Assembly (NCBI GenBank): GCA_964385285.1
Contig: CAYLOJ010000001.1
Location: forward strand, 88,537-152,536
Length of the DNA stretch: 64,000 bases
Source of the DNA: an uncultured Gammaproteobacteria bacterium
GTDB taxonomy: Bacteria; Patescibacteriota; Patescibacteriia; UBA9570
Direction: 5' to 3'
Position 1 is the stretch's first letter. Each line of letters opens with the position of its first letter. This document shows, one piece after another, positions 1-64,000 of the stretch. The notes beneath the pieces are model-generated. The model did not search any database. It was not told the origin of the DNA and was given only the letters and a program-made list of their open reading frames with translations. The position numbers were made by a program, and so were the translations under genes.

Positions 1-342
1 GAAGCCTCATTTAAAAATTGGTTGTTCATGATTGTTAAAAACCGAGTGGCGGATCACTGGAAGCAACACTACAGCCAACTCACCGTATCCCTCGAGGAAT
101 GGATAGGAAGTAATGACGAACCGATTGAGCTAGATGAGGCGCCACCCAACGTTGCCGCTGAAGACGCTGCCAAAGCCTTGCTCGCACAGTTACCACCGGA
201 CTATCGCTCAGTACTAGAATATCGCTTCCTCCATGGATATAGCATCAAGGAAACGGCCGAAGCACTACACATTAGCGAAAGCAACGCCAAAATTCGACAA
301 TACCGTGCACTACTACTGGCTAAACAACTCACTCACCTATGA
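1..342 (+). CDS. ECF-type sigma-70 family factor, C-terminal part (gene begins upstream of window)
   Basis: Translation carries a sigma-70 region 4 helix-turn-helix (LPPDYRSVLEYRFLHGYSIKETAEALHISESNAKIRQYRALLL). It is preceded by a region 2.4-like segment (IVKNRVADHWKQ). Only the distal ~105 aa lie in the window. Confidence 0.6.
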   Translation, partial: EASFKNWLFMIVKNRVADHWKQHYSQLTVSLEEWIGSNDEPIELDEAPPNVAAEDAAKALLAQLPPDYRSVLEYRFLHGYSIKETAEALHISESNAKIRQYRALLLAKQLTHL

Positions 343-764
343 ACCAAGATTACTCCCCAACTGAATTAGCCCAAGCCGAACGATTGGAACACTATCTTAG
401 CGAGTTAGCGCACAAAAAAATTGCTCCAAACGATGCTGCAGCTGAAGATAGCGATCTTTATCGATTAGCTCGTCGACTAGCGGTGAGTACCGTACAGCCG
501 CGACTTTTAATCCAACCTACAGTTAAACGCTTTAGTTTGCGTAAAGCACTGTTTGCTTTAACCCCTTTACCACTCATTGCTGCTGCCGCAGTTGGTTATC
601 TGATGTTGAGAACCGACTCGACGCCTCGCGCTGTAGATGTCAGCACTGATCTTGCCATGATCGATGACAGTACAGATGACTTATTAGCACTTGAACGTGA
701 TTTGGATCAATCCTTAAACGAGATTGACTTGCTAACCTCAACTGATTATCTAGACCAACTATGA
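339..764 (+). CDS. Putative membrane-anchored anti-sigma factor
   Basis: Overlaps the sigma factor stop by 4 bp (ATGA), giving operon coupling. It has one central transmembrane helix (ALFALTPLPLIAAAAVGYLML) and an acidic C-terminus. The call rests on position and topology only. Confidence 0.35.
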   Translation: MNQDYSPTELAQAERLEHYLSELAHKKIAPNDAAAEDSDLYRLARRLAVSTVQPRLLIQPTVKRFSLRKALFALTPLPLIAAAAVGYLMLRTDSTPRAVDVSTDLAMIDDSTDDLLALERDLDQSLNEIDLLTSTDYLDQL

Positions 765-1543
765 AATCTTTTCTCGTTACCCTCTCTCTTTTTGCCTTGC
801 CGTTGGTTACATCGGCGCAAGTGCAGACAGCAAATCAGCTATCGTCGTTAAAAAATCGCCCTCTGATTAATGCGACGGAGCGTGCAGAGCTACGCGCTGA
901 GCGCCGCGAGCAGTTGCAAAACCAGCGACCCATTGATCCCCAAGTTGCTACCGAGACTGATCATTCAACTGCACTGCAAGCCTTAAGATCACGGCGTCCA
1001 GCGAATGCCATTGAAGCAGTACAGATCCATGAAGAGGTGATTAATGAACGCATTCAGCAGTTGCAGGACAACGACCGTATACCAGAGGAGAAAAAAACTG
1101 AGTTAATCCAAAAATTGTCAGATGAGTTAGCTTGGATGCAAGACAAAAATACCGCCCTTCAAAATGCTGATACCATGGAAGAGCGCCAGGCAATTCGCAA
1201 GGAGATTGCGACACATGCCCATACTGAGCAACAAAATCGGCGTCAGACATTAGCCAAGGCCATTACGCTTCCGGAACAATCACCAGCAGTAATTGCGCAA
1301 CAGATCAATGATCGCTTCACTCAAATTAGTGATCGCTTAGAACGTACTGGAAAAGACACTACGGCACTTAATGCGGCTATTACGCAATACCAGACAGCGG
1401 TAACCAATCTCTCTAACAGCTATACTGCAGCGCAATCAGATCAAACTGTGGAGACGCTACAGCAATTGCGCGATAGCATTGAGGCGGTACGAACCTCTGG
1501 CGAGCAGGTGCGTAACGCCATACAGTCTTTACTTGAGTACTAA
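761..1543 (+). CDS. Secreted coiled-coil hypothetical protein
   Basis: N-terminal signal peptide (MKSFLVTLSLFALPLVTSAQ). The protein is Gln/Glu/Arg-rich with predicted coiled coil. It overlaps its neighbours by 4 bp. Confidence 0.4.
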   Translation: MKSFLVTLSLFALPLVTSAQVQTANQLSSLKNRPLINATERAELRAERREQLQNQRPIDPQVATETDHSTALQALRSRRPANAIEAVQIHEEVINERIQQLQDNDRIPEEKKTELIQKLSDELAWMQDKNTALQNADTMEERQAIRKEIATHAHTEQQNRRQTLAKAITLPEQSPAVIAQQINDRFTQISDRLERTGKDTTALNAAITQYQTAVTNLSNSYTAAQSDQTVETLQQLRDSIEAVRTSGEQVRNAIQSLLEY

Positions 1544-2640
1544 TGATTAAGCCACATACTATGAAAAAAATGTTTTGGTCGTTGCTCATCGCACCGACAG
1601 TCGCACTCGGACTTACGGGTTCGCTAGCAGCCCAGGCCAACAGCGGGGCACATGATCTGCAAGCTGAACTTGTACAGTCGTTGCCCGATTACGACTCTGC
1701 ACGATTATTTAAACACCATCGTCATTTATTTGCCGCTGTGAGCAATGCGGACAACACCATGAGTATCTACACCGCCAACAAACGCGGAAATCTTTGGGAG
1801 CTAATGGATACCGACGCTGATTCGATCGCTAATTTTGCATCCAACAACAGCGCAATCACCTCGTTTGCGGTTCATGGTCGAAACCTGTATGCCGGCACCA
1901 TCAGTAGTGATGGAGTTGCAGAAGTATGGTCCATCCCAACGAATGCCCGGCCAGCAACCTGGGAGCAAGTTGGCGCGACCGGATTAGGCGATGCCGATAA
2001 TACTAGTGTTATTGATCTATTCCAAATTCCTGGACAAGGCTTGTTTGCTGTCACGGCAAATCCAGCTGGTAATGGATTATTCCAATTGGTCGACGGAACA
2101 TGGGAGCAGATTGGAGAGTACGGATTCGGCGTAGAATTAACTGACGCATTGGCAGCCAGTGATGTTCGAGTAGTCGGTGATGTCGTCAATATTGCCAGCA
2201 GCGCTGGTATTGTTTATCAAGCAGATGCGTCGAATTTAGAGAGCTGGACTGCCATTCACGATTTCGGAGTTGAGATTACTGCCATGCGCGGACGCTTTGT
2301 AGCGACTACAGAAGATGGGGTAGCCAAAATTTATGAAAGTGATGCTGATAATCTCTACCAACAAGTCGGAGAGAACGATCTTGATCAAGCAACCAATGAG
2401 GAGGTAACACGGTTCGTGAATATCTCGCGTCACCCAGCAGTACTAGTTAAGAATTCAACCGATGGTGCTGCGTTGTACCAATACCAACCCGATACTGAAA
2501 CATGGGAAAGCCAAGTTTCTGATGGCTTTGGGAATGCAAATAATGCTAGTGCTACAGGTGTAATCTGGTATCATAGCGATCGCTTTATCGCTACAGTGAA
2601 TACCGAAGACGGATCAGAGATCTACCGTTTGGAACGGTAA
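1543..2640 (+). CDS. Secreted hypothetical protein (possible beta-propeller-like)
   Basis: Signal peptide (LLIAPTVALGLTGSLAAQA). The 365-aa product is Gly/Asp/Thr-rich with repeated motifs (VGDVVNIASSAG, IYESDADNLYQ). No recognisable catalytic motif. Confidence 0.4.
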   Translation: MIKPHTMKKMFWSLLIAPTVALGLTGSLAAQANSGAHDLQAELVQSLPDYDSARLFKHHRHLFAAVSNADNTMSIYTANKRGNLWELMDTDADSIANFASNNSAITSFAVHGRNLYAGTISSDGVAEVWSIPTNARPATWEQVGATGLGDADNTSVIDLFQIPGQGLFAVTANPAGNGLFQLVDGTWEQIGEYGFGVELTDALAASDVRVVGDVVNIASSAGIVYQADASNLESWTAIHDFGVEITAMRGRFVATTEDGVAKIYESDADNLYQQVGENDLDQATNEEVTRFVNISRHPAVLVKNSTDGAALYQYQPDTETWESQVSDGFGNANNASATGVIWYHSDRFIATVNTEDGSEIYRLER

Positions 2641-2672
2641 GCGATATACAGAAATAAAAACAGAAATCAGCC

Positions 2673-2706
2673 AGTAGAGACGCATTCCAATGCGTCTCTA
2701 CTTTTG
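2673..2706 (+). terminator. Rho-independent terminator hairpin
   Basis: AGTAGAGACGCAT-tcca-ATGCGTCTCTACT forms a 13-bp perfect stem followed by TTTT. It lies 30 nt after the stop of the 1543..2640 gene. Confidence 0.55.
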
Positions 2707-2728
2707 CATACGATAAGAATAGAGTAAA

Positions 2729-2757
2729 TTGACCTAAACCAAAAATTGTGAAACAAT
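2729..2757 (+). promoter_or_regulatory. Putative sigma70-like promoter for gatB (leaderless-type)
   Basis: TTGACC (2729-2734), a 17-bp spacer, AACAAT (2752-2757), then 9 nt to the ATG at 2767. No Shine-Dalgarno motif present. Confidence 0.3.
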
Positions 2758-2766
2758 AGTGCCCAT

Positions 2767-4272
2767 ATGGCACAAACCTATGAAGCAGTCATCGGCCTAG
2801 AAATTCATGTTCAGCTGAACACAAAGTCGAAGATGTTTTCTGCAGATTCGAATGCAGATTCCTTAGAACCCAATGTCCATGTGAATCCTACCTCCATGGG
2901 CCATCCTGGTACATTACCAGTTTTAAATGCAGCCGCCGTGGACATGGCCATCATGGCTGGCTTGGCACTGAATTGCAAAATTGCTGAATACACTAAGTTT
3001 GATCGTAAACAATATTTTTATCCTGACCTCCCAAAGGGTTATCAGATTTCCCAGCACGATCTACCCATCTGTCAGGACGGCCATCTCACGATCTACGAAG
3101 ATGATGTAACGCCGCTCACCATTGGCATTGAACGCATCCACATGGAAGAGGATGCTGCAAAAAATGTCCACATGGCAACTGCCACATTAGTAGACTTTAA
3201 CCGCGCGGGTTGTCCGTTAATTGAAATCGTGACTCGCCCTGATTTGCGCACTCCTAAACAAGCACGTGTATTTTTACAGGAGTTACAGATGTTGATTCGC
3301 TACTTAGGAATCTCAGATGCGGATATGGAAAAAGGTCATATGCGCATGGATGTAAATATTTCGTTGCGCCCCGTCGGTGATGACGCCTTGTATCCACGCA
3401 CAGAGATTAAAAATATGAACTCCTTCAAAGCAGCTGAACGGGCTTTGATCTACGAAATTGAGCATCAGACTGAATTATGGGAGAAACATCAGGCGCCTGA
3501 GCGACATCGTACCTGTGGGTGGGACGATGCTGCTGGAGTAACCTTAGAGCAGCGCACGAAGGAAGAAGCCGCGGATTACCGTTATTTCCCCGAACCCGAT
3601 ATTCCACCACTGCGGATTTCCCAAGAAAAAATTGACGGTATTTTTAAACGGTTACCAGAATTACCACAACAGCGCCGTGACCGCTTCCGTGAGGAGTACT
3701 TTTTATCCTATTACGATGCCAAGGTATTAACCGCCGACCCACGCGTAGCTGAATACTATGAGGATACCGTATCGGAATTGCGTAGCTGGCTGAGTTCATT
3801 AGATAACAGCGAAGGTAGTGACGATGAGATTTGGCAACGTGAAGGGGAGAAGTTGTGTCGCCAAGTATCCAATTGGATTACATCAGAATTATTTGGACAA
3901 CTTGCTAAGGCAAAGTTGGATTTTGCTAGTTTGAAGATTACTCCAGAAAATCTGGCTGAATTTATTAGCTTGCTCCATCAAAACAAAGTCAACTCATCAG
4001 CCGCGCAGACGATTTTGAAAGACATGTTTGAACGCGGCTCTGACCCTTCACAAGTGATGGCCGAATTAGATTTAGAACAGGTTCATGATACGGATGCGCT
4101 GGGTAAAGTCTGCGACGATGTGATTGCTACTAACCCACAAATTGTGGAACAATATAAAGCTGGTCGTGAGCGGGTATTAATGTTCTTAGTTGGTCAAGCC
4201 ATGAAAGCGATGAAAGGTAAAGCCAACCCAGAAAGTATCACAGCGCTACTGCGTGAAAAATTAAAGTCTTAA
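2767..4272 (+). CDS. gatB: Asp-tRNA(Asn)/Glu-tRNA(Gln) amidotransferase subunit B
   Basis: N-terminus MAQTYEAVIGLEIHVQLNTKSKMFS and overall length (501 aa) are characteristic of GatB. A C-terminal YqeY-like tail is present. Confidence 0.9.
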   Translation: MAQTYEAVIGLEIHVQLNTKSKMFSADSNADSLEPNVHVNPTSMGHPGTLPVLNAAAVDMAIMAGLALNCKIAEYTKFDRKQYFYPDLPKGYQISQHDLPICQDGHLTIYEDDVTPLTIGIERIHMEEDAAKNVHMATATLVDFNRAGCPLIEIVTRPDLRTPKQARVFLQELQMLIRYLGISDADMEKGHMRMDVNISLRPVGDDALYPRTEIKNMNSFKAAERALIYEIEHQTELWEKHQAPERHRTCGWDDAAGVTLEQRTKEEAADYRYFPEPDIPPLRISQEKIDGIFKRLPELPQQRRDRFREEYFLSYYDAKVLTADPRVAEYYEDTVSELRSWLSSLDNSEGSDDEIWQREGEKLCRQVSNWITSELFGQLAKAKLDFASLKITPENLAEFISLLHQNKVNSSAAQTILKDMFERGSDPSQVMAELDLEQVHDTDALGKVCDDVIATNPQIVEQYKAGRERVLMFLVGQAMKAMKGKANPESITALLREKLKS

Positions 4273-4285
4273 CTGTTAATTCACT

Positions 4286-4849
4286 TTGATTATGATTACA
4301 ATCGTTTCTGGTTTGCCACGCTCCGGGACATCACTGATGATGAAAATGCTTGAAGCAGGCGGTATTCCTGCTTTAATCGATGAGGTACGGACGGCTGATA
4401 TTGATAACCCCAAAGGTTACTATGAATACGAGCGGGTTAAGCAATTACCCAATGATGTTGCTTGGCTACCCGATGCTGAAGGTAAAGCTGTGAAAATGGT
4501 CTCAATGTTACTCTATGAATTACCGAAAGATCGCACCTACCAAGTTGTTTTCATGCGTCGCGCCATGCCAGAAATTTTGGCCTCCCAGAAAAAAATGCTG
4601 CTGCGTCGTAATAAAGATATGCACGTGGATGATGCCGAAATGAAGGAGCTCTTTGAGAGTCACCTGGGAAATATTCAAGCTTGGTTAAAGGAACAAACCC
4701 ACCTCCGTGTCCTAGAAATTTGGTACAACGATATGATGAAGCAACCAGCTGCTGAGGCTAAACGCATCAACGAATTTTTAGGTGGACAACTCAACGAAAG
4801 TGCAATGGCCGGCACCGTAGATGAGACCCTTTACAGAAATCGGGGATAG
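4286..4849 (+). CDS. Sulfotransferase-family protein (P-loop PAPS-binding type)
   Basis: LPRSGTSLMMKML matches the 5'-PSB motif of sulfotransferases. Size 187 aa. Confidence 0.5.
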   Translation: MIMITIVSGLPRSGTSLMMKMLEAGGIPALIDEVRTADIDNPKGYYEYERVKQLPNDVAWLPDAEGKAVKMVSMLLYELPKDRTYQVVFMRRAMPEILASQKKMLLRRNKDMHVDDAEMKELFESHLGNIQAWLKEQTHLRVLEIWYNDMMKQPAAEAKRINEFLGGQLNESAMAGTVDETLYRNRG

Positions 4850-4912
4850 GGTTATTATAGCTGGCGATGTACACAGCAAAACTCGCCTCATTCATCATCA
4901 CACATTAAGCCG

Positions 4913-4938
4913 ACGGGCCCCATTTGGGGTCCGTTTTT
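4913..4938 (+). terminator. Putative terminator hairpin
   Basis: ACGGGCCCC-attt-GGGGTCCGT is a 9-bp stem with one mismatch, followed by TTTTT. It sits between the sulfotransferase and the codA-like gene. Confidence 0.35.
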
Positions 4939-5935
4939 GAAAAACATTTATTTTATGCCTCAACCGTACGATCTCAAAACAATTTTTTTAGACAAAGTCA
5001 ACGCTAAAGGTGGCTTCGTCAATTGTCATGCGCATTTTGACAAAGCTTTTTTGATTAATGAGCAAAACCTTCTACAGTCACAGATGGACATGGAAGCAAA
5101 GTGGCATCTCTATAAAGAACTGAAGAAAAACTATACTCCTGAAGATCTCCGCACCCGCATTCGTGAAGGAATGAATCGGATGGTAGCGCAAAATGTAAAA
5201 TATGTCCGTTCATTTATCGATATCGATAGTACAGTCGGTTTGAAGTGCTTGGAAGCCGCTTTAGAGGTCAAAAAGGAGTTCGCGGGTAAATGTGAACTGA
5301 TTATCGTCTCTCAGACCCTAGAGGGAGTAGTGAAGCCGGAGAGTCGCAAATGGATCGAACAAGCCGCTCCGTTAGTGGATGTGATTGGAGGTCTACCGAG
5401 TTATGATCGTCCGCGCGAAGCAGAGCATTTAGATATTATCTTCGAGTTAGCCAAAAAATACGGTAAGCAAGTGGATGTGCATATTGATCAAGAAAACAAT
5501 CCAGGTGAGCGTGATACTGAACTGTTAGCTAAAAAGGTGATTGAGCACGGATTGCAAGGCAGAGTAAACGCTGTGCATGTCATTTCGTTATCTGCCCAAG
5601 ATGAAGATTACTTTCAACATGTCTTGAAATTAATGGTAGAAGCTAAGCTAAATGTGATCTGCTGCCCAGGAGCTGCTCTTGGCATGAAGCAGTTACGCGA
5701 AAAAACTGCACCGGTCCATAACTCCATCGCGCGTGTTCCTGAATTTTTGGAGGCCGGGCTAACTGTGGCCATCGGCACGGACAATATTCATGACTTCTTC
5801 CAGCCATTTATCGATGGTGATCTCTATACCGAAGCACGGATGCTGATGGAAGGCTGTCGCTTTTATAACTTAGATGCTTTAGTAGAAATCTGTACAACTA
5901 ACGGTTTGAAATTATGCCAAAATCTGCGCAGTTAA
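4937..5935 (+). CDS. Cytosine deaminase-like amidohydrolase
   Basis: HxH metal site (NCHAHFDK). Blocks VDVHIDQENNPGERDTELLA ... VAIGTDNIHDFFQPF align with the E. coli CodA blocks [20 protein letters not shown] ... VCFGHDDVFDPWYPL. Overlaps the carA start by 22 bp. Confidence 0.6.
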   Translation: MKNIYFMPQPYDLKTIFLDKVNAKGGFVNCHAHFDKAFLINEQNLLQSQMDMEAKWHLYKELKKNYTPEDLRTRIREGMNRMVAQNVKYVRSFIDIDSTVGLKCLEAALEVKKEFAGKCELIIVSQTLEGVVKPESRKWIEQAAPLVDVIGGLPSYDRPREAEHLDIIFELAKKYGKQVDVHIDQENNPGERDTELLAKKVIEHGLQGRVNAVHVISLSAQDEDYFQHVLKLMVEAKLNVICCPGAALGMKQLREKTAPVHNSIARVPEFLEAGLTVAIGTDNIHDFFQPFIDGDLYTEARMLMEGCRFYNLDALVEICTTNGLKLCQNLRS

Positions 5936-6966
5936 TTTTGAGTGATGGCACTGTATTTGCGGGAAGTTCGTTTGGCTTTGACGGCAATCGCGACGGCGAG
6001 GTTGTCTTTAATACCAGTATGGTGGGCTATCCTGAAACATTGACCGACCCATCTTATCGTGGTCAAATCTTAACGCTCACATACCCGTTAGTCGGTAGTT
6101 ATGGAGTACCGGATATTTCAACATTAGAATCAAATCAGATACAAGTCTCTGGTTTAATCGTCACTGAATACATTGATCATTATTCCCACTGGGAGGCCAA
6201 ACAATCCCTTGGCCAGTGGCTCATCAAAAATAAAGTACCAGCCATTACTGGAATCGATACACGAGCGCTCACCAAAAAGCTGCGCGATCATGGCGTCATG
6301 CTGGGACGCATCCAGGTTGGCAGTCATCGCACTACGGGTCCATTAATTGATCCAAATACAACGAACCTAGTCGCTCAGGTGAGTTGCACAAAACCGAAAA
6401 TGTATGGTCGTGGCAAAAAAACAGTTATGGTGGTGGATTGCGGGGTTAAAGAAAGTATTATTCGCAATTTTGTCGACCGTGGTGTTAAAGTTAAACGCGT
6501 TCCCTGGGATTATAATTTTGTACCAGAGTTACCCAAAGTAGACGGCTTATTTATCTCTAACGGACCAGGTGACCCCACGCAATGCGTTCCGACCATTCAG
6601 CATCTCAAGGAGGCGTTCAAAACGAATTTACCAATTTTTGGAATCTGCTTAGGCAGTCAAATTCAAGGGCTAGCAGCTGGTGCCAAAACCTATAAATTGA
6701 AATTTGGCCATCGTGCTCAAAATCAGCCCTGCGTGATTGAAGGAACCCAACATTGTTTATTGACCTCACAAAATCACGGATTTGCTGTGGATGAGGCAAC
6801 TCTACCCAGTAGTTGGAAAGTGTGGTTTCGCAATGCCAATGATCATTCTGTAGAGGGAATAAAACATCGCACTAAACCCTGGTGGTCTGTACAGTTTCAT
6901 CCGGAAGCCACGCCGGGGCCAAATGATGCCAACCTATTATTCGATGAATTTGTTAGTATTTTATGA
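5914..6966 (+). CDS. carA: Carbamoyl-phosphate synthase small (glutaminase) subunit
   Basis: N-terminus LILSDGTVFAGSSFGF is typical of CarA. Glutamine amidotransferase class I with the catalytic Cys in GICLGSQ, and His/Glu near the C-terminus. Confidence 0.9.
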   Translation: MPKSAQLILSDGTVFAGSSFGFDGNRDGEVVFNTSMVGYPETLTDPSYRGQILTLTYPLVGSYGVPDISTLESNQIQVSGLIVTEYIDHYSHWEAKQSLGQWLIKNKVPAITGIDTRALTKKLRDHGVMLGRIQVGSHRTTGPLIDPNTTNLVAQVSCTKPKMYGRGKKTVMVVDCGVKESIIRNFVDRGVKVKRVPWDYNFVPELPKVDGLFISNGPGDPTQCVPTIQHLKEAFKTNLPIFGICLGSQIQGLAAGAKTYKLKFGHRAQNQPCVIEGTQHCLLTSQNHGFAVDEATLPSSWKVWFRNANDHSVEGIKHRTKPWWSVQFHPEATPGPNDANLLFDEFVSIL

Positions 6967-9900
6967 AACGTATCTCTAAACCGAAACGCATCTTAATTCT
7001 TGGTTCTGGCGGCTTACGCATTGGGCAAGCTGGAGAGTTTGATTACTCGGGTTCGCAAGCGATTAAAGCCTTTAAGAGCGAGGGGATTAAAACCATCTTA
7101 ATCAATCCCAATATCGCGACAGTGCAGACTGATCCTGATATGGCTGACGTGGTCTATTTTTTGCCATTAACCGTGCCATTTGTCGAAAAAGTTATTGCTA
7201 AAGAGCGCCCAGATGCCATTGCACTCAGCTTCGGCGGCCAAACAGCGTTAAATGTGGGCTTAGCATTAGAGGATGCTGGCATCCTAAAGAAGTACCATGT
7301 GCGTGTATTAGGAACTCCCACGAAGAGTATTCGGCTCACTGAAGATCGCGACCTATTTGCAAATGCCCTGAGAGCCATCGACATTACAGTGGCACGTAGC
7401 TATGCCGTCACCACTTTGGCCCAGGCACTAAAGGCTGCAAAAAAAATTGGCTATCCAATTATGATCCGTTCAGCCTTTGCCTTAGGTGGTGAGGGCTCTG
7501 CCAAAATCAAAGATGAAAAAATGTTGAAGTCTCGCGCAGCGGAAGCGTTGGCGAACGTACCGCAAATTTTGATCGAAGAATATTTAGGCGGCTGGAAGGA
7601 AGTTGAATATGAAGTGGTGCGCGACAATCAGGATAACTGCATTACAGTTTGCAACATGGAAAACTTGGATCCGATGGGGATTCACACGGGTGAAAGTATT
7701 GTAGTGGCGCCCTCACAAACATTGTCGAATGCGGAGTATCACATGCTACGCTCGGTTGCACAAACCGTCGTACGACATTTAGGCATCGTGGGTGAATGCA
7801 ATATTCAATATGCACTTGATCCACACTCCCATCGTTATCGTGTGATTGAGGTGAATGCACGCTTATCACGGAGTTCTGCGCTCGCTTCGAAAGCCACGGG
7901 CTACCCACTAGCTTATGTGGCGGCAAAATTAGCATTAGGATATGGATTGTTGGATCTCCAAAATTCTGTCACCAAATCCACAACCAGTTGCTTTGAGCCT
8001 GCCTTGGATTATGTCGCTATTAAAATTCCACGCTGGGATCTGAAAAAATTTAAATCTGCGGATCGCACCATTTCCACAGAGATGAAATCCGTGGGTGAGG
8101 TGATGGCCATCGGCCGCACCTTTGCTGAGGCACTGCAAAAGGGTATTCGCATGCTTGGATCCGGCGATGATGGTTTAGTGGCCAATGTACGTAAAAGTTA
8201 CGATTACATGTCCGATATTCAATTACCGACCGATCGTCGGCTGTTTGCCCTAGCCACCGCCCTGGAAGAAGGGGTGACCGTAAAACGTTTGCATGAAATA
8301 ACCAAGATCGACTACTGGTTCCTGTATCACTTCGAGACCATTGTGACCGCCGCCAAGCAGCTGAAACGCACAAAAACGTTAACTGCTGAGCATTTACGTG
8401 AGTTAAAGCGTTTGGGCTTTTCGGATGATCAAATCGCGCATCTGACTAAACAAACTTCCACACAGGTCCGACGACTACGCAAACGCTACGGCATTCAGCC
8501 AGTCGTTAAACAGATTGATACTTTAGCTGGTGAGTACCCTGCCCAAACCAATTATCTGTACTTCACTTACCATGGTACGGAACATGATGTTGCACCTACC
8601 CAAAATAGTACGATCGTGTTAGGCAGTGGGCCTTACCGGATCGGTTCAAGTGTGGAATTCGATTGGTGTTGTGTACAAGCGGTTAAAACGATTCGCGCAG
8701 AGAAACGCACTAGCATCATGGTGAATTGCAATCCTGAAACCGTATCCACCGACTACGATATTTCTGACCGCTTGTATTTTGAGGAGCTATCGCTCGAACG
8801 GGTATTAGATATTGTAGATTTTGAAACTCCGGAAGGTGTGATTATCTCGATGGGTGGCCAGGCTCCAAATAATTTAGCCATGGCACTGCAAGCCGCCAAA
8901 GTTCCCATTCTAGGAACTTCACCAAATGATATTGATCGTGCGGAAAATCGCTACATCTTTTCACAATTGCTTGATCAAATTGGTTTAGATCAGCCGAAGT
9001 GGAAAGAGGTCACGACAATCAAAGCAGCTAAGGAATTTGCAAAATCGGTTGGCTACCCAGTACTCATCCGACCATCTTACGTATTGTCCGGTGCTGCCAT
9101 GAACGTAGCAGTCACGCCAGAACATCTAGTGCATTACCTGGCTGAAGCCGCTGAAGTATCAAATCAATATCCAGTCGTGATCTCTAAATTTATCGAGGGA
9201 GCGCGCGAGATTGAATATGATGGTGTCGCTAAAGGTGGACAGTTAAAACTGTATGCGATGACCGAACATATCGAAAATGCTGGTGTACATTCGGGTGATG
9301 CCCATGCCGTTTTTCCACCCCAGCGTACCTATTTGGAAACCATCCGTCGCACCAAGCAACGTATGAAGCAGGTCGTCGAGGCACTGAACATCACCGGACC
9401 ATTCAATATTCAGTTCCTAGCTAAAGATAATGAGATTAAAATTATCGAATTAAACCTGCGTGCCTCCCGCAGCTTCCCGTTTGTTTCTAAATCCGCCAAA
9501 ATCAATTTCGCTGCCAAGGCAACTGAGGTGATGTTGGGTAAGGATATTGCAGTCGATTTCAAACGGTTTGATCTGGATTACGTCACCGTAAAAGCCCCTC
9601 AATTCTCCTATAGCCGCATCAAAGGAGCTGATCCGGTACTGTATGTCGAAATGGGCTCAACGGGTGAGGCAGCCGCCTTTGGGAATGGTTATCAAGAAGC
9701 AGTCATGAAGGCGATGTTGGCGACTGGCCACGTCATGCCAGAAAATAAAAAACTGTTGATTTCGGTAGGGAAGGATCTGCATAAAGCAATGCTTATTCCG
9801 TTCATGAAAAAACTGGCTAAACATGGTTTTACACTATACGCTACTGAAGGCACTGCTAAGTTTTATCGTAAACAGGGAATTAAAACGCTATTGGTAAAAA

Positions 9901-10130
9901 AAGGTAAGCCGGTCTTGAAGCTAATTGAAAAGAAAGGCATTGATTGCGTCATCAACATTCCGCGCCAATACACTCATCGAGAACTGACCGATGGCTTCCG
10001 GATACGTCGCGCCGCAGTGGATTGGCACATTCCACTGATCAGTAATGTCCAGATTGCCAAAATTTATAGTAATGCGATCTGTAACTTAACCTTTGATGAT
10101 CTTTTGATCAAAGCCTGGCATGAATACTAA
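6963..10130 (+). CDS. carB: Carbamoyl-phosphate synthase large subunit
   Basis: 1055 aa with two ATP-grasp halves (ILILGSGGLRIGQAGEFDYSG ; IVLGSGPYRIGSSVEFDWC) and an MGS-like C-terminal domain. Confidence 0.95.
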   Translation: MKRISKPKRILILGSGGLRIGQAGEFDYSGSQAIKAFKSEGIKTILINPNIATVQTDPDMADVVYFLPLTVPFVEKVIAKERPDAIALSFGGQTALNVGLALEDAGILKKYHVRVLGTPTKSIRLTEDRDLFANALRAIDITVARSYAVTTLAQALKAAKKIGYPIMIRSAFALGGEGSAKIKDEKMLKSRAAEALANVPQILIEEYLGGWKEVEYEVVRDNQDNCITVCNMENLDPMGIHTGESIVVAPSQTLSNAEYHMLRSVAQTVVRHLGIVGECNIQYALDPHSHRYRVIEVNARLSRSSALASKATGYPLAYVAAKLALGYGLLDLQNSVTKSTTSCFEPALDYVAIKIPRWDLKKFKSADRTISTEMKSVGEVMAIGRTFAEALQKGIRMLGSGDDGLVANVRKSYDYMSDIQLPTDRRLFALATALEEGVTVKRLHEITKIDYWFLYHFETIVTAAKQLKRTKTLTAEHLRELKRLGFSDDQIAHLTKQTSTQVRRLRKRYGIQPVVKQIDTLAGEYPAQTNYLYFTYHGTEHDVAPTQNSTIVLGSGPYRIGSSVEFDWCCVQAVKTIRAEKRTSIMVNCNPETVSTDYDISDRLYFEELSLERVLDIVDFETPEGVIISMGGQAPNNLAMALQAAKVPILGTSPNDIDRAENRYIFSQLLDQIGLDQPKWKEVTTIKAAKEFAKSVGYPVLIRPSYVLSGAAMNVAVTPEHLVHYLAEAAEVSNQYPVVISKFIEGAREIEYDGVAKGGQLKLYAMTEHIENAGVHSGDAHAVFPPQRTYLETIRRTKQRMKQVVEALNITGPFNIQFLAKDNEIKIIELNLRASRSFPFVSKSAKINFAAKATEVMLGKDIAVDFKRFDLDYVTVKAPQFSYSRIKGADPVLYVEMGSTGEAAAFGNGYQEAVMKAMLATGHVMPENKKLLISVGKDLHKAMLIPFMKKLAKHGFTLYATEGTAKFYRKQGIKTLLVKKGKPVLKLIEKKGIDCVINIPRQYTHRELTDGFRIRRAAVDWHIPLISNVQIAKIYSNAICNLTFDDLLIKAWHEY

Positions 10131-10977
10131 ACCTCTTCATCTCTTAGACACAACGCAGTTCGATCGTGCTTGGTTGGAACGCTGTTTTAATCGCGCGGCT
10201 GAATTCACTAGCAAAGGTTATGTGCATACCTTAACCGACAAAACGATCGCAACCTGCTTCTTTGAACCGTCTACACGTACCCGATTATCATTCACCGCTG
10301 CTGCCTATAAACTAGGTGCGAATGTGTTGGGCTTCGACAATAGCACCAGCACCTCATCTGCCAAAGGAGAATCTCTCGAAGACACAATTCGCATGGTGGC
10401 AAATTACAGTGACTTAATTGTAATGCGCCACCCAGAGGCCGGCAGTACTGAGCGCGCCGCCGCTGTATCGAACATACCGATTATCAATGCGGGCGATGGT
10501 GCGCACGCACATCCTTCGCAAACGGTCTTGGATTTATTTGCGATTCAACAGGGGATTGGCCGCTTGGATAATTTCACTATTGTCATGATCGGTGATCTGG
10601 AACATTCACGCGTCATTCATTCCTTGGTAGAGGCCCTCAAGTTATTTAAACGAGTGACCGTACAGCTCGTGGATCCGCGCACGCAAGATTACAAACCACT
10701 TCTACCCGAGGCCGATATTGTTCTGGTGACGCGCGTCCAACAAGAACGCTATGCTGACCCTGCAGAGGCAGAAGCATTCCAAAGGTCGTACGTGATTTCC
10801 TTGGAAGATGTCTTAAATATGAAACCGGAAGCAAAAATTATTAGTCCATTACCTCGCTTGTCTGAACTACCCACCACGATTGATGCACAACCTCAAGCCT
10901 ATTACTTTACACAAGCAGCCTTAGGCGTACCCGTGCGAGCAGCGCTATTAGAATATTATCTTGGCATATGGCAGTAA
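10120..10977 (+). CDS. pyrB: Aspartate carbamoyltransferase catalytic subunit
   Basis: STRTR carbamoyl-phosphate binding motif (FFEPSTRTRLSF) and the HPSQ / HxLP region. Confidence 0.85.
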   Translation: MNTKPLHLLDTTQFDRAWLERCFNRAAEFTSKGYVHTLTDKTIATCFFEPSTRTRLSFTAAAYKLGANVLGFDNSTSTSSAKGESLEDTIRMVANYSDLIVMRHPEAGSTERAAAVSNIPIINAGDGAHAHPSQTVLDLFAIQQGIGRLDNFTIVMIGDLEHSRVIHSLVEALKLFKRVTVQLVDPRTQDYKPLLPEADIVLVTRVQQERYADPAEAEAFQRSYVISLEDVLNMKPEAKIISPLPRLSELPTTIDAQPQAYYFTQAALGVPVRAALLEYYLGIWQ

Positions 10978-11951
10978 TTACACTGCCCGGCCTAATCGAT
11001 AGCCACGTCCATTTTCGCATTCCTGGCCAAGCCTATAAAGAAGATTGGATCACCGGATCGGCAGCCGCCTTGGCTGGTGGAGTAACCGGTGTGGTTGATA
11101 TGCCGAGTAATGTACCACCGGTGTTGACCGCAGACGATCTAGCCTCGAAACAGGCTTTAATTAAACCGAATGCAACAATTGAATACCGCTTGCCAATTGG
11201 TGTATCCGATGCCTCCATTGATGCCGCTTTAAATGGTCAGCACGCTGCCTGCGGCTTTAAAGTTTTTTTGCAGCCACACTCTACAGGCATGTACGTGGAG
11301 CAAGACGCTACCTTGCATACGCTATTTCAAAAGGCAGTAAAGCCGATCATGATTCACGATCACACTGGTGTCGATCGGATCCTTCCGTTTGTACGACAAT
11401 ATAAAAAACCAACGTACATCTGCCACGTTTCAACAGCTAGAGAGCTGACCCAAATCGCTCAAGCTAAGGCCGAGGGTTTACCGATTTATGCGGAGGTCAC
11501 TCTACACCATTTGTGGTTGGATCTGTGCAACCAAACTCTGGGGCACCGCGCGCAAGTGAATCCACCGCTGCGTACCGCGGCTGATCGAGCCGCGCTTTGG
11601 GCAGGAATTCGCAACGGGACAGTGGATACGATTGCCACCGACCATGCCCCACATCTGTTATCAGAAAAAGATTCTCCAGCCGGTGCAGCTGGTTTTCCCA
11701 GTATCGAACTCTTCTTGCCATTATTGCTCACCGGGGTAGCCCAAGGCCGCTTAACACTCACAGACATTGAGCGCTGTTGCGTAACCAATCCGACTCAGTT
11801 GTTTGGGTTCACTGGTCCGCGTGGCACGGTGACCGCGGATGACGCAGTTGTCTGGACCGTCACGGAAGCAGATATCAAAAGTAAATGTGCCTGGTCACCC
11901 TATTTAGGCATGGAATTGACTGGCAAGGTGCTACAAACTGCCTTGACGTAA
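10968..11951 (+). CDS. pyrC: Dihydroorotase
   Basis: LPGLIDSHVHFR HxH motif and DHAPH motif (TDHAPHLLSEKD). Overlaps pyrB by 10 nt. Confidence 0.8.
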   Translation: MAVITLPGLIDSHVHFRIPGQAYKEDWITGSAAALAGGVTGVVDMPSNVPPVLTADDLASKQALIKPNATIEYRLPIGVSDASIDAALNGQHAACGFKVFLQPHSTGMYVEQDATLHTLFQKAVKPIMIHDHTGVDRILPFVRQYKKPTYICHVSTARELTQIAQAKAEGLPIYAEVTLHHLWLDLCNQTLGHRAQVNPPLRTAADRAALWAGIRNGTVDTIATDHAPHLLSEKDSPAGAAGFPSIELFLPLLLTGVAQGRLTLTDIERCCVTNPTQLFGFTGPRGTVTADDAVVWTVTEADIKSKCAWSPYLGMELTGKVLQTALT

Positions 11952-12017
11952 CTACTGTTGTCTGAAAAAATCTTCCCACTAGCAACACTCCTGTTCGCTA
12001 GCACGGAGGATCCTACT

Positions 12018-12185
12018 ATGGATCACGACAGAGCCACGCGCATACCCGTTACACCACACACTGCCTCCACCACCACGGACGATCCTGATCACCCTGCCGC
12101 CATGAGCCTGCCACCGGGCAAGCGCAGCGCACAGGTGCCGGAACGGGCCTGTGGAGAGGTCGCCCTCCCGGTTTGGGAGTGGTAG
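12018..12185 (+). CDS. Small ORF (55 aa) inside GC-rich insert, preceded by a strong Shine-Dalgarno motif
   Basis: GGAGGA at 12005-12010, 7 nt before the ATG at 12018. Product MDHDRATRIPVTPHTASTTTDDPDHPAAMSLPPGKRSAQVPERACGEVALPVWEW has no recognisable family. The ORF track extends it 5' to 11958, but no Shine-Dalgarno motif lies there. Confidence 0.2.
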   Translation: MDHDRATRIPVTPHTASTTTDDPDHPAAMSLPPGKRSAQVPERACGEVALPVWEW

Positions 12186-12297
12186 CGGATTCGTAGTCGG
12201 AAGGGCAGGGCGGTGGTCTCAACCCCACTGCCCGCCCACACCCATCCCGCCGTTCAAACGGTATTTTTTATTTACCTGGTTTTCGTGTATACTGGCA

Positions 12298-12303
12298 ATA
12301 ATT
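12298..12303 (+). promoter_or_regulatory. Possible -10 box (TATACT) upstream of argH
   Basis: TATACT lies 26 nt before the argH ATG. No clean -35 at 17-bp spacing, so this is weak. Confidence 0.2.
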
Positions 12304-12329
12304 TGAATTATTAAGTAAGTGCACTCTGT

Positions 12330-13670
12330 ATGGCTCAACTTTGGAATAAAGGCTATAACATCAACCAAGAAATCCTTGAGTTTACGGTTGGAAATGATTA
12401 TGAGCTGGATCAGCTAATGATCAAGCACGATGTCTATGGCAGCATTGCACAAGCCGCCATGTTAACAAAAATTGGAGTACTAACGGCCGCGGAGTTCAAA
12501 AAAGTTCAGGATGCTTTACGCAATATCATTGCACTCTGGGAAGCTGGGAAATTTACCGTCCAGATGGAAGACGAAGATGGTCATACGGCTATTGAAAATC
12601 ATCTTGTCAAAACGTTAGGGGATCTCGGTAAAAAAATTCATACCGCCCGCAGTCGGAACGATCAAGTGGTCACAATGACACGCTTGTACACCAAAGAGAA
12701 GCTGATGAATGTCTACGGCCACAGCTTAACACTGGCTCAACACTTTCTAGATCTCGCCAAACGCTATCAAGCTGTCCCGATGCCAGGCTACACACATATG
12801 CAACGTGCCATGCCGACCTCTGGCGGTGTTTGGTTCAGTCAATATGCCGAAGCCATCCTGGATGATCTCGCGTTCTTGAAGACTGCCTTTGAATATAATG
12901 ATATGAGTCCGCTAGGCAGTGCAGCTGGCTTTGGAGTGAACTTCCCAATCGATCGCGCCTATACTGCCAAACTACTGGGTTTCAAAAAAGTGCAAAATAA
13001 TACGATGTACGTTTCTTACACCCGTGGAAAAGTGGAGGCAACAATCTTGTTCGCCTTAAATCAACTCATGCAGACCATGGCAAAATTTGCTAATGACGTG
13101 TTGATGTTCTCCATGTCCGAAACGGGCTTTGTGGAATTGCCGAAAGAGTACTGCACGGGGTCATCTCTGATGCCACAAAAACGAAACGGAGATGTCTTCG
13201 AGCTCACCCGCGGCAAAGCCAATATTATGCTAGGTCATCTGATTTCCAGTATTGAATTGCAAAATGTCCTGCTCTCTGGCTACAACCGTGATTCGCAGCT
13301 AACCAAAGATCTCCTAGTGAAAGCATTGCATCTCTACAGTAATACTGTAAAAGTGATGAGCACAGTAACCAGCGGCATTACGTTGAATGAGAAAAAATGT
13401 ATTGCCGCCTGCAGCCCCGAAATTTATGCGACTGACAAAGCCTTGGACCTAGTTAAACAGGGCATGCCTTTCCGCGATGCCTATCGCCACGTCGCAGCGC
13501 ATCTTGATGAATTAGAGGCGATTGATCCTGTTAAAAATATTAAACAGAAGCAGATTAATTTAAAACCCGCTACCGCTGCCTGGGCCAAACAATCACATTG
13601 GCTGACCACCGAACAAACCCATTGGAAGAAGACGATTCAAGCTTTACTGAAGTTGTCAAAACCCCAGTAA
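12330..13670 (+). CDS. argH: Argininosuccinate lyase
   Basis: Fumarate-lyase signature GSSLMPQKRNGDVFE, plus HTARSRNDQV and PGYTHMQRAMP blocks. These match ArgH rather than PurB. Confidence 0.85.
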   Translation: MAQLWNKGYNINQEILEFTVGNDYELDQLMIKHDVYGSIAQAAMLTKIGVLTAAEFKKVQDALRNIIALWEAGKFTVQMEDEDGHTAIENHLVKTLGDLGKKIHTARSRNDQVVTMTRLYTKEKLMNVYGHSLTLAQHFLDLAKRYQAVPMPGYTHMQRAMPTSGGVWFSQYAEAILDDLAFLKTAFEYNDMSPLGSAAGFGVNFPIDRAYTAKLLGFKKVQNNTMYVSYTRGKVEATILFALNQLMQTMAKFANDVLMFSMSETGFVELPKEYCTGSSLMPQKRNGDVFELTRGKANIMLGHLISSIELQNVLLSGYNRDSQLTKDLLVKALHLYSNTVKVMSTVTSGITLNEKKCIAACSPEIYATDKALDLVKQGMPFRDAYRHVAAHLDELEAIDPVKNIKQKQINLKPATAAWAKQSHWLTTEQTHWKKTIQALLKLSKPQ

Positions 13671-14612
13671 ATGGGTATAGTATTGCCAATGTCTACTGCT
13701 GTTACATTCCTCGGCAAGCGTTTTAAAAATCCGATCGTGCTAGCATCTGGCATTCTTGGTGTCACTGCTGCTTCCCTGAAACGCTGTGTCGATTTAGGTG
13801 CGGGCGGAGTGACGGTTAAATCGCTATCACTACAACCTCGTACTGGGCATGTGAATCCCACCATGGCCGGGCATGATTATTTTTTTATCAACGCCGTCGG
13901 ATTATCTAATCCCGGAATTGAGGAAGGGATTAAAGAATTAAAGAAATTCAAAACAATTTGTTCAGCACCACTCATTGGGAGTGTCTTTGCCGGCACCGTT
14001 CAAGAATTTGCGGATGTGACGAAACGGATTGTCACTGCACCGATTGATATTCTCGAAGTCGATATCTCTTGTCCAAATGTCGGAGACGAATTTGGTTCAC
14101 CCTTCGCCTATAGTGTAGATGCTGCCGTTGCCATTACGAAAGCGGTGAAGCGACAAGCCAAGCGCGTCCCCATCAGTGTAAAACTCTCACCCAATGCCTG
14201 GAATATTGGAGAAATTGCTGCCGCTTGTGAAGCGGCCGGTGCTGATGCCATTACTGCTATCAATACTGCCTCCGGAATGACCATTGATGCCACCTTCCAA
14301 GCCCCATTTTTGAGCAATAAGGTCGGTGGAATGTCTGGCCCAGCTCTCAAGCCCATTGCCTTAAAAGCGGTCTGGGATGTCCATTCTAGGCTCAAAAAAG
14401 CTCCAATCATTGCCACTGGTGGCGTGACCTCCGGCGAAGATGCTATTGAGATGATTCTAGCCGGCGGAACGTTGGTAGGTGTCGGTTCTGCAGCTTTCTG
14501 GCGTGGCGCTGAAGTGTTTGGCACAATTGTGAAGGAGATGGAGCAGTATATGAAAGCCAACAACATCAAAGAGATCAAAAGCTTGATTGGTAAAGCTCAT
14601 AAAGCCAAGTAG
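13671..14612 (+). CDS. pyrD: Dihydroorotate dehydrogenase catalytic subunit (class 1B)
   Basis: NPIVLASGILGVT...GAGGVTVKSLSL and the catalytic Cys in DISCPNV. Start overlaps the argH stop (TAAATG). Confidence 0.9.
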   Translation: MGIVLPMSTAVTFLGKRFKNPIVLASGILGVTAASLKRCVDLGAGGVTVKSLSLQPRTGHVNPTMAGHDYFFINAVGLSNPGIEEGIKELKKFKTICSAPLIGSVFAGTVQEFADVTKRIVTAPIDILEVDISCPNVGDEFGSPFAYSVDAAVAITKAVKRQAKRVPISVKLSPNAWNIGEIAAACEAAGADAITAINTASGMTIDATFQAPFLSNKVGGMSGPALKPIALKAVWDVHSRLKKAPIIATGGVTSGEDAIEMILAGGTLVGVGSAAFWRGAEVFGTIVKEMEQYMKANNIKEIKSLIGKAHKAK

Positions 14613-14614
14613 AT

Positions 14615-15418
14615 ATGAAACCCCGAGTTGCTGTACTAAAAAAAGTCACGAACGAAGCCAAGGATGTCAAAGGGTTTACCTTTGAGTTTGCGAACCTAAA
14701 CTCTCAGCCTGGTCAATTTGTCATGTTATGGATTCCAGGGGTGGATCAGAAACCGTTTTCCATCGCTGCCGATGATGGCAAGAGTTTTACGACCGTCGTC
14801 TTTAAACTGAAAAATTTTACCGAGCATCTCTTTAAGCTGAAACCAGGGGATAAGGTCGGTGTCACTGGACCATTTGGCAACCCCTACCATTGGAAACCCA
14901 AAAGCCATGTGATTGCGATCGGTGGTGGGTATGGGGCTGCGCCGTTAGCCTATCTCATTAATCGAGCCAAAGCCGATAACTGCAGTTATGAGCTATTGGT
15001 AGGAGCGCGCAATAAAGCCTTATTGCTTTATACAAATCATTTCCCGAAACATACTTATTTATCGACGAATGATGGATCGGCTGGGCACAAAGGGTTTATC
15101 ACAGAAGTGTTAGCTGAGCGTTTAGAACGACTGTCAAAAACCGAACGGAAAAATACGGTTGTCTACATGTGTGGTCCGGAGCCGATGGAATATGCTGCTG
15201 CTTTAGTCTGCAAACAATACGGGGTAGATAGTCAGATTAGTGTGGAGCGTTATATGAAATGTGGATTCGGGGTCTGCGGACAATGTTGCATCGACGATAC
15301 GGGTGAACGGATGTGCATCGAAGGACCCGTCTTAACTGGTAAGCACGCATTAACTCTTAAAGAATTCGGTCAGTATCATCGTGATAAATCTGGCCAAGCG
15401 CACACCTATGGTTCATAA
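14615..15418 (+). CDS. pyrK: Dihydroorotate dehydrogenase electron-transfer subunit
   Basis: FAD/NAD-binding fold followed by a C-terminal [2Fe-2S] Cys cluster (CGFGVCGQCC). Confidence 0.85.
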   Translation: MKPRVAVLKKVTNEAKDVKGFTFEFANLNSQPGQFVMLWIPGVDQKPFSIAADDGKSFTTVVFKLKNFTEHLFKLKPGDKVGVTGPFGNPYHWKPKSHVIAIGGGYGAAPLAYLINRAKADNCSYELLVGARNKALLLYTNHFPKHTYLSTNDGSAGHKGFITEVLAERLERLSKTERKNTVVYMCGPEPMEYAAALVCKQYGVDSQISVERYMKCGFGVCGQCCIDDTGERMCIEGPVLTGKHALTLKEFGQYHRDKSGQAHTYGS

Positions 15419-16013
15419 GGATCTTATCGACGCACTTTATCGTATTAACGCCGTCAAATTTGGTGAGTTCACTTTGAAGAACGGCATGCAATCGCCAATC
15501 TATATTGATTTGCGTGTAATCATCTCGTATCCAGATGTCTTGAAAATGATTGCCGGAGCCATGACGGAGCTGATTAAACATCACAAATTAGAATATAACG
15601 TTTTAGCTGGAATCCCATATACTGCATTGCCGATTACAACTGCGTTATCCTTGGAGCTAAACCAGCCAATGATCTACGCCCGCAAAGAAGCGAAAGCCTA
15701 TGGCACCAAAAAGAAGATCGAAGGCGCTTATACCGCCGGTCAAATCTGTTTGGTAGTGGATGATCTGATCACCACTGGTGAATCCAAGTTTGAAACGATC
15801 CAACCCTTTGAAGCTGAAGGGTTGATGATTCGTGATATCGTTGTACTGATTGATCGCGAACAAGGGGGCAGCAAAAAATTAGCCGATAACGGCTATCATC
15901 TCTATAGCGTGCTCACGCTAAATGATATCGTAAAACACTTAGTCAGCAACGGAACCATTCCGCCAGATTTAGAAAAAAAGATTCGAGATTTCTTAGCTGC
16001 TAATCATCTGTAA
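15408..16013 (+). CDS. pyrE: Orotate phosphoribosyltransferase
   Basis: PRPP-binding motif LVVDDLITTGESK. Start chosen at MVHKDLIDAL (KFGEFTLK follows). The ORF track starts at 15381. Confidence 0.85.
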   Translation: MVHKDLIDALYRINAVKFGEFTLKNGMQSPIYIDLRVIISYPDVLKMIAGAMTELIKHHKLEYNVLAGIPYTALPITTALSLELNQPMIYARKEAKAYGTKKKIEGAYTAGQICLVVDDLITTGESKFETIQPFEAEGLMIRDIVVLIDREQGGSKKLADNGYHLYSVLTLNDIVKHLVSNGTIPPDLEKKIRDFLAANHL

Positions 16014-16778
16014 TTGTGTATGACCTACGAAGCTAAATTACAAGCGGCAGTGAATCCAGCGGCGCGAGCGTTGCTCAAAACCGTTCTGGAAAAGGAATCC
16101 AATTTATCCGTGGCCGCAGACGTGACTACTTGTAATGAATTGATCACATTGATCCAGCAAACCGGGGATCAGATCGCTCTGCTCAAAACCCATATTGATG
16201 TATTGAGTGATTTCACTCCAGATTTAATCCCGACTTTGCTGGATCTAAAAAAACAATATAATTTTGTGATTTTTGAAGATCGGAAGTTTGCTGATATCGG
16301 CAACACGGTAAAACTGCAATACAGTGGTGGTGTCTATAAAATGGCTGACTGGGCAGATATTATTAATGCCCATGTGGTGCCAGGCCCAGGTATTATTGAA
16401 GGTTTATGGTCCATCGCTAAAGATAAAGGCGCTGGTTTGTTGCTCTTAGCGGAAATGAGTTCTGCTGGAAATTTGGCTAAAGGGGATTACACCAAAACCG
16501 CTGTACAGTGGGCTGAACAATACAGTGAATTTGTCATGGGTTTTATTGGCATGAAATCGCTCAGTAATAATCCACGTTTCATCACTATGACTCCAGGTGT
16601 GAACTTAGCTGATACCGGTGACGGCATGAAGCAGCAATACGTTACTCCTGAACAGGCAGTTCAAGGTGGTTCTGATATCATCATTGTCGGTCGCGGCATC
16701 TATGGTGCCAGTAACCCTGCTGAGGCCGCCAAACAGTACCGTGAAGCGGGTTGGAAAGCATACGCAACATTGCGATAA
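16014..16778 (+). CDS. pyrF: Orotidine-5'-phosphate decarboxylase
   Basis: FEDRKFADIGNTV, including the catalytic Lys, and the DxKxxD-type active site. Confidence 0.85.
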   Translation: MCMTYEAKLQAAVNPAARALLKTVLEKESNLSVAADVTTCNELITLIQQTGDQIALLKTHIDVLSDFTPDLIPTLLDLKKQYNFVIFEDRKFADIGNTVKLQYSGGVYKMADWADIINAHVVPGPGIIEGLWSIAKDKGAGLLLLAEMSSAGNLAKGDYTKTAVQWAEQYSEFVMGFIGMKSLSNNPRFITMTPGVNLADTGDGMKQQYVTPEQAVQGGSDIIIVGRGIYGASNPAEAAKQYREAGWKAYATLR

Positions 16779-16781
16779 ATC

Positions 16782-17558
16782 ATGCATAAGGAATACACAG
16801 ACCATATAGTCTTCGAAAAATTGTTGGTGTATTCAAATTATTATAAAAACTTGTCCGGTTTGATTCTAGGCTTTGCCTCTTTAGGTACTAGCAAGGTATA
16901 TAATATTGATACCTATACCTATTCTTCTATACAAGGTACTTTGGAATCAATACATGATATTTTAAAAAAAGGGCGGATCAATGATAGTTACGCTCTATTA
17001 AGAAAGTACTATGATTCGATCATTATTAATATCTATACTGTTTTATATCTTAAAGATCATGTGAGTGCTGAAGAGTTTATTGTCGAAAAAATTGATAATT
17101 GGCTTCAAGGAAGTGAAGCTTTACCAGAATATAGAGTAATGAATAATTACGTTCGTTCTTCAAATGATCTCAAGTCTCTTAATCATTTACTCTTTAAAGA
17201 CGATACGTATAAAAATATACGGGATCGTTGTAATAATCACGTACATTACAACTTTTTTCGCTACGTGCTTTTAAATGATAATGAAATAAACTTTGGCAAC
17301 AGAACTAAATCTTTAGATATTTTTTTAAAGGATTTAGATAATATATTTGTACTCCACTTTTGCTACTTATTTACAGTAAATCCACATTATATGGCATCTA
17401 CAGATTATGTGGATAGTCTAGATCTAGGCCTTATTGCTGATGAGAATTCACAATATTATGTAGCCCCATTTATACAAACAGCATTCAATGATATAAAAGT
17501 AAATCGACCCGACTTAGCAGAGGAAATAAAAAACAACTCTATAATGTACTTAGAATAA
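16782..17558 (+). CDS. AT-rich orphan hypothetical protein (possible HEPN-like Rx5H motif)
   Basis: 258-aa ORF with very low GC (roughly 28-30%) in a ~45% GC context. The product is rich in N/Y/K/I. It contains RDRCNNH (R-x5-H). No other recognisable motif. Confidence 0.45.
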   Translation: MHKEYTDHIVFEKLLVYSNYYKNLSGLILGFASLGTSKVYNIDTYTYSSIQGTLESIHDILKKGRINDSYALLRKYYDSIIINIYTVLYLKDHVSAEEFIVEKIDNWLQGSEALPEYRVMNNYVRSSNDLKSLNHLLFKDDTYKNIRDRCNNHVHYNFFRYVLLNDNEINFGNRTKSLDIFLKDLDNIFVLHFCYLFTVNPHYMASTDYVDSLDLGLIADENSQYYVAPFIQTAFNDIKVNRPDLAEEIKNNSIMYLE

Positions 17559-17562
17559 ACAA

Positions 17563-18867
17563 CTAAGCCAACTCGGCATCAAAGCGGAAAGGTTCAACGC
17601 GTGTCAATTTCACTTGTTGGAATGTTCCAACTAAATTGGCGTCTTCGGGGGCTTGGAAGGCGACGGTGACCTGGTGTTGATTACGACCTAACCAGTGATC
17701 TTTAGTAAACTTTTCTACTAAGATGGTATCCGTACTGCCAATACGAGGTTCTTGATTTAACATGAACGTCCGCTCTAACACGCGGGTAAGCTCTTCAAAG
17801 CGGCGCTTCTTTTCTTCGTGCGTAACATCATCAGTGAAACGACGGGCGGCGACGGTGCCAGGGCGAACCGAATATTGAGCGATGAAGGCCATGTCGTACT
17901 GCACGTATTCCATTAAGGTTTTTGAATCTTGAAAATCCTCTTCGGTTTCACCGGAGAAACCCACAATTACATCGGTGGAAAGAGAGACATTCGGAATACC
18001 GGCTTTGATATCATCAATCAGTTTCATATATTGCTCACGCGTATATGGCCGATTCATGCGGCGCAACACTTTGGAACTACCCGATTGAGCCGGTAAGTTA
18101 ATTTGTTTGCAAAGTTTCGGATATTTGGCGATGACCTCAATTACATCTGCGGTAAAGTCGCGAGGATGAGGCGCATGAAAACGGACCCAGAAGTCGCCAG
18201 GCAATTCGGCAATGGTGGCCATCAGTTGAGCAAAGTTTAATTCGGCTAATGTACCATCAGGATTCTTTTTATCCATGCCATATGAATTCACATTCTGACC
18301 CAACAGATGAATATCTTTATAACCTTTAGCAATTAAGTCTTTGACTTCCCGAATAATATCAGCCGAATCACGCGATCGCTCACGACCACGGGTATAAGGC
18401 ACAGCACAATAGGTACAGAACTTATCACAGCCTTTGGCAATCGGCACCCACGCCCGGAAGGTAGAATTATGAATCGGTTGAATATCAAAATACTTCATCT
18501 GATCACGCAGATTAACCGTTTCTTCTACGTTGGTTTGGGCCATCAGCAATGGCAACTTTGGCAACTCTTCAATATCAAACACTAGATCAAACTTCGGAGT
18601 CAGTTTCTGTTTATCATGTGGCAGCACACACCCTGTCAAAATCGTGGTGAGATCGCCGGATTGCTGACGTTTTTCCCAACCTTTGAACTTACCATAAATA
18701 CGATCCACAGCAGATTGTCGAATGGCGCAGGCAATCACCGCAATCACATTGGCTTGATCTTCATCTTCGACACGGGAATAGCCTAATTTTTCCAAGACCG
18801 TAGCCACGCGTTCTCCATCGGATTTATTGGTTTGGCAACCTAATGGCCAGACAAAATAGGTTTTCAT
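17563..18867 (-). CDS. miaB: MiaB/RimO-family radical-SAM methylthiotransferase
   Basis: MTTase N-terminal domain (MKTYFVWPLGCQTNKSDGE), radical-SAM CxxxCxxC (CDKFCTYC) and a TRAM-like C-terminus. Start set at MKTYF; the ORF track extends 13 codons further upstream over the fbp promoter. Confidence 0.8.
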   Translation of the reverse strand: MKTYFVWPLGCQTNKSDGERVATVLEKLGYSRVEDEDQANVIAVIACAIRQSAVDRIYGKFKGWEKRQQSGDLTTILTGCVLPHDKQKLTPKFDLVFDIEELPKLPLLMAQTNVEETVNLRDQMKYFDIQPIHNSTFRAWVPIAKGCDKFCTYCAVPYTRGRERSRDSADIIREVKDLIAKGYKDIHLLGQNVNSYGMDKKNPDGTLAELNFAQLMATIAELPGDFWVRFHAPHPRDFTADVIEVIAKYPKLCKQINLPAQSGSSKVLRRMNRPYTREQYMKLIDDIKAGIPNVSLSTDVIVGFSGETEEDFQDSKTLMEYVQYDMAFIAQYSVRPGTVAARRFTDDVTHEEKKRRFEELTRVLERTFMLNQEPRIGSTDTILVEKFTKDHWLGRNQHQVTVAFQAPEDANLVGTFQQVKLTRVEPFRFDAELA

Positions 18868-18896
18868 AGGCCGGGGGATTATAGAGGAAATGTGCC

Positions 18897-18925
18897 TTGA
18901 AATCAAGTGGCGGCAATGTTATAAT
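18897..18925 (+). promoter_or_regulatory. Sigma70-type promoter for fbp, leaderless-type
   Basis: TTGAAA (18897-18902), a 17-bp spacer, TATAAT (18920-18925), then only 8 nt to the ATG at 18934. No Shine-Dalgarno motif. Confidence 0.55.
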
Positions 18926-18933
18926 CCAGACAT

Positions 18934-19914
18934 ATGTTAAAACATCCTACATTATCTCAGTTTGTCTTAGAGCAGGAACGCGAATTCGGTGGATCTGGAG
19001 AATTTTCACAAATTTTGCTGGATATTGGAGTAGTCGGAAAAGTAATCTCTCATCAGGTCAATAAAGCAGGTTTAGTGGATATTCTCGGTGAGGCTGGAGT
19101 AGAGAACAGTTCTGGCGATACCGTTAAAAAACTCGATGTCCTCTCCAATGAACTATTTGTGAACTACCTATCTAGAGCAGGTCACTTTGCGGCACTGGCA
19201 TCTGAAGAAGAGACAGATATTGTGGTGGTGCCAGGCGCAGAGCAGGCCAAATATGTAATTGCCTTTGATCCCTTAGATGGTTCGTCTAATGTCGATTACA
19301 ATGTCTCGGTTGGTAGTATTTTTTCGGTGCATCGTCGCGTAACTGAACTGGGCACTCCTGCTACGATCGAGGATTTTCTACAAAAGGGTAAAGATCAAGT
19401 AGCGGCTGGATATATTTTATATGGCTCTAGCACAATGTTAGTGTATACAACGGGTCACAAAGTGCACGGATTCACCTTGGACCCAACCATTGGTGAATGG
19501 CTATTATCCCATGAAGATATCCAAATTCCTAAAACCTGTGATGTCTATTCCGCTAATGAAGCTTACATGCCGACTTGGTCCGAAGCAGCGCGCAAGTTTA
19601 TGGCTGATTTCAAAGCTAACAATCCAAAGGCCACTTCTCGCCATATTGGCTCCTTAGTAGCAGACCTCCATCGCAACTTATTGAAAGGTGGTTTGTACTT
19701 CCGTCCTTATGATAATAATGAAAAGCAATCCGCTAAGTTACGCTTGAACTACGAGCTAAAACCGTTAGCGATGATTGTAGAGCAAGCTGGTGGTTATACT
19801 ACAGCGGGCAAAGGTTCGATTCTCGATATCAAACCCGAAGCACTGCATTCTAAAAGCCCAATGGTGGCCGGCAATGCAGAGTTTGTGAAGCAATGGGAGA
19901 GTCTGCAATCCTAG
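18934..19914 (+). CDS. fbp: Fructose-1,6-bisphosphatase class 1
   Basis: FBPase class I blocks VDPLDGSSN-like (FDPLDGSSNVDYNVSVGSIF) and GKLRLNYE-like (AKLRLNYELKP). Confidence 0.85.
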   Translation: MLKHPTLSQFVLEQEREFGGSGEFSQILLDIGVVGKVISHQVNKAGLVDILGEAGVENSSGDTVKKLDVLSNELFVNYLSRAGHFAALASEEETDIVVVPGAEQAKYVIAFDPLDGSSNVDYNVSVGSIFSVHRRVTELGTPATIEDFLQKGKDQVAAGYILYGSSTMLVYTTGHKVHGFTLDPTIGEWLLSHEDIQIPKTCDVYSANEAYMPTWSEAARKFMADFKANNPKATSRHIGSLVADLHRNLLKGGLYFRPYDNNEKQSAKLRLNYELKPLAMIVEQAGGYTTAGKGSILDIKPEALHSKSPMVAGNAEFVKQWESLQS

Positions 19915-19939
19915 CCCTATAGAATCCTATGATCACAAA

Positions 19940-19961
19940 GCCCGGCGTCAGCCGGGTTTTT
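19940..19961 (+). terminator. Rho-independent terminator of fbp
   Basis: CCCGGC-gtca-GCCGGG followed by TTTTTT. Confidence 0.6.
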
Positions 19962-19987
19962 TGTCGATCACGGTATTGACAGCTGGC

Positions 19988-20395
19988 ATGAAAACATTTA
20001 TACAGTGTGCGCTTCCCACAAGCAAGGAGTGCCGGAAGAAGCTACTACTGATAGAAGACGAACCGCTGGTCGTCCGCGGTCTGAAGCGCTCACTCGAACG
20101 GGCTGGGTACGGTGTCCTCGTGGCAATGTCCCTGGCTGAAGCAAGAGAGCAGATTCAAGACCCCGACATCCGCTGGGTGTTGTGTGACACAAACCTCCCG
20201 GACGGCTCAGGGAATGAGCTGCACCATGAGTGGACTGTCACTGGACGGCTCAACAGCGAGACCCAGTTCATCGCCATGAGCGGTGACTGGATCTCCAATC
20301 ACAAAGCCGCGGCCTACTACCGGAGCACAGCCGTGCTCATGGTGGAAAAGCCGTTCCGCGACTTTAGAACGGAGGTGCTCAACAAGCTGAGCTAA
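19988..20395 (+). CDS. Stand-alone response-regulator receiver (CheY-like) domain protein, GC-rich
   Basis: REC domain with KKLLLIEDEP, the phospho-acceptor Asp in VLCDTNLPDGSG, and the conserved Lys in VEKPF. About 58% GC against ~45% in the flanks. The start is uncertain: the ORF track starts at 19961, and an AAGGAG lies inside the ORF. Confidence 0.55.
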   Translation: MKTFIQCALPTSKECRKKLLLIEDEPLVVRGLKRSLERAGYGVLVAMSLAEAREQIQDPDIRWVLCDTNLPDGSGNELHHEWTVTGRLNSETQFIAMSGDWISNHKAAAYYRSTAVLMVEKPFRDFRTEVLNKLS

Positions 20396-20462
20396 CCGGA
20401 GGAAGACGGGGCAGGGATCGTACACCACGATTCCTGCCTCGCTTCATTTTAATTAATCCAAT

Positions 20463-22226
20463 TTACCAAATAGCCTTAGTGCTGATATCAGTTTTAAGCT
20501 GCTCGACAAAAGCCGTTAGATCCACTGTGACAGTATCTTTACTGCCACGTTTTCGGACTGCCACTTGTTTAGCTTCAATTTCTTTATCGCCCACAACAAC
20601 TAAGTAAGGAACTTTTTCCGCGACGGCTTTGCGGATCTTATTGCCAACCGTTTCACTGGCCTCATCAATTTCTACGCGCACACCAGCGGCGTGTAACGCT
20701 GCCTTCACAGTTTTTGCATACTCAATATGAGTATCAGCTACCGGTAATAATTTCACTTGTACTGGAGCCAACCAAGTAGGGAAGTTACCAGCGAAGTGTT
20801 CAATAATGACACCCATGAACCGTTCAACAGAACCCATTACTGCGACGTGGATCATCACTGGGCGCTCTTCCTTGCCTTCTGCGGAAGTATAAGACAATGT
20901 AAAGCGTTCAGGCTGGTTCACGTCTAATTGAATCGTCGCTAACTGCCACTCACGACCAAGGGAGTCCACGGCCATATAATCGATTTTCGGACCATAAAAT
21001 GCCGCTTCACCTAGACCAATCACATACTCCAAGCCCTTGCTTTCCATCACGGAACGCAGTGCTTGTTCCGAAGCCTGCCAGGTTTCTTCCGTGCCAAGAT
21101 AGTTTTCCATATGAGCAGGATCATGTACCGAGAACCGTGGACGTAGTTCTAAACCAAATTTACTATAGAGTTCTGTAATAATATCCTGGGCTAATTCAGC
21201 TTCTTGTTGAATCTGATCTTTACGCGCAAACACATGAGAATCATCTTGTGTCAGTGAACGCACGCGCGTTAACCCCTGGATCTGACCAGTATTTTCATCA
21301 CGATAGTTGGTCGTAGTTTCAAAATAACGAATCGGGAGATCTTTGTAACTCCGCATTTGCGAAGCATAAATTTGCGTATGATGTGGACAGTTCATCGGCT
21401 TCATTACAAACGTGGCATCTGTTTTCTTACTGCTAACATGAAAGAGATCATCTTCAAATTTATCCCAGTGTCCCGAGGTCTTGTACAATTCAGCTTTAGC
21501 CATGTGGGGAATCCAAACGCGTTGAAAGCCACGTTGTTCGCGCAATTCACCAATGTAATTTTCTAACTCCCGACGAATCGTAGTACCTTTGGGTGTAAAT
21601 AATGGTAAACCAGCACCGACTAAATCTGAGAAGGTAAACAGATCAAGTTCTTTACCGAGTTTGCGATGATCGCGTTTTTTGGCTTCTTCAATTTGATGCA
21701 AGTACTGCTTGAGGACTTTAGGAGTAGGGAAGAGTAGACCGTAAATGCGCGTCATTTGCGGACGAGTACTGTCGGCCTGCCAATACGCACCGGCTAATTT
21801 AGATAGTTGCAAGCCAACGCTCTGGAGTTCCTGAGTATTATTAATGTGGCCACCTTCACATAAGTCAGTGAACGGTCCGGATTGATACAATGTCAAATCG
21901 CGACCATCTGCCGAAAACTTATCTATCAACTCTTGCTTAAAAGGCTGATCATGGAAGAACGCTTTGGCCTCAGCGGCCGTAACTGCTTTACGAACAAAAT
22001 CATGCTGACCAGCAATAATCTGTCGCATTTTCGCCTCGATCTTTTCTAGATCATCGGGCGTGATCGGTTGGGGTGGTAAGAGATCATAATAAAACCCGTT
22101 ATCGACCACTGGGCCAGTACCTAGTTGGGTGCCAGGAAATAATTCCAACACCGCTGCAGCCAACATGTGAGCAGCCGAGTGACGTAAACCATAAAGGGCA
22201 TCGTGTTCAGATTCAGCGGAAGCCAT
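20463..22226 (-). CDS. thrS: Threonyl-tRNA synthetase (lacking N-terminal TGS domain)
   Basis: Second-domain motif RHSAAHMLAAAV, class II catalytic core and a C-terminal anticodon-binding domain. 587 aa. Confidence 0.9.
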   Translation of the reverse strand: MASAESEHDALYGLRHSAAHMLAAAVLELFPGTQLGTGPVVDNGFYYDLLPPQPITPDDLEKIEAKMRQIIAGQHDFVRKAVTAAEAKAFFHDQPFKQELIDKFSADGRDLTLYQSGPFTDLCEGGHINNTQELQSVGLQLSKLAGAYWQADSTRPQMTRIYGLLFPTPKVLKQYLHQIEEAKKRDHRKLGKELDLFTFSDLVGAGLPLFTPKGTTIRRELENYIGELREQRGFQRVWIPHMAKAELYKTSGHWDKFEDDLFHVSSKKTDATFVMKPMNCPHHTQIYASQMRSYKDLPIRYFETTTNYRDENTGQIQGLTRVRSLTQDDSHVFARKDQIQQEAELAQDIITELYSKFGLELRPRFSVHDPAHMENYLGTEETWQASEQALRSVMESKGLEYVIGLGEAAFYGPKIDYMAVDSLGREWQLATIQLDVNQPERFTLSYTSAEGKEERPVMIHVAVMGSVERFMGVIIEHFAGNFPTWLAPVQVKLLPVADTHIEYAKTVKAALHAAGVRVEIDEASETVGNKIRKAVAEKVPYLVVVGDKEIEAKQVAVRKRGSKDTVTVDLTAFVEQLKTDISTKAIW

Positions 22227-22233
22227 AGTGTTT

Positions 22234-23298
22234 CTACTTTGAGATAATTAATTTAATTTGCTGAGGTAATTTTGGCGTACGCTCCATCCAGAACGGAACG
22301 AATCGCACCGAGACGCTGGACACTTGTTCAAAATCGGCCAGATACTCTTTCACCTGCTGTTCAGTTTTGCCGGTTAGATCAGCCACATCCACAAAATCTA
22401 GCGATTGTTCAACGGCGGTAGTCTCGGCTTCGCCAGAGATGATCCAATCTGTCCCATCGGTGGTGAGAGTGTAGGTGATCGCACCATCGGTGACAGGCTC
22501 ATCTGCTGCTTGCAACTGCGTGCGAATAGTTTCAGGATCAACCGGTAGGTAAGTGGCCACCCCTTTGGTCTGTACAGTAATGGCTTCAACCAAACTACCC
22601 ACTTGGCCTGCAACAGTTTGCTCGGTAATCTCCATTTGCCAATTGGCTGAATCAAAATCCGCAGTTTGGACTGTTTGGTTTACAGTGGCTTTTGCTGCCG
22701 TCTCTGCTTCGATTCGTGCCGCTTCTTCTGCTGCAGTAACGAGATCATCTGTTAAAGTCACTTTCTTAATCAACCCGCCAGTCATTGCCTCTGTACTTTC
22801 ACCATAGATCTTATCTTTTAAACTATCGGCTAACGCCACAATTTCGAATTTACTAGCGGCAATATTTCCCACAGCACCTGCTTGATCTGCATAGACAGGC
22901 ACATCAATTGTGCCGCCTGCAGGAACAGTTACCGTTTCATCCGTACGGAAGAGCACGCCCCCATCAGATAGTAAACGCGTAGTGCGGACTAATGGTTGAT
23001 CGCCACTATACGTATTCACCAGTGTTATTGTACCTCTGGCTACTGCATCTTCTGAACTATCCGCTGCATAATCTGTAAATGTATAGGTGGTATCAATCGA
23101 CACAACGACCGGTTCAACACCCAAGTCGGCTGCGCTGTACTGAAAATTAGTAGTCGCTGGAAGGTCATGTAAAGTAATGGCGATAGTAGTTTTACTGAAA
23201 GCCACATAAAGGACTGCGCCAACTAATACTACGACGATCGCGATGAAGGCGATTAAGAGGGGTGAAAAATAACGCTGTAGGCGCTGGGTTTGATTCAT
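22234..23298 (-). CDS. Membrane-anchored hypothetical protein
   Basis: Single N-terminal transmembrane helix (LLIAFIAIVVVLVGAVLYVAF), then an extracytoplasmic Thr/Ala/Val-rich domain. Tightly packed between dnaE and thrS. Confidence 0.4.
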   Translation of the reverse strand: MNQTQRLQRYFSPLLIAFIAIVVVLVGAVLYVAFSKTTIAITLHDLPATTNFQYSAADLGVEPVVVSIDTTYTFTDYAADSSEDAVARGTITLVNTYSGDQPLVRTTRLLSDGGVLFRTDETVTVPAGGTIDVPVYADQAGAVGNIAASKFEIVALADSLKDKIYGESTEAMTGGLIKKVTLTDDLVTAAEEAARIEAETAAKATVNQTVQTADFDSANWQMEITEQTVAGQVGSLVEAITVQTKGVATYLPVDPETIRTQLQAADEPVTDGAITYTLTTDGTDWIISGEAETTAVEQSLDFVDVADLTGKTEQQVKEYLADFEQVSSVSVRFVPFWMERTPKLPQQIKLIISK

Positions 23299-23306
23299 GC
23301 GGGCTA

Positions 23307-26300
23307 TTATACCAAAATCACACGTTCTTGGCCAAACAATCCGACCAAGTTGGGAACGGCACCGGGTGCCACTAAACTTTGGGTTTTTAATAGTTTTTCT
23401 TTGGCTAAGACATAAAGTGGCAGGTCACCAGGAAATTGCTCCACGACCTGTTTCATTTGCGCTAAGTCCGCTGGCTTAGTTTCGGCACTCAAATGCACAA
23501 ATACGAACTGATCAGGCCATGGCATCACTTCTTCAGCAATCAGCTTAATCTCTCCGTCCCGCTTACTGGTTTTCCCTTTCACCGACACGCATTGGCCATC
23601 GCTTAAGACGGTTTTAAGCGTTTGCAAAGTTCTCGCAAACAGCACTACCTCCATCTGATCAGTGGCGTCACCCAGCTGAAAAAACTGCATCACATCTCCC
23701 GATTTTGTGTAGACTCGCTTCAGTTGCTGGACCAAGCCTAATATCTGTACTGGACTATTACTACGTAGCGCTTTGGCCGCTTCAATCGACTGCATATTTG
23801 GCAGTTGTAATTTATGCATCTTCGTCAGCGGATGCTCGGAAACGTATAATCCTAACAAGGTGCGTTCCCATTCCAGTTGGGTACGCCGCGGAATCGGTAA
23901 TGCGGAAACCATATGTAATTTGGGAGCGGGTAGCATCCCTCCGCCAAACAAATTTGCTTGGCCAGATTGTTTTTCTTGTTGTGTCGTCTTGTTGTACTGC
24001 AACAGCGTTTCCATATTGGCCAGGAGTACATTGGATTCACCAAACTGTGCCATGGCACCGCACATAATTAGGCTTTCTAACGATTTTTTATTCAGATCAC
24101 GGTGTTGAATGCGCTGCAAAAAGTCTTCCATGTCTTTAAACGGTCCGTTGGCTTTGCGCTCTGTAATCACTGTAGTCACTAAATTCTGACCAACATTTTT
24201 GACAGCCGCTAATCCAAATCGAATTCGTGGCTTATCGTCTAAGGATTCACGCACCACGGTAAATGTAGAGTAACTTTCGTTAATATCGGGTGGCATCACA
24301 TCAATACCCATCATGCGAGCCTCGTGCACCTCAATGGCAATGCGATCAGAATCATCGCGGTCTGAGGTTAATAAACTTGCCATGAACTGGGCAGGATAGT
24401 TGGCTTTTAAATAGGCCGTTTGATAGGCAATTAAGGCGTACCCGGTAGAATGTGACTTGTTAAACCCATAATGCGCAAATGGCTCAATAAATTCCCAGAG
24501 CTGCTCTGCAATTCTGCGCGAGACCTGATTGCGGATACAGCCCTGAATAAACTTTTCCTTTTGTTCGTCCAACAAGCGTTGAATTTTTTTAGCTACCGCC
24601 TTAATTAATAGATAGCCTTCACCTGCAGTGAAGCCAGCGATATCACGCGCCATCGCCATCACTTGTTCTTGATATACTAAAATTCCATAGGTCTTCTCCA
24701 GAATGGGTTGCAGATTAGGTAGTAGGTAAGTCACTGTCCGTTTTTTGTGTTTACCAGCAATGTAATCCGGAATCCGCTCCATAGGACCAGGGCGATACAA
24801 CGCCACCATGGCGATGATATCATCAAACTCAGTTGGCTTCAGCTCTCGCAAATACCGTTTCATCCCCGCGCTTTCTAATTGGAAGATACCAGTCGTTTGG
24901 GCCTTCTGCAGTAGTCGGTAGGTTTTTTTATCGGTTAATGGCAAATGATCAATATCCACCACTTCGCCCGTTGTCTTGGAAATTAATTCTAAAGTTTGTT
25001 CGATGATCGTTAAGTTTTTCAGTCCCAAGAAGTCCATCTTCAATAACCCTAGCCGCTCGATCGGATGTAATGAATACTGAGTGACAATGTCGTTCTCACC
25101 GGTAGACGAATATTGTACCGGCGTATAATGCTGCAGCGGTTCTTTCGTAATCACCACGCCACACGCATGCGTGGAAGTATGTCGAACCACCCCTTCTAAT
25201 TTCAATGCAGCATCCAACAACCGAGTGGCATCGGCGTCAGAGTTATACAGTTGCTTTAATTCGGGCACGGTATCCAATGCTTCTTGCAAACTGGTGAACA
25301 TCGGAATCAATTTTGCGATCATATCACAAAATCCGTACGTTAAACCGAGAGCCCGTCCCACATCACGCACGGCAGCGCGCGCTGCCATTGTTCCGAAGGT
25401 AATGATTTGCGCCACGTGATCTTTGCCATATTTAGATTCCACATAGCGAATAACCTCGGCACGTCTGGTATCGGCAAAATCTAAATCAATATCCGGCATA
25501 CTGACACGCTCCGGGTTCAAAAACCGTTCGAATAGAAGATCGTATCTCAGCGGATCAATACCAGTAATGCCGGCGAGATAGGCCACAATACTACCAGCCG
25601 CACTGCCGCGCCCGGGGCCAACCACAATTTTTTGTTGCCGCGCCCAATTCACGAAATCTTGGACGATTAAAAAGTAGGAGGCGTAACCCGTTTTTCGAAT
25701 CACCTCAAGTTCGTAATCCAAACGCTCAATCGCTGCTGCATGTTGTTCTACTGGATAATGCGCCGATAAATTACTTAGACACAATTCACGTAACGCTTCA
25801 TTATCTGTTCTGCCCTCAGGTAGGGCATAGTAGGGTAACTGAATCACTCCCAATGGAATCTCTACATTGCACCTTTCAGCGATGCGTTGCGTGTTGGCTA
25901 TGGCTTCCGGCAGGTCGGCAAATAAGTGTTCAAGTTCAGCAGCTGTCCCCATGGAAAAATCATCATGGCGCATCGATAAGCGGTCTGTATCGGACACAGA
26001 TTTTTTAGTTTGGATGCAGACAAGAATATCCTGCGCTTCTGCATCTTGAGGTTGCAAATAATGAGTATCGGCAGTAGCTACAAGTGGGGCAGCGGTTTGC
26101 GCAGCTAAACGAATCAAAGCTGCATTAACAGTTTGCTGTTCAGGTGTATTCGCGTGCCGCTGAATCTCCAAGAAAAAACTCTGATCGCCAAAAATTTTCT
26201 GGTAACGCTTAATCATCTCTACGGCATGAGCATCATCTTGTTGCAGAATCGATCGTGAGATAGGACCGCTTAAGCAAGCTGATAAAGCAATTAAGCCCTC

Positions 26301-26684
26301 ATGATGTTGCTCGAGTAAATCTAAATCCACTCGCGGTTTATAGTAGTAGCCGTTTAAGTTGGCCTCACTAATTAATTTAATTAAGTTGTAATAGCCTTGT
26401 AAGGTTTCAGCCAACAAAATTAAATGGTATGGTCGGTCATCTTGCCGCGGCTGACGATCAAAGCGACTACGCTGTGCTACATACACCTCGGCACCGATAA
26501 TCGGTTGGATCCCAGCGGCTTTACAGGCTTCAAAAAATTCAATGGCACCATATAACACACCATGGTCAGTCAACGCTAAATGCGTGAACCCCTGTTGCTT
26601 AGCATGATCAACCAACTGATCGATCTTAGGTAAGCCATCGAGCAGTGAATAGTGACTGTGAACGTGTAGGTGAGTGAAAGCCAT
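23307..26684 (-). CDS. dnaE: DNA polymerase III alpha subunit
   Basis: PHP domain start MAFTHLHVHSHYSLLDG, polymerase core, and an OB-fold at the C-terminus. Start set at MAFTH; the ORF track extends 23 codons upstream. Confidence 0.9.
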   Translation of the reverse strand: MAFTHLHVHSHYSLLDGLPKIDQLVDHAKQQGFTHLALTDHGVLYGAIEFFEACKAAGIQPIIGAEVYVAQRSRFDRQPRQDDRPYHLILLAETLQGYYNLIKLISEANLNGYYYKPRVDLDLLEQHHEGLIALSACLSGPISRSILQQDDAHAVEMIKRYQKIFGDQSFFLEIQRHANTPEQQTVNAALIRLAAQTAAPLVATADTHYLQPQDAEAQDILVCIQTKKSVSDTDRLSMRHDDFSMGTAAELEHLFADLPEAIANTQRIAERCNVEIPLGVIQLPYYALPEGRTDNEALRELCLSNLSAHYPVEQHAAAIERLDYELEVIRKTGYASYFLIVQDFVNWARQQKIVVGPGRGSAAGSIVAYLAGITGIDPLRYDLLFERFLNPERVSMPDIDLDFADTRRAEVIRYVESKYGKDHVAQIITFGTMAARAAVRDVGRALGLTYGFCDMIAKLIPMFTSLQEALDTVPELKQLYNSDADATRLLDAALKLEGVVRHTSTHACGVVITKEPLQHYTPVQYSSTGENDIVTQYSLHPIERLGLLKMDFLGLKNLTIIEQTLELISKTTGEVVDIDHLPLTDKKTYRLLQKAQTTGIFQLESAGMKRYLRELKPTEFDDIIAMVALYRPGPMERIPDYIAGKHKKRTVTYLLPNLQPILEKTYGILVYQEQVMAMARDIAGFTAGEGYLLIKAVAKKIQRLLDEQKEKFIQGCIRNQVSRRIAEQLWEFIEPFAHYGFNKSHSTGYALIAYQTAYLKANYPAQFMASLLTSDRDDSDRIAIEVHEARMMGIDVMPPDINESYSTFTVVRESLDDKPRIRFGLAAVKNVGQNLVTTVITERKANGPFKDMEDFLQRIQHRDLNKKSLESLIMCGAMAQFGESNVLLANMETLLQYNKTTQQEKQSGQANLFGGGMLPAPKLHMVSALPIPRRTQLEWERTLLGLYVSEHPLTKMHKLQLPNMQSIEAAKALRSNSPVQILGLVQQLKRVYTKSGDVMQFFQLGDATDQMEVVLFARTLQTLKTVLSDGQCVSVKGKTSKRDGEIKLIAEEVMPWPDQFVFVHLSAETKPADLAQMKQVVEQFPGDLPLYVLAKEKLLKTQSLVAPGAVPNLVGLFGQERVILV

Positions 26685-26721
26685 AATGGATGTGGCAGCA
26701 TTATAACAACTGTGATATAGT

Positions 26722-27264
26722 ATGGCTAATATGCCTACAAAACACACATCCAAATCAATCTCTAAATCCTCCTCTATGGCAAATACGATGCCGCTGCGTC
26801 AACCGCGCACCCCGCGTAACTGGCCGCACATGATGGCCCAACTGGCTTATCTGTGTGCCGGACTCGCTATCATTCTGGTCTTTGTTCAGATGAACTTATA
26901 TTGTCTCCGGTACAATCGCGTCTATGATTCGAATGTAGTCACTGCGGTCATGATGAGTAATGGACAGACCTACTTTGGACGCTTAGAAAAATTTGGTCCA
27001 CATACGCTTGTGTTATTTGATGTGTACTACTTGCAAGTTAACGACGCAGAAGCGACCACAGACGACACCACTGAAACAAGTGATTTAACGGATGCTGCTA
27101 ATGAATCCAATATCAAATTAGTGAAGTTGAGTCAGGATTTCTATCAACCAAATGATTACTTGATTATCAATCGTGATCAAGTTTTGTACTGGCAACAACT
27201 AAATGCTAGCTCTCCCATTATTGAGGCTATGCAGCAGTATCAAGACCAAGCCAAGACTGAATAG
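26722..27264 (+). CDS. Hypothetical membrane protein
   Basis: One transmembrane helix (LAYLCAGLAIILVFVQ). No motifs. The true start may be an internal Met at 26776 or 26830. Confidence 0.3.
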   Translation: MANMPTKHTSKSISKSSSMANTMPLRQPRTPRNWPHMMAQLAYLCAGLAIILVFVQMNLYCLRYNRVYDSNVVTAVMMSNGQTYFGRLEKFGPHTLVLFDVYYLQVNDAEATTDDTTETSDLTDAANESNIKLVKLSQDFYQPNDYLIINRDQVLYWQQLNASSPIIEAMQQYQDQAKTE

Positions 27265-27293
27265 GAATAGGTAAACCATTGATCTAAACGAAC

Positions 27294-27329
27294 AGTAGAG
27301 TCGCATTATAATGCGACTCTACTTGTTTT
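27294..27329. terminator. Bidirectional terminator hairpin between convergent genes
   Basis: AGTAGAGTCGCAT-tata-ATGCGACTCTACT, a 13-bp stem. A T-run follows on the + strand (TGTTTTC) and an A-run precedes it. Confidence 0.55.
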
Positions 27330-27365
27330 CGGATTTAATGTTGTATTTGAACTACCCTCTGAAGA

Positions 27366-27680
27366 TTAATCTTCATCGTCGGCAGCGCGGCGTTTGGAGG
27401 AACGCTTGCCCTTGCCGGTAAAGCTACGTACTAGGTCAAGGATGGTGGTGATTTGTGTACTAACAGTCGAAAGTGAATCCACGGAATCTTGTACCTTGGA
27501 CTTAATGACTTTCATACTTGCGTCTAATTCCTCTAACTTACCACGAAAATCTGTGATCATCTCGTTGCTTTGTCGGGTAATCTGGACAATATAATACATG
27601 ATCCAAACCAAGAAGACGGTAAACAATGCGATAGAGGCTGCAACCGTGATGTAGAGGATGTCCTGCGAAGTAGAGAACAT
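27366..27680 (-). CDS. Small membrane protein (DUF948/YtxG-like topology)
   Basis: 104 aa with an N-terminal transmembrane helix followed by a coiled-coil segment and an acidic tail. Family assignment is tentative. Confidence 0.35.
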   Translation of the reverse strand: MFSTSQDILYITVAASIALFTVFLVWIMYYIVQITRQSNEMITDFRGKLEELDASMKVIKSKVQDSVDSLSTVSTQITTILDLVRSFTGKGKRSSKRRAADDED

Positions 27681-27750
27681 AGTGGGTTTTTATTTTAACG
27701 ATTTAAAAATGAAGTTGACTTTAGTATAACACACCTTTAGACTAGATTCT

Positions 27751-28725
27751 ATGGATGACTTCAACCAGGGCCTACAAGGAAAAGATTTGCAGCGCGCCTA
27801 CTGGTATAACACGCACCAATCCCAAGTACGACGGGTCGCTTATGGTATTGCCATTGGTATCGTCGGAGTAATCTGGTTAATTAACGCAGTCATCTTTATT
27901 CGGTACCTAATGAATCGAGGCGCCACCCAACGTGCGGTTGAGGATTTGGCAAATACACAAGTCATTTATGATTCCATCCAGGCACCCGTTGATCTGATCG
28001 TGGATAGTGTTGATGCCGTCAGTCATACCGCAGACACGGTTGATGCATTCGCTATTGTTAGTAATCCCAATCGGTATCACGTGGCGCACTTTGATTACGT
28101 CATGTCTGTGAACGGGGCGAACTACAGTTTCAGCGACGGAGTGATTATGCCGAATAGTAAAAGTTATCTAGTCGTCTCTGCCTTGGCCGGAACTGCTACC
28201 AGCCCTGCTGATCTCACCATCTCGAATGTCACTTGGGAGCGCGTCCGTGGGCCAGAAATTAAAACCCAATTCTTGACTAAAGATCTACTGGTACAACGCA
28301 GTAATCTTAACTCTGAAACCACTCATACGAATACAGGCACCCTACAAAATGGTAATACCAATAGTAATGTCAACAGTGCCAATACTAATGCGAATAATGA
28401 TAATACTAATTTTGTTACTCCCGATGCGCTCAACACGAATACCACAACCGAACCGAGCGGCGCGACCATCACCCAATTAGGTGGACTACTTACCAACGCC
28501 AGTGCGTATGGTTTTCGTCGCGTGGCCGTCACTGCGATACTCAAAAGTGCTTCCGGCACAGTACTCGGAGTGCAGCAACAAGTCTTTACCAATATGGGAT
28601 CATTCAGTGATTACAATTTGGTCTTTAATTGGCAACGTCAATTCGATTTTAATGTAGCACCAGAGATTGTGGTGGAAACGAATATTTGGGATGACGCCAA
28701 TTTGATTCTACCAGGCCAAGACTAA
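27751..28725 (+). CDS. Hypothetical membrane protein with Asn/Thr-rich low-complexity insert
   Basis: Transmembrane helix VAYGIAIGIVGVIWLINAVIFI. Low-complexity NTGTLQNGNTNSNVNSANTNANNDNTNF at about 28320-28440. Confidence 0.35.
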   Translation: MDDFNQGLQGKDLQRAYWYNTHQSQVRRVAYGIAIGIVGVIWLINAVIFIRYLMNRGATQRAVEDLANTQVIYDSIQAPVDLIVDSVDAVSHTADTVDAFAIVSNPNRYHVAHFDYVMSVNGANYSFSDGVIMPNSKSYLVVSALAGTATSPADLTISNVTWERVRGPEIKTQFLTKDLLVQRSNLNSETTHTNTGTLQNGNTNSNVNSANTNANNDNTNFVTPDALNTNTTTEPSGATITQLGGLLTNASAYGFRRVAVTAILKSASGTVLGVQQQVFTNMGSFSDYNLVFNWQRQFDFNVAPEIVVETNIWDDANLILPGQD

Positions 28726-28726
28726 T

Positions 28727-29815
28727 ATGAATCGTTTACTTCGCTGGAAGCCGCTTGATTGGTGGCTGATTGGTGCCGTATTGCTACTGATGACGGTCAG
28801 CAGTGTCATTTTGTTTAGTTTAAATGCCCAAGCTGAGAGTTTATCCGCTCGTTTTGAAAAACAATTGGCGTTCATCACGCTGAGTATTATCACTCTGTTC
28901 GTGGTGAGTCAGATTAACTATCGGCGTTTTTTGCAATACGCTTATATCATCTACATGCTTGGACTCGTCGTCCTGGTTGCAGTGCTTTTTCTAGGCACCA
29001 CAGTCAATGGCACGACGGGTTGGTTTCAATTTGCTGGCATCAGCATTCAACCTGTAGAGTTCGCTAAAATTGCATTTATATTAGCGGCGGCACGATTTTT
29101 AGCTGACCGCAGTTTCGAGATGGAAAAGTGGGGGACAGTGATGCGCTATGGGCTTCTACTGCTGCTCTATCTCGGACTTGTCCTAGTTCAGCCGGATCTC
29201 GGTTCAGCGGTGATTCTAGGAGGTATCGCCGTTGTCATGGGCCTGGCCACATCCATTCGACCACGCCAATTAGCACTGATTGGCATTGTGGCGGTCGCAC
29301 TCGGGATTATCTCCTGGTTTACCGTTCTAGATACCTATCAACAAAACCGTTTACTAACCTTTGTCGATCCACAGCGCGATCCTATGCGCTCTGGTTACAA
29401 CGTCACTCAGGCTGTCATTTCTGTTGGATCCGGTGAATGGTTTGGCCGTGGGCTTGGTCTTGGACCACAAAGTCAATTGCGATTCTTGCCTGAGCGCGAA
29501 ACAGATTTTATTTTTGCGGTGATCGGTGAAGAACTGGGATTCGTAGGGGCAGGGACGGTGATTAGCGTCTTTGCATTGATCATTTGGCGTCTGTGGAGAC
29601 TAAGCCGCTCACTCAGCGACGATACGGCCCGATATGTGGTCGTTGGATATTGCGCATTGCTCTTTGGCCAGGTGATGATCAACATTGGTATGAACATTGG
29701 TATCATGCCTGTCACTGGTATTCCACTGCCATTTGTGAGCGCGGGTGGCAGCTCACTATTGGCGATGGCCCTAGGTCTAGGAATGGTGATTAATGCCTTG
29801 TCTGCCCGTAAATAG
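28727..29815 (+). CDS. SEDS-family peptidoglycan glycosyltransferase (RodA/FtsW)
   Basis: Ten-transmembrane topology and conserved blocks (PVEFAKIAFIL, ETDFIFAVIGEELGFVG, LPFVSAGGSS). Confidence 0.8.
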   Translation: MNRLLRWKPLDWWLIGAVLLLMTVSSVILFSLNAQAESLSARFEKQLAFITLSIITLFVVSQINYRRFLQYAYIIYMLGLVVLVAVLFLGTTVNGTTGWFQFAGISIQPVEFAKIAFILAAARFLADRSFEMEKWGTVMRYGLLLLLYLGLVLVQPDLGSAVILGGIAVVMGLATSIRPRQLALIGIVAVALGIISWFTVLDTYQQNRLLTFVDPQRDPMRSGYNVTQAVISVGSGEWFGRGLGLGPQSQLRFLPERETDFIFAVIGEELGFVGAGTVISVFALIIWRLWRLSRSLSDDTARYVVVGYCALLFGQVMINIGMNIGIMPVTGIPLPFVSAGGSSLLAMALGLGMVINALSARK

Positions 29816-29820
29816 TATAA

Positions 29821-29849
29821 TTGACAATCCGTCGTTTTTTTTGTATTCT
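29821..29849 (+). promoter_or_regulatory. Sigma70-type promoter, leaderless-type
   Basis: TTGACA (29821-29826), a 17-bp spacer, TATTCT (29844-29849), then 9 nt to the ATG at 29859. Confidence 0.4.
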
Positions 29850-29858
29850 AGCTGAGCT

Positions 29859-30224
29859 ATGTCTAGCCAACATCTAACCCCATCATTAAAGCAAGAAGCG
29901 CTCCAAAAACTGCTCTCTGTTTGCCCGCATTGTCGAGCAAAATACGAGCAATTGGATACAGCGATCATTACTGAGAGTAAAGACGCTGAATTAGTGCATG
30001 TAAAGTGCCGCTCTTGCCAGGGTTCCTTAGTTGCTCTATTATTTAGCACCGGACCATTAATTAGCTCAATTGGGCTAGTTACGGACCTTTCCCAAGAGGA
30101 TGTTGTGCGTTTTCAGCAAGCCAAAGAGGTTTCAGAGGATGACCTATTGGCCTGCCACGAGTGGCTGCGACAACCCAGGGTGGTGGCTGATATGATTAAT
30201 TATCGAGCCAATCAGAAAAAGTAA
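29859..30224 (+). CDS. Zinc-ribbon hypothetical protein
   Basis: CPHCRAKY...VKCRSCQGS gives CxxC-(N)-CxxC. 121 aa. Confidence 0.4.
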   Translation: MSSQHLTPSLKQEALQKLLSVCPHCRAKYEQLDTAIITESKDAELVHVKCRSCQGSLVALLFSTGPLISSIGLVTDLSQEDVVRFQQAKEVSEDDLLACHEWLRQPRVVADMINYRANQKK

Positions 30225-30238
30225 ATAACTTAACTTTA

Positions 30239-30934
30239 TTGTATTGTATGGTGCAGAATCAGAATCTTTCACTACAAGCTACAACCCGTAGCATTACCGG
30301 CAAGAAGGTCGCTTCGTTACGCAAAGAAGGGATCACTCCGGGCGTCGTTTATGGACACGGCATCAACACTACTAGTATTCAAATGAACCAGGCCGCATTA
30401 GACAAAATCTATGCGCAAGCTGGCCGCGGTAGTTTGATCGATTTGAGTATTGATGAAAAAGCAGCAGTGCCAGTGGTAATCGAATCTATCTCCTACAACC
30501 GTCTGACCGACGTCGTTGAACACGTGGATTTCCATGCCGTACGCATGGATCAAGAAATCACATCACAGGTAGCCTTAATCTTTACAGGTGAGTCTGCTGC
30601 TGTGAAATCACTTGGCGGAACCTTTGTAAAAAACAAAGATCACATTACTATAAAATGTTTACCTAGTAAGTTGATCAAAGAATTGACCATTGATATTAGT
30701 GTCTTGGCAACTTTTGAAGACAATATTAAAATCCGTAGTTTGAAATTGCCAGACGGTATTCAGATTATGGATCAAGCGGATGACATCATCGCGCTCGTAG
30801 CACAACCACGCAGTGATGCTGAACTTGCTGCCTTAAATGAATCCGTCAATGAAGATGTCACCAAAGTTCAGGGCGTCATCAAAGAAACTCCTGCTGCTGA
30901 AGAAAAGGAGAAAGACAAGGCCAAAAAAGCATAG
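30239..30934 (+). CDS. rplY: 50S ribosomal protein L25 / general stress protein Ctc
   Basis: LQATTRSITGKKVASLRKEGITPGVVYGHG is the L25 N-terminal domain. A C-terminal Ctc-type extension with an acidic/K-rich tail follows. Confidence 0.8.
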   Translation: MYCMVQNQNLSLQATTRSITGKKVASLRKEGITPGVVYGHGINTTSIQMNQAALDKIYAQAGRGSLIDLSIDEKAAVPVVIESISYNRLTDVVEHVDFHAVRMDQEITSQVALIFTGESAAVKSLGGTFVKNKDHITIKCLPSKLIKELTIDISVLATFEDNIKIRSLKLPDGIQIMDQADDIIALVAQPRSDAELAALNESVNEDVTKVQGVIKETPAAEEKEKDKAKKA

Positions 30935-30938
30935 TACT

Positions 30939-32066
30939 ATGGACCAGTCTTGGTCAGAAAAAGTGAAAGACGCTTGGTGGGCGGTACGAAGAAATCGTGC
31001 CGCTCGCATTGTAGCTGTTGTCATTGTTTCGTTAGTAGCTGTTTTGAGTATCTTATATGGCGTTTTAGCATATTACGGTCGCTTGCCCGGGAAGCAAAAC
31101 TCATCTGATACATTGACGGACACCTCTAACACCAATACGAATACAACCGTAGATCTCACCGGTACAACCACGCGTCAACTCGACGGTGCGACTGTCGATG
31201 CGGCCGTCAGTAATCGTTTTCCGGTGGCAGTGATGATTGAGAATCTAGTGGATATTCGACCACAAGCCGGTTTAAGCTCTGCAGGGGTTGTTTATGAAGC
31301 CTTAGCAGAAGGCGGCATTACCAGGTTTATGGCTGTCTATGCGACCACGGATTCCATAGAAAATATTGGGCCAGTACGCAGTGCTCGGCATTACTTTGTC
31401 GATTGGGCAGAGGAGTATCATGGAGTTTACGCCTATGTTGGTGGTAGCCCACAGGCGCTTGGTGTAACAGGTTCATCCAATTACATCACGGACTTAAATC
31501 AATTCTATAACTCAGAGTATTTCTATCGGTCGACAGATCGAGAGGCTCCACATAATTTGTTTTCTTCCTCCGAATTATTAGATTACGCATTACGAGACCT
31601 TGAATTAGATGCCAAAGCAGGGGATTACACACCCTATACCTTCAAGACTCCGGCTACTGAGGCTGAACGCCCCGGAGCAGTTGCACCAATCACCATCAAT
31701 TACTCAAACAGTGATTACCAAGTGGAATGGCGATACGATGAAGGCACCAATCAATATTTGCGTTGGAATGGCGGAGAGGAACATACGGATGCAAATACAG
31801 GCAAACAATTAGCCGCCAGTAACGTGCTGATTCAACGCGTCGATACGACAGTACTAGAAGCAGCTACTGGGCGTTTAGATATGGAAACGATTGGCAGTGG
31901 CGAGGCAGTATTATTTCAAGATGGAGCGGCAACCATAGGTAGTTGGAAAAAATCGGATCGTGGTGAGCGAACCTTATTTTACGATGCCACTGGTGTAGAA
32001 TTAACCTTTAACCCTGGGCCGACTTGGATTGAGGTTGTGCCAGTGGAAACAGCAGTTACCTACTAA
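30939..32066 (+). CDS. Membrane-anchored extracytoplasmic protein, paralog A (possibly DUF3048/YerB-like)
   Basis: N-terminal transmembrane anchor. Block FPVAVMIENLVDIRPQAGLSSAGVVYEALAEGGITRFMAVY. Start moved to MDQSW; the ORF track starts at 30837, overlapping rplY. Confidence 0.4.
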   Translation: MDQSWSEKVKDAWWAVRRNRAARIVAVVIVSLVAVLSILYGVLAYYGRLPGKQNSSDTLTDTSNTNTNTTVDLTGTTTRQLDGATVDAAVSNRFPVAVMIENLVDIRPQAGLSSAGVVYEALAEGGITRFMAVYATTDSIENIGPVRSARHYFVDWAEEYHGVYAYVGGSPQALGVTGSSNYITDLNQFYNSEYFYRSTDREAPHNLFSSSELLDYALRDLELDAKAGDYTPYTFKTPATEAERPGAVAPITINYSNSDYQVEWRYDEGTNQYLRWNGGEEHTDANTGKQLAASNVLIQRVDTTVLEAATGRLDMETIGSGEAVLFQDGAATIGSWKKSDRGERTLFYDATGVELTFNPGPTWIEVVPVETAVTY

Positions 32067-32073
32067 AACACAT

Positions 32074-33189
32074 ATGACACTCAATACAAAACTAGGAATT
32101 GTCGCAGGTAGTTTAAGTTTAGCGGCGGCAACGATTTGGGGAGGAATTCTGTGGGCCAGTACTCAGAACGACATTGCACTACAATCACCCAAAGTGATTG
32201 CACAAGTAACTCCAGTTGCGAATACGAATAGTGCTGTAGATCTCGTGACAGATTTAGTCGAACGACGCATCGATGGAACACTTGTTCAGTCTGATCAAGC
32301 GAATCTTTGGCCAATTGCAGTCATGATTGAAAATGCTGCCTTCGGTGGAGTGCGCCCGCAATCCGGACTGAGTTTTGCGCAAGTCGTATACGAATTGCCC
32401 GTAGAAGGGGGTATTACACGATTTTTAGCGGTGTTCGCAGGGGATATGCCAGAAAAAATTGGGCCAGTGCGTAGTGCCAGACCTACTTATCTTGAATTTA
32501 CCGGTGAATTAGACGCCCTCTATGCGCATGCAGGTGGTAGTCCTGAAGCTCTAGCAGCAGTAGATGGACTTGCAGTGCGCGATCTATCTGCTCTGGCAGC
32601 CGATTCTAAATATTTCTTTCGTGATAATACCTTAGTGGCTCCGCACAATCTCTTTACAACACAAGAACTCTTAACCACAGCGCGACGCGACAAGGGTTTG
32701 GCCGAACAATCACCAGCGTATGATCCTTGGCTATTTAAAGATGATGAACCCACGACTGAGACTGTGTCTACGGATCCATTGATCTTCGATTTTGGTTCTG
32801 GCCCCCTCTATCAGATCGTCTATACCTATAACCGCACAACCAATAGCTATGATCGTAAAGATGGTGGCGATGATCATCTCGATGCAGTGACCGGAAAAGT
32901 AATCTCTCCCAAGGTCGTTATTGCCCAGATGATTCCAGCAGGCACACCCACGGGAACTGAAGGACGTATTAATTATGACGTCACGGGTAGTGGATTAGCC
33001 TATATTGCTCAAGATGGTAAAGTGATTGAAGGAATTTGGTCCAAGACGGATCGACAAAGCAGAACCGTATTTCGTGATAGTGAAGGCAATCGAATTGAAT
33101 TTGATCGCGGCTCAATCTGGATTAGTTTAATTCCAGCAACAGGCTCCGTTACGTTGCCAACTGCATTGCCAAATACCACTACGAATTGA
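32074..33189 (+). CDS. Membrane-anchored extracytoplasmic protein, paralog B (possibly DUF3048/YerB-like)
   Basis: Same architecture as paralog A. Conserved block WPIAVMIENAAFGGVRPQSGLSFAQVVYELPVEGGITRFLAVF. Start set at MTLNTK. Confidence 0.4.
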   Translation: MTLNTKLGIVAGSLSLAAATIWGGILWASTQNDIALQSPKVIAQVTPVANTNSAVDLVTDLVERRIDGTLVQSDQANLWPIAVMIENAAFGGVRPQSGLSFAQVVYELPVEGGITRFLAVFAGDMPEKIGPVRSARPTYLEFTGELDALYAHAGGSPEALAAVDGLAVRDLSALAADSKYFFRDNTLVAPHNLFTTQELLTTARRDKGLAEQSPAYDPWLFKDDEPTTETVSTDPLIFDFGSGPLYQIVYTYNRTTNSYDRKDGGDDHLDAVTGKVISPKVVIAQMIPAGTPTGTEGRINYDVTGSGLAYIAQDGKVIEGIWSKTDRQSRTVFRDSEGNRIEFDRGSIWISLIPATGSVTLPTALPNTTTN

Positions 33190-33231
33190 TATACTATACC
33201 GTATAAGTGGACCATTATTAATATTGAAAGC

Positions 33232-33714
33232 ATGAAACTTATTTTCAAATTTGCATTAAGCCTGACAGTCGTAACACTACTAACGACTGGAGCTGGCTGC
33301 ACGAAGCCAAATGACAACGCGAATAGTAATGCAAATGAGACGGTAGTATTGGACGATGAAGCCATTGCCGTAGAAACATCGGATGTATATGGCAAAGACC
33401 TTACTGACGTTACACGCTATCCCGATTCTGTGCGCAGTTACTACTCAAGCAATGAATATGAGACCGATGTCACGTACCAGACCACTGGATCCATCGAGCA
33501 AGTCCGCCAATATTTCAACGATCAACTGACTGCAGCTGGCTGGACGAATTCAGAGGAGGCGACAGACTATATGGAGTATACAAAAGGGGATGATAGCAAC
33601 CCAGAAATCATGACTGTCTATTTTACTGAATACGACGCACAATCCATTTTAGAATACGAATTAGTCTACGAACCTGCCCTGAGTGAAGAGCAGTTAAACG
33701 AGATAGACGAATAA
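33232..33714 (+). CDS. Lipoprotein, hypothetical
   Basis: Signal peptide with lipobox LTTGAGC. Acidic 160-aa product. Confidence 0.45.
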   Translation: MKLIFKFALSLTVVTLLTTGAGCTKPNDNANSNANETVVLDDEAIAVETSDVYGKDLTDVTRYPDSVRSYYSSNEYETDVTYQTTGSIEQVRQYFNDQLTAAGWTNSEEATDYMEYTKGDDSNPEIMTVYFTEYDAQSILEYELVYEPALSEEQLNEIDE

Positions 33715-33732
33715 ACGATAGACCAAACTGAC

Positions 33733-34899
33733 ATGTTAACGCGTGATGCGCTCCGACCAAACTCGTTTTTTGGAGCAGTAGCCCTAATGGTGGGTACGGC
33801 GGTAGGGGCAGGGATTTTTGCATTGCCTTACACATTTGCTAAAGCGGGTACGGTTGTGGGCCTCGGCTATTTAGTGGCACTGGGAGCAATTTTGACCCTC
33901 GTTAATTTAGCCTATGGCGAAGTAGTGTCTGGTACCGAAGGTAATCATCAGTATACTGCCTATGTAGAACGCTATCTCGGGAAAAAATGGAAACGGGTAG
34001 CCCTGCTCTCCATGTGTTTGAGTTTTTATGGCGCCCTCAGTGCCTATACCGTTGAAGTGAGTACGCTACTAGAGAGTCTACTGGGTGAGTGGGTAGCACT
34101 CACACGCGTTCAGTTTGGCTTAATCTATTTTGTTTTAGTATCCAGCGCCTTGTTCATTGGTTTACGCGCAGTGACTGCTGTCGATAAAATTCTAATGATC
34201 GCAATGCTAGGGCTCATCGCCACCTTTGTGATCATTGGTATACCACATGTCCAACTAGCTAATCTAGAAATAGCACATAGTGAGGCATTATTCTTGCCCT
34301 ATGGAGTGGTATTATTCGCACTTACAGCCGCATCTGCTGTACCAGATATGAAGCGGGTGTTGCACGATCAAACTCATCGCCTAAAAAAAGCAATTCTCTA
34401 TGGCTCGCTTATTCCCGTGATCGTCTATGTGGTGTTCACATTAGTGGCTGTCGGAATTACAGGACAGGCTACAACTGAGAGTTCTATTCTTGGCCTAGGT
34501 GAGATACTTGGCCCAACGGCATTAGTCTTAGGAGCAATCTTTGGTTGTATCACCATGACCACCGCCTTCTTAGTGCTAGGGCTAGCATTACGTGAAATGT
34601 ATCAATTTGATATGAAGCTGCACCCCAGCGTATCCTGGTTGTTAGTAGTCGTACCACCACTCCTGACCCTACTGCTCAATTGGCTTAGTTTTGTAGAGAT
34701 TTTAGGAATTTCTGGGGCCATCGTCGGCGGTGTGGACGGAATCTTGATCATGCATATGCATCGTAAATTTAGATTGGCACAGCATCAGCCCTCTGCATTT
34801 ACAGTTAGCCAATCACTGGTGATTCATGCATTAGCGTATTTAGTATTTGCTGGCGGCATTGCCTATGAAACGTGGATCGTTCTTCAACGATTATCATAA
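33733..34899 (+). CDS. Amino-acid permease (APC/HAAAP-like)
   Basis: About 11 transmembrane helices. N-terminal GAGIFALP motif is typical of aromatic/hydroxy amino-acid permeases. Confidence 0.5.
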   Translation: MLTRDALRPNSFFGAVALMVGTAVGAGIFALPYTFAKAGTVVGLGYLVALGAILTLVNLAYGEVVSGTEGNHQYTAYVERYLGKKWKRVALLSMCLSFYGALSAYTVEVSTLLESLLGEWVALTRVQFGLIYFVLVSSALFIGLRAVTAVDKILMIAMLGLIATFVIIGIPHVQLANLEIAHSEALFLPYGVVLFALTAASAVPDMKRVLHDQTHRLKKAILYGSLIPVIVYVVFTLVAVGITGQATTESSILGLGEILGPTALVLGAIFGCITMTTAFLVLGLALREMYQFDMKLHPSVSWLLVVVPPLLTLLLNWLSFVEILGISGAIVGGVDGILIMHMHRKFRLAQHQPSAFTVSQSLVIHALAYLVFAGGIAYETWIVLQRLS

Positions 34900-36361
34900 A
34901 TATCGCTTACTCGAAGCTATTCCAGCATTGCTGTCTTGGGGTACACTCATCGGAGCTGTTGTCTTAACGTTCATTACACCTCTCACCATGGTGTACGTAA
35001 TTATTGCGTACGATTTTTACTGGATGGTTAAAGTGATCTACGTAAGTACATTCATGGTGATCTCTTTCTTCAAATATAAAAAAACCATGCGGACTGATTG
35101 GGTGTCCTTGCTACGTGATCTACCCGCTGCTCAGCACATTCGTCATTTAGTGTTTATTCCCAATGCCTCCGAAAGCCGAACAGTTGTTGAATCTACATTT
35201 AAAGCTCTGGCAAACACTACCTATCCGGCTGAACAAATTTGGATTATTTTTTGTGCCGAAGCCCGCTTCCCATCTAGTATCGAGAATGGGCACGCCATGC
35301 AAGAAAAGTATGGAAATCGATTTGGAGAAATTATTGTTACCACTCATCCCGACCACATCCCAGGTGAAATTGCGGCCAAAGGTGCGAACTTAGCTTACGC
35401 TGGTAAACTCGTCAAAACAATGATTGATGAACGTAGCATTCCCTATGACGAACTCCTCGTGACCGTTCTGGATGTCGACTCGTGTGTAGAGCGACAATAT
35501 TTTGACTATCTAACTTACACTTTTTTAACTCATCCGGATCGTTTACATACGAGTTATCAGCCCATTCCAATGTTTAATAATAACATCTGGGATTCGCCAG
35601 CCATTATGCGCGTGGCTGCCAGTGGAACCACGTTTTGGTCGATGTCTGAACAAGTCCGACCGGAACGTTTGCTGACATTTTCATCACATAGCATGCCTTG
35701 GCAAGCATTGGTAGATGTCGGGTTTTGGCAGGTAGATGTCGTCTCCGATGACTCGCGCATTTTTTTGCAATGTTTTTTGCAGTATGACGGCAACTACAGT
35801 GTAACGCCGTTACACATGCCTATTTACATGGATACGGTATTGTCCGATAACCTAAGAAAGAGTTTGCGCAATCTATTTAAGCAACAACAACGTTGGGGCT
35901 GGGGGAGTGAAAATATACCGTTTATGATCTGGCAATTCCGTAAGGCCAAACAGATTCCATTGCGTGCTCGTTTACACCATATCTTTATTCAATTGGAGGG
36001 GCACTGGTCTTGGGCCACCGCTTCAATTATCATTTTCTTTTTAGGCTACGTTCCACTGCGTCTCGCCACTTGGGAACAGGCGACAGCACAGGTGGCAACC
36101 ATTGCTCCTCGCTTGCTGCAAATCATGCTGACGATCGCTAATGTTGGGTTGATTTTATCAGTCATCCTTGGTACGCTCATCCTACCACGCAGACCAGCCC
36201 ATTACTCAGCCGGGCGCTACCTGTTCATGATTCTGCAATGGCTATTGCTGCCAATCTCCACGATTGCGTTCGGATCGATTCCTGCCCTTAGCGCCCAAAC
36301 TCGATTATTACTAGGCAAATATCTTGGTTTTTATGTCACAGAAAAATCCCGCCGCTCTTAA
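34865..36361 (+). CDS. Membrane-embedded processive family-2 glycosyltransferase (cellulose/chitin-synthase-like)
   Basis: N- and C-terminal transmembrane segments flank a cytoplasmic GT-A domain. DxD (LDVDS) and QQQRWGWG (Q-x-x-R-W) motifs are present. Confidence 0.6.
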   Translation: MKRGSFFNDYHKYRLLEAIPALLSWGTLIGAVVLTFITPLTMVYVIIAYDFYWMVKVIYVSTFMVISFFKYKKTMRTDWVSLLRDLPAAQHIRHLVFIPNASESRTVVESTFKALANTTYPAEQIWIIFCAEARFPSSIENGHAMQEKYGNRFGEIIVTTHPDHIPGEIAAKGANLAYAGKLVKTMIDERSIPYDELLVTVLDVDSCVERQYFDYLTYTFLTHPDRLHTSYQPIPMFNNNIWDSPAIMRVAASGTTFWSMSEQVRPERLLTFSSHSMPWQALVDVGFWQVDVVSDDSRIFLQCFLQYDGNYSVTPLHMPIYMDTVLSDNLRKSLRNLFKQQQRWGWGSENIPFMIWQFRKAKQIPLRARLHHIFIQLEGHWSWATASIIIFFLGYVPLRLATWEQATAQVATIAPRLLQIMLTIANVGLILSVILGTLILPRRPAHYSAGRYLFMILQWLLLPISTIAFGSIPALSAQTRLLLGKYLGFYVTEKSRRS

Positions 36362-37073
36362 GGTGTCAGTGGTCGTTCCGGCCTATAACGAAGAACTAAC
36401 AATCGCGCGCTGTTTACGCAGTCTGATTGAACAATCGTTACCGGCGGATCAATTTGAAATTATTTTGGTCGATAATAATTGCACGGACAACACAGTCAAA
36501 ATTGCTCAAACCTTCGAGCGCGTGACCATTATCAAAGAAACCACACCAGGGGTTAGCGCGGCACGCTCTGCCGGATGGAAAGCGGCACGTGGTAGCATCA
36601 TTGCTTCAACGGATTCCGACTGTGAATTGCCAAAGCATTGGCTAAAGAAAATTGTTGGCTACTTTGATAACCATAGTGAAGTGGTGGCCATTTCCAGTGG
36701 CTATCTATTTTATGATCGCGACTTTTTCGTCAATTGGATCGTGCGTATTTTTGAACGTAGTCTGGTATCATTGTCCTGGTTTTTGGCTGGTGGCGTTATG
36801 GCGATGACGGCGAACAACATGGCTGTGCGACGCTCCGTCTATGAGCAAACCACTGGATTAGATCGTAGTTTGCAATTTGGTGAAGATCTAAATTTAGCCA
36901 AAAAACTCCACCAATTCGGCAGTATCAAATGGTTATTTAATAATCGCGTACGCACCTCTGCACGCCGTTTTCAAGACATGGATCTTTCCTTCGTTCCATA
37001 CTTTCTAAACTTTTTATCGATGTCCGCGCGTGATAAGGTGGTCAGTAACCGCCTAGATAATATCCGCAAATAA
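36333..37073 (+). CDS. Family-2 glycosyltransferase
   Basis: VSVVVPAYNEE...LVDNNCTDNT plus a DxD-type (TDSDCE) motif. Overlaps the previous gene. Confidence 0.7.
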   Translation: MSQKNPAALKVSVVVPAYNEELTIARCLRSLIEQSLPADQFEIILVDNNCTDNTVKIAQTFERVTIIKETTPGVSAARSAGWKAARGSIIASTDSDCELPKHWLKKIVGYFDNHSEVVAISSGYLFYDRDFFVNWIVRIFERSLVSLSWFLAGGVMAMTANNMAVRRSVYEQTTGLDRSLQFGEDLNLAKKLHQFGSIKWLFNNRVRTSARRFQDMDLSFVPYFLNFLSMSARDKVVSNRLDNIRK

Positions 37074-37883
37074 AACTGAAGGATAACCGCGTTTAAAATC
37101 AGCCAAAGCCATCGGTTGTTTTCCTTCCGGTTGAATACGATCAAAATACAGACGATCATTCTCCCAACGTGCATCGGTAATTTTATACCGCTTGCCATCT
37201 TGTTTAAAAAACACACCTGGCCATGGTTGCATTGCGCGATAAGAGTTCCACATGGCTTGATGCGTCATTGTGGGATGCAACTCTCCATCCGCTTTGCGCA
37301 CCATTTTTGAAAGCGTGACACCCTCCGTAGCTTGAGCGATCGGTTGGATATGACCAGCCACATAGCCTGGCAGCGTTTCCATTAAGAGTTCGGCACCGCG
37401 CTCTGCCAAGCGCTGCTCTAAGGTAATATTCGTGTCTTGTAACTGCAATGGGATAGCCTGTTGTTTCAAAATCGGACCCGTATCCATACCAGCATCCAGG
37501 CGCATCACAGTCACTCCGGTCAACGTATCGTTAGCAAGAATGGCAGATCGAATCGGAGAAGGACCACGCCAACGTGGGAGAAGGGAAGGGTGAATATTTA
37601 ACATGCCCAGCGGAAAATGCTGCAATACAGACTGGGTCAAAATGACGCCATAGTAAACAACTACCGCCAAGTCTGCCTCTGGCAGTTGTTCCGTAGTATG
37701 CGTTACGGGTAGCTTAAGTTGTAAGGCGAGTTGTTTAACTGGCGTAGCTTGTAGAAGCTGGCTACGACCAGCTGGACGATCGGGTTGGGTAACCACTTGC
37801 ACTAAATTTTGTCCGTAGTGCTGATACAAGGCACGTAGGGTTGGCAGGGCAAATTCACCACTGCCAAAAAAAATAATTTTCAT
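37053..37883 (-). CDS. fmt: Methionyl-tRNA formyltransferase
   Basis: MKIIFFGSGEFALPTL and the formyltransferase core HPSLLPRWRG. 276 aa, so somewhat short. Confidence 0.85.
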   Translation of the reverse strand: MKIIFFGSGEFALPTLRALYQHYGQNLVQVVTQPDRPAGRSQLLQATPVKQLALQLKLPVTHTTEQLPEADLAVVVYYGVILTQSVLQHFPLGMLNIHPSLLPRWRGPSPIRSAILANDTLTGVTVMRLDAGMDTGPILKQQAIPLQLQDTNITLEQRLAERGAELLMETLPGYVAGHIQPIAQATEGVTLSKMVRKADGELHPTMTHQAMWNSYRAMQPWPGVFFKQDGKRYKITDARWENDRLYFDRIQPEGKQPMALADFKRGYPSVLFADII

Positions 37884-38338
37884 TCCTCAAATTTGTCGAT
37901 AATCAAGGTGCCGCGGAGATGATCAATTTCATGTTGAAATACCTTCGCCAACATGGCCTTAGCCTTAAAGGTATGTTTTTTCCCATCCAGCGTGTAAGCC
38001 TTCACTCGAATTTTTTCCGGACGGCGCACATCTCCAAATAACTTAGGGCAGGATAAACAACCTTCTTCCATTAAATGCGTGGCTTTAGAGCTATAGATAA
38101 TCTCTGGATTCGCTAGCATCAGATGGTAGGGAGTTTCAGCAACGTCCTTGTGAATGACAAACAGATTAATATTCTCGCCAATCTGCACTGCGGCCAAACC
38201 AATTCCATTAGCCGCCTCCATCGTCTCCGCCATGTCATTGGCTAGCGATTGATAGTTACTCAAATCCGCCAATGGTAAATCCACTGAGGGTGTGTGCAAC
38301 TTAGGATTAGGTTGGATTGTTAACGGTAGAACGCTCAT
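37880..38338 (-). CDS. def: Peptide deformylase
   Basis: Motifs GIGLAAVQIG, EGCLS and QHEIDHL. Confidence 0.85.
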   Translation of the reverse strand: MSVLPLTIQPNPKLHTPSVDLPLADLSNYQSLANDMAETMEAANGIGLAAVQIGENINLFVIHKDVAETPYHLMLANPEIIYSSKATHLMEEGCLSCPKLFGDVRRPEKIRVKAYTLDGKKHTFKAKAMLAKVFQHEIDHLRGTLIIDKFEE

Positions 38339-38356
38339 TATAGCTAGACTAACATG

Positions 38357-39937
38357 TTAGCATTCTCTGTCAATTATCCAGTCTGTGGATGCAGGCATTT
38401 CCTCTAAATTCGTTAGCAATCGCTCCTCTTTAGTGACTGTATTCATTGCTCGATAATACTCACCACGTGGGGGGTAGTGAAATTTGCGTCGCTCACTCAA
38501 TGTCGTACGATACCATGCAGTGGGAAAGGGTTGCATCAGAGCTTGAAGCACAGGATGCTCAGCCGCGTACGTTTGCACGATCAATTTGGAAACATGATTG
38601 CGCAACCAGATCAATTGCTGCAGTGCGAATTCATGACTGCGAAAATCTGGCCAAGCCAGTTGCGCATCAAGGCTAGTAGCTACTACCAAATCGACCGAAG
38701 ACCAAGGCAGTCGATTAAATGCAGCCGTTGTACCTACATAAATTGGTCGATCGGCGGAGGTGAGGTCGGGGATAGGAGTGGCCGCAGTCACCTCAATCAC
38801 GGGACGATCTGGATACCATTGCGCCAATTGTCGTTTCAACATACCAGTACCGAATCCCGCTACACGTAAGGTTTGGCTATGACACTGCGGACAAGCAGTC
38901 GCTTGCAGATCTGGAATCCAGTGGTGACAGGTCTTACAGACCAAACTGCGTCCTAGCCCAGTACGCTGATGCCAAACCACTACTGTGGTTGCCGCAGCCA
39001 CTTGGTCTTGGACGGCGGGCGTGAATATTTGATTAAATACCGGCCGGACTACAGTTAACTCTGGCAAATAGTCTGGGGTAAGAAGCAGGTCTAAACAAGG
39101 GTGTTGAGCATACTGCTCTAACCGTGGCGCGTAACTAAAAAAAATCGGATTAGTTTGTTGTTCCGTTACCCGCTGCACATGATAACGGGGATTCTGATCC
39201 CATTGTTTGTGGGCGGTATGTTCTGGATCCATGACCATCACTTTAGCTGCTTCTGTTAGCGGTAATAGCGCTAAGCGTTTAGTACCCAAGATCACTCTGG
39301 ATTGTCGTTGCAATAACGCATACCAAGCTTCGCGCACACTACTGCTGCGTTTAGCTTCCACCACCAAGGGACGATAACTAGCTAATACTCCTTGCCAATA
39401 CCGTAACTGAACTTCTTCCGGACAGATCAGCACAATGGGGCCAGTAGTCCCTTTGACTATCCCTAGCATCACCGCAGCTACTTCATTTAAACGCTGGTAG
39501 AGTACAGTAATGGGTTGAGTGCGTGTTAGTGTTTGCGCTACGACTTGCTGAATCAACTCGAGGCGTTTCTGATTAGCAATACCAACCCTTAATTTTACTA
39601 CTGTCTCTTGTGAAACTTGGGCACGCGGTTTGCGCACGAAATCTGGTAACATGGCATGCAGCGCTGAGGCTAAGCTAAGGTAATAGTAATCCTGAAACCA
39701 CAGCGCAAACTTCCAATAGGCCGCAGGCAAAACCAACTGCAAACGATCTGTAATCGTTTTGCTGTTCGGGTAGGAAGCTACATTGAGCTCCGTCACTACA
39801 CCAACCACCGCGCGACTCCGCCAAGGAGTCCAGACTAGCTCACCGACGCGTAGTGAGAGTTCAGTTTGGTAAGTAAAGCGATCCTTGCCGCGAATGACGC
39901 GAATCAAGGGGACGACAGTAACAAACTGCTTCATCAA
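38357..39937 (-). CDS. priA: PriA-like primosomal protein N' with degenerate ATPase motifs
   Basis: N-terminal 3'-DNA-binding domain (RVGELVWTPWRSRAVVGVVTEL). The Cys-rich zinc region (CKTCHHWIPDLQATACPQCHSQ) is intact. The PriA DEEH box reads MDPEH, and no GxGKT Walker A was found. Confidence 0.6.
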   Translation of the reverse strand: MMKQFVTVVPLIRVIRGKDRFTYQTELSLRVGELVWTPWRSRAVVGVVTELNVASYPNSKTITDRLQLVLPAAYWKFALWFQDYYYLSLASALHAMLPDFVRKPRAQVSQETVVKLRVGIANQKRLELIQQVVAQTLTRTQPITVLYQRLNEVAAVMLGIVKGTTGPIVLICPEEVQLRYWQGVLASYRPLVVEAKRSSSVREAWYALLQRQSRVILGTKRLALLPLTEAAKVMVMDPEHTAHKQWDQNPRYHVQRVTEQQTNPIFFSYAPRLEQYAQHPCLDLLLTPDYLPELTVVRPVFNQIFTPAVQDQVAAATTVVVWHQRTGLGRSLVCKTCHHWIPDLQATACPQCHSQTLRVAGFGTGMLKRQLAQWYPDRPVIEVTAATPIPDLTSADRPIYVGTTAAFNRLPWSSVDLVVATSLDAQLAWPDFRSHEFALQQLIWLRNHVSKLIVQTYAAEHPVLQALMQPFPTAWYRTTLSERRKFHYPPRGEYYRAMNTVTKEERLLTNLEEMPASTDWIIDREC

Positions 39938-40728
39938 ATTAAACTAAATTGTGCTACTAATAACCCTGAGCCGTGATCTACTTCGTAAGATAGTACAGAC
40001 GCCTGCACACGGGCACCACCCAAGGCACCAGATAATAAGACAAATGTTCGAAATTCATTCACCGATTGTGCCGATTCTGCTAATTCTAGATTAAACGACT
40101 GAAGCTGTGTGAGATCGCCACCGCGAATACAATCCAGAATAGTTTTATTGAACGCTTCACCAGCTGGATGATAACCATGCACAGAATCGGCTGACAACGT
40201 ATGCCCGAGCTCTGCCGAGCTAATCAAAGCGATACGTTTATTGCTTTGTAAGGCTACTGAGCGTAAGAGTTGTCCAAAGGCGTAATGATCTTCTACACCT
40301 AATTGAGCCAAACTAATCGGAACAATTTTTACAGTTGGCAAATGCTGTGTCAAATGATACAACGCTACTGCCGAACCGTAATCTAATTCCGGTTGGGTGA
40401 TGACATTCACGGATTGTGAGTGCTGATCAGCGTATTCTCGAATCTTGGAAACGAGTTCAATATCACCATGCAATCGTAGCGATGTATTGGCATCCCCAAA
40501 ATCTTCATAGGTACAGATAAACTCAGGTGATAAATTCACACTAAAAGCTGCCTCACTCATTGGGGCATGGGGTGAGATCAAGAAAATAGTATCCGGTTGC
40601 ATCACATACAACTCACCTTCTAACTCTTTCATTGCTGCCAATGTACTTTGTAGTTGTTCACCGTTACCACGCACAGTGGGTAATGTACTAGGCGAGTGGG
40701 GAACGATGGCAGCGAAAACGAGTGACAT
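39934..40728 (-). CDS. Class III extradiol dioxygenase-like protein (LigB/YgiD family)
   Basis: N-terminal AAIVPHSPS and FLISPHAPM blocks resemble the YgiD/DODA blocks GHGSP and SAHW. Family-level call only. Confidence 0.4.
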   Translation of the reverse strand: MSLVFAAIVPHSPSTLPTVRGNGEQLQSTLAAMKELEGELYVMQPDTIFLISPHAPMSEAAFSVNLSPEFICTYEDFGDANTSLRLHGDIELVSKIREYADQHSQSVNVITQPELDYGSAVALYHLTQHLPTVKIVPISLAQLGVEDHYAFGQLLRSVALQSNKRIALISSAELGHTLSADSVHGYHPAGEAFNKTILDCIRGGDLTQLQSFNLELAESAQSVNEFRTFVLLSGALGGARVQASVLSYEVDHGSGLLVAQFSLI

Positions 40729-40740
40729 AAGGGGTAGTAA

Positions 40741-42234
40741 TTAGTGGTTGCGATGCTTAGACTTCTGTGTAGTCTGGGCACCAGAATTAGTTGTCGAATT
40801 GGCCTGAGTTTTTTTGGTAGTCTTGGACTTCGTAATACGTAATGGTTTGCCGGTTTCATGTAGTTTAAGCTCAACTTTGCTGGCGGTAACTACATTCCCA
40901 AAGCCACCTAATCGGTCGAGTACTTCCCCCGAAACGACCGGACGTTTCTTACCCTCATCGATGACATAAATTGTATCGCGTTCTGGAATTTTTAGTAAAG
41001 TGCCATCTGCATACTTTACTGGATTACCTGCATCATAGTGATCTAACTCAGATGCGCTCTGACTATGAATCGCATAACCTTTGAATCGATTCTCTAAGAT
41101 ATTGCGCGACCAGATCGGATGCAGCCGTGCAGCATCATCCAAATACACCACTGCTCCGGTACTGCTATTTTGTAAGATCGCACCCAATGGATACTGGTCA
41201 GCTGCGGTGATCGGAGGATTGTCGGCAATCTGATCTAAATCTGCTTGGTTCATTGGCAAGACCTCCTCCGGATTATAACCTAACTGCCGGAAGACTTCAG
41301 CAGAAGTAATAGCTCGTTTTTTGTGATCACTGTCGATCAAATAGATTCCACCCGTTGGGGCCTGAACCAAAATAAACTTAGGAACAAGAATGGGATCGCC
41401 TTCATCATAGCGATCAATCACTGAACTATCGACGACTACAATTTGATTAGGGTTGTAATTCGCCAATAACGCGGCGTACGAAGTAATCGGTCGTAATTCT
41501 CCATTGTCCAATTTATACACGGCACCCGTGAGCGAGTCCTGCATTAATGTGAGGTTGGGGTACTTGAGAATTTCAGAGGCCCGATTAGGGAAAAATCGCT
41601 CCATCAGATCAAAGAAGAGGGAATTGCCGCCAACCGTAGCATCACCACCGTGATAACCTAGCCACGGTGTGTAGGTATATAAGACAGCCGTGGCTTTGTT
41701 TTGTGGAGTAATTGAGATGCCATCCAATGTTGTTTTGGTAATACCAACACCCCAACCAGAAACGGTGCTGTTGCGACTGGCAAGATCAGTGAGATAGGAA
41801 TCACGAATACGACTACCCGCAGCATCCAGTTGCTTTGCAAAGCCCTTGTATTGAATGACGCGCGGATCATCTTTGCTGCAACTATCGCAAACTCCGTAGC
41901 CTAACACCCAATCCAATAAACGACTATTGCTGCCAGTGACTAAACTGGATTCTTTTTGAATGGTCGACAAAATAAACTGCGGGTTTAGCTGATAGCGATT
42001 TGCCGTATTGTAGACAATCTCCGCTGCCGATCGTTGCACACCATCAACATCGGTCGTTGAATAGTCGGCCAAAATTCCGCCTTCGCGGTCTAGGAACGTC
42101 TGAATCCCACTCAAGGACATTCTCGAATAATCAGTCAAATCATCATCACTGATGATTTTATGAGGATTAAACGTGGCGGCTTGTCCAACGACTGGAAATA
42201 AAATTGCTAATGTTAGGGCTATTTTTTTGAACAT
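40741..42234 (-). CDS. Secreted hypothetical protein
   Basis: Signal peptide MFKKIALTLAILFPVVGQA. 497 aa with a Lys/Thr-rich basic C-terminal tail. Confidence 0.4.
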   Translation of the reverse strand: MFKKIALTLAILFPVVGQAATFNPHKIISDDDLTDYSRMSLSGIQTFLDREGGILADYSTTDVDGVQRSAAEIVYNTANRYQLNPQFILSTIQKESSLVTGSNSRLLDWVLGYGVCDSCSKDDPRVIQYKGFAKQLDAAGSRIRDSYLTDLASRNSTVSGWGVGITKTTLDGISITPQNKATAVLYTYTPWLGYHGGDATVGGNSLFFDLMERFFPNRASEILKYPNLTLMQDSLTGAVYKLDNGELRPITSYAALLANYNPNQIVVVDSSVIDRYDEGDPILVPKFILVQAPTGGIYLIDSDHKKRAITSAEVFRQLGYNPEEVLPMNQADLDQIADNPPITAADQYPLGAILQNSSTGAVVYLDDAARLHPIWSRNILENRFKGYAIHSQSASELDHYDAGNPVKYADGTLLKIPERDTIYVIDEGKKRPVVSGEVLDRLGGFGNVVTASKVELKLHETGKPLRITKSKTTKKTQANSTTNSGAQTTQKSKHRNH

Positions 42235-42278
42235 ATCTCTTTCATTATAGACGACTTTATGATACAGTTCAACCCGTT

Positions 42279-42974
42279 ATGGCAGATCTTGTCCGCCCAA
42301 AGGTATTGGGTGTTGAAATTAATCCAACTACACTAGCTGAAGCTGCTCATACCGCACTCCAGTGGTTGGGTCAATCCACGCTCCAGCCTAAATTGATTTT
42401 TACTCCTAATCCCGAAATGCTGGTTTATGGGCAACGTCATCCGGAATTTCGGACATTACTTAATCAAGGTGATCTAAATTTGCCAGATGGCACAGGTGTA
42501 GTCTGGTTCAGCCATGGACGCATTCCCACTCGCGTCACGGGCACAGACCTAGTGCAACAACTGATCTCAACTTCGGCATCAATAGGTTGCGTGATCGATC
42601 CGAATGGACTATCAAGTAAAGCAGAGATTCAACGAGCACTACCCCAAGCGGAAATTATTACTCCTCAGGAACTTTTCCGCACTCAACCACAACTCATCTT
42701 AGTTGCCTTAGGTAATCCAAAACAAGAACAGTGGATGCTTGAGCATCGCCAAATGGCAGGGTGCCGTGTCATGATGGGAGTAGGGAGTAGCTTGGATCAT
42801 CTCACTGGTAAACAGCGCCGTGCCCCATTGATTTTTCAGCATCTTCGGTTAGAATGGCTATGGCGTCTCTGCACACAACCACGCCGCTTCAAACGCATCG
42901 TGACAGCTATTATTATCTTTCCATATTTAGTCTTAACGAGTTCTGATTCAACTAACCCAGTATCCCATGACTGA
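42279..42974 (+). CDS. WecB/TagA/CpsF-family glycosyltransferase
   Basis: VLGVEINPTTLAEAA N-terminus, an LNLPDGTGVVW block and typical length (231 aa). Confidence 0.7.
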   Translation: MADLVRPKVLGVEINPTTLAEAAHTALQWLGQSTLQPKLIFTPNPEMLVYGQRHPEFRTLLNQGDLNLPDGTGVVWFSHGRIPTRVTGTDLVQQLISTSASIGCVIDPNGLSSKAEIQRALPQAEIITPQELFRTQPQLILVALGNPKQEQWMLEHRQMAGCRVMMGVGSSLDHLTGKQRRAPLIFQHLRLEWLWRLCTQPRRFKRIVTAIIIFPYLVLTSSDSTNPVSHD

Positions 42975-44373
42975 AGTTCGCACACGTTTCGCACCCTCGC
43001 CAACCGGCAACCTACATATCGGCGGAGCCCGCACTGCTCTGTATTCATATTTGTGGGCCAAAAAAAATCAGGGGAAATTTTATTTGCGCATTGAAGATAC
43101 AGATCGCACACGTTATCAAGCTGGTGCAGAAGCAAGTATTTACGATGGATTAAAATGGATTGGCTTAACCTGGGAGCCTGAGGTCATTAAACAATCTACT
43201 CGCACAGAGATTTATCGTACGCATGCGGCACAACTAGTGGAAGCTGGTAAAGCCTACTACTGTTTTTGTACGGCCGAACGCTTAGAGATGATGCGCGAAA
43301 TACAGATGAAGAAAGGGCGCGCTCCAAAGTATGACAAAACTTGCTTACGACTAAGCGCTGAAGAAGTCAAAGCCAAGCTGGAAAATCAAGAGCGTCATGT
43401 CGTTCGCCTGAATATCGCCGAGCAAGGCACAGTACGCGTCAACGACTTAGTGCGCGGAGCGATTGATTTTCGCTGCGAGGAACTGGATGATCAAATCCTA
43501 TTAAAATCTGACGGCTTTCCTACCTATCATCTTGCTGTAGTAATTGATGATCACGCCCTAGGAATTACACATGTCATTCGTGGCGAAGAATGGATTCCAT
43601 CCACCCCCAAACACGTTTTGCTTTACCAAGCATTCGGCTGGGATGCACCAACGTTTGCCCATCTTTCTCTATTCATCAACAAAGGGGGAGGGAAGCTATC
43701 CAAACGTGAAGGAGCGACTTCATTGTTAGAATATCGCACTCAAGGGTATTTGCCAGAAGCGGTAGTCAATTTTATTGCCTTTTTGGGATGGAATCCAAAA
43801 TCAACTGAAGAATTTTTTAGCTTAGAACAATTAGCTGCTGCCTTTGAATTGAATCAGATCAATACGGCAAATCCTATCTTCGATACCGAGAAACTGGATT
43901 GGTATAACGGACAGTACCTACGACGCTTGACACTCGATGAATTATTAAAGCTCTGCCGACCCTATCTGCCTGCAGCCGAGGATGACTATCTGAAACAAGT
44001 ACTAGCTCTTGAGCAAGATCGCCTAAAAAAACTGACCGACATTACTGAGCTGACCAGTTTCTTTTTCGCGGATAATTTAAAGTATGAACCGAGTTTGCTC
44101 GTCTGGAAAAAATCAACTCCAGCACAATCGAAAGAAGCGTTACAACGCGTAGCAGATTTCTTGAAGACACTTGAAGATTGGAGTGCAACCAACCTAGAGG
44201 CGCAAGTCTTGCCTTGGATTAAGGATCAAGGTTTACAAAATGGCGACGTCTTATGGCCATTGCGCGCAGCTTTGTCCGGACAAAAATTTTCTCCACCACC
44301 GTTCGCAATTGCAGCCATTCTGGGTAAAACCCGTAGTCTGTCCCGTGTCCAAGCGGCGATTGATCTGCTATAA
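42967..44373 (+). CDS. gltX: Glutamyl-tRNA synthetase
   Basis: RTRFAPSPTGNLHIGGARTALY contains the HIGH motif. KLSKR is present (GGGKLSKREG). Confidence 0.9.
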   Translation: MTEVRTRFAPSPTGNLHIGGARTALYSYLWAKKNQGKFYLRIEDTDRTRYQAGAEASIYDGLKWIGLTWEPEVIKQSTRTEIYRTHAAQLVEAGKAYYCFCTAERLEMMREIQMKKGRAPKYDKTCLRLSAEEVKAKLENQERHVVRLNIAEQGTVRVNDLVRGAIDFRCEELDDQILLKSDGFPTYHLAVVIDDHALGITHVIRGEEWIPSTPKHVLLYQAFGWDAPTFAHLSLFINKGGGKLSKREGATSLLEYRTQGYLPEAVVNFIAFLGWNPKSTEEFFSLEQLAAAFELNQINTANPIFDTEKLDWYNGQYLRRLTLDELLKLCRPYLPAAEDDYLKQVLALEQDRLKKLTDITELTSFFFADNLKYEPSLLVWKKSTPAQSKEALQRVADFLKTLEDWSATNLEAQVLPWIKDQGLQNGDVLWPLRAALSGQKFSPPPFAIAAILGKTRSLSRVQAAIDLL

Positions 44374-45606
44374 TTGAGTTCTATGAAAAAAATCGCCCTA
44401 TTGTTCGCTGTGTCCGTGCTTTTCCCAGCTACGTTAGTGCGTGCGGCCGACAAGGCGGACTTAGCTGACATCCAGGCTAAATTAAAAGAGAAGCAGCAGG
44501 CCTATGATGACCTCCAATCCAAAATTGATGTCTACGAAGAAAACTTAAAGTCAAAGCAGCAAGAAAAAACTACCCTGAACAGTCAGGTGGAGGTATTGGA
44601 TCAAAATATTGATCTCACCAAATCAGAGATGGAGCAGACGGAAATTGAAATTGATAGTTTGGGCTTAGAGATCGACACGCTGCAGATTACTCTCAATGAT
44701 ACACAAGACACGATTGAATCGCATCAAGGTCATATGGAAGACCTCATTCGTGATCTGTATGATTACGACCAGCGCACCTATTTAGAGATTGCCTTATCCC
44801 ATTCGACATTATCAGATTTTTCCACTCAGGTAGAGTACACAGAAAGTGTGAATGATCAGTTCCGCAGTGCTGTCGATAGTTTAAAGCAACTAAAAAAACA
44901 ATTAAAAGAAGATAAAGAAGACCTTTCTGCAAAGCAAGATGCCGAGGAACAGAAAAAAGTGGAATTGACGACTCGCCAAGAGACGTTACAAGGCGAAATT
45001 GATTACAAAACTGGTTTGCTCGCCACAGTCGAAAACGATGAGAGTAAATTTCAACAGCTGATCAAAGATATTCAGCAAGAACAGGAAGGTTACAATGCTG
45101 AGATCTCACAATTGGAAAAATCGGCTCGTGCTACGTATGATGAAATCAATGCTGGAAAAACGGACGACAGTGGCAATGTGACCGATACCTTACCCAGTGA
45201 ATTTGATCCTATCTGGCCTGCGAGTTGTATTGTGACGACCACCTTTCATGATCCTAACTACATTTTTCGTGCTTCCTTTGAGCACGACGCCATTGATTGC
45301 GCCGCTCCACAAGGCACACCACTAAAAGCTGCTGATAGTGGGGTAGTGAGTGTGACGCGTTTTGATGGAACTTCCAATTACGCCTACGTCTTGATTGTAC
45401 ATGCTGATAATTTTTCAACTGTGTATGGTCATGTGAGCGCCATCTATGTCGAGCCTGGTGAAGTGGTACAAAAAGGTCAGATTATTGGAGCAATGGGTGG
45501 CTTGCCCGGCACCCCTGGCTCTGGTGCCTACACAACCGGACCACATGTACATTTTGGTGTACGCTTGAATGGCATTCCTGTGGATCCGTTGTTGTACTTA
45601 CCATAA
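44374..45606 (+). CDS. M23-family peptidase with N-terminal coiled coil (EnvC-like)
   Basis: Signal peptide, a long coiled coil, and a C-terminal LytM domain carrying HVHFGVRLNG. Confidence 0.75.
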   Translation: MSSMKKIALLFAVSVLFPATLVRAADKADLADIQAKLKEKQQAYDDLQSKIDVYEENLKSKQQEKTTLNSQVEVLDQNIDLTKSEMEQTEIEIDSLGLEIDTLQITLNDTQDTIESHQGHMEDLIRDLYDYDQRTYLEIALSHSTLSDFSTQVEYTESVNDQFRSAVDSLKQLKKQLKEDKEDLSAKQDAEEQKKVELTTRQETLQGEIDYKTGLLATVENDESKFQQLIKDIQQEQEGYNAEISQLEKSARATYDEINAGKTDDSGNVTDTLPSEFDPIWPASCIVTTTFHDPNYIFRASFEHDAIDCAAPQGTPLKAADSGVVSVTRFDGTSNYAYVLIVHADNFSTVYGHVSAIYVEPGEVVQKGQIIGAMGGLPGTPGSGAYTTGPHVHFGVRLNGIPVDPLLYLP

Positions 45607-45627
45607 ACAGATCCATATAAAGCGAAA

Positions 45628-45693
45628 GACCCTGAAAGACTGTCGTTGAATGGCACCAAGTTACGGTGCAATTCACACTAGTCTTTCAGGGTC
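45628..45693. repeat. 14-bp perfect inverted repeat with 38-nt spacer at the island boundary (possible terminator for the minus-strand gene)
   Basis: GACCCTGAAAGACT (45628-45641) pairs with AGTCTTTCAGGGTC (45680-45693). On the minus strand it is followed by TTTCGCTTTATAT. Confidence 0.4.
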
Positions 45694-45711
45694 ATCGCAT
45701 TCATTGCAGCA

Positions 45712-47169
45712 TCACCACCAGCGGAGCGTGACGTACGGTCCGACTCGCCCCACCAGCTGGAAGCCGACGGGAGTCTGGAACGTTGCCTCCACCTCACCGG
45801 CTTTGGTGTACAGCGTCGTGGGCAGAGAGGCGCCGTTGGTGTAGCGCATCTCCAAAGCTCCGAAGACGCCGACGTTCCAGCCGTAGCGCTCGCCCGTGTG
45901 TTGACCAACACCAGCACGCAGGCCAGGACCATACCAAGGCATCATCTGCACCTGGGTGAATTGATTGTGGTTTGAGCCACAAAGCATATTCAGGTCCGAG
46001 CCCTCTTCACAGTTGAACACAGTCGGACCGAAGCCCGCCATGATCAGCGGATTGATCCGGTACTCCCACGACTTGCCGAGATCGTGGTGGAGCACCGGTC
46101 CGAAGCCCACGTAAACATCTGGCACGATGGTGCCTGCCGCCTTGTCCTCGTTGATCAAGGCCCCGGCGAGAGCTACGTAGATCTGCTGGCTGTACTGCAG
46201 CTGGAGGAGATCGAACTGGAGACCGGAGCTTGCCCAACCCAGCCGGTTGCCGTTGGCACTGATCGTGACGACCGGGATTGGCAAAGTCACCGCACCGAAC
46301 GGGTGCACCTGCAGCGCGGGAGCGGCGGAGGCAACAGGAGCCGTGGCAGTGAACAGCACGTTGTCCGGCAGTTTGGGCGCGTACGTGCCCTTGCCGTCGA
46401 ATCCCACCACTTCATAGAATTGGCAGCTTCCGCTGACCAACTCGTAGGTCGTTTTGGGAGTGCTGACTCCACGCTGATTGGGATCGCTCACGCTCTTGGT
46501 CACCGTCTTGTAGACGGCGACGAACCAGCGACCAGCCCCGTACAGGGTGTCACTGGTCGCCTTGCCCGAGATCCCGAGCGGGCTGACGGCAGCATCCAAT
46601 TTCTTGGGGCACTGCTTCGCCGTCGCTTCAGCGAGGTCGCGGATGCGAACGTACCCAGGCTGCACCTGTGGAATCTGGATATCCAAATCCAAGAAGTACA
46701 GCTTCTTGTCTGGCGCCCAGCTGATTACAGGCTTGTAAACCTGGTCAACCTGATGCTCGACGACCTGGCGGGGCTGGCAACTGTCGGGTTCGAGAACCCA
46801 GCTGTTACGATCCACCCGATGGTAGACCCCTACATAGTAGGTGTCACCGGGGGTGAGGACGTAGTCATCGCTGGAGTACCGGACGTCCGCGAGTGACCGC
46901 TTCCAGGGATGGAAGAGGTTGCCGTTGATGTCGACCGGGTCTGGAGCAGCCGGACAACTCCGGTTGATGTAGACCGCGACCAGGTAGTTCGCCGGAATGT
47001 AGTCCGCCTTGTTGATCCTCAAGTCGGGCTCCGAGAACCGGAGGTTGATCTCCTGGTTCGTTCGGTCGATAGCGGTCGCATCCTGGGCCCGAGCCACCGG
47101 CATGGTGACGAGAAGGGTAAGGAGGCAAGCCGCCAGCACGAGCAGGGAGCGGGTGAGAGAGAGCAGCAC
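45712..47169 (-). CDS. GC-rich secreted protein, possible outer-membrane beta-barrel
   Basis: GTG start preceded by GAGGTG. Signal peptide (LLVLAACLLTLLVTMPVARA). The C-terminal half is Gly/aromatic-rich with alternating hydrophobics and ends ...TLRWW. About 65% GC. Confidence 0.5.
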   Translation of the reverse strand: MLLSLTRSLLVLAACLLTLLVTMPVARAQDATAIDRTNQEINLRFSEPDLRINKADYIPANYLVAVYINRSCPAAPDPVDINGNLFHPWKRSLADVRYSSDDYVLTPGDTYYVGVYHRVDRNSWVLEPDSCQPRQVVEHQVDQVYKPVISWAPDKKLYFLDLDIQIPQVQPGYVRIRDLAEATAKQCPKKLDAAVSPLGISGKATSDTLYGAGRWFVAVYKTVTKSVSDPNQRGVSTPKTTYELVSGSCQFYEVVGFDGKGTYAPKLPDNVLFTATAPVASAAPALQVHPFGAVTLPIPVVTISANGNRLGWASSGLQFDLLQLQYSQQIYVALAGALINEDKAAGTIVPDVYVGFGPVLHHDLGKSWEYRINPLIMAGFGPTVFNCEEGSDLNMLCGSNHNQFTQVQMMPWYGPGLRAGVGQHTGERYGWNVGVFGALEMRYTNGASLPTTLYTKAGEVEATFQTPVGFQLVGRVGPYVTLRWW

Positions 47170-47374
47170 GAAGCACCTCGTTTCGCTTGGGTTATTGCTG
47201 ATGGAACACTTTCAATGAACGCAATGGACGAACTATTCGCCCAAACGAACTGATCATGAATGGAATCATGCTCAACTCATTTGGGTGGGCCGGCAGGGGA
47301 ATGCAGAACAAGTCATACACGCCCCCACCGACCGATTCCTCCTCAGGAACCCTTAGATACAGACACCCAGTCGG

Positions 47375-49417
47375 TTAGGGACGACGGCGGCGCAACGAGA
47401 GCAGCAGAATCGCGACCCAACTCCCGCTCGAGGCGAACCCCAAACGGTTGTTGCAGCCACAGCCAGTGCCGTAGAGAACAACACCCTTGCTGCTCCCCGT
47501 GTCATCCATTCCGGAATCCACGATTCCAGTGTCGTCGGTGTCACCCGAATCGCCAGAGTCACCGCTGTCGCCGGAATCTCCCGTGTCGGACTGATGGGCA
47601 TCACTCCCATCACAATCCTGGTCGATCCCGTCGTCCGGAACCTCTTCGGCACCGGGGTTGATGGTGGGGTCGGCGTCGTCACAGTCTCCTGCATACTCGC
47701 TGTAGCCGTCACCGTCAGAGTCGTCACACTCCGTGGAATCGTCTGCCACGCCCGAGCAATCCTGGTCCACACCGTCGCACGTTTCCGTAGCTCCGGGATG
47801 GATGGACGCATCCGTGTCGTTGCAGTCATCCGTGGTGTAGCTGTCGCCATCCACGTCATCCTCCAAGCAGTCGAGGATGCCGTTGCCGTCCACGTCATCT
47901 ACCCAATCTTCATCGGTGTAGCTGTCGCAGTCGTCGTCGATGCCGTTGCAGGCTTCGATGATCGCAGGGGACTGGGCCGAGTTTGCGTCGTTGCAGTCGC
48001 CCGCATCTTCGCTGTAGCCGTCGGAGTCGTCGTCGTAGCAGCTCGTGCCCTCGTCGATCGTGCCGTCACAGTCCTGGTCCACACCGTCGCACACTTCCGT
48101 AGCGCCGGGGAAGATGTCAGACCGCGTGTCGTCACAATCGGAGCTCAGGTCGTAGCCATCTGCGTCGATGTCGTCGTCGTCCGTGAGACCATCACAGTCC
48201 TGGTCCACACCGTCGTAGGCGATTTCGCTGGCGCCGGGGTTGGTACCGGCGGCGTTGTCGTCGCAGTCCGTGGTGTAGTCGTACCCGTCACCGTCCACGT
48301 CGGTCAGGTCGCTGCCGGAGCAGTCCTGGTCGATCCCGTCGTAGGCCGTTTCCGGCGCGCCCGGGTAGGTGGAAGGAGCACTATCATCACACTCCTCACA
48401 GCCCATGTAACCGTCACCGTCCACGTCGTCCTCGTCGCCGAGGCCGTCGCAGTTGGAGTCCACACCGTCGCAGCTCTCGCTGGCGCCGGGGAGGATGGTC
48501 GCATCGGTATCGTCACAGTCGCCCTCGTCCTCCTGGTAGCCGTCACCGTCGTCGTCGTAGGCGATCGTGCCCTCATCGATGATGCCGTCACAGTCGTTGT
48601 CCACCCCGTCGTAGTTCTCGTAGGCGCCGGGGTAGGCGTCCGCGTTGGCGTCGTTGCAGTCGTCACAGGCCAGGTAGGTGTCACCGTCGGCGTCGACCTC
48701 GTCGCCAAGGCCGTCGCAGTTGGAGTCCACACCGTCGCAGCTCTCGCTGGCGCCGGGGAGGATGGTCGCATCGGTATCGTCACAGTCGCCCTCGTCCTCC
48801 TGGTAGCCGTCACCGTCGTCGTCGTAGGCGATCGTGCCCTCATCGATGATGCCGTCACAGTCGTTGTCCACCCCGTCGTAGTTCTCGTAGGCGCCGGGGT
48901 AGGCGTCCGCGTTGGCGTCGTTGCAGTCGGTCCCACCCACGTCAGTGGAGTCGTAGCCGTCACCGTCGACATCGGTCAGGTCGCTGCCGGAGCAGTCCTG
49001 GTCGATCCCGTCGTAGGCGATCTCGACTTCGGCGAAACCATCGGCATGACCGTTGCAGTCATTGTCGATGCCGTCACCGCAGACCTCCGTCGCCGCAGGG
49101 TTAACCGCAGCATCGGTGTCGTTGCAATCGTCGGACCCGCTGTATCCATCACCGTCGTTCTCATCGGTGGTGCACAGCGCTGCAGGCTCCCAATCTTCAT
49201 CGTAGAGCCCGTCGCAGTCTTCGTCCTCGGCGTCACCACACTGCTCGGTGGCACCGGGGTAGATGGTGGGGTCGTAGTCGTTGCAGTCGACGGAGTCGTC
49301 GAAACCGTCGAGATCCACATCCGCCGCCATGGCGAAGTGGGGGAAGAGGGTGGCGATCATGACCAGCAGGGCGCAAAGCGCTCGACAGGTCGACTTCTGG
49401 TTGAGATTGAACCGCAT
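47375..49417 (-). CDS. Cys/Asp-rich secreted repeat protein with MopE-type metal-binding repeats and a MYXO-CTERM-like tail
   Basis: GGAGG Shine-Dalgarno motif 5 nt before the ATG. Signal peptide. About ten repeats of DGDGY..DCDDxDAxxxPGAxExCDGxDxDCDG. C-terminus is DSGDSGDSGDSG...GCGCNNRLGFASSGSWVAILLLSLRRRRP. About 68-70% GC. Confidence 0.6.
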   Translation of the reverse strand: MRFNLNQKSTCRALCALLVMIATLFPHFAMAADVDLDGFDDSVDCNDYDPTIYPGATEQCGDAEDEDCDGLYDEDWEPAALCTTDENDGDGYSGSDDCNDTDAAVNPAATEVCGDGIDNDCNGHADGFAEVEIAYDGIDQDCSGSDLTDVDGDGYDSTDVGGTDCNDANADAYPGAYENYDGVDNDCDGIIDEGTIAYDDDGDGYQEDEGDCDDTDATILPGASESCDGVDSNCDGLGDEVDADGDTYLACDDCNDANADAYPGAYENYDGVDNDCDGIIDEGTIAYDDDGDGYQEDEGDCDDTDATILPGASESCDGVDSNCDGLGDEDDVDGDGYMGCEECDDSAPSTYPGAPETAYDGIDQDCSGSDLTDVDGDGYDYTTDCDDNAAGTNPGASEIAYDGVDQDCDGLTDDDDIDADGYDLSSDCDDTRSDIFPGATEVCDGVDQDCDGTIDEGTSCYDDDSDGYSEDAGDCNDANSAQSPAIIEACNGIDDDCDSYTDEDWVDDVDGNGILDCLEDDVDGDSYTTDDCNDTDASIHPGATETCDGVDQDCSGVADDSTECDDSDGDGYSEYAGDCDDADPTINPGAEEVPDDGIDQDCDGSDAHQSDTGDSGDSGDSGDSGDTDDTGIVDSGMDDTGSSKGVVLYGTGCGCNNRLGFASSGSWVAILLLSLRRRRP
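48440..48930. repeat. Near-perfect tandem duplication (~267-bp period, ~221 bp identical per copy) inside the repeat-protein gene
   Basis: The string ggccgtcgcagttggagtccacaccgtcgcagctctcgctggcgccggggaggatggtcgc...gcgttggcgtcgttgcagt occurs at about 48442 and again at about 48708. It encodes the duplicated 89-aa block DCNDANADAY...CDGLGDE. Confidence 0.7.
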
Positions 49418-49677
49418 GAAACCTCCGCGGTGTTAGCGTGAACCGAATTCACTAGACGAATCGGATCTGTAGTTATCTGTATCTTTTTTTGGGAAAGAAC
49501 ATTCAAACACAGCCCGCACCAATGATCTAAACTAATCACTCGTGTGAACTGTATTTTTGCCGTTAGACGGCTCGGCACAATACTAGATTTTAACCAAAAA
49601 GTCAAGCCATCATTGAGCAGGACTATAGACCTGCGGATGGCACGTAATTACAAAGGGGATGGAATAGAAAGAATATA

Positions 49678-49709
49678 ATGCGTCGCACAATCATTCTTAT
49701 ACGACGCAT
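49678..49709. terminator. Inverted repeat / putative terminator downstream of ftsQ
   Basis: ATGCGTCG, a 16-nt loop, then CGACGCAT. A T-rich run follows on the minus strand. Confidence 0.3.
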
Positions 49710-49761
49710 GATTGGGGGAAGAGCCAATAGAATAGCCCAATAGCGCTTGATAGTAGATCTA

Positions 49762-50913
49762 CTATCGATAATACACTCTGTCAGTGAAACGCAGATCAAT
49801 ATACTCTAATCCAGTAACATCCTCGATGTCTGAACTTAATATCTGCTTGAGATGATCTAATTGCTGTTGTAAATCTAGACTCGTATCAAAATAAATTGCG
49901 ACACCTTGTTGTGTGATCACACTAATATCTCTGGTCACTGTCGGATAATCACACTTCACATCTACAAACTCGGCTTCATATTGGATAAATGCATCGGATC
50001 CAGAGGTGTTCTTATCCCCTTCGGCATGTTTAATTTCTTCCAAGAGGTCTAAACTTTGATCCACGGTAATTTCATTGTTGCGCAGTTGATCTAAGACAGC
50101 TCGTTTTTGTGATTTTGAAGATTCGGATTTTGAATCGGCGATTTCATCTGCAAAGATTTTTTCTGTCACATACTGTTTTTCCTGACAGGTCACCGGCATA
50201 ATTGCATACTCTGCGATATCCAAACCACTTTGTGCGGTAAAGCGATCATGTAGACCGCTGATAAAATCTACTACTGTCGGTCGCACGATATTTTCTCCCA
50301 CTGTCACTTTGCGCTTCTTATTCTCTTCGCGAATGTGTGGAAAATGCGGATCGGCTTCCCCTTCAGTTGTGATTTGAGTAATTGTTCCTTGAATATCTAA
50401 ATAGTAATACTGCTTGTTGTTGATATAGACATATCCCGGAACTCGTTCCGAGACGGTCACATTAACTGTTTTCGGCCAATCTGCACTAACGACAACCGAA
50501 CGTAACTGAATTTTTTGACTGAGGGTTGCAGAGATATCGGCTGCTAACTGCGTTTCATCTAAGACAGGTAAAAAGCGTTGTTTAAAGATTAGCCAACGTC
50601 TACGTTGTAAGGCGGAACGCGTCGCCTCTGCAATATCGTCAACGGTTAGATACTGTTCTCCACCAATGGTAATCCATTGCGCAGACAAAAACTGCCAGCG
50701 ACTAAACACTAGCCACAGTAATGCAATCAACAGAACTAGCGAACCCAAAATAGCCAAGCCATCACGTTTAATGCGGGCTGGTGTTGGGTCTTCGTGCTTA
50801 AAATACGGGTTGTGAAAACGACCTGCTGGCATGAGGTTGAGTATAGACGAAATCAATAAAATCAGCCATACTAAGACAGTTCTATGCGCCCATTTGATCA
50901 CTGGTGGCAGCAA
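49762..50913 (-). CDS. ftsQ: Cell division protein FtsQ/DivIB
   Basis: Single transmembrane helix, then a POTRA-like block (ITIGGEQYLTVDDIAEATRSAL) and a beta-domain. The true start may be the internal Met at 50832. Confidence 0.6.
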   Translation of the reverse strand: MLPPVIKWAHRTVLVWLILLISSILNLMPAGRFHNPYFKHEDPTPARIKRDGLAILGSLVLLIALLWLVFSRWQFLSAQWITIGGEQYLTVDDIAEATRSALQRRRWLIFKQRFLPVLDETQLAADISATLSQKIQLRSVVVSADWPKTVNVTVSERVPGYVYINNKQYYYLDIQGTITQITTEGEADPHFPHIREENKKRKVTVGENIVRPTVVDFISGLHDRFTAQSGLDIAEYAIMPVTCQEKQYVTEKIFADEIADSKSESSKSQKRAVLDQLRNNEITVDQSLDLLEEIKHAEGDKNTSGSDAFIQYEAEFVDVKCDYPTVTRDISVITQQGVAIYFDTSLDLQQQLDHLKQILSSDIEDVTGLEYIDLRFTDRVYYR

Positions 50914-50949
50914 TATCGCTCAAACCGACCACAGCGGTTTAGTTTAACT

Positions 50950-51774
50950 ATGGAGATTGGTCCATGGCCGCAAGATCAGATCATGGCTATCCCATATCCG
51001 ATCTCACATCAGCAACAAGTGGTTCAAAATTTTTCCTATCAGAGTGATGGCGTAGTGAGTGATCACAACGGTTGTTTAGTCATCACCGGTGGTACGTTTG
51101 CTACGCTGACAGCAGATATTACAGTGCGGCCGTTTCAGCGTATTTTGCCGCACACTGATTACTCATGGCAGCCCATTGGCTTGGCCGATCATGTCTACAC
51201 GACACCAGATGCATTCATACACTCCAACGATCCTGAAATTCATGCGATTGCAGCTCGTTTAAAACCAGACGGCACTCCAGACAGCCTAGAGATTCTGTCA
51301 GCGCTTTATCACCACACCTTAGAACGATTAAACTACGGCAATCCAATACCTGGCCTTTATACTACCTTAGAGGCACTGCGCCTCGGTTGTGTAGATTGTG
51401 GTGGGTTCAGCACCTACTTAGGAGCTCTAGCGCAAGCCTGTGGCATTCCTAGCCGTATCGTGGCTGGTTTCTGGGCGGGCTATCCTGACAATACCATGCA
51501 TGCCTGGGTGGAGGCATTATTGCCAGATGGCACTTGGTGGCCAATGGACGCCTCAGTGGAATGGATGCGCTTACGCCGCCGCTCTTACAAACATGGTGCC
51601 TTTGGCCATATTGGCAGTGATCGCATCGTCATTAGTGTCGGCACTAATCATCTCATTCGCCATCAGAATCAAGAGTACCCCGTAGGCATGCTACAGTTGC
51701 CAATGCTATTAAACGCAGATGGTACGGTTACACATCAACAAGCCATTACCAAAATTTTGACACAACGCCAATGA
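50950..51774 (+). CDS. Transglutaminase-like cysteine protease domain protein
   Basis: Transglutaminase core triad context: Cys in VDCGGFSTY, His in MHAWVEALL, Asp in WWPMDAS. The ORF track starts at 50884, overlapping ftsQ. Confidence 0.6.
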   Translation: MEIGPWPQDQIMAIPYPISHQQQVVQNFSYQSDGVVSDHNGCLVITGGTFATLTADITVRPFQRILPHTDYSWQPIGLADHVYTTPDAFIHSNDPEIHAIAARLKPDGTPDSLEILSALYHHTLERLNYGNPIPGLYTTLEALRLGCVDCGGFSTYLGALAQACGIPSRIVAGFWAGYPDNTMHAWVEALLPDGTWWPMDASVEWMRLRRRSYKHGAFGHIGSDRIVISVGTNHLIRHQNQEYPVGMLQLPMLLNADGTVTHQQAITKILTQRQ

Positions 51775-53000
51775 TCACCACTGCGTTATCGCCAAATTTG
51801 GAATCGAACGACCTACAACTCAGTCTTCGTTTATTGCTTCAACCCTGGCGCTGGCAACACGGCGCGGCGGAAGCAAACCTTGATCGTACCTTGCAGAATT
51901 ATTTTAGAACAAAACAGATCTGGTCTGTCAACTCCGGCCGCACTGCGTTACTAACCATTTTGCAAGCCCTACAACTGAAGACTGGTGATGAGGTGCTCAT
52001 GCAAGCTTTTACCTGTAATGCAGTTTGTAATCCGGTACGGTGGGCAGGTGGCCAACCCGTATATGTGGACATTGATGCCAACAGTTATAATCTATCACTC
52101 ACAGATCTTGAAAAAAAAATCACAGACCGATCCAGGGTGTTAATCATTCAGCACACATTTGGACGACCAGCCGAACTGACTCCCCTCTTGGCACTAGCAA
52201 AAAAACACCACCTGTTTGTGATTGAAGATTGTGCACATGCCTTAGGTGCACGTTATCACGATCAATTGGTTGGAACATTTGGTGATGCTGCTATCTTTAG
52301 CTTTGGTCGCGACAAAGTGATCTCCTCAATTTATGGCGGGGCGCTACTACTGAATAATACTGCCCTGCTCAAAACAGTTACTACCAGACTCTCCCTTCTC
52401 CCCTATCCCAAAACCCGTTGGACACTACAACAACTATTGCATCCCATTATTACCACGCTGGGACGTTCGATTCCCGGAGTGTTAGCACTAGCGCAAAAAT
52501 TAAAAATCATCTCCCTAGCAGTCAGTCGTGCTGAACGACAAGGCATACAACCCGACTATTTCCCAGCGCGTCTACCGAATGGCTTAGCTGCTCTGGCGCT
52601 GCAACAATTCCAGAAGCTGGAGCCCTTTAATTTGCATCGCCTACAACTGGCACAGCAATATCATGATGCATTACAGCCATCCACACCACTTCCAGACAGC
52701 ATCTGGTTGCGTTATAGTGTGCGGGTAAAGGATCCGCAAGCTGTCTTTACGCAAGCGAAACGGGCCGGTATGATATTAGGCGATTGGTATTGGTCAGTGA
52801 TTGTGCCGGACAGCACTGACCCAGCGGTATATGGCTATCACAGTGGTAGCTGCCCAGTCGCAGAAGAACTCGCCAGTCATGTAATAAACTTACCCACTCA
52901 TCCCCGTTTGTCTGTGGCTCAAGCCCATCAGATTATTGATTTCATTAAACCATTCGTTCAATCGACTGCTAGCTATGGCTCTAACCGTTCAAACCATTAA
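51771..53000 (+). CDS. DegT/DnrJ/EryC1/StrS-family PLP-dependent aminotransferase
   Basis: GDEVLMQAFTCNAVCNPV ... FSFGRDKVISS (PLP Lys) blocks. Confidence 0.8.
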   Translation: MITTALSPNLESNDLQLSLRLLLQPWRWQHGAAEANLDRTLQNYFRTKQIWSVNSGRTALLTILQALQLKTGDEVLMQAFTCNAVCNPVRWAGGQPVYVDIDANSYNLSLTDLEKKITDRSRVLIIQHTFGRPAELTPLLALAKKHHLFVIEDCAHALGARYHDQLVGTFGDAAIFSFGRDKVISSIYGGALLLNNTALLKTVTTRLSLLPYPKTRWTLQQLLHPIITTLGRSIPGVLALAQKLKIISLAVSRAERQGIQPDYFPARLPNGLAALALQQFQKLEPFNLHRLQLAQQYHDALQPSTPLPDSIWLRYSVRVKDPQAVFTQAKRAGMILGDWYWSVIVPDSTDPAVYGYHSGSCPVAEELASHVINLPTHPRLSVAQAHQIIDFIKPFVQSTASYGSNRSNH

Positions 53001-53985
53001 CGATCGTTCCGCTTGGGAACAATTTATTCAGCAACAGCAGCCCGACACGTTTTTGCATAGTTGGGCTTGGGGAGAATTTCAAACTCATCCAATTGAGCGC
53101 ATAGCTGCCTACGAAGATGGCCAAATCGTCGGTTTAGCTCTACTGATTATCACGAAAGCTAAACGCGGGACATTCCTACTGTGCCCACATGGTCCTGTAA
53201 TCCTGCCAGAACGTTTAGATGCGATTCGTGCCTTATTAGCTTACATGGTAGAAGCAGGAAAAAAAGCAAAAGCGGATTGGGTGCGCATCGCTCCAATTCT
53301 TCCTGATGAGCCACGCTATGGCACGCCACTGGCTGCTTATAACTTTGTACGCGCGCCCATTCACGTTCATCCTGAACTCAGTTGGATCCTTGACTTAGCG
53401 CCAGACGAAGCAACGCTATTGGCGAACATGCGTAAAACTACTCGCTATTCGATTAAGAAGGCCGAGAAGGAAGGTGTGACTGTGCGTATCTCGACTGACC
53501 CAGCAGACCTAAAGATTTTTTATGATCTGTATCTAGTAACAGTGAGCCGGCAAAAGTTCCAGCCATTCTCTTGGGAATATCTGCAACGCGAATTTGAGCT
53601 GTTCTCGAAATACAGCATGCTAAAAATTGGTATTGCCGAAGAAAATGGCAAACCAGTTTCTGGTGCCATGATTGTCACCACTCCCTATGAAGCTTTTTAT
53701 CACCAAGGAGCATCCGTTACTGGATCTAAGTCCGTTGCCTCGTATCTATTGCAATGGCGCATGATTCAAATGGCCAAACAATCTGGCTGCAAAAAATATA
53801 ATTTCTGGGGAATTAGTCCTGATGAAAAACCTAACCATCCCTGGGCAGGATTAAGCCTCTTTAAGAAAGGGTTTGGTGGTAAGGCCTACCAATATGTTCC
53901 GACTGCGGATGCTGCACTGACTTGGAAATACAAAGTAAACACCTGGATTGAGCGCCGTCGAGCAAAAAAACGCGGCTACGCTTAA
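52978..53985 (+). CDS. FemAB-family aminoacyl-tRNA-dependent peptidyltransferase
   Basis: FLHSWAWGEFQ N-terminal block and typical length. GNAT-like duplicated fold. Start chosen at MALTVQ. Confidence 0.6.
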   Translation, partial: ALTVQTINDRSAWEQFIQQQQPDTFLHSWAWGEFQTHPIERIAAYEDGQIVGLALLIITKAKRGTFLLCPHGPVILPERLDAIRALLAYMVEAGKKAKADWVRIAPILPDEPRYGTPLAAYNFVRAPIHVHPELSWILDLAPDEATLLANMRKTTRYSIKKAEKEGVTVRISTDPADLKIFYDLYLVTVSRQKFQPFSWEYLQREFELFSKYSMLKIGIAEENGKPVSGAMIVTTPYEAFYHQGASVTGSKSVASYLLQWRMIQMAKQSGCKKYNFWGISPDEKPNHPWAGLSLFKKGFGGKAYQYVPTADAALTWKYKVNTWIERRRAKKRGYA

Positions 53986-55205
53986 CGCTTAGGTATAATC
54001 TCTGTCACGCCCATCATCATGGGTAGTAACACCTCTGGGATGCGAACCGTACCTTCTGCCGTCTGATAGTTTTCCATAATTGCGGCAATAATCCGACCAA
54101 TCGCTAAAGCCGTAGCGTCATTCATGTGGACAAACTCCAGACTACCATCTACTTTACGGACTTTTGTATTTAAACGACGAGCTTGGTAATCGCTCATGTA
54201 ATCGGCAGTGTGGGTTTCGCGATAAACGCCTTGGCCCGGCATCCAGGTATTGATATCCATTCCACGTGCATTCGGATCGCCAATATCACCGGTGCATTTT
54301 AATAGCAATTGATACGGCAGATTCAATTTTTGAAGCAATTCTTCTTCGATCGAAACCAACAACTGATGTTCGGCTAAGGCTTGTTCACCGGTACTGAAGA
54401 CTTCCATCTCTACTTTATGAAATTGGTGTAAGCGAATGATACCACGCGTATCTTTACCGGCGGCACCTGCTTCGCGCCGTAAGGCCGGTGAAAAAGCGAT
54501 ATAACGTTTTGGTAATTGCTCTTCGGGAATAATTTCATCCATATGGATCGGACCCAGCGTATGTTCAGCACTCCCGATTAAATAGAGATCATCTGCAGGC
54601 AAATAGTAGCGTTCGTCTGTGGGATGCAAGCGTGCCATCTTTTCAAAGACAGCTGGCTTAATAAAGATTGGTGGAATTATCGGGGTAAAACCTTTGCGCA
54701 CAGCCACACTTAAGGCCAAATTGACTAAGGCGTATTCCATCAAGGCCAGATCCCCTTTTAAATAAGTAAACCGAGCGCCGGAGACTTCAGCGGCTTTTTC
54801 ATTATCAATCACATCTAACGCCCTCCCTAATTCCCAATGAGGCTTTGGTTGAAAATCAAACTTGGGCTGTTTGCCCCACTCTTTCACAATTTGATTACCG
54901 GATTCATCTGGACCAACCGGGGTGTCGCTAGTGGGAATATTGGGAACAGTCCAAAGCAATACACGTAGCTGTTCTTCGACGTCCGTTAGTTCTTTTTGGA
55001 TCCCTTTGACTTTCACGGATAATTCTTTGGCACCATCCTTGCCTAACTTACGTTGCTCAGCGCGCAAGGTATCGTGCTCCCCTTGCAGATCTTTACGTTT
55101 TTGGTCTAGAGCTAATAACGCATCAATATCCGCAGTTGATTTTTTATTCGTCACCGCTTGTTTCACTAAGTCCGTGTGTTGGCGAATGAATTTAATATCG
55201 ATCAT
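53982..55205 (-). CDS. serS: Seryl-tRNA synthetase
   Basis: N-terminal coiled-coil arm (MIDIKFIRQH...) and class II motifs. Confidence 0.9.
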   Translation of the reverse strand: MIDIKFIRQHTDLVKQAVTNKKSTADIDALLALDQKRKDLQGEHDTLRAEQRKLGKDGAKELSVKVKGIQKELTDVEEQLRVLLWTVPNIPTSDTPVGPDESGNQIVKEWGKQPKFDFQPKPHWELGRALDVIDNEKAAEVSGARFTYLKGDLALMEYALVNLALSVAVRKGFTPIIPPIFIKPAVFEKMARLHPTDERYYLPADDLYLIGSAEHTLGPIHMDEIIPEEQLPKRYIAFSPALRREAGAAGKDTRGIIRLHQFHKVEMEVFSTGEQALAEHQLLVSIEEELLQKLNLPYQLLLKCTGDIGDPNARGMDINTWMPGQGVYRETHTADYMSDYQARRLNTKVRKVDGSLEFVHMNDATALAIGRIIAAIMENYQTAEGTVRIPEVLLPMMMGVTEIIPKR

Positions 55206-57240
55206 AGGCAGCTTGCATAGCTTCTAAACAAATCTTTAAACCATCTTCAATTGTCATGCCCACTAATTCTGGAGCGCGCTCAGTAATCGTGCGATCAATG
55301 GCTTTTGCGAAACTTTTATCTTTGAATTTTTTCACTAGGCTTTTTAACTCCAAATTCCGAACATCCTTATCTGGGCGAACAGCCGTTGCGGCCATCACCA
55401 AACCCGTAGACTGCTCAAAACAATACATCACTTTTGACATTAGAGATTGGGGTTCCAGTTTATGCATTTTGCCATTATGTTCTTTGACTGCAGCCACGAT
55501 TAATGGATGAATCCCTTTTTTCTCCAACCACTCCGCACCTACTAACGAATGTTGTTCAGGAGTGACTTGCGTATAATCAATGTCGTGTAACAAACCAGTG
55601 ATTCCCCAAGCCTCTGGATTGGCAGCCTGAAAATGTTCAGCAAATTTCTGCATGATTATTTCCGTAGCCAACATATGGCGGCGCAATTGCGGATCCAACA
55701 CCTCTTGCTGCATCCATTCTAGTGCTGCCGCACGCGTTATACCTGGTTCAAACTGGGTTAATGACTGATCAGATCCCGTGGCACCGGGAGCCTGCTTAGG
55801 ACGCAATAATGGAAACATGACGCACTCTCGAATCGGCTTATCCATCAAGAATGAGAATAAGCGTTCACTAACTCCAAACCCTGATGTGGGTGGCATGCCG
55901 TATTCTAAAGCCTCCACAAAATCTTGATCATGCATTTGGGCCTCTTCGTCCCCCGCTGCTCGCATATCTGCCTGATGCTCAAAGCGTTCGGCTTGGTCGA
56001 TCGGATCATTCAACTCAGTGTAGCCGTTACCTAATTCACTCCCAGCAATAATCACCTGATAGCGCTCCACTAATTCTGGATTACTTTCCATGCGTTTAGC
56101 CAAGGGTGACACGGCTACAGGATGATTAATCAAAAAGACCGGCCCGGCAATCGTTTTACGACATTGTTTCCAGAGCAGATCAGTTAAACGACCACGGCCA
56201 ACTTCAGCATCGATTTTTAAGCCCAGGCTCAGACATTTCGCTTTTAATTCTGCATCCGTTGCGGTTAACACATTGATTCCTAATTGATCGTTAACAGCGG
56301 TCACATAATCTAACTTAGGCCAGGGTTGAGCAAAGTCCACTGCAAACCCTTTAATGGTGAACTGCAAGGTACCAAACGTAGCCTGAATGACCTGTTTATA
56401 AAGTCGTTCCACCAATTCCATCGTATCTTGATAATTGGCAAAGGCCCAATAAAATTCCATTTGGGTATAGTCTTGCAAATGTTCCGGACTAATACCCTCA
56501 TTACGAAATTGTCGACCAATTTCAAATGTCTTTTCAAACCCGCCTACCATTAAGCGTTTCTGCCATAATTCTCCCATGGAAATACGTAAGAAGAGATCAA
56601 TATCTAGGGCATTGTGATGCGTAACAAATGGTTTGGCGTCTGCTCCACCCGGCGTTGATTCTAAAACAGGGGTTTCCACTTCAAGAAATCCTTCTGCCAT
56701 TAAAAATTGTCTGATGCTATTCCAGAAGGTTGCTTTCTTTAAAAACATCTCACGCAATTCCGGTGACAACAACATATCAACATAACGCCGCCGATAGCGC
56801 TGCTCCTCATCTTGCAAGCCAAACCATTCAGCTGGCAGAGGCTGTACGGCTTTGGTCAACATACTGATACGTTCTACTAAAATGGATTGCTCACCTTTAT
56901 GTGTGACGAAGGGCTTGCCAACGATCTCAACAATATCACTCACATCAAAATAACGCAGGTCAGCGTAGCTTGGCTGCTGCAACTCTTCTTTGGATAGCGC
57001 AATTTGCATGCGCCCAGTACTATCTTCCAAATGCGCAAACGTCAATTTACCATGCTCACGCCATTGGCGGAGTCGCCCGGCTAACGTAACAGTGGTGTTA
57101 GTCAATTCCTCAAAGTGACGCAACACAGCACCCACAGTGTGCGTGCGGTGACTAGCAGAAGGATAGATGGGTCCGATATTGGCGCGGTAAGCTTTGGCTT
57201 TCTCAATGCGTCCGGACCGTTCGTCGTGCGATTCGGCCAT
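55192..57240 (-). CDS. lysS: Lysyl-tRNA synthetase (class II) fused to a C-terminal HD-domain
   Basis: OB anticodon domain, class II motif 2 (FRNEGIS) and motif 3 (GFGVSERL) occupy roughly the first 490 aa. A ~190-aa extension follows with an H...HD signature (AEHF ... GLLHDIDY). Confidence 0.8.
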   Translation of the reverse strand: MAESHDERSGRIEKAKAYRANIGPIYPSASHRTHTVGAVLRHFEELTNTTVTLAGRLRQWREHGKLTFAHLEDSTGRMQIALSKEELQQPSYADLRYFDVSDIVEIVGKPFVTHKGEQSILVERISMLTKAVQPLPAEWFGLQDEEQRYRRRYVDMLLSPELREMFLKKATFWNSIRQFLMAEGFLEVETPVLESTPGGADAKPFVTHHNALDIDLFLRISMGELWQKRLMVGGFEKTFEIGRQFRNEGISPEHLQDYTQMEFYWAFANYQDTMELVERLYKQVIQATFGTLQFTIKGFAVDFAQPWPKLDYVTAVNDQLGINVLTATDAELKAKCLSLGLKIDAEVGRGRLTDLLWKQCRKTIAGPVFLINHPVAVSPLAKRMESNPELVERYQVIIAGSELGNGYTELNDPIDQAERFEHQADMRAAGDEEAQMHDQDFVEALEYGMPPTSGFGVSERLFSFLMDKPIRECVMFPLLRPKQAPGATGSDQSLTQFEPGITRAAALEWMQQEVLDPQLRRHMLATEIIMQKFAEHFQAANPEAWGITGLLHDIDYTQVTPEQHSLVGAEWLEKKGIHPLIVAAVKEHNGKMHKLEPQSLMSKVMYCFEQSTGLVMAATAVRPDKDVRNLELKSLVKKFKDKSFAKAIDRTITERAPELVGMTIEDGLKICLEAMQAAYDRY

Positions 57241-57247
57241 AGCAGGA

Positions 57248-57715
57248 TTAGGATACCTTTTTCAAGGTGTAGATGACTGCTCCTTTAGGAACGTTTACAG
57301 TGACTTTGTCACCAGCTGAGTGCCCTAAAAATGCCTTACCTAAAGGTGACTCATTTGAAATTTTACCGTTCGCAGGATCAGCCTCATTTGAACCGACTAA
57401 ATCAAACTCGTGCGTTTTTCCAGCAGGATCAACAACCGTCATGTGCGAGCCAATAACAACAGTTTTGGAACCTTTAGCCTTGGTAATTACTTTAGCATTA
57501 CGTAGACTTTCTTCCAACTCTAATACTTTGGTTTCCATTAAGGCTTGTTCCTCTTTCGCGTCACTGTATTCTGCGTTTTCAGATAAATCACCCAACTCTT
57601 TAGCACTGGCAATGCGATGGGCAATTTCCTTACGCTTGGTGGTTTTGAGATACTCTAAATCGCTTTTGAGTTTCTCTAAACCTTCTGGTGTTACGTAGAT
57701 CTCTTTTTCTGTCAT
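57248..57715 (-). CDS. greA: Transcription elongation factor GreA
   Basis: MTEKEIYVTPEGLEKLKSDLEYL coiled-coil finger with acidic tip residues, plus an FKBP-like C-terminus. Confidence 0.85.
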   Translation of the reverse strand: MTEKEIYVTPEGLEKLKSDLEYLKTTKRKEIAHRIASAKELGDLSENAEYSDAKEEQALMETKVLELEESLRNAKVITKAKGSKTVVIGSHMTVVDPAGKTHEFDLVGSNEADPANGKISNESPLGKAFLGHSAGDKVTVNVPKGAVIYTLKKVS

Positions 57716-57737
57716 AATCCACAGTATTGTACTTTGG

Positions 57738-59720
57738 CTAGTCTGTACTGTCAATACTGTATTGGCTCAATACAGCTTTAGCTACTGGAACAGCCGCTTC
57801 GGTGCCATCACCACCCTCTTCGATTAAAATGGATAGCACTAACTTGGGCTCCTCATAAGGAGCAAACGTGGTATACCAAGAATGCTTCTTGCCAGACTCT
57901 CCAATTTCAGCTGTGCCCGTTTTTCCGGCAGAGCTATAGGGTAAACCGCCTAAGCTGCGAGCACTGCCGCTCAAGACTGCTTCGCGCATACCTGCTCGCA
58001 CAACTGCCAGGTTGCTGGCATCAACAATATTCGCTCTTTTAATGACTGGCTCGGTTGCAGTTACTACCTGGCCCGTCTGATCAGCAATATGGTCTACTAA
58101 TTCCGGCTCGTAGAGCGTACCGCCGTTGGCAACCACCATGGTATACAGCGCTACTTGCAGAGGTGTAACCAGTAAATCACCTTGACCAATAGACACATGA
58201 TAGGTGTCCCCTAAATACCAATCTTCACCCTTAACGGTTTCCTTCCAAGTTGGATTAGGTACAAATCCATCGGCCTCACCCGTCAAATCAATACCACTCG
58301 TTTCTCCCAGCCCAAATAACTGTGCATAATGATCAATCCGATCAATTCCTAAGCCACCATTTATCTCCCGTGCTTCTTTATCATAGGTACCACCCCCAGC
58401 TAAATAGAAATAGGTATTCACCGATTCTGCAATCGCTTTATAGATATTGGTAACACCATGTCCACCCGCTTTCCAATCTGGAAAATCTGGATAAGTAGAG
58501 CAGTTAATACACAAACCACCCGTACTACTTACAGTCGTGCTCGGTGTCACCACACCTTCTTGCAGCGCTGCTGACGCTACTACTAATTTAAATGTGGAGC
58601 CGGATGGATATTCGCCAGAGATCGCCTTATCAAAGAGTGGTTTGCGAACATCATTTAATAAACTAGCATACGTTTCAGAGGTGATCCCTTGAATAAACAG
58701 ATTAGGATCATAGCTTGGGTAACTGACAAGCGCCCTCACCTTACCAGTGCGTGGATCCAAGGCAACGGCCGCACCACCGGGTAACCCTCGTGCATCCACC
58801 ACTTTTTTGATTTCATCATATAACAGCTGCTGTAAATGACCGTCGATACTTAGCACAATATTGCCACCCGGTATGGCCTGCTCTTCAGCAATGGTATTTA
58901 ACGCGCGTCCACCTGCGGTCATCTCTTTGGCAATACTACCTTTCTGACCACGCAAGACATCTTCATAGGTGGATTCTAATCCAGTCTTACCGATATGATC
59001 TGAGAGGTCATAATCATCGGATAATTCATCCTCTAGATCTTCAGGGCTAATACGACCCAAGTATCCAATGATGGGAGCGTATAACTCTGGTTTTAAATAA
59101 TGACGAGCGGCTTGTGCCTCAATATGCACGCCCGGAACCGCTTTAAATTTTGCCATTAAATTAATAGCCTGGTCATGGGGAATAAATTCTTTCAGCACTA
59201 GCGGTTGATTGTAATATAACTCAGCATGTTCGGCGACATCCGACTGCAGTTGATCAAACGGTAACTCTAACGTTGTGGCGATGGTAGCCAACGTTTGCAT
59301 ATAGGCACTGTCTGGAGGATACGGCAGAGTTTTGGGAGGATCAGGCAACTCAGTTGGAATAACGGTGGCAATAAAGTTTGGCTCATTTTTCACTAATGCT
59401 TCGCCCTGAAGATCATAGATAATTCCACGTGCGGCTGGAATGGCTGTGATCTGCAAACGATTATCATCAGCCTGCGATCGGTAATCGGCACCATGAATAA
59501 TCTGTAAATAACCAGCTCTAGCCAGTAACACAAGGCAACCAAAGACCATGACCGTACCCAACCAACGCACACGCCAACTGGGAAGTGCGCTGGTTAAATA
59601 GGAAGTTGGAACCGATGGGTCGATGGGAGCTTTATCCAACACATGAGAGCTGTAGTAGGAACCCAGCTTACTATCTTTAATTCTAGAACCACCTTCCCAG
59701 GGATTAAACAAATCGCTCAT
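57738..59720 (-). CDS. mrdA: Penicillin-binding protein 2 (peptidoglycan D,D-transpeptidase)
   Basis: N-terminal transmembrane anchor, dimerisation domain, SxxK (STFK), SxN and KTG motifs. Located immediately downstream of mreD. Confidence 0.8.
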   Translation of the reverse strand: MSDLFNPWEGGSRIKDSKLGSYYSSHVLDKAPIDPSVPTSYLTSALPSWRVRWLGTVMVFGCLVLLARAGYLQIIHGADYRSQADDNRLQITAIPAARGIIYDLQGEALVKNEPNFIATVIPTELPDPPKTLPYPPDSAYMQTLATIATTLELPFDQLQSDVAEHAELYYNQPLVLKEFIPHDQAINLMAKFKAVPGVHIEAQAARHYLKPELYAPIIGYLGRISPEDLEDELSDDYDLSDHIGKTGLESTYEDVLRGQKGSIAKEMTAGGRALNTIAEEQAIPGGNIVLSIDGHLQQLLYDEIKKVVDARGLPGGAAVALDPRTGKVRALVSYPSYDPNLFIQGITSETYASLLNDVRKPLFDKAISGEYPSGSTFKLVVASAALQEGVVTPSTTVSSTGGLCINCSTYPDFPDWKAGGHGVTNIYKAIAESVNTYFYLAGGGTYDKEAREINGGLGIDRIDHYAQLFGLGETSGIDLTGEADGFVPNPTWKETVKGEDWYLGDTYHVSIGQGDLLVTPLQVALYTMVVANGGTLYEPELVDHIADQTGQVVTATEPVIKRANIVDASNLAVVRAGMREAVLSGSARSLGGLPYSSAGKTGTAEIGESGKKHSWYTTFAPYEEPKLVLSILIEEGGDGTEAAVPVAKAVLSQYSIDSTD

Positions 59721-60207
59721 AGCGTGAAGGTAGAATGCGTATAAAAATCGCTGCCAGTAGACTCATGATAATCCAGCCCGCTGGCCAATGCCACCAAGAA
59801 ACTTGCAGAATCACACTGGAAATTGCAGAGCTGCGTAGTGCCATGATTTGCCAAATCCAAAATGGAATAGTGGCTGCAATCAGGCCACCAAAAATTGCAA
59901 TTAACACTGATAGCGCGGAAGCTTGTTTTAACCAGGTAGTGTGAATCCATTGATCAACTACAACTAATACAATCAGTGAAATAGTCCACAGTCCAAAGGG
60001 GGCGGGGGCATAGCAATCCACTAATACACCCAAGACAAAGGCTAGGTAGACAGAGCGTGGCCATGGGAGCAAGTGCATGACGACTGCTATATAAATCCAA
60101 CTAGGGAAAAACCAAAAGGCCAACGGCTGAATTGACCACATCACCACTTCCGATACTAAGATAACACCTGCTCCCAGGATCAAGATGAACCATTGCCATG
60201 TCTTCAT
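59704..60207 (-). CDS. mreD: Rod shape-determining protein MreD
   Basis: 167-aa polytopic membrane protein between mreC and PBP2. Positional and topological call. Confidence 0.6.
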   Translation of the reverse strand: MKTWQWFILILGAGVILVSEVVMWSIQPLAFWFFPSWIYIAVVMHLLPWPRSVYLAFVLGVLVDCYAPAPFGLWTISLIVLVVVDQWIHTTWLKQASALSVLIAIFGGLIAATIPFWIWQIMALRSSAISSVILQVSWWHWPAGWIIMSLLAAIFIRILPSRYERFV

Positions 60208-61013
60208 ATCCCGGTCGGAATCACGATTGAAACAATCGCATTATTACCGTAGCGCACCATCGGACTAATCGTGGCAGTTTTAAATAAATCGCTCGGCTCA
60301 TCGGCGATTGCCTCGACAGTGCCTATGATTAATCCAGCAGGGATAAAATGATCTTGTCCATTAGTGACGATTAAATCCCCCACTGCGATCTGCTGTTCCT
60401 TCAAAATATATTGCATTAAAAGACTAGTGCCAAATTGACCAATCACAACTCCGCTTGTATGCGCTTCGGTTTGTGTACGACCTTGTACACTACTAGCATC
60501 ATTCGTTAGTAAGCCAACTTCACTATACGATTCATGTACGTTAGTGATGATGCCCAATAACATCCCCGGACCATAAATAACCGCGTAGCCAGGTTGCAGC
60601 CCATCGAGTTGACCGACGTTAATGTAGAGGGTTTGACCGACTGCACCAGTGCCAATTCGCGTAGTGATCTTGGCCGGCTGTAGCGTATAATCAGATTGTT
60701 GAGCAAAATCTAACTCCTCTTTATATTCCGTATATTGTTGAAGCTCCGTTTGCAACGCACTATTCTGTTGAACCACACTCGATAACTGATCTTTCAACGT
60801 GCGATTTTCGGCAAGTAACGTAGTATCTGTTGTACTATACAACGGACTAAAAGAATCGATTGTTGCATATGCCAAACTCATTGCCGGCTGTGCAGCTGTG
60901 CTGACCCAATGCTCAAATGGACGCAACCAACCGGCGTAATACAGCACAATCGCTGCGGCAATCAGCCCAAGCAGCACGGCGAGTTGGCGTGCTTGGTCCT
61001 GAAAGAACTTCAT
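60204..61013 (-). CDS. mreC: Rod shape-determining protein MreC
   Basis: N-terminal transmembrane helix, coiled coil, and beta-rich C-terminal domains. Follows mreB with a 4-bp overlap. Confidence 0.7.
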   Translation of the reverse strand: MKFFQDQARQLAVLLGLIAAAIVLYYAGWLRPFEHWVSTAAQPAMSLAYATIDSFSPLYSTTDTTLLAENRTLKDQLSSVVQQNSALQTELQQYTEYKEELDFAQQSDYTLQPAKITTRIGTGAVGQTLYINVGQLDGLQPGYAVIYGPGMLLGIITNVHESYSEVGLLTNDASSVQGRTQTEAHTSGVVIGQFGTSLLMQYILKEQQIAVGDLIVTNGQDHFIPAGLIIGTVEAIADEPSDLFKTATISPMVRYGNNAIVSIVIPTGI

Positions 61014-62050
61014 GAGCCACTAGTAAATAATATCGTTTTTTTGAGATTATCAAGATCTTCCAATACCACACCCGTTCCACGCGCCACAGCCGTCAATGGA
61101 TCGTCTACCACATGCACTGGGATATTGGTCTCTTGGCTAATCCGTTCATCTAATCGTTTTAACAAAGCACCGCCACCGGTAATCATAATCCCCCGTTCAT
61201 AGATATCCGCCACCAACTCCGGCGGAGTAGTTTCAATCGTACTACGAATGTTTTCAATAATCATGTTCACTGTACGATCCAAAGCGGCGCGCACATGACG
61301 ACTAGTAAAGCCAAGTTCTTTCGGCAAACCGGTAATCAAATCCCGCCCACGAATACGAATCTCCAACTCCTCTTCCAATGGCAAGGCTGAGCCTAATTGC
61401 ACTTTCGCACTTTCAGCTGTGCGTTCACCAATTAAGAGATTAAACTCATCGCGGCAAAAGTTGATGATGTCTTGATTTAAATCATCACCAGCGGTCCGCA
61501 ATGAACGCCAATTCACAACGCCACCTAATGCAATAATCGCCATTTCAGTGGTGCCACCGCCAATATCTACAATCATTGTTCCGGTTGACTCCTGAACAGG
61601 TAAACGTGAACCGATCGCAGCTGCCATAGGCTCTTCAATTAAGATCACCTCTTTAGCACCTGCATTTTTAGCCGCATCTTCAACTGCCTTGCGTTCAACT
61701 TCTGTTACCCCTAGCGGGATGGCGATTACAACACGTGGTCGCGGAAAAATCGAAAACGATTCACGATGGACTTTATCAATAAAGTGCTTCAACATTTTTT
61801 CTGTGACTTCAAAATCAGAAACTACCCCATTGACCAATGGGCGCGTCGCAACAATGTGTGCCGGTGTTTTTCCGACCATGTCTTTAGCATCTTGACCCAC
61901 TGCCAAAATCTGATCTGTAATCGTATTCACTGCAACGACGGACGGCTCATTAATAACAATCCCTTTGTCGCGCACGTACACCAATGTATTGGCCGTTCCG
62001 AGGTCAATACCGATATCTTTGGAAACACTACCGAAAAAACGATTAAACAT
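61010..62050 (-). CDS. mreB: Rod shape-determining protein MreB (actin homolog)
   Basis: GIDLGTANTLVYV phosphate-1 motif and the actin/HSP70 fold. Confidence 0.9.
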   Translation of the reverse strand: MFNRFFGSVSKDIGIDLGTANTLVYVRDKGIVINEPSVVAVNTITDQILAVGQDAKDMVGKTPAHIVATRPLVNGVVSDFEVTEKMLKHFIDKVHRESFSIFPRPRVVIAIPLGVTEVERKAVEDAAKNAGAKEVILIEEPMAAAIGSRLPVQESTGTMIVDIGGGTTEMAIIALGGVVNWRSLRTAGDDLNQDIINFCRDEFNLLIGERTAESAKVQLGSALPLEEELEIRIRGRDLITGLPKELGFTSRHVRAALDRTVNMIIENIRSTIETTPPELVADIYERGIMITGGGALLKRLDERISQETNIPVHVVDDPLTAVARGTGVVLEDLDNLKKTILFTSGS

Positions 62051-63269
62051 GAGTAGAGAGATAGTCGTCTAATGAAATTAATTTTGCAGTATCACTATTA
62101 CGCTGTTTCCACTCTAATTTACCCTCTGTCTTTTGACCGATCACTAAACGATCAGGTAAACCGAGTAAATCTGCATCTGCGAGCTTAACTCCTGCAGAGA
62201 CTGTACGATCATCGTAGAGTACAGAAATTCCAGCCTTTTGTAAAGCCTGGTAGACAGCATCCGCTTGAACACTATCCTTACTCAGATTCACTAAATGCGC
62301 TTGATACGGAGCAACAACAGTCGGCCAAATTATACCCTTATCGTCGTGATACACCTCCACAATCGTACCTAATAGACGAGTCAATCCCATTCCATAGCAT
62401 CCCATCACTGGAATCTGGTGTTGACCTTGATCATCCGTAAATGCCATTCCAAATGGTTCGGAAAACTTTGTCATCAATTTAAAGATGTTGCCCACCTCAA
62501 TCGCCTTTTCCGTCTTAAATTCGGATCGACCACAGCCAGGACAGTTTGGGGTCTCGGCTTTAATTTCATGATTGATTGCTAAACGACAATCCGTACAAAT
62601 GTAGATCGTATCTTCACCCGCTGCAGTCACCGTCTGAAACTCGTGCGAGTATTTTGAAAACACGCCACCCGAAGCGTAGGTCAGATAAGTAACATCGCCA
62701 AGACCAAGCCGCTCAAATACACGATGATACGCCGCCTTCACTGTTTCGTAGTATGTATCCAGATCTGCTTCCGTTGCATGAAATGAATACATATCTTTCA
62801 TCAAAAACTCGCGTCCACGTAATATTCCCGATTTAGGACGTAATTCCTTACGAAATTTAAATTGGAACTGGTAAACGGAACGTGGTAGATCTTTATAGGA
62901 TTGCACATATTGTTGCACCAGTGGAACGACGATTTCTTCGTGGGTCGGGCCAAGGGTGTATTCATGACCAGCTTCGTCTTTCAATTTATATAGAATGTCT
63001 TGCATGGTGTCCCAACGACCGGTACGCGCCCAATTCTCTTTGGGTTGCAGTGCCGGCATAGCCACTTCTTGACCACTCACAAGATCCATCTCTTCTCGAA
63101 TGATTGTCTGAATGTGATCAACCACCCGCTTCCCTAATGGCAACAACGTATACACGCCTGCCATCAACTTACTAATGTATCCGCCACGCACTAGCAATTG
63201 TGCATTAGCACTGGTTTCCTCTTGATTGATCTGCTTGCTCGTTTTAGTGAAAAGCTGAGATTGGCGCAT
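62043..63269 (-). CDS. proS: Prolyl-tRNA synthetase (short form without editing insertion)
   Basis: Class II motifs and MRQSQLF start. About 408 aa. The ORF track starts at 63293. Confidence 0.8.
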   Translation of the reverse strand: MRQSQLFTKTSKQINQEETSANAQLLVRGGYISKLMAGVYTLLPLGKRVVDHIQTIIREEMDLVSGQEVAMPALQPKENWARTGRWDTMQDILYKLKDEAGHEYTLGPTHEEIVVPLVQQYVQSYKDLPRSVYQFQFKFRKELRPKSGILRGREFLMKDMYSFHATEADLDTYYETVKAAYHRVFERLGLGDVTYLTYASGGVFSKYSHEFQTVTAAGEDTIYICTDCRLAINHEIKAETPNCPGCGRSEFKTEKAIEVGNIFKLMTKFSEPFGMAFTDDQGQHQIPVMGCYGMGLTRLLGTIVEVYHDDKGIIWPTVVAPYQAHLVNLSKDSVQADAVYQALQKAGISVLYDDRTVSAGVKLADADLLGLPDRLVIGQKTEGKLEWKQRNSDTAKLISLDDYLSTHV

Positions 63270-63306
63270 ACGCAAATGAATGATAATAAACAAACTTAAC
63301 TGAAAT

Positions 63307-64000
63307 TTAACTAACTAATCCGAGTACATCTTTAACCGTAACGGCCATGATAAATAGCAGAAAGATCACAAAACCGACATTGTGTACTAAGATCTGCCAA
63401 CGCATTGGGACTGGCCGTCGTATTACTGCCTCAATAACGACAAAAATTAACTTACCACCATCTAATGGTGGGAATGGCAAAAAATTAAAGATGGCTAGAT
63501 TTAGAGATAACAATGCAGCGAACTGCAAGACATAGACAAATCCCATTTGAGTGACACGATAAGTGTCTGTGGCAATTCCAACTGGACCTGCCACAGCTGA
63601 TGAGACATCCTGACCTTGAAATGCACTCACAACGATTCCTCCTAGTGCCTGAACGAGAGCCACGCTAAGATAACCGGTTTGCTTTACACCTTGCACAATC
63701 GCTAAACCAAAGGGTAATTTTACTCGACCAGTTTCCGCAAAATAGGCACCAATACCAGCGGAACCATCTGCTAACGGAATAGTACGCGTAGTGAGTTCTG
63801 TGGTGCCTGACTCATGTTGGACACTCAGTGTGACTTCTTGATCAGCCGCAACTGTCGTTAAGAGCGTTTTAATATCTGTAACTGTACGAACTGCGGTACC
63901 ATTAATTGCAAGGATCTGATCGCCAGACTGCAAGCCTGCGGCAGCCGCTGGTACCTCCGGAGCGATCTGTTCAACAATCACCGACTGATCAAAAATCGTG
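63307..64000 (-). CDS. rseP: RseP-type site-2 zinc metalloprotease, C-terminal part (gene continues beyond window end)
   Basis: PDZ domain (GLQSGDQILAINGT) followed by C-terminal transmembrane segments. The ORF is open to the window edge. Confidence 0.6.
   Translation of the reverse strand, partial: TIFDQSVIVEQIAPEVPAAAAGLQSGDQILAINGTAVRTVTDIKTLLTTVAADQEVTLSVQHESGTTELTTRTIPLADGSAGIGAYFAETGRVKLPFGLAIVQGVKQTGYLSVALVQALGGIVVSAFQGQDVSSAVAGPVGIATDTYRVTQMGFVYVLQFAALLSLNLAIFNFLPFPPLDGGKLIFVVIEAVIRRPVPMRWQILVHNVGFVIFLLFIMAVTVKDVLGLVS

Follow-up and report, generated by a model that had tools for sequence, protein, structure and literature searches.

The gene located at positions 47375..49417 of the window, i.e. 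the whole stretch of 64,000 nucleotides analysed here, probably encodes a variable, C-terminally anchored surface stalk or adhesin of a Kerfeldbacteria-like CPR bacterium and represents one half of a hypervariable two-gene cassette, a reading to which we assign a probability of about 0.6. We infer the adhesin role from architecture and evolutionary behaviour only, and the cassette is regarded as a candidate host-attachment locus. The MopE-type gene forms the upstream half of the cassette, with a gene for a secreted partner protein downstream and a structured RNA between the two.

Genomic context and variability of the cassette

The host resembles a Kerfeldbacteria-like CPR bacterium, its GltX being 74% identical to that of two Kerfeldbacteria MAGs; Patescibacteria have been described as monoderm (PMC11665869). 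The following elements were annotated at the level of the cassette:

45628..45693, no strand assigned: perfect inverted repeat (arms of 14 bp, loop of 38 nt) in the space where the M23 and partner genes converge (repeat search)
45700..49420, no strand assigned: compositional island, 58-67% GC vs 38-49% in the flanks (GC and codon usage)
45712..47169, minus strand: partner gene, encoding a secreted 485-aa protein (GC3 0.77)
47170..47374, minus strand: structured intercistronic RNA (conservation and folding)
about 47240-47285, minus strand: RNA hairpin 3, within the intercistronic region
about 47288-47351, minus strand: RNA hairpins 1 and 2, within the intercistronic region
47375..49417, minus strand: gene for the MopE-repeat surface protein, 680 aa including the tail (ORF and PF11617; stop codon at 47375-47377)

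The cassette occupies a fixed slot between the M23 peptidase and FtsQ-like genes. At least seven other assemblies, drawn from NCBI MAGs, JGI, and Logan/SRA, carry it in the same slot with GC3 values of 0.75-0.86, and a same-slot MopE-type gene with the same tail layout was identified in L004, L005, L087, L088, L090, and L091. L081 has identical synteny with an empty slot, in which no scar was detected. In comparison with L088, the flanks are 88-89% identical, the C-terminal part of the MopE-type protein 60-75%, and the partner protein 28%; the cassette proteins thus diverge far faster than the flanks. In addition, five contigs break off no more than about 45 bp from the M23 stop codon, and four begin inside the MopE-type gene. 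This combination of presence/absence polymorphism, fast divergence, and assembly breaks indicates the behaviour of a hypervariable surface locus, and such population-level hypervariability may be maintained by diversifying selection, e.g. for host attachment or phage evasion.

O-antigen and flagellin-glycosylation loci and 'metagenomic islands' are hypervariable surface-structure islands of atypical composition, sharing with the present cassette a fixed slot flanked by conserved genes, presence/absence polymorphism, alleles that differ strongly among close relatives, atypical GC content, and assembly breaks. However, the cassette is higher, not lower, in GC content than the genome, and it consists of two protein-coding genes plus a conserved intercistronic RNA. 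The original prediction had noticed neither the host's CPR affiliation nor the partner gene, and likewise neither the compositional island nor the fact that the cassette recurs in a single slot.

The MopE-repeat gene and its product

The features identified in the MopE-type gene and its leader are as follows:

49577..49605, minus strand: sigma-70-like promoter candidate TTGACT-17-TATTGT (consensus scan only)
49325..49417, minus strand: Sec-type signal peptide, residues 1-31 (MRFNLNQKSTCRALCALLVMIATLFPHFAMA followed by ADVD; basic n-region, hydrophobic core, and A-x-A site)
47588..49324, minus strand: 13 Asp/Cys-rich MopE-type modules, residues 32-610 (PF11617 and regular expression)
48390..48923, minus strand: 267-nt two-module unit, duplicated in tandem (repeat search)
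47489..47587, minus strand: low-complexity (D-S/T-G)n spacer, residues about 611-643 (sequence)
47453..47470, minus strand: Cys signature GTGCGC, residues 650-655 (Cys653 and Cys655; sequence and tail alignment)
47393..47443, minus strand: hydrophobic segment LGFASSGSWVAILLLSL, residues 659-675 (aligns with the GW-hydrophobic segment of other tails)
47381..47392, minus strand: Arg cluster RRRR, residues 676-679, followed by Pro680 and the stop codon (sequence)

A GGAGG Shine-Dalgarno sequence is present a few bases 5' of the ATG, and the promoter candidate lies in an AT-rich, host-like leader (GC 0.42) 5' of the gene. An opposite-strand ORF of 615 aa (47594..49441) was dismissed as an artefact of GC-rich repeat DNA without stop codons. 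The gene product agrees with its first description as an Asp/Cys-rich protein of 680 aa carrying a DSG spacer and a Cys/hydrophobic/Arg end. The MopE motif was likewise borne out, since the protein matched the Pfam model PF11617 in 13 stretches (E = 1.8e-120) with a score of 393.2 bits, far above the gathering threshold of 27 bits; the number of copies, originally given as 'about ten', is to be revised to 13, i.e. 11 canonical and 2 degenerate units recognized by the regular expression. Asp, Gly, and Cys account for 25.3, 12.6, and 6.2% (42 Cys) of the residues, respectively, and in five units Tyr or Pro stands in place of the middle Cys. The two copies of the 267-nt unit differ at 11 positions (96% identity), which suggests that the tandem duplication is recent. 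Spacers of a similar DTG/DSG type are present in L087, L088, and L091.

According to the architecture outlined above, the protein would be exported by the Sec pathway, with removal of the signal peptide at a putative cleavage site after residue 31. The 13 disulfide-pinned, Asp-rich modules may then line up as an extended rod, devoid of regular secondary structure and probably stabilized by Ca2+; in the AF2 model of residues 414-612 (pLDDT 86.8), regular secondary structure is absent. The flexible (D-S/T-G)n spacer would join this rod to a tail composed of GTGCGC, a 17-residue hydrophobic segment, and RRRRP, of which the Arg cluster may stop transfer and keep the C terminus in the cytoplasmic membrane.

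The C-terminal tail: sorting signal or anchor

The tail sequence, KGVVLYGTGCGCNNRLGFASSGSWVAILLLSLRRRRP, displays a tripartite layout, in which GTGCGC is followed by LGFASSGSWVAILLLSL and then by RRRRP and the stop codon, and aligns with seven related tails. The G-C pair is present in seven of the seven lineage tails and G-x-GCGC in those of L087, L088, and L091, and RRR(R) is invariant across the lineage tails. When scored with a leave-one-out HMM built from the related tails, the window tail ranked first among 5001 sequences (itself plus 5000 shuffles), and a scan of 384 six-frame ORF C-termini in the window with the tail HMM yielded this tail as the single match (E = 1.6e-4; next best, 0.18). 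Together with the PF11617 E-value, these results place the observed features well outside chance expectation.

This layout is as the original prediction described it, whereas the assignment to a sorting-signal class fared less well. PEP-CTERM is excluded because the tail contains no PEP motif, and no NCBIfam match to this class was obtained. The TIGR03901, TIGR03382, and PEP-CTERM models matched neither the full protein nor the tail alone, even at E <= 10, and for the window copy the result with TIGR03901, the model named in the original prediction, goes against a MYXO-CTERM-type tail. In contrast, three of the seven lineage tails pass the curated cut-offs of TIGR03901 or TIGR03382 (GC_trans_RRR), namely those of L004 (24.5 bits, cut-off 20), L088 (25.8 bits, cut-off 15.85), and L091 (27.7 and 19.4 bits, above the cut-offs); the L087 and P0067 tails are sub-threshold, and those of L005 and L090 gave no match to MYXO-CTERM-type models. 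Since the three tails that pass are positionally equivalent to that of the window protein, the latter is probably a divergent MYXO-CTERM-type copy, a membership that is partly supported and solely through the positional orthologues. Furthermore, a Cys-TM-RRR tail is present in at least 31 of the 120 best MopE-repeat homologues, some of which are labelled MYXO-CTERM.

In MYXO-CTERM proteins (TraA and 'MopE-related' proteins, sorted by MrtX, MrtC, and MrtP), a signal peptide, extracellular repeats, and a tripartite Gly-Cys/TM/Arg end occur together as in the window protein, and PF11617 repeats plus such a tail are a frequent architecture. The window tail differs in lying below detection by the models, and its gene in being part of a hypervariable, compositionally foreign two-gene cassette. 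Cleavage of MYXO-CTERM by MrtX depends on the Cys (PMC11980579; Haft preprint), export has been described for diderms via the type II secretion system, and Myxococcota encode dozens of substrates per genome (PMC11980579), whereas the host of the window protein belongs to the CPR, described as monoderm, and shows one substrate and no myxosortase in 64 kb. The 64-kb window shows no secretin or type II secretion system genes, and Patescibacteria are not mentioned in the main text of the Haft preprint. The CGP-CTERM/MrtA system of Thermococcales archaea (Haft preprint) has a Cys-containing tripartite C-terminal signal in organisms without an outer membrane and is therefore, in mechanism, the nearest parallel for a cell with a single membrane, although its signature motif and lineage differ from those of the window tail and the CGP-CTERM NCBIfam model matched none of the tails tested. 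As in the MYXO-CTERM and CGP-CTERM systems, a Cys may be lipidated and the helix cut off by a CPBP-type intramembrane protease encoded elsewhere.

Alternatively, the tail may be a stop-transfer anchor only, which would make the product a type I membrane protein without lipidation or sorting and give the Gly-Cys a structural role (disulfide or hinge). Several observations count against a sorting signal and are compatible with such an anchor: the window tail itself is unmatched by any sorting-signal model, the host is described as monoderm, only one tail of the Cys/TM/Arg kind exists in the 64-kb window, and no CPBP protein (myxosortase), sortase, rhomboid, or exosortase was detected among 52 of the 53 ORFs in the window that reach 150 aa, in agreement with the earlier view that no sorting system is seen in the window. 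However, the G-C pair, the spacing, and the RRR end are kept in seven lineage tails of proteins that are just about 40% identical, and a conserved Gly-Cys signature would be needless in a plain anchor. The 17-residue, Gly/Ser-rich segment would also be weak as a permanent helix, and three of the tails pass curated MYXO-CTERM-type cut-offs. We consider a simple anchor rather unlikely.

The partner protein

The partner protein consists of a signal peptide, two 2-Cys beta-sandwich modules, and a predicted C-terminal beta-barrel ending in Trp. It belongs to a very small family: an exhaustive HMMER scan of 1.84e9 representatives retrieved only seven relatives, and a word-index homologue search found only the protein itself. 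A ninth HMMER match, P0129, is a low-complexity repeat protein and was treated as spurious. All four relatives with a readable context (4/4) are located in the M23/FtsQ-like slot. L005 carries a 589-aa protein at the same position, for which the best BLASTP hit with the window partner was not significant (E = 0.44), and homology between the two is therefore not claimed.

The structure predicted for the partner raises the question of whether the episymbiont uses the products of the cassette as diderm-type envelope proteins at the contact site, placing them on or in the outer membrane of a diderm host, or whether this CPR lineage possesses an outer membrane-like layer of its own. The C-terminal barrel was modelled with long antiparallel strands, and Foldseek matches were almost solely to outer-membrane barrels: OpcA (E = 2.3e-4), NspA (TM 0.62), and OprF-N, TtoA, Ail, and OmpA (probability 0.84-0.98). 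In addition, all members of the partner family carry a Trp residue at, or adjacent to, the C terminus, and other descriptions of the MYXO-CTERM type concern diderms. The likeness to small outer-membrane beta-barrels (OpcA, NspA, OmpA-N, and Ail) lies in the predicted strands and the C-terminal aromatic residue, whereas the partner differs in its two N-terminal 2-Cys sandwich modules and in a host described as monoderm. Against this reading, the AF2 model (pLDDT 73, pTM 0.43) was derived from an alignment of just eight sequences, and OpcA was the sole Foldseek match at E <= 0.001. Sequence-level support for the likeness is absent, as neither Pfam (at E <= 1 on all eight family members) nor a profile search of PDB sequences with the partner family gave a match. 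Strand amphipathicity does not separate the barrel from the N-terminal sandwiches, and neither BamA nor secretion machinery was seen in the window. This reading, in either form, is judged improbable.

The intercistronic RNA and the boundary repeat

The intercistronic region is more conserved than the flanking genes: identity with L088 is 95% over 104 nt, vs 78% for the flanking genes. Its predicted minimum free energy is -78.7 kcal/mol (z = -3.8), and none of 200 shuffles was as stable. In hairpin 3, 97.6% of cells are paired and five compensatory pairs are present, a result reached by none of 500 shuffles. Invariant G-U pairs occur on the coding strand only, which suggests an RNA element. No Rfam match was obtained in a gathering scan of the whole window or in a scan of the intergenic region at E <= 1, and no tRNA genes were identified in the window. 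The possibility of an integron attC-like hairpin was dropped on account of these coding-strand G-U pairs and because RYYYAAC/GTTRRRY cores are lacking. The 14-bp inverted repeat marks the left edge of the island and may serve as a bidirectional terminator.

Putative metal binding and repeat fold

The MopE motif had originally been described as a putative metal/copper-binding motif, and both the Pfam family name ('Cu-binding_MopE') and the PDB sequence match, 2VOV (MopE*), might point to a copper-acquisition protein working like Methylococcus MopE. The latter similarity, however, is limited to residues 6-47 of MopE*, outside the Cu(I) site, which is formed by His132, His203, and kynurenine-130 in the globular domain (PMC3423442). 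This globular domain is absent from the window protein, which has few His (~4) and Trp (3) residues in its 680 residues. MopE/CorA of methanotrophs (2VOV) shares the ~40-residue PF11617 motif but has one copy and a copper site elsewhere, in contrast to 13 copies and no globular domain in the window protein. The copper-binding description is thus unsupported, and a role in copper acquisition appears highly improbable.

The motif-bearing N-terminal 46 residues of MopE* are invisible in the crystal, being disordered or cleaved (PMC3423442), and consequently no solved structure of the PF11617 motif is available. Foldseek returned no match for the MopE fragment model at E <= 0.001. The best fold neighbours were thrombospondin type-3 Ca2+ repeats, with non-significant values (E = 0.2-0.4, TM <= 0.24; top entry 3FBY, E = 0.21, TM 0.15). 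These repeats (the COMP signature domain, 3FBY, and Capnocytophaga OmpA, 5WTL) are also Asp-rich, disulfide-containing, and devoid of regular secondary structure; given the non-significant matches, the similarity is only a lead to a possible relationship.

The compositional island

The two cassette genes stand apart from the rest of the window, with GC3 values of 0.80 (MopE-type gene) and 0.77 (partner gene) vs 0.26-0.50 in all other genes, and nearly every amino acid shows inverted codon usage. In the comparison of the window with its closest relative, pS was 0.62-0.69 in the cassette (saturation expectation, 0.66-0.70) and 0.75-0.77 in the flanks (expectation, 0.84-0.86); synonymous sites of the cassette are essentially saturated, and those of the flanks are close to saturation. 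A recent shared import of the cassette was rejected on these values. No boundary direct repeats, target-site duplications, or terminal inverted repeats were found at the island, and no integrase or transposase gene lies beside it, the neighbours being housekeeping genes. The lack of both boundary repeats and a recombinase led us to reject a transposon or integrative island.

The foreign composition, the inverted codon usage, and the fact that the named MopE homologues are mostly from Myxococcota might suggest a one-off recent transfer from a high-GC diderm (e.g. Myxococcota) or an assembly chimera without lineage-level meaning, but such an origin, to which we give hardly any credence, is already contradicted by the recurrence of slot and cassette in the independent assemblies, and further by the pS values, the confinement of the partner family to this slot wherever the context is readable, the lack of mobile-element hallmarks, and the failure to find a donor nearer than about 65% identity.

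Implications for CPR biology

In its widest form, the cassette would comprise diderm-style envelope proteins, i.e. a MYXO-CTERM-type repeat protein and an outer membrane-type barrel, retaining foreign codon usage through synonymous saturation and carrying an RNA of its own, a proposal that we regard as unlikely. If it is true, single-membrane episymbionts would place proteins at the outer membrane of diderm hosts, as a determinant of host attachment or host range, or Kerfeldbacteria-like CPR would have an unrecognized outer layer. It would also imply that an active process, possibly codon-usage selection or, in a recombination hotspot, biased gene conversion, insulates the locus from the mutational bias of the genome. 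A GC3 of about 0.8 in genomes of 40-45% GC despite synonymous saturation provides a test case for the maintenance of local base composition.

Sorting signals of the C-terminal Cys type have so far been associated with Myxococcota and a few other lineages; the tails described here would extend them to the CPR and pose the problem of how, and by which enzyme, a single-membrane cell processes them, if it does so at all. Surface adhesins belong to the small set of functions found essential in cultured CPR members (PMC11665869). For the recognition and holding of host cells by CPR/Patescibacteria, the locus represents a concrete, sequence-trackable candidate, and its alleles could be compared with host identity in many metagenomes.

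Genomic setting of the MopE-repeat gene

The MopE-repeat gene and a second gene, here called the partner gene, form a sharply bounded island of 58–67% GC between the genes for an M23 peptidase and an FtsQ-like protein; the remaining genes of the window are housekeeping genes with 43–49% GC. The features of this cassette are as follows:

45712..47169, minus strand: partner gene (485 aa), downstream of the MopE-repeat gene
47170–47374, minus strand: structured intergenic element of 205 nt between the two genes, identified by conservation and folding
47375..49417, minus strand: ORF of the MopE-repeat protein (680 aa)
48390–48656 and 48657–48923, minus strand: 267-nt two-module unit and its tandem duplicate (96% identity)

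The GC3 values are 0.80 and 0.77 for the MopE-repeat and partner genes, respectively, versus 0.26–0.50 in all 51 other ORFs, and nearly all amino acids show a codon preference opposite to that in the rest of the window, e.g. GAC (78 versus 23%), TAC (97 versus 35%), and TTA (0 versus 31%). Neither boundary repeats nor a recombinase were found. Precisely at the left edge of the island, where the M23 and partner genes converge, a perfect inverted repeat of 14 bp (45628–45693; loop, 38 nt) is probably a bidirectional terminator, and a terminator hairpin on the FtsQ side (49678–49709) is shared in part with the empty site of locus L081. The GltX adjoining the island shows 74% identity to those of two Candidatus Kerfeldbacteria MAGs.

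Elsewhere in the window, the genes for de novo pyrimidine synthesis form one run that looks complete (4937–16778, plus strand), in the order amidohydrolase, carA, carB, pyrB, pyrC-like, a lyase gene, pyrD, pyrK-like, pyrE-like, and pyrF. Such an apparently full pathway is above the biosynthetic capacity usually ascribed to CPR bacteria. Directly after pyrF lies a 258-aa ORF (16782–17558, plus strand) with 30% GC, a GC3 of 0.26, and no Pfam match, i.e. a compositional outlier opposite to the island. Other observations comprise the following:

22234–23298, minus strand: 354-aa protein with two predicted transmembrane segments and a Baseplate_J-like match (25.2 bits; cut-off, 21.1), between DnaE and ThrRS, with no further phage or contractile-system genes nearby
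30837–33189, plus strand: two tandem DUF3048 paralogues (N- and C-terminal domains), each with an N-terminal transmembrane segment
40741–42234, minus strand: 497-aa protein with one transmembrane segment, present in all related loci (60–75% identity), with no Pfam match and a weak, sub-threshold resemblance to T7SS EccB (23.5 bits; cut-off, 154)
55192–57240, minus strand: 682-aa fusion of a class II aminoacyl-tRNA synthetase (Asp/Lys/Asn type) with a C-terminal HD domain, its length kept in L004 (62% over 673 aa); the L081 counterpart ORF has only 479 aa

Recurrence and divergence of the cassette

In related genomes, the slot between the M23 and FtsQ-like genes is occupied by a MopE-repeat gene whose tail is laid out as in the window, usually together with a partner gene: both genes are present in five loci (L005, L087, L088, L090, and L091), L004 contains the MopE gene only, and L006 has a partial high-GC ORF at the equivalent position. 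In all of these loci, GC3 is 0.75–0.86 in the cassette versus 0.28–0.49 in the flanks. Their assemblies were produced independently (NCBI, JGI, and Logan), and this recurrence rules out a one-off transfer or an assembly chimera.

High-GC3 cassette spans and intergenic regions equivalent to the 205-nt element
Window: cassette, 45700–49420
L004: cassette, 12700–13600
L005: cassette, 12900–17200
L087: cassette, 1–2130; intergenic region, 469–693
L088: cassette, 1–2702; intergenic region, 1115–1331
L090: cassette, 1–2779; intergenic region, 943–1174
L091: cassette, 1–1874; intergenic region, 298–521

On the 211-kb L081 contig, which has identical synteny, the slot is empty, with 68 bp between the M23 and FtsQ-like genes. 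Five contigs (L001, L002, L003, L082, and L083), which represent three or more independent assemblies, break off no further than about 45 bp from the M23 stop codon, and four others (L087, L088, L090, and L091) start inside the MopE gene, which is the assembly behaviour expected for a repeat-rich, strain-variable locus. Since the breaks in public assemblies of this lineage fall systematically at the island edge or in the MopE gene, MAGs and protein catalogues probably contain the cassette less often than it occurs.

Between the window and L088, its closest relative, GltX and the M23 peptidase share 88–89% protein identity, DNA similarity ends abruptly at the M23 stop codon, and the partner proteins are only 28% identical. 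The C-terminal part of the MopE protein shows 60% identity over 372 positions by BLASTP and 75% over the 299 best-aligned codons. When codons were redrawn from each gene's own usage to obtain the expected pS, synonymous sites proved essentially saturated in the cassette (0.62–0.69 observed versus 0.66–0.70 expected) and near saturation in the flanks (0.75–0.77 versus 0.84–0.86). This saturation rules out a recent shared import of the cassette, and a GC3 of ~0.8 has thus persisted while synonymous sites became saturated. Among 5.8 billion proteins, none came closer as a donor than ~65% local identity. The persistent GC3 might be due to selection on codon usage, to a recombination hotspot with GC-biased gene conversion, or to alleles imported repeatedly from a GC-rich pool that is unsampled.

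A conserved structured element between the two genes

The 205-nt gap is conserved more than any surrounding coding DNA: 104 nt align with L088 at 95% identity, and 141 nt with L087 at 81%. Its predicted fold has three hairpins and an MFE of −78.7 kcal/mol (z = −3.8), and none of 200 shuffles was as stable. Hairpin 3 is kept in five genomes with 97.6% of cells paired (25–52% in slid controls), and 5 of its 17 pairs are kept via changes on both sides, values reached by none of 500 shuffles. Its invariant G–U pairs are strand-specific, which points to an element acting as RNA on the coding strand. The gap matches no Rfam family; the RNA may tune the expression or stability of one cistron relative to the other. 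A 14-codon ORF (MTCSAFPCRPTQMS) overlaps hairpin 2.

Architecture of the MopE-repeat protein

The MopE-repeat ORF is preceded by a GGAGG ribosome-binding site; a 615-aa ORF antisense to it was dismissed as an artefact of GC-rich repeat DNA. The MopE repeats of the original prediction were confirmed by Pfam, with PF11617 (Cu-binding_MopE, 'putative metal-binding motif') matching 13 stretches (E = 1.8e-120), and a regular expression (D-x-DGDGY...DC[DN]D...PGA-x-E-x-CDG-x-D-x-DCDG) resolved 11 canonical and 2 degenerate units. The protein contains 25% Asp and 42 Cys residues, and five units have Tyr or Pro in place of the middle Cys. The near-identity of the tandem 267-nt units indicates that intragenic expansion is recent. 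A Sec-type signal peptide (...PHFAMA|AD) was read from the N-terminal sequence, and the C terminus comprises, as predicted, a (D-S/T-G)n spacer followed by a Cys/hydrophobic/Arg tail, KGVVLYGTGCGCNNRLGFASSGSWVAILLLSLRRRRP.

The only solved relative of the modules is MopE* (2VOV), and the match is confined to its residues 6–47. The Cu(I) site of MopE* (His132/His203/kynurenine-130) lies in the globular domain, and its N-terminal 46 residues are invisible in the crystal (PMC3423442); the copper binding proposed for the repeat motif is therefore unsupported in the window protein. A confident AF2 model of residues 414–612 (pLDDT, 86.8) lacks regular secondary structure and gave no significant match in a fold search, the top non-significant matches being thrombospondin type-3 Ca2+ repeats (3FBY, E = 0.21) and TSP3-like repeats of Capnocytophaga OmpA. 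We infer that the modules are Ca2+-stabilised and disulfide-pinned.

The tail had been likened to PEP-CTERM and MYXO-CTERM sorting signals. PEP-CTERM is excluded because the PEP motif is absent, and the MYXO-CTERM assignment fails for the window copy by the HMM criterion attached to the original prediction, NCBIfam giving no match for the whole protein at E ≤ 1 or for the tail alone at E ≤ 10. By orthology, however, it stands: the tails of positionally equivalent genes in related genomes align with that of the window (G-x-GC(G/A)C, 8–20 residues, (G)W plus ~11 hydrophobic residues, and RRR), and three of the seven pass curated cut-offs, i.e. L004 (24.5 bits on TIGR03901; cut-off, 20), L088 (25.8 bits on TIGR03382; cut-off, 15.85), and L091 (27.7 and 19.4 bits). 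With a leave-one-out HMM of the other tails, the window tail ranked first of 5001 (itself and 5000 shuffles) and was the sole match among 384 window ORF C-termini. We thus read it as a MYXO-CTERM-type tail that has diverged but would work alike, its own score lying outside formal membership. In this type, a CPBP-family myxosortase cleaves Cys-dependently, and lipidation is presumed (PMC11980579; Haft preprint). The window has 53 ORFs of 150 aa or more; among the 52 scanned, no CPBP, sortase, rhomboid, or exosortase protein was found, in agreement with the earlier view that the window shows no sorting system.

The partner protein

The partner has no Pfam or NCBIfam match. When 1.84 billion representatives were scanned exhaustively with HMMER, no more than seven relatives emerged, of which all four with readable context occupy the M23/FtsQ-like slot. 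Common to the family are a signal peptide, conserved Cys residues (C72, C187, C249, C387, and C397 are invariant and position 131 nearly so), and a Trp that is invariant and lies at the C terminus or beside it. In an AlphaFold2 model from eight sequences (pLDDT, 73; pTM, 0.43), two beta-sandwich modules are combined with a C-terminal domain whose antiparallel strands are long. Its Foldseek matches in the PDB are nearly all to small barrels of the outer membrane (OpcA, E = 2.3e-4; NspA, TM 0.62; OprF-N, TtoA, Ail, and OmpA). Sequence-level support for a barrel was searched for and none was found, and strand amphipathicity was non-discriminating; the predicted C-terminal beta-barrel is plausible but unproven.

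Significance of the cassette

The MopE-repeat finding itself is real, and its original interpretation is right in part. The combination of the repeats with a Cys-TM-RRR tail is already known: among the top 120 MopE homologues, such tails are carried by at least 31, most of these from Myxococcota and some labelled MYXO-CTERM. In the literature library searched, no paper combined 'Patescibacteria' and 'MopE'. What is new is the setting rather than the architecture, i.e. a CPR host from a group described as monoderm (PMC11665869), a hypervariable fixed-slot cassette whose codon usage has stayed foreign, an RNA between the cassette genes that is both structured and conserved, and a partner family that, where context is readable, occurs in no other slot and whose predicted outer-membrane-type barrel, if true, would be odd for a monoderm lineage.

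Follow-up and report, generated by a model that had tools for sequence, protein, structure and literature searches.

A lysyl-tRNA synthetase (LysRS) gene that runs in frame into an HD domain (lysS::HD) was found on the minus strand of the window, the 64-kb stretch of DNA that was analysed. The gene encodes the housekeeping class II LysRS of a candidate-phyla-radiation (CPR) bacterium, the fusion is real and under selection, and its HD domain belongs to an uncharacterised HDIG subfamily found elsewhere as free-standing proteins of ~185 amino acids. We tentatively propose that the domain would hydrolyse Ap4A and related Np4N made by the synthetase to which it is attached. No earlier description of a LysRS-HD fusion was found in the literature on LysRS, on CPR synthetase fusions or on YqeK/Ap4A. 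The features of the locus, all on the minus strand, are as follows.

55192..57240, minus strand: lysS::HD, complete ORF (ORF listing; the public protein P0001, on a 158-kb contig, is 100% identical)
55795..57240, minus strand: class II LysRS, residues 1-482 (PF01336, PF00152, TIGR00499, PRK00484)
55741..55794, minus strand: flexible linker KQAPGATGSDQSLTQFEP, about residues 483-500 (low pLDDT in AF2; variable among homologues)
55195..55740, minus strand: predicted HD/HDIG metal-dependent phosphohydrolase domain, residues ~501-682 (Pfam HD and NCBIfam HDIG above cutoff; AF2)
55414..55677, minus strand: predicted dinuclear metal-ligand set (invariant in 35 fusion extensions and in 85 fused and stand-alone members)
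55675-55677, minus strand: predicted ligand H522
55573-55596, minus strand: GLLHDIDY, residues 549-556, with predicted ligands H552-D553, plus the invariant D555
55549-55551, minus strand: predicted ligand H564
55477-55479, minus strand: predicted ligand H588
55414-55416, minus strand: predicted ligand E609 (D or E among members)
55291..55341, minus strand: basic/aromatic motif S634-x2-K637-K638-F-K640-D-K642-x-F644-A645-x4-R650 (conservation in 85 sequences)
53982..55205, minus strand: serS, seryl-tRNA synthetase (ORF; starts at an ATG 14 nt within the 3' end of lysS::HD)
57248..57754, minus strand: greA (ORF; ends 7 nt upstream of the lysS start)

Layout of the fusion protein

The ATG-started ORF at 55192-57240 is uninterrupted and encodes 682 amino acids plus stop in three parts, a LysRS of 482 amino acids, a linker of ~18 and an HD domain of 182, in good agreement with the original prediction of about 490 amino acids of LysRS followed by about 190 of HD domain. 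The LysRS part consists of an N-terminal helix, an OB anticodon-binding domain (PF01336, residues 51-127) and a class II core (PF00152, residues 144-478, E 2e-71), and it terminates in the conserved FPLLRPK. Residues 5-482 scored 479.4 bits (cutoff 427.6) against the NCBIfam LysRS equivalog TIGR00499 (lysS_bact), and PRK00484 gave 531 bits (cutoff 468); the score above the equivalog cutoff, with both the OB domain and the class II core present, places this part within class II LysRS. In its syntenic position it corresponds to the unfused lysS of L007, a 79%-identical relative. The linker varies in length and sequence in the alignment of fusion extensions. In the full-length AF2 model, residues 479-489 had a pLDDT <50, the whole-chain pTM was 0.59 and no fixed HD/LysRS interface was predicted, showing, at the level of the model, an HD domain tethered flexibly to LysRS via a disordered linker. 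The junction DNA is clean and contains neither a stop nor a homopolymer tract.

The HD domain and its relation to known families

Pfam HD (PF01966) matched residues 521-599 at 32.7 bits (range of scores 32.7-34.9, cutoff 22), and the NCBIfam HDIG model TIGR00277 matched the domain at 36-39 bits (cutoff 27.6) and was found in 35 of 35 fusion extensions. AF2 modelling of the C-terminal 201 amino acids yielded an all-helical HD domain with a mean pLDDT of 95.2 and a pTM of 0.91. These scores, the H...HD...D core and the helical fold place the domain in the HD superfamily and in HDIG, confirming the proposal of a C-terminal HD domain with a metal-binding signature: the fold is genuine and all ligands are conserved. 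Stand-alone homologues form ~527 clusters of ~185 amino acids each and reach up to ~270 bits against the profile of the domain.

Dinuclear HD sites follow the rule H...HD...H...H...D, a signature also found in YqeK (PMC8177086), and all six residues of this pattern are present in the LysRS-HD domain. H522, H552, D553, H564, H588 and D/E609 were without exception among 85 fused and stand-alone sequences, in which D555, W545, F644 and R650 were also invariant, position 638 was K or R throughout, and in >80% of the sequences K640 and K642 were present. Since the ligand set, these four further residues and the basic motif are invariant in the 85 members, we read the domain as catalytic; judged by its sequence it looks catalytically intact, and both activity and two-metal occupancy are probable. 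The basic/aromatic motif is a candidate phosphate-chain and base-binding element. HD phosphatases are described as having an Arg, strictly conserved and usually at -3, just ahead of the first His (PMC8177086); in the LysRS-HD family, position -3 is Leu in 74 of 85 sequences and position -1 is K or R in 68 of 85 (80%).

The original prediction had likened the domain to YqeK. In a family sense this likeness failed, and membership in YqeK (COG1713/TIGR00488) was rejected on the family model, the ligand spacing, the phosphate-binding residues and the structure. TIGR00488 did not match the window protein at E<=1 and matched 1 of the 35 extensions (E 0.0042), and the spacing from HD to the third His is 11-14 residues in the LysRS-HD family versus 33 in YqeK. 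The YqeK ligands are H21, H50-D51, H83, H109 and D127; its phosphate-binding residues are R18, K54 and R133, the last of which binds the phosphate chain and distal base together with F135 and F163. R18 and K54 have no counterpart in LysRS-HD, where the HD+3 position (the place of K54) is an invariant Asp, and the LysRS-HD motif, unlike that of YqeK, reads HDxD[YW]E, its second Asp being invariant. YqeK was nonetheless the top Foldseek match (8wmy), a weak one (E 0.024, TM 0.46, rmsd ~10 A), whereas YqeK homologues superpose at 0.7-1.0 A over ~160 C-alpha atoms; the only PDB sequence matches, likewise weak, were YqeK Ap4A hydrolases (E 0.006 and 0.03).

Other traits are shared with YqeK, a symmetrical Ap4A/Np4N hydrolase and Np4-decapping enzyme: both are all-helical single HD domains of ~185-190 amino acids, with the H..HD..H..H..D ligand pattern and a basic and aromatic region past the last ligand. 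In the NadD-YqeK fusion of mycoplasmas, the YqeK domain was shown experimentally to remove erroneous dinucleotide products of NadD, and YqeK-type HD enzymes are promiscuous, being active, for example, on 8-oxo-GTP (PMC9426524). The LysRS-HD domain is also fused to an adenylate-transferring enzyme, with LysRS instead of NadD as partner. The predicted pairing of a synthetase with an HD hydrolase has a precedent in NadD-YqeK, but in the family sense its HD domain does not count as a homologue of YqeK.

The nearest curated sequence models were generic HDIG, the HD region of RNase Y (TIGR03319; 32 of 35 extensions, best E 7e-10) and, through its HD half, the archaeal tRNA methyltransferase fusion aTrm56-HD (PRK12703; 29 of 35, best E 7e-11). 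With 12-40 bits over the HD core only, against cutoffs of 454 and 434, the domain belongs to neither family. Like LysRS-HD, both link an HDIG domain to a tRNA/RNA enzyme; unlike them, LysRS-HD is without methyltransferase, KH and transmembrane parts, and we know of no function for the aTrm56-fused HD. The best TM-score (0.51) was to the c-di-AMP phosphodiesterase PgpH, and neither HD-GYP nor PgpH family models of Pfam and NCBIfam matched any of the HD extensions.

The beta-subunit of bacterial heterotetrameric GlyRS, second and third in the Foldseek list, also holds an HD fold inside an aminoacyl-tRNA synthetase, beside B3/B4- or body-tail-type tRNA modules. That HD domain serves in tRNA acceptor-arm binding and allostery, and its catalytic His-Asp pair is gone, with Ser393/Lys394 in its place in E. 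coli (PMC8464048). In contrast, the LysRS HD retains all ligands, is C-terminal on a flexible tether and has free-standing orthologues, and a degenerate HD of the GlyRS-beta type was rejected because His-Asp and the other ligands are invariant in the family. LysX (LysRS-MprF) likewise builds a further enzymatic domain onto class II LysRS, but there it is an N-terminal membrane lysyl-phosphatidylglycerol synthase consuming Lys-tRNA, whereas LysRS-HD adds a predicted C-terminal soluble phosphohydrolase.

Rel/SpoT (RSH) and GlnD resemble LysRS-HD in joining, within one polypeptide, a nucleotide-making activity and an HD domain that could destroy the product. Acidic residues follow the HD motif in LysRS-HD (HDxDYE) as in Rel/SpoT, whose hydrolases carry HDxxED. 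However, no HD_4 or RSH match was found in Pfam and NCBIfam at E<=1, indicating no sequence-family relation to Rel/SpoT; the Rel/SpoT HD is mononuclear, unlike the dinuclear-type ligand set of LysRS-HD; and Ap4A synthesis in LysRS-HD is a side reaction of an essential synthetase with no dedicated synthetase domain. Reciprocal regulation of LysRS and HD as in Rel/SpoT is entirely hypothetical.

Recurrence and gene context of the fusion

The LysRS-HD architecture was present in >80 distinct protein clusters from different assemblies (NCBI, JGI, ENA and Logan) of Patescibacteria, at 48-81% identity, with carriers among the Kerfeld-, Falkow-, Magasanik-, Jackson-, Gribaldo- and Uhrbacteria. Coriobacteriia also carry it (L054, L055, P0306 from Olsenella and P0327 from Atopobium), cultured gut and oral species included, and it occurs in the isolate genomes of Olsenella phocaeensis and Atopobium fossor. 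The HD domains of the Coriobacteriia fusions are nearest to a stand-alone HD of Coriobacteriia (L083, 64-67% identity) and not to CPR HDs, which argues for a separate origin of the fusion in this class. As had been anticipated, some relatives encode the HD domain as a separate gene next to lysS: 14 nt upstream in a Parcubacteria genome with the same synteny (L004, 13 contigs), and 80 nt downstream in a Saccharibacteria genome (L024). Since both the Coriobacteriia fusions and these separate genes couple HD to lysS, the coupling arose repeatedly and is shown to be recurrent and independent. P0122, which looked like another case of split genes, was rejected; here a run of N (an assembly gap) interrupts a fusion at its junction. 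L007 has the same synteny without an HD domain, and no HD gene lies within 8 kb; in P0054 the HD domain has decayed. The module is therefore dispensable.

The order lysS then serS is kept in relatives, and the block mreBCD-PBP2-greA-lysS-serS has the same order in L004, L007 and L009 (Pfam labels). In P0439 LysRS and HD are separated by an inserted HAD-IA hydrolase, a Ham1 ITPase gene lies directly downstream of the fusion in L009, and a NUDIX gene abuts a stand-alone HD in L017. In other lineages, LysRS extensions pair HD with B3_4 (PheT-like), tRNA_bind and DUF2000 modules. The family is mostly stand-alone and spread over many phyla, with ~68 of 80 loci showing no lysS linkage, and its other fusion partners are AMMECR1, a beta-propeller and an SRP54-type GTPase. 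No universal neighbourhood was found for the stand-alone HDs, only lineage-specific contexts: a secG-esterase-HD-rnr-smpB cluster (RNase R, SmpB) in Clostridia, and ileS (IleRS)/hsp20/dnaJ in Atribacterota. A scan of 20 ORFs of 120-330 amino acids for a second Ap4A hydrolase in the window, a 64-kb part of the genome and too little to argue absence, gave no HD, NUDIX, HIT or ApaH-type protein.

Proposed function and alternative readings

Ap4A, related Np4N and derived RNA caps are made mainly by LysRS, when ATP or another NTP takes the place of tRNA in the reaction with lysyl-adenylate; in principle, aminoacyl-tRNA synthetases might also add Np4 caps to triphosphorylated RNA 5' ends. LysRS is the principal synthetase source of Ap4A (PMC13627108). 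We propose, with a probability of about 0.4, that the HD domain hydrolyses LysRS-made Ap4A/Np4N in cis. The LysRS part would form lysyl-adenylate, attack by ATP or NTP rather than tRNA would yield Ap4A or Np4N, and the tethered HD, located at the source, would hydrolyse these phosphoanhydride by-products, keeping alarmone and cap levels low and possibly adjustable. Such a design would be shared with NadD-YqeK (adenylyltransferase and HD proofreader) and with Rel/SpoT and GlnD (synthetase and opposing HD hydrolase). It is above all the substrate that we infer: Ap4A is the most parsimonious guess, with tRNA/RNA indicated equally by several of the co-fused modules and gene neighbourhoods.

Counting for hydrolysis in cis are the real fusion, the repeated coupling to lysS, the invariant ligands, the YqeK-like traits, the NadD-YqeK precedent and the nucleotide-hydrolase company (HAD-IA, Ham1, NUDIX). 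Counting against it are the exclusion from the YqeK family, Leu at -3 and the invariant Asp at the K54 place; the RNase Y and aTrm56-HD models as nearest curated relatives, the B3_4, tRNA_bind and DUF2000 co-fusions and the RNase R/SmpB and IleRS contexts; and the dispensable HD (L007, P0054), the lack of predicted HD-LysRS docking and the expectation that Clostridia carry YqeK too.

The main alternative, on the unlikely side but a serious contender, is that the substrate of HD is nucleic acid rather than free dinucleotides. It may take a 2',3'-cyclic phosphate or 3'-phosphate off the 3' end of damaged tRNA(Lys) for recharging by LysRS, an activity known from the HD domain of bacterial CCA-adding enzymes, or it may trim or cleave RNA like the HDIG domain of RNase Y. 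The RNase Y and aTrm56-HD similarity points this way but is limited to the generic HDIG core, far below the family cutoffs. The tRNA_bind, PheT-like B3_4 and DUF2000 modules co-fused with HD on LysRS in other lineages and the stand-alone genes near rnr-smpB and ileS also fit, yet the basic LysRS-HD form has no accompanying RNA-binding domain such as KH or S1, and the HAD, Ham1 and NUDIX neighbours suggest small-molecule nucleotides. The second-best structural match is the acceptor-arm-binding HD of GlyRS-beta (PMC8464048), and HD phosphodiesterases typically have dinuclear sites that lack the -3 Arg (PMC8177086); the recurrent specific partner, however, is LysRS, and not the CCA-adding enzyme, RNA ligases or synthetases generally.

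It is unlikely that the domain serves as a general hydrolase for nucleotide house-cleaning or second messengers, its link to lysS being one of co-expression only, with no direct substrate channel from LysRS; candidate substrates would be (p)ppGpp/(p)ppApp, c-di-AMP/pApA, non-canonical (d)NTPs and lysyl-AMP or other acyl-adenylates. The mostly stand-alone, lysS-unlinked family, its unrelated fusion partners and the promiscuity of YqeK-type enzymes are consistent with this, but co-expression alone hardly explains independent fusions and adjacency in both gene orders. Likewise, the PgpH TM-score and the acidic HDxDYE residues, which recall the HDxxED of Rel/SpoT, are offset by the absence of matches to Rel/SpoT-type HD_4, HD-GYP or PgpH models.

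An extension of hydrolysis in cis, taken as one joint claim, is decidedly doubtful: LysRS-HD would be a bifunctional Ap4A/Np4N synthetase-hydrolase switch, the Ap4A counterpart of Rel/SpoT. The tethered HD would cancel alarmone and cap output at the source in normal conditions, and oxidative or metal stress would inactivate the dinuclear centre, turning the essential synthetase into a net alarmone producer; with the B3_4, DUF2000, HAD and tRNA_bind modules, these proteins of CPR bacteria and Coriobacteriia would form a class of LysRS, so far unrecognised, that combines multiple modules for proofreading and signalling.

It is very unlikely that the domain is a tRNA-binding or regulatory appendage without catalysis, aiding LysRS on the acceptor arm as in GlyRS-beta. 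An HD fold that binds tRNA within a synthetase has a precedent (PMC8464048), the top structural matches include the GlyRS-beta HD, and the conserved basic KKKFK motif could contact RNA; however, the six ligand positions are invariant in 85 sequences, stand-alone proteins without a synthetase included, whereas GlyRS-beta lost His-Asp, and the flexible linker and low whole-chain pTM speak against a fixed tRNA-binding surface. Finally, a frameshift or misassembly merging lysS with a downstream HD gene has a negligible chance and was rejected, in spite of the split arrangements (L024, L004) and the assembly gap that made P0122, in the opposite direction, look stand-alone, because the frame over the junction is clean and the same architecture recurs in >80 independent clusters, the two isolates included, confirming the predicted true fusion.

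To our knowledge, only in some lineages have enzymes of Np4N turnover been identified, namely ApaH, YqeK, Nudix and HIT phosphorylases. An HD domain wired to LysRS and intact by sequence is a concrete candidate for the missing hydrolase in ultra-small CPR bacteria and in Coriobacteriia. If hydrolysis of Ap4A/Np4N in cis is true, LysRS-HD would be the first synthetase known with its own phosphohydrolase against a side product, and ~500 clusters of uncharacterised HDIG proteins would gain a first testable function. If instead the domain acts on tRNA ends, the synthetase would carry a module for tRNA repair in cis, of a kind that is equally new. Since cultured Olsenella and Atopobium carry the fusion, the hypothesis is open to direct biochemistry and genetics.

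The lysS::HD gene and its locus

The ORF listing of the window, together with Pfam and NCBIfam searches, showed that the original prediction had described this gene accurately as a LysRS followed in frame by an HD domain.

Features of lysS::HD (domains from Pfam)
55192-57240 (-): single, unbroken, ATG-started ORF of 682 aa
Residues 51-127: OB anticodon-binding domain
Residues 144-478: class II core (E 2e-71)
Residues 521-599: HD domain (32.7 bits, cutoff 22)
Residues 549-556: GLLHDIDY motif

The NCBIfam model TIGR00499 scored 479 bits over residues 5-482 (cutoff 427.6), which confirms a bona fide, housekeeping LysRS, and the HDIG domain also scored above its NCBIfam cutoff. The DNA at the junction of LysRS and HD (FPLLRPK-QAPGATGSDQSLTQFEPG-ITR...) contains neither a stop nor a homopolymer tract. 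The gene lies in a mreC-mreD-PBP2-greA-lysS-serS-FemAB-DegT block, and since only 7 nt separate the end of upstream greA from the start of lysS, and serS already begins within lysS::HD, 14 nt from its 3' end, greA, lysS::HD and serS form a tight unit.

Elsewhere in the window, a run of pyrimidine de novo genes was observed at 10120-16778 (+), encoding a protein of the aspartate/ornithine carbamoyltransferase fold, dihydroorotate dehydrogenase with its Fe-S/FAD subunit, a phosphoribosyltransferase and OMP decarboxylase, with a 1055-aa ORF (6963-10130) directly upstream. This run is noteworthy because genomes of the candidate phyla radiation (CPR) are generally regarded as having little nucleotide biosynthesis. 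Two further ORFs, 47375-49417 (-) of 680 aa and 47594-49441 (+) of 615 aa, occupy nearly the same stretch on the two strands, and it is likely that at most one of them is a real gene.

Repeated and independent coupling of HD to lysS

A homologue search covering 5.8 billion proteins found the identical protein on a 158-kb NCBI contig (P0001) and the LysRS-HD architecture in more than 80 distinct clusters (675-720 aa, 48-81% identity), with source names of Kerfeld-, Falkow-, Magasanik-, Jackson- and Gribaldobacteria or "Patescibacteria group". By these relatives, the window belongs to a Kerfeldbacteria-like CPR/Patescibacteria genome. The clean junction and the conservation of the fusion across independent assemblies rule out a sequencing frameshift that merged two genes, the alternative raised with the original prediction, and leave an artefact as a vanishingly improbable explanation. 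The reverse error was found at locus L009 (4418-6627), where the public assembly has a run of Ns exactly at the LysRS/HD junction and a duplicated "LRPKK", so that gene callers made a false stand-alone HD protein of 208 aa (P0122); this candidate was rejected, being a fusion that the gap in the assembly had cut in two. One relative with identical synteny (P0041, locus L007; 479 aa, LysRS 79% identical) has no extension, and no HD gene was found within 8 kb of its lysS. In P0054, a second relative (608 aa, LysRS 68% identical), a decayed C-terminal half is all that remains of the HD domain, apparently a decay intermediate. The state of these two proteins indicates that the HD module is dispensable for aminoacylation.

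The HD domain was also found as a separate gene beside lysS in relatives, as it had been proposed to check. In Parcubacteria GW2011_GWC2_39_14, a 192-aa HD gene precedes an unfused lysS (494 aa) by 14 nt within a mreB-mreC-mreD-PBP2-greA-[HD]-lysS-serS block matching the window order, and 13 contigs of several origins carried this block (L004-L006). In Saccharibacteria (L024), lysS is followed after 80 nt by a separate 186-aa HD gene. Among the matches listed, a sample of 80 loci of GTDB species representatives was compared; HD stood alone at about 68 of them, with no LysRS within 4 kb, and was fused at eight, including Uhrbacteria, Jacksonbacteria, Coriobacteriaceae (L054), Atopobiaceae (L055) and L028 (2456-4585) on a 716-kb contig of a MAG labelled "uncultured Gammaproteobacteria", which either represents a third fusion-bearing lineage or has been assigned the wrong taxonomy. 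The fusion is widespread in Coriobacteriia, with cultured carriers in Olsenella phocaeensis (P0306), Atopobium fossor (P0327) and Coriobacteriales OH1046 (P0290). Among the matches listed, the HD domains of the Coriobacteriia fusions were nearest to a stand-alone HD protein of Collinsella (L083, 64-67% identity) and next to Clostridia proteins, rather than to any CPR fusion HD, and their LysRS cores were only 35-37% identical to that of the window, indicating that the Coriobacteriia fusion arose independently. HD has therefore been coupled to lysS repeatedly and independently, and this genetic coupling is the strongest result of the analysis.

Conserved residues and relatives of the HD domain

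A profile search placed the extension in a large family of proteins that otherwise stand alone (~183-200 aa) and whose annotations go no further than "HDIG domain-containing metalloprotein", "hydrolase" or "putative nucleotidyltransferase with HDIG domain". When 1.84 billion representatives were scanned exhaustively with HMMER, 527 clusters matched at E<=1e-30, and about 28 of the best 150 of these were LysRS fusions or their fragments. In an alignment of 35 diverged LysRS extensions (numbered as in the full-length protein), H522, W545, G549, H552, D553, D555, H564 and H588 were invariant, as were G613, P623, S634, K637, K640, F644 and R650 toward the C-terminus; E609 was near-invariant. When the set was widened to 85 sequences, including stand-alone proteins of ~15 phyla, H522, H552-D553, D555, H564, H588 and D/E609 remained 100% conserved, along with W545, G549, G613, F644 and R650, and position 638 was K or R throughout; D624, the Asp of "RPDK", was not conserved. 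An H...HD...H...H...D pattern is the sequence diagnostic of a dinuclear HD site (PMC8177086). At the sequence level, the HD domain of lysS::HD retains every ligand of a dinuclear-type site and carries a conserved motif of basic and aromatic residues. AlphaFold2 on the alignment of 35 extensions predicted an all-helical domain (mean pLDDT 95.2, pTM 0.91). In the full-length monomer model (pTM 0.59) the domains were confident, residues 479-489 were disordered (pLDDT <50) and no docking of HD onto the synthetase was confidently predicted; by its disordered linker and the low pTM, the HD is a bead on a flexible tether.

No solved structure is close, as Foldseek found no PDB match to the HD domain at E<=1e-3; the best matches were YqeK 8wmy (E 0.024, TM 0.46), the E. 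coli GlyRS-beta HD 7eiv (TM 0.47), YqeK-like 2ogi and PgpH 4s1b (TM 0.51). Against PDB sequences, the extension profile matched YqeK only, weakly (E 0.006 and 0.03) and in the N-terminal H...HD segment. NCBIfam models matched the 35 extensions as HDIG (35/35), the RNase Y HD region (32/35), the HD half of the archaeal aTrm56-HD fusion (PRK12703, 29/35) and TIGR00295 (24/35), and the YqeK model TIGR00488 matched only one (E 0.004). The ligands of YqeK are H21, H50-D51, H83, H109 and D127, with phosphate binders R18, K54 and R133; its third His lies 33 residues past HD, whereas that of the LysRS extension lies 11-14 past, and the LysRS-HD family has mostly Leu instead of Arg at -3 from the first His and an invariant Asp instead of Lys at HD+3. 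By these differences the extension is not a member of the YqeK family.

Possible role of the tethered domain

HD enzymes often pair with nucleotidyl-transferring enzymes as an opposing or proofreading activity, as in Rel/SpoT, GlnD and NadD-YqeK. For NadD-YqeK, it has been demonstrated that side products of NadD are proofread (PMC9426524), and aminoacyl-tRNA synthetases, LysRS foremost, make Ap4A and other Np4N from aminoacyl-adenylate and NTPs (PMC13627108; PMC13010140). The lysyl-adenylate of LysRS would react with NTPs to give Np(n)N side products, which the tethered HD would hydrolyse at source, possibly along with Np4 caps; we give this reading a probability of about 0.4.

The main competing explanation, a phosphoesterase acting on tRNA or RNA ends, is rather unlikely but draws on several observations. 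PheT-like B3_4, Trbp111-like tRNA_bind and DUF2000 modules are co-fused in LysRS-B3_4-HD (P0077), LysRS-HD-B3_4 (P0106), LysRS-tRNA_bind-B3_4-HD (P0434, PheT-N-terminal-like), LysRS-DUF2000-HD (P0368, P0480) and LysRS-HD-tRNA_bind (P0290). RNase R/SmpB and ileS are HD neighbours: in Clostridia, the stand-alone HD recurs in a secG-esterase-[HD]-rnr(RNase R)-smpB cluster of RNase R and trans-translation (L025, L032, L033, L040, L041, L051, L086; SmpB at at least six loci, RNase R at at least four), and in Atribacterota the conserved order is ileS-LysM/M23 peptidase-[HD]-hsp20-dnaJ (at least four loci: L059, L077, L087, L090). In sequence, the domain is also near the HDIG domains of RNase Y and of the aTrm56 fusion, and it lacks the Arg that HD phosphatases typically have at -3. 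Since YqeK additionally decaps Np4-RNA (PMC13627108), a cap-directed HD activity could make sense of both contexts, lysS and RNase R.

A NUDIX gene adjoins the HD gene in Saccharibacteria L017, the L009 fusion shares its last 4 nt with a downstream Ham1-type ITPase gene, and in CPR loci L012, L015 and L016 the genes on either side of a stand-alone HD encode a PD-(D/E)XK nuclease-family protein and a ~415-aa conserved protein that begins with a PHP-like "DLHIHSKYSRATS" motif and had no Pfam match at E<=1e-5. Predicted fusions of the same family join HD N-terminally to an SRP54-type GTPase (FtsY/Ffh-like), or C-terminally to a PQQ-like beta-propeller or to AMMECR1 (AmmeMemoRadiSam system protein A) (P0378, P0402, P0427). 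A generic house-cleaning or second-messenger hydrolase is the less probable of the catalytic alternatives. A non-catalytic, tRNA-binding role is highly improbable: the GlyRS-beta HD, which functions in tRNA acceptor-arm binding, has lost its His-Asp (Ser393/Lys394; PMC8464048), whereas LysRS-HD keeps it.

With LysRS-HAD-HD (P0439, HAD-IA hydrolase) and LysRS-DUF2000 without HD (P0075) included, the predicted architectures make the LysRS C-terminus of CPR and Coriobacteriia a modular landing pad, in which module order varies with or without HD, and suggest multi-module quality-control synthetases. Full-text literature searches found no description of the LysRS-HD fusion, and databases label these proteins merely "lysine--tRNA ligase". 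Conceptually, fusions of synthetases with HD hydrolases and HD folds on synthetases were already known; what is new is a LysRS variant with an uncharacterised HD subfamily, which is experimentally tractable because cultured Atopobiaceae carry the fusion.
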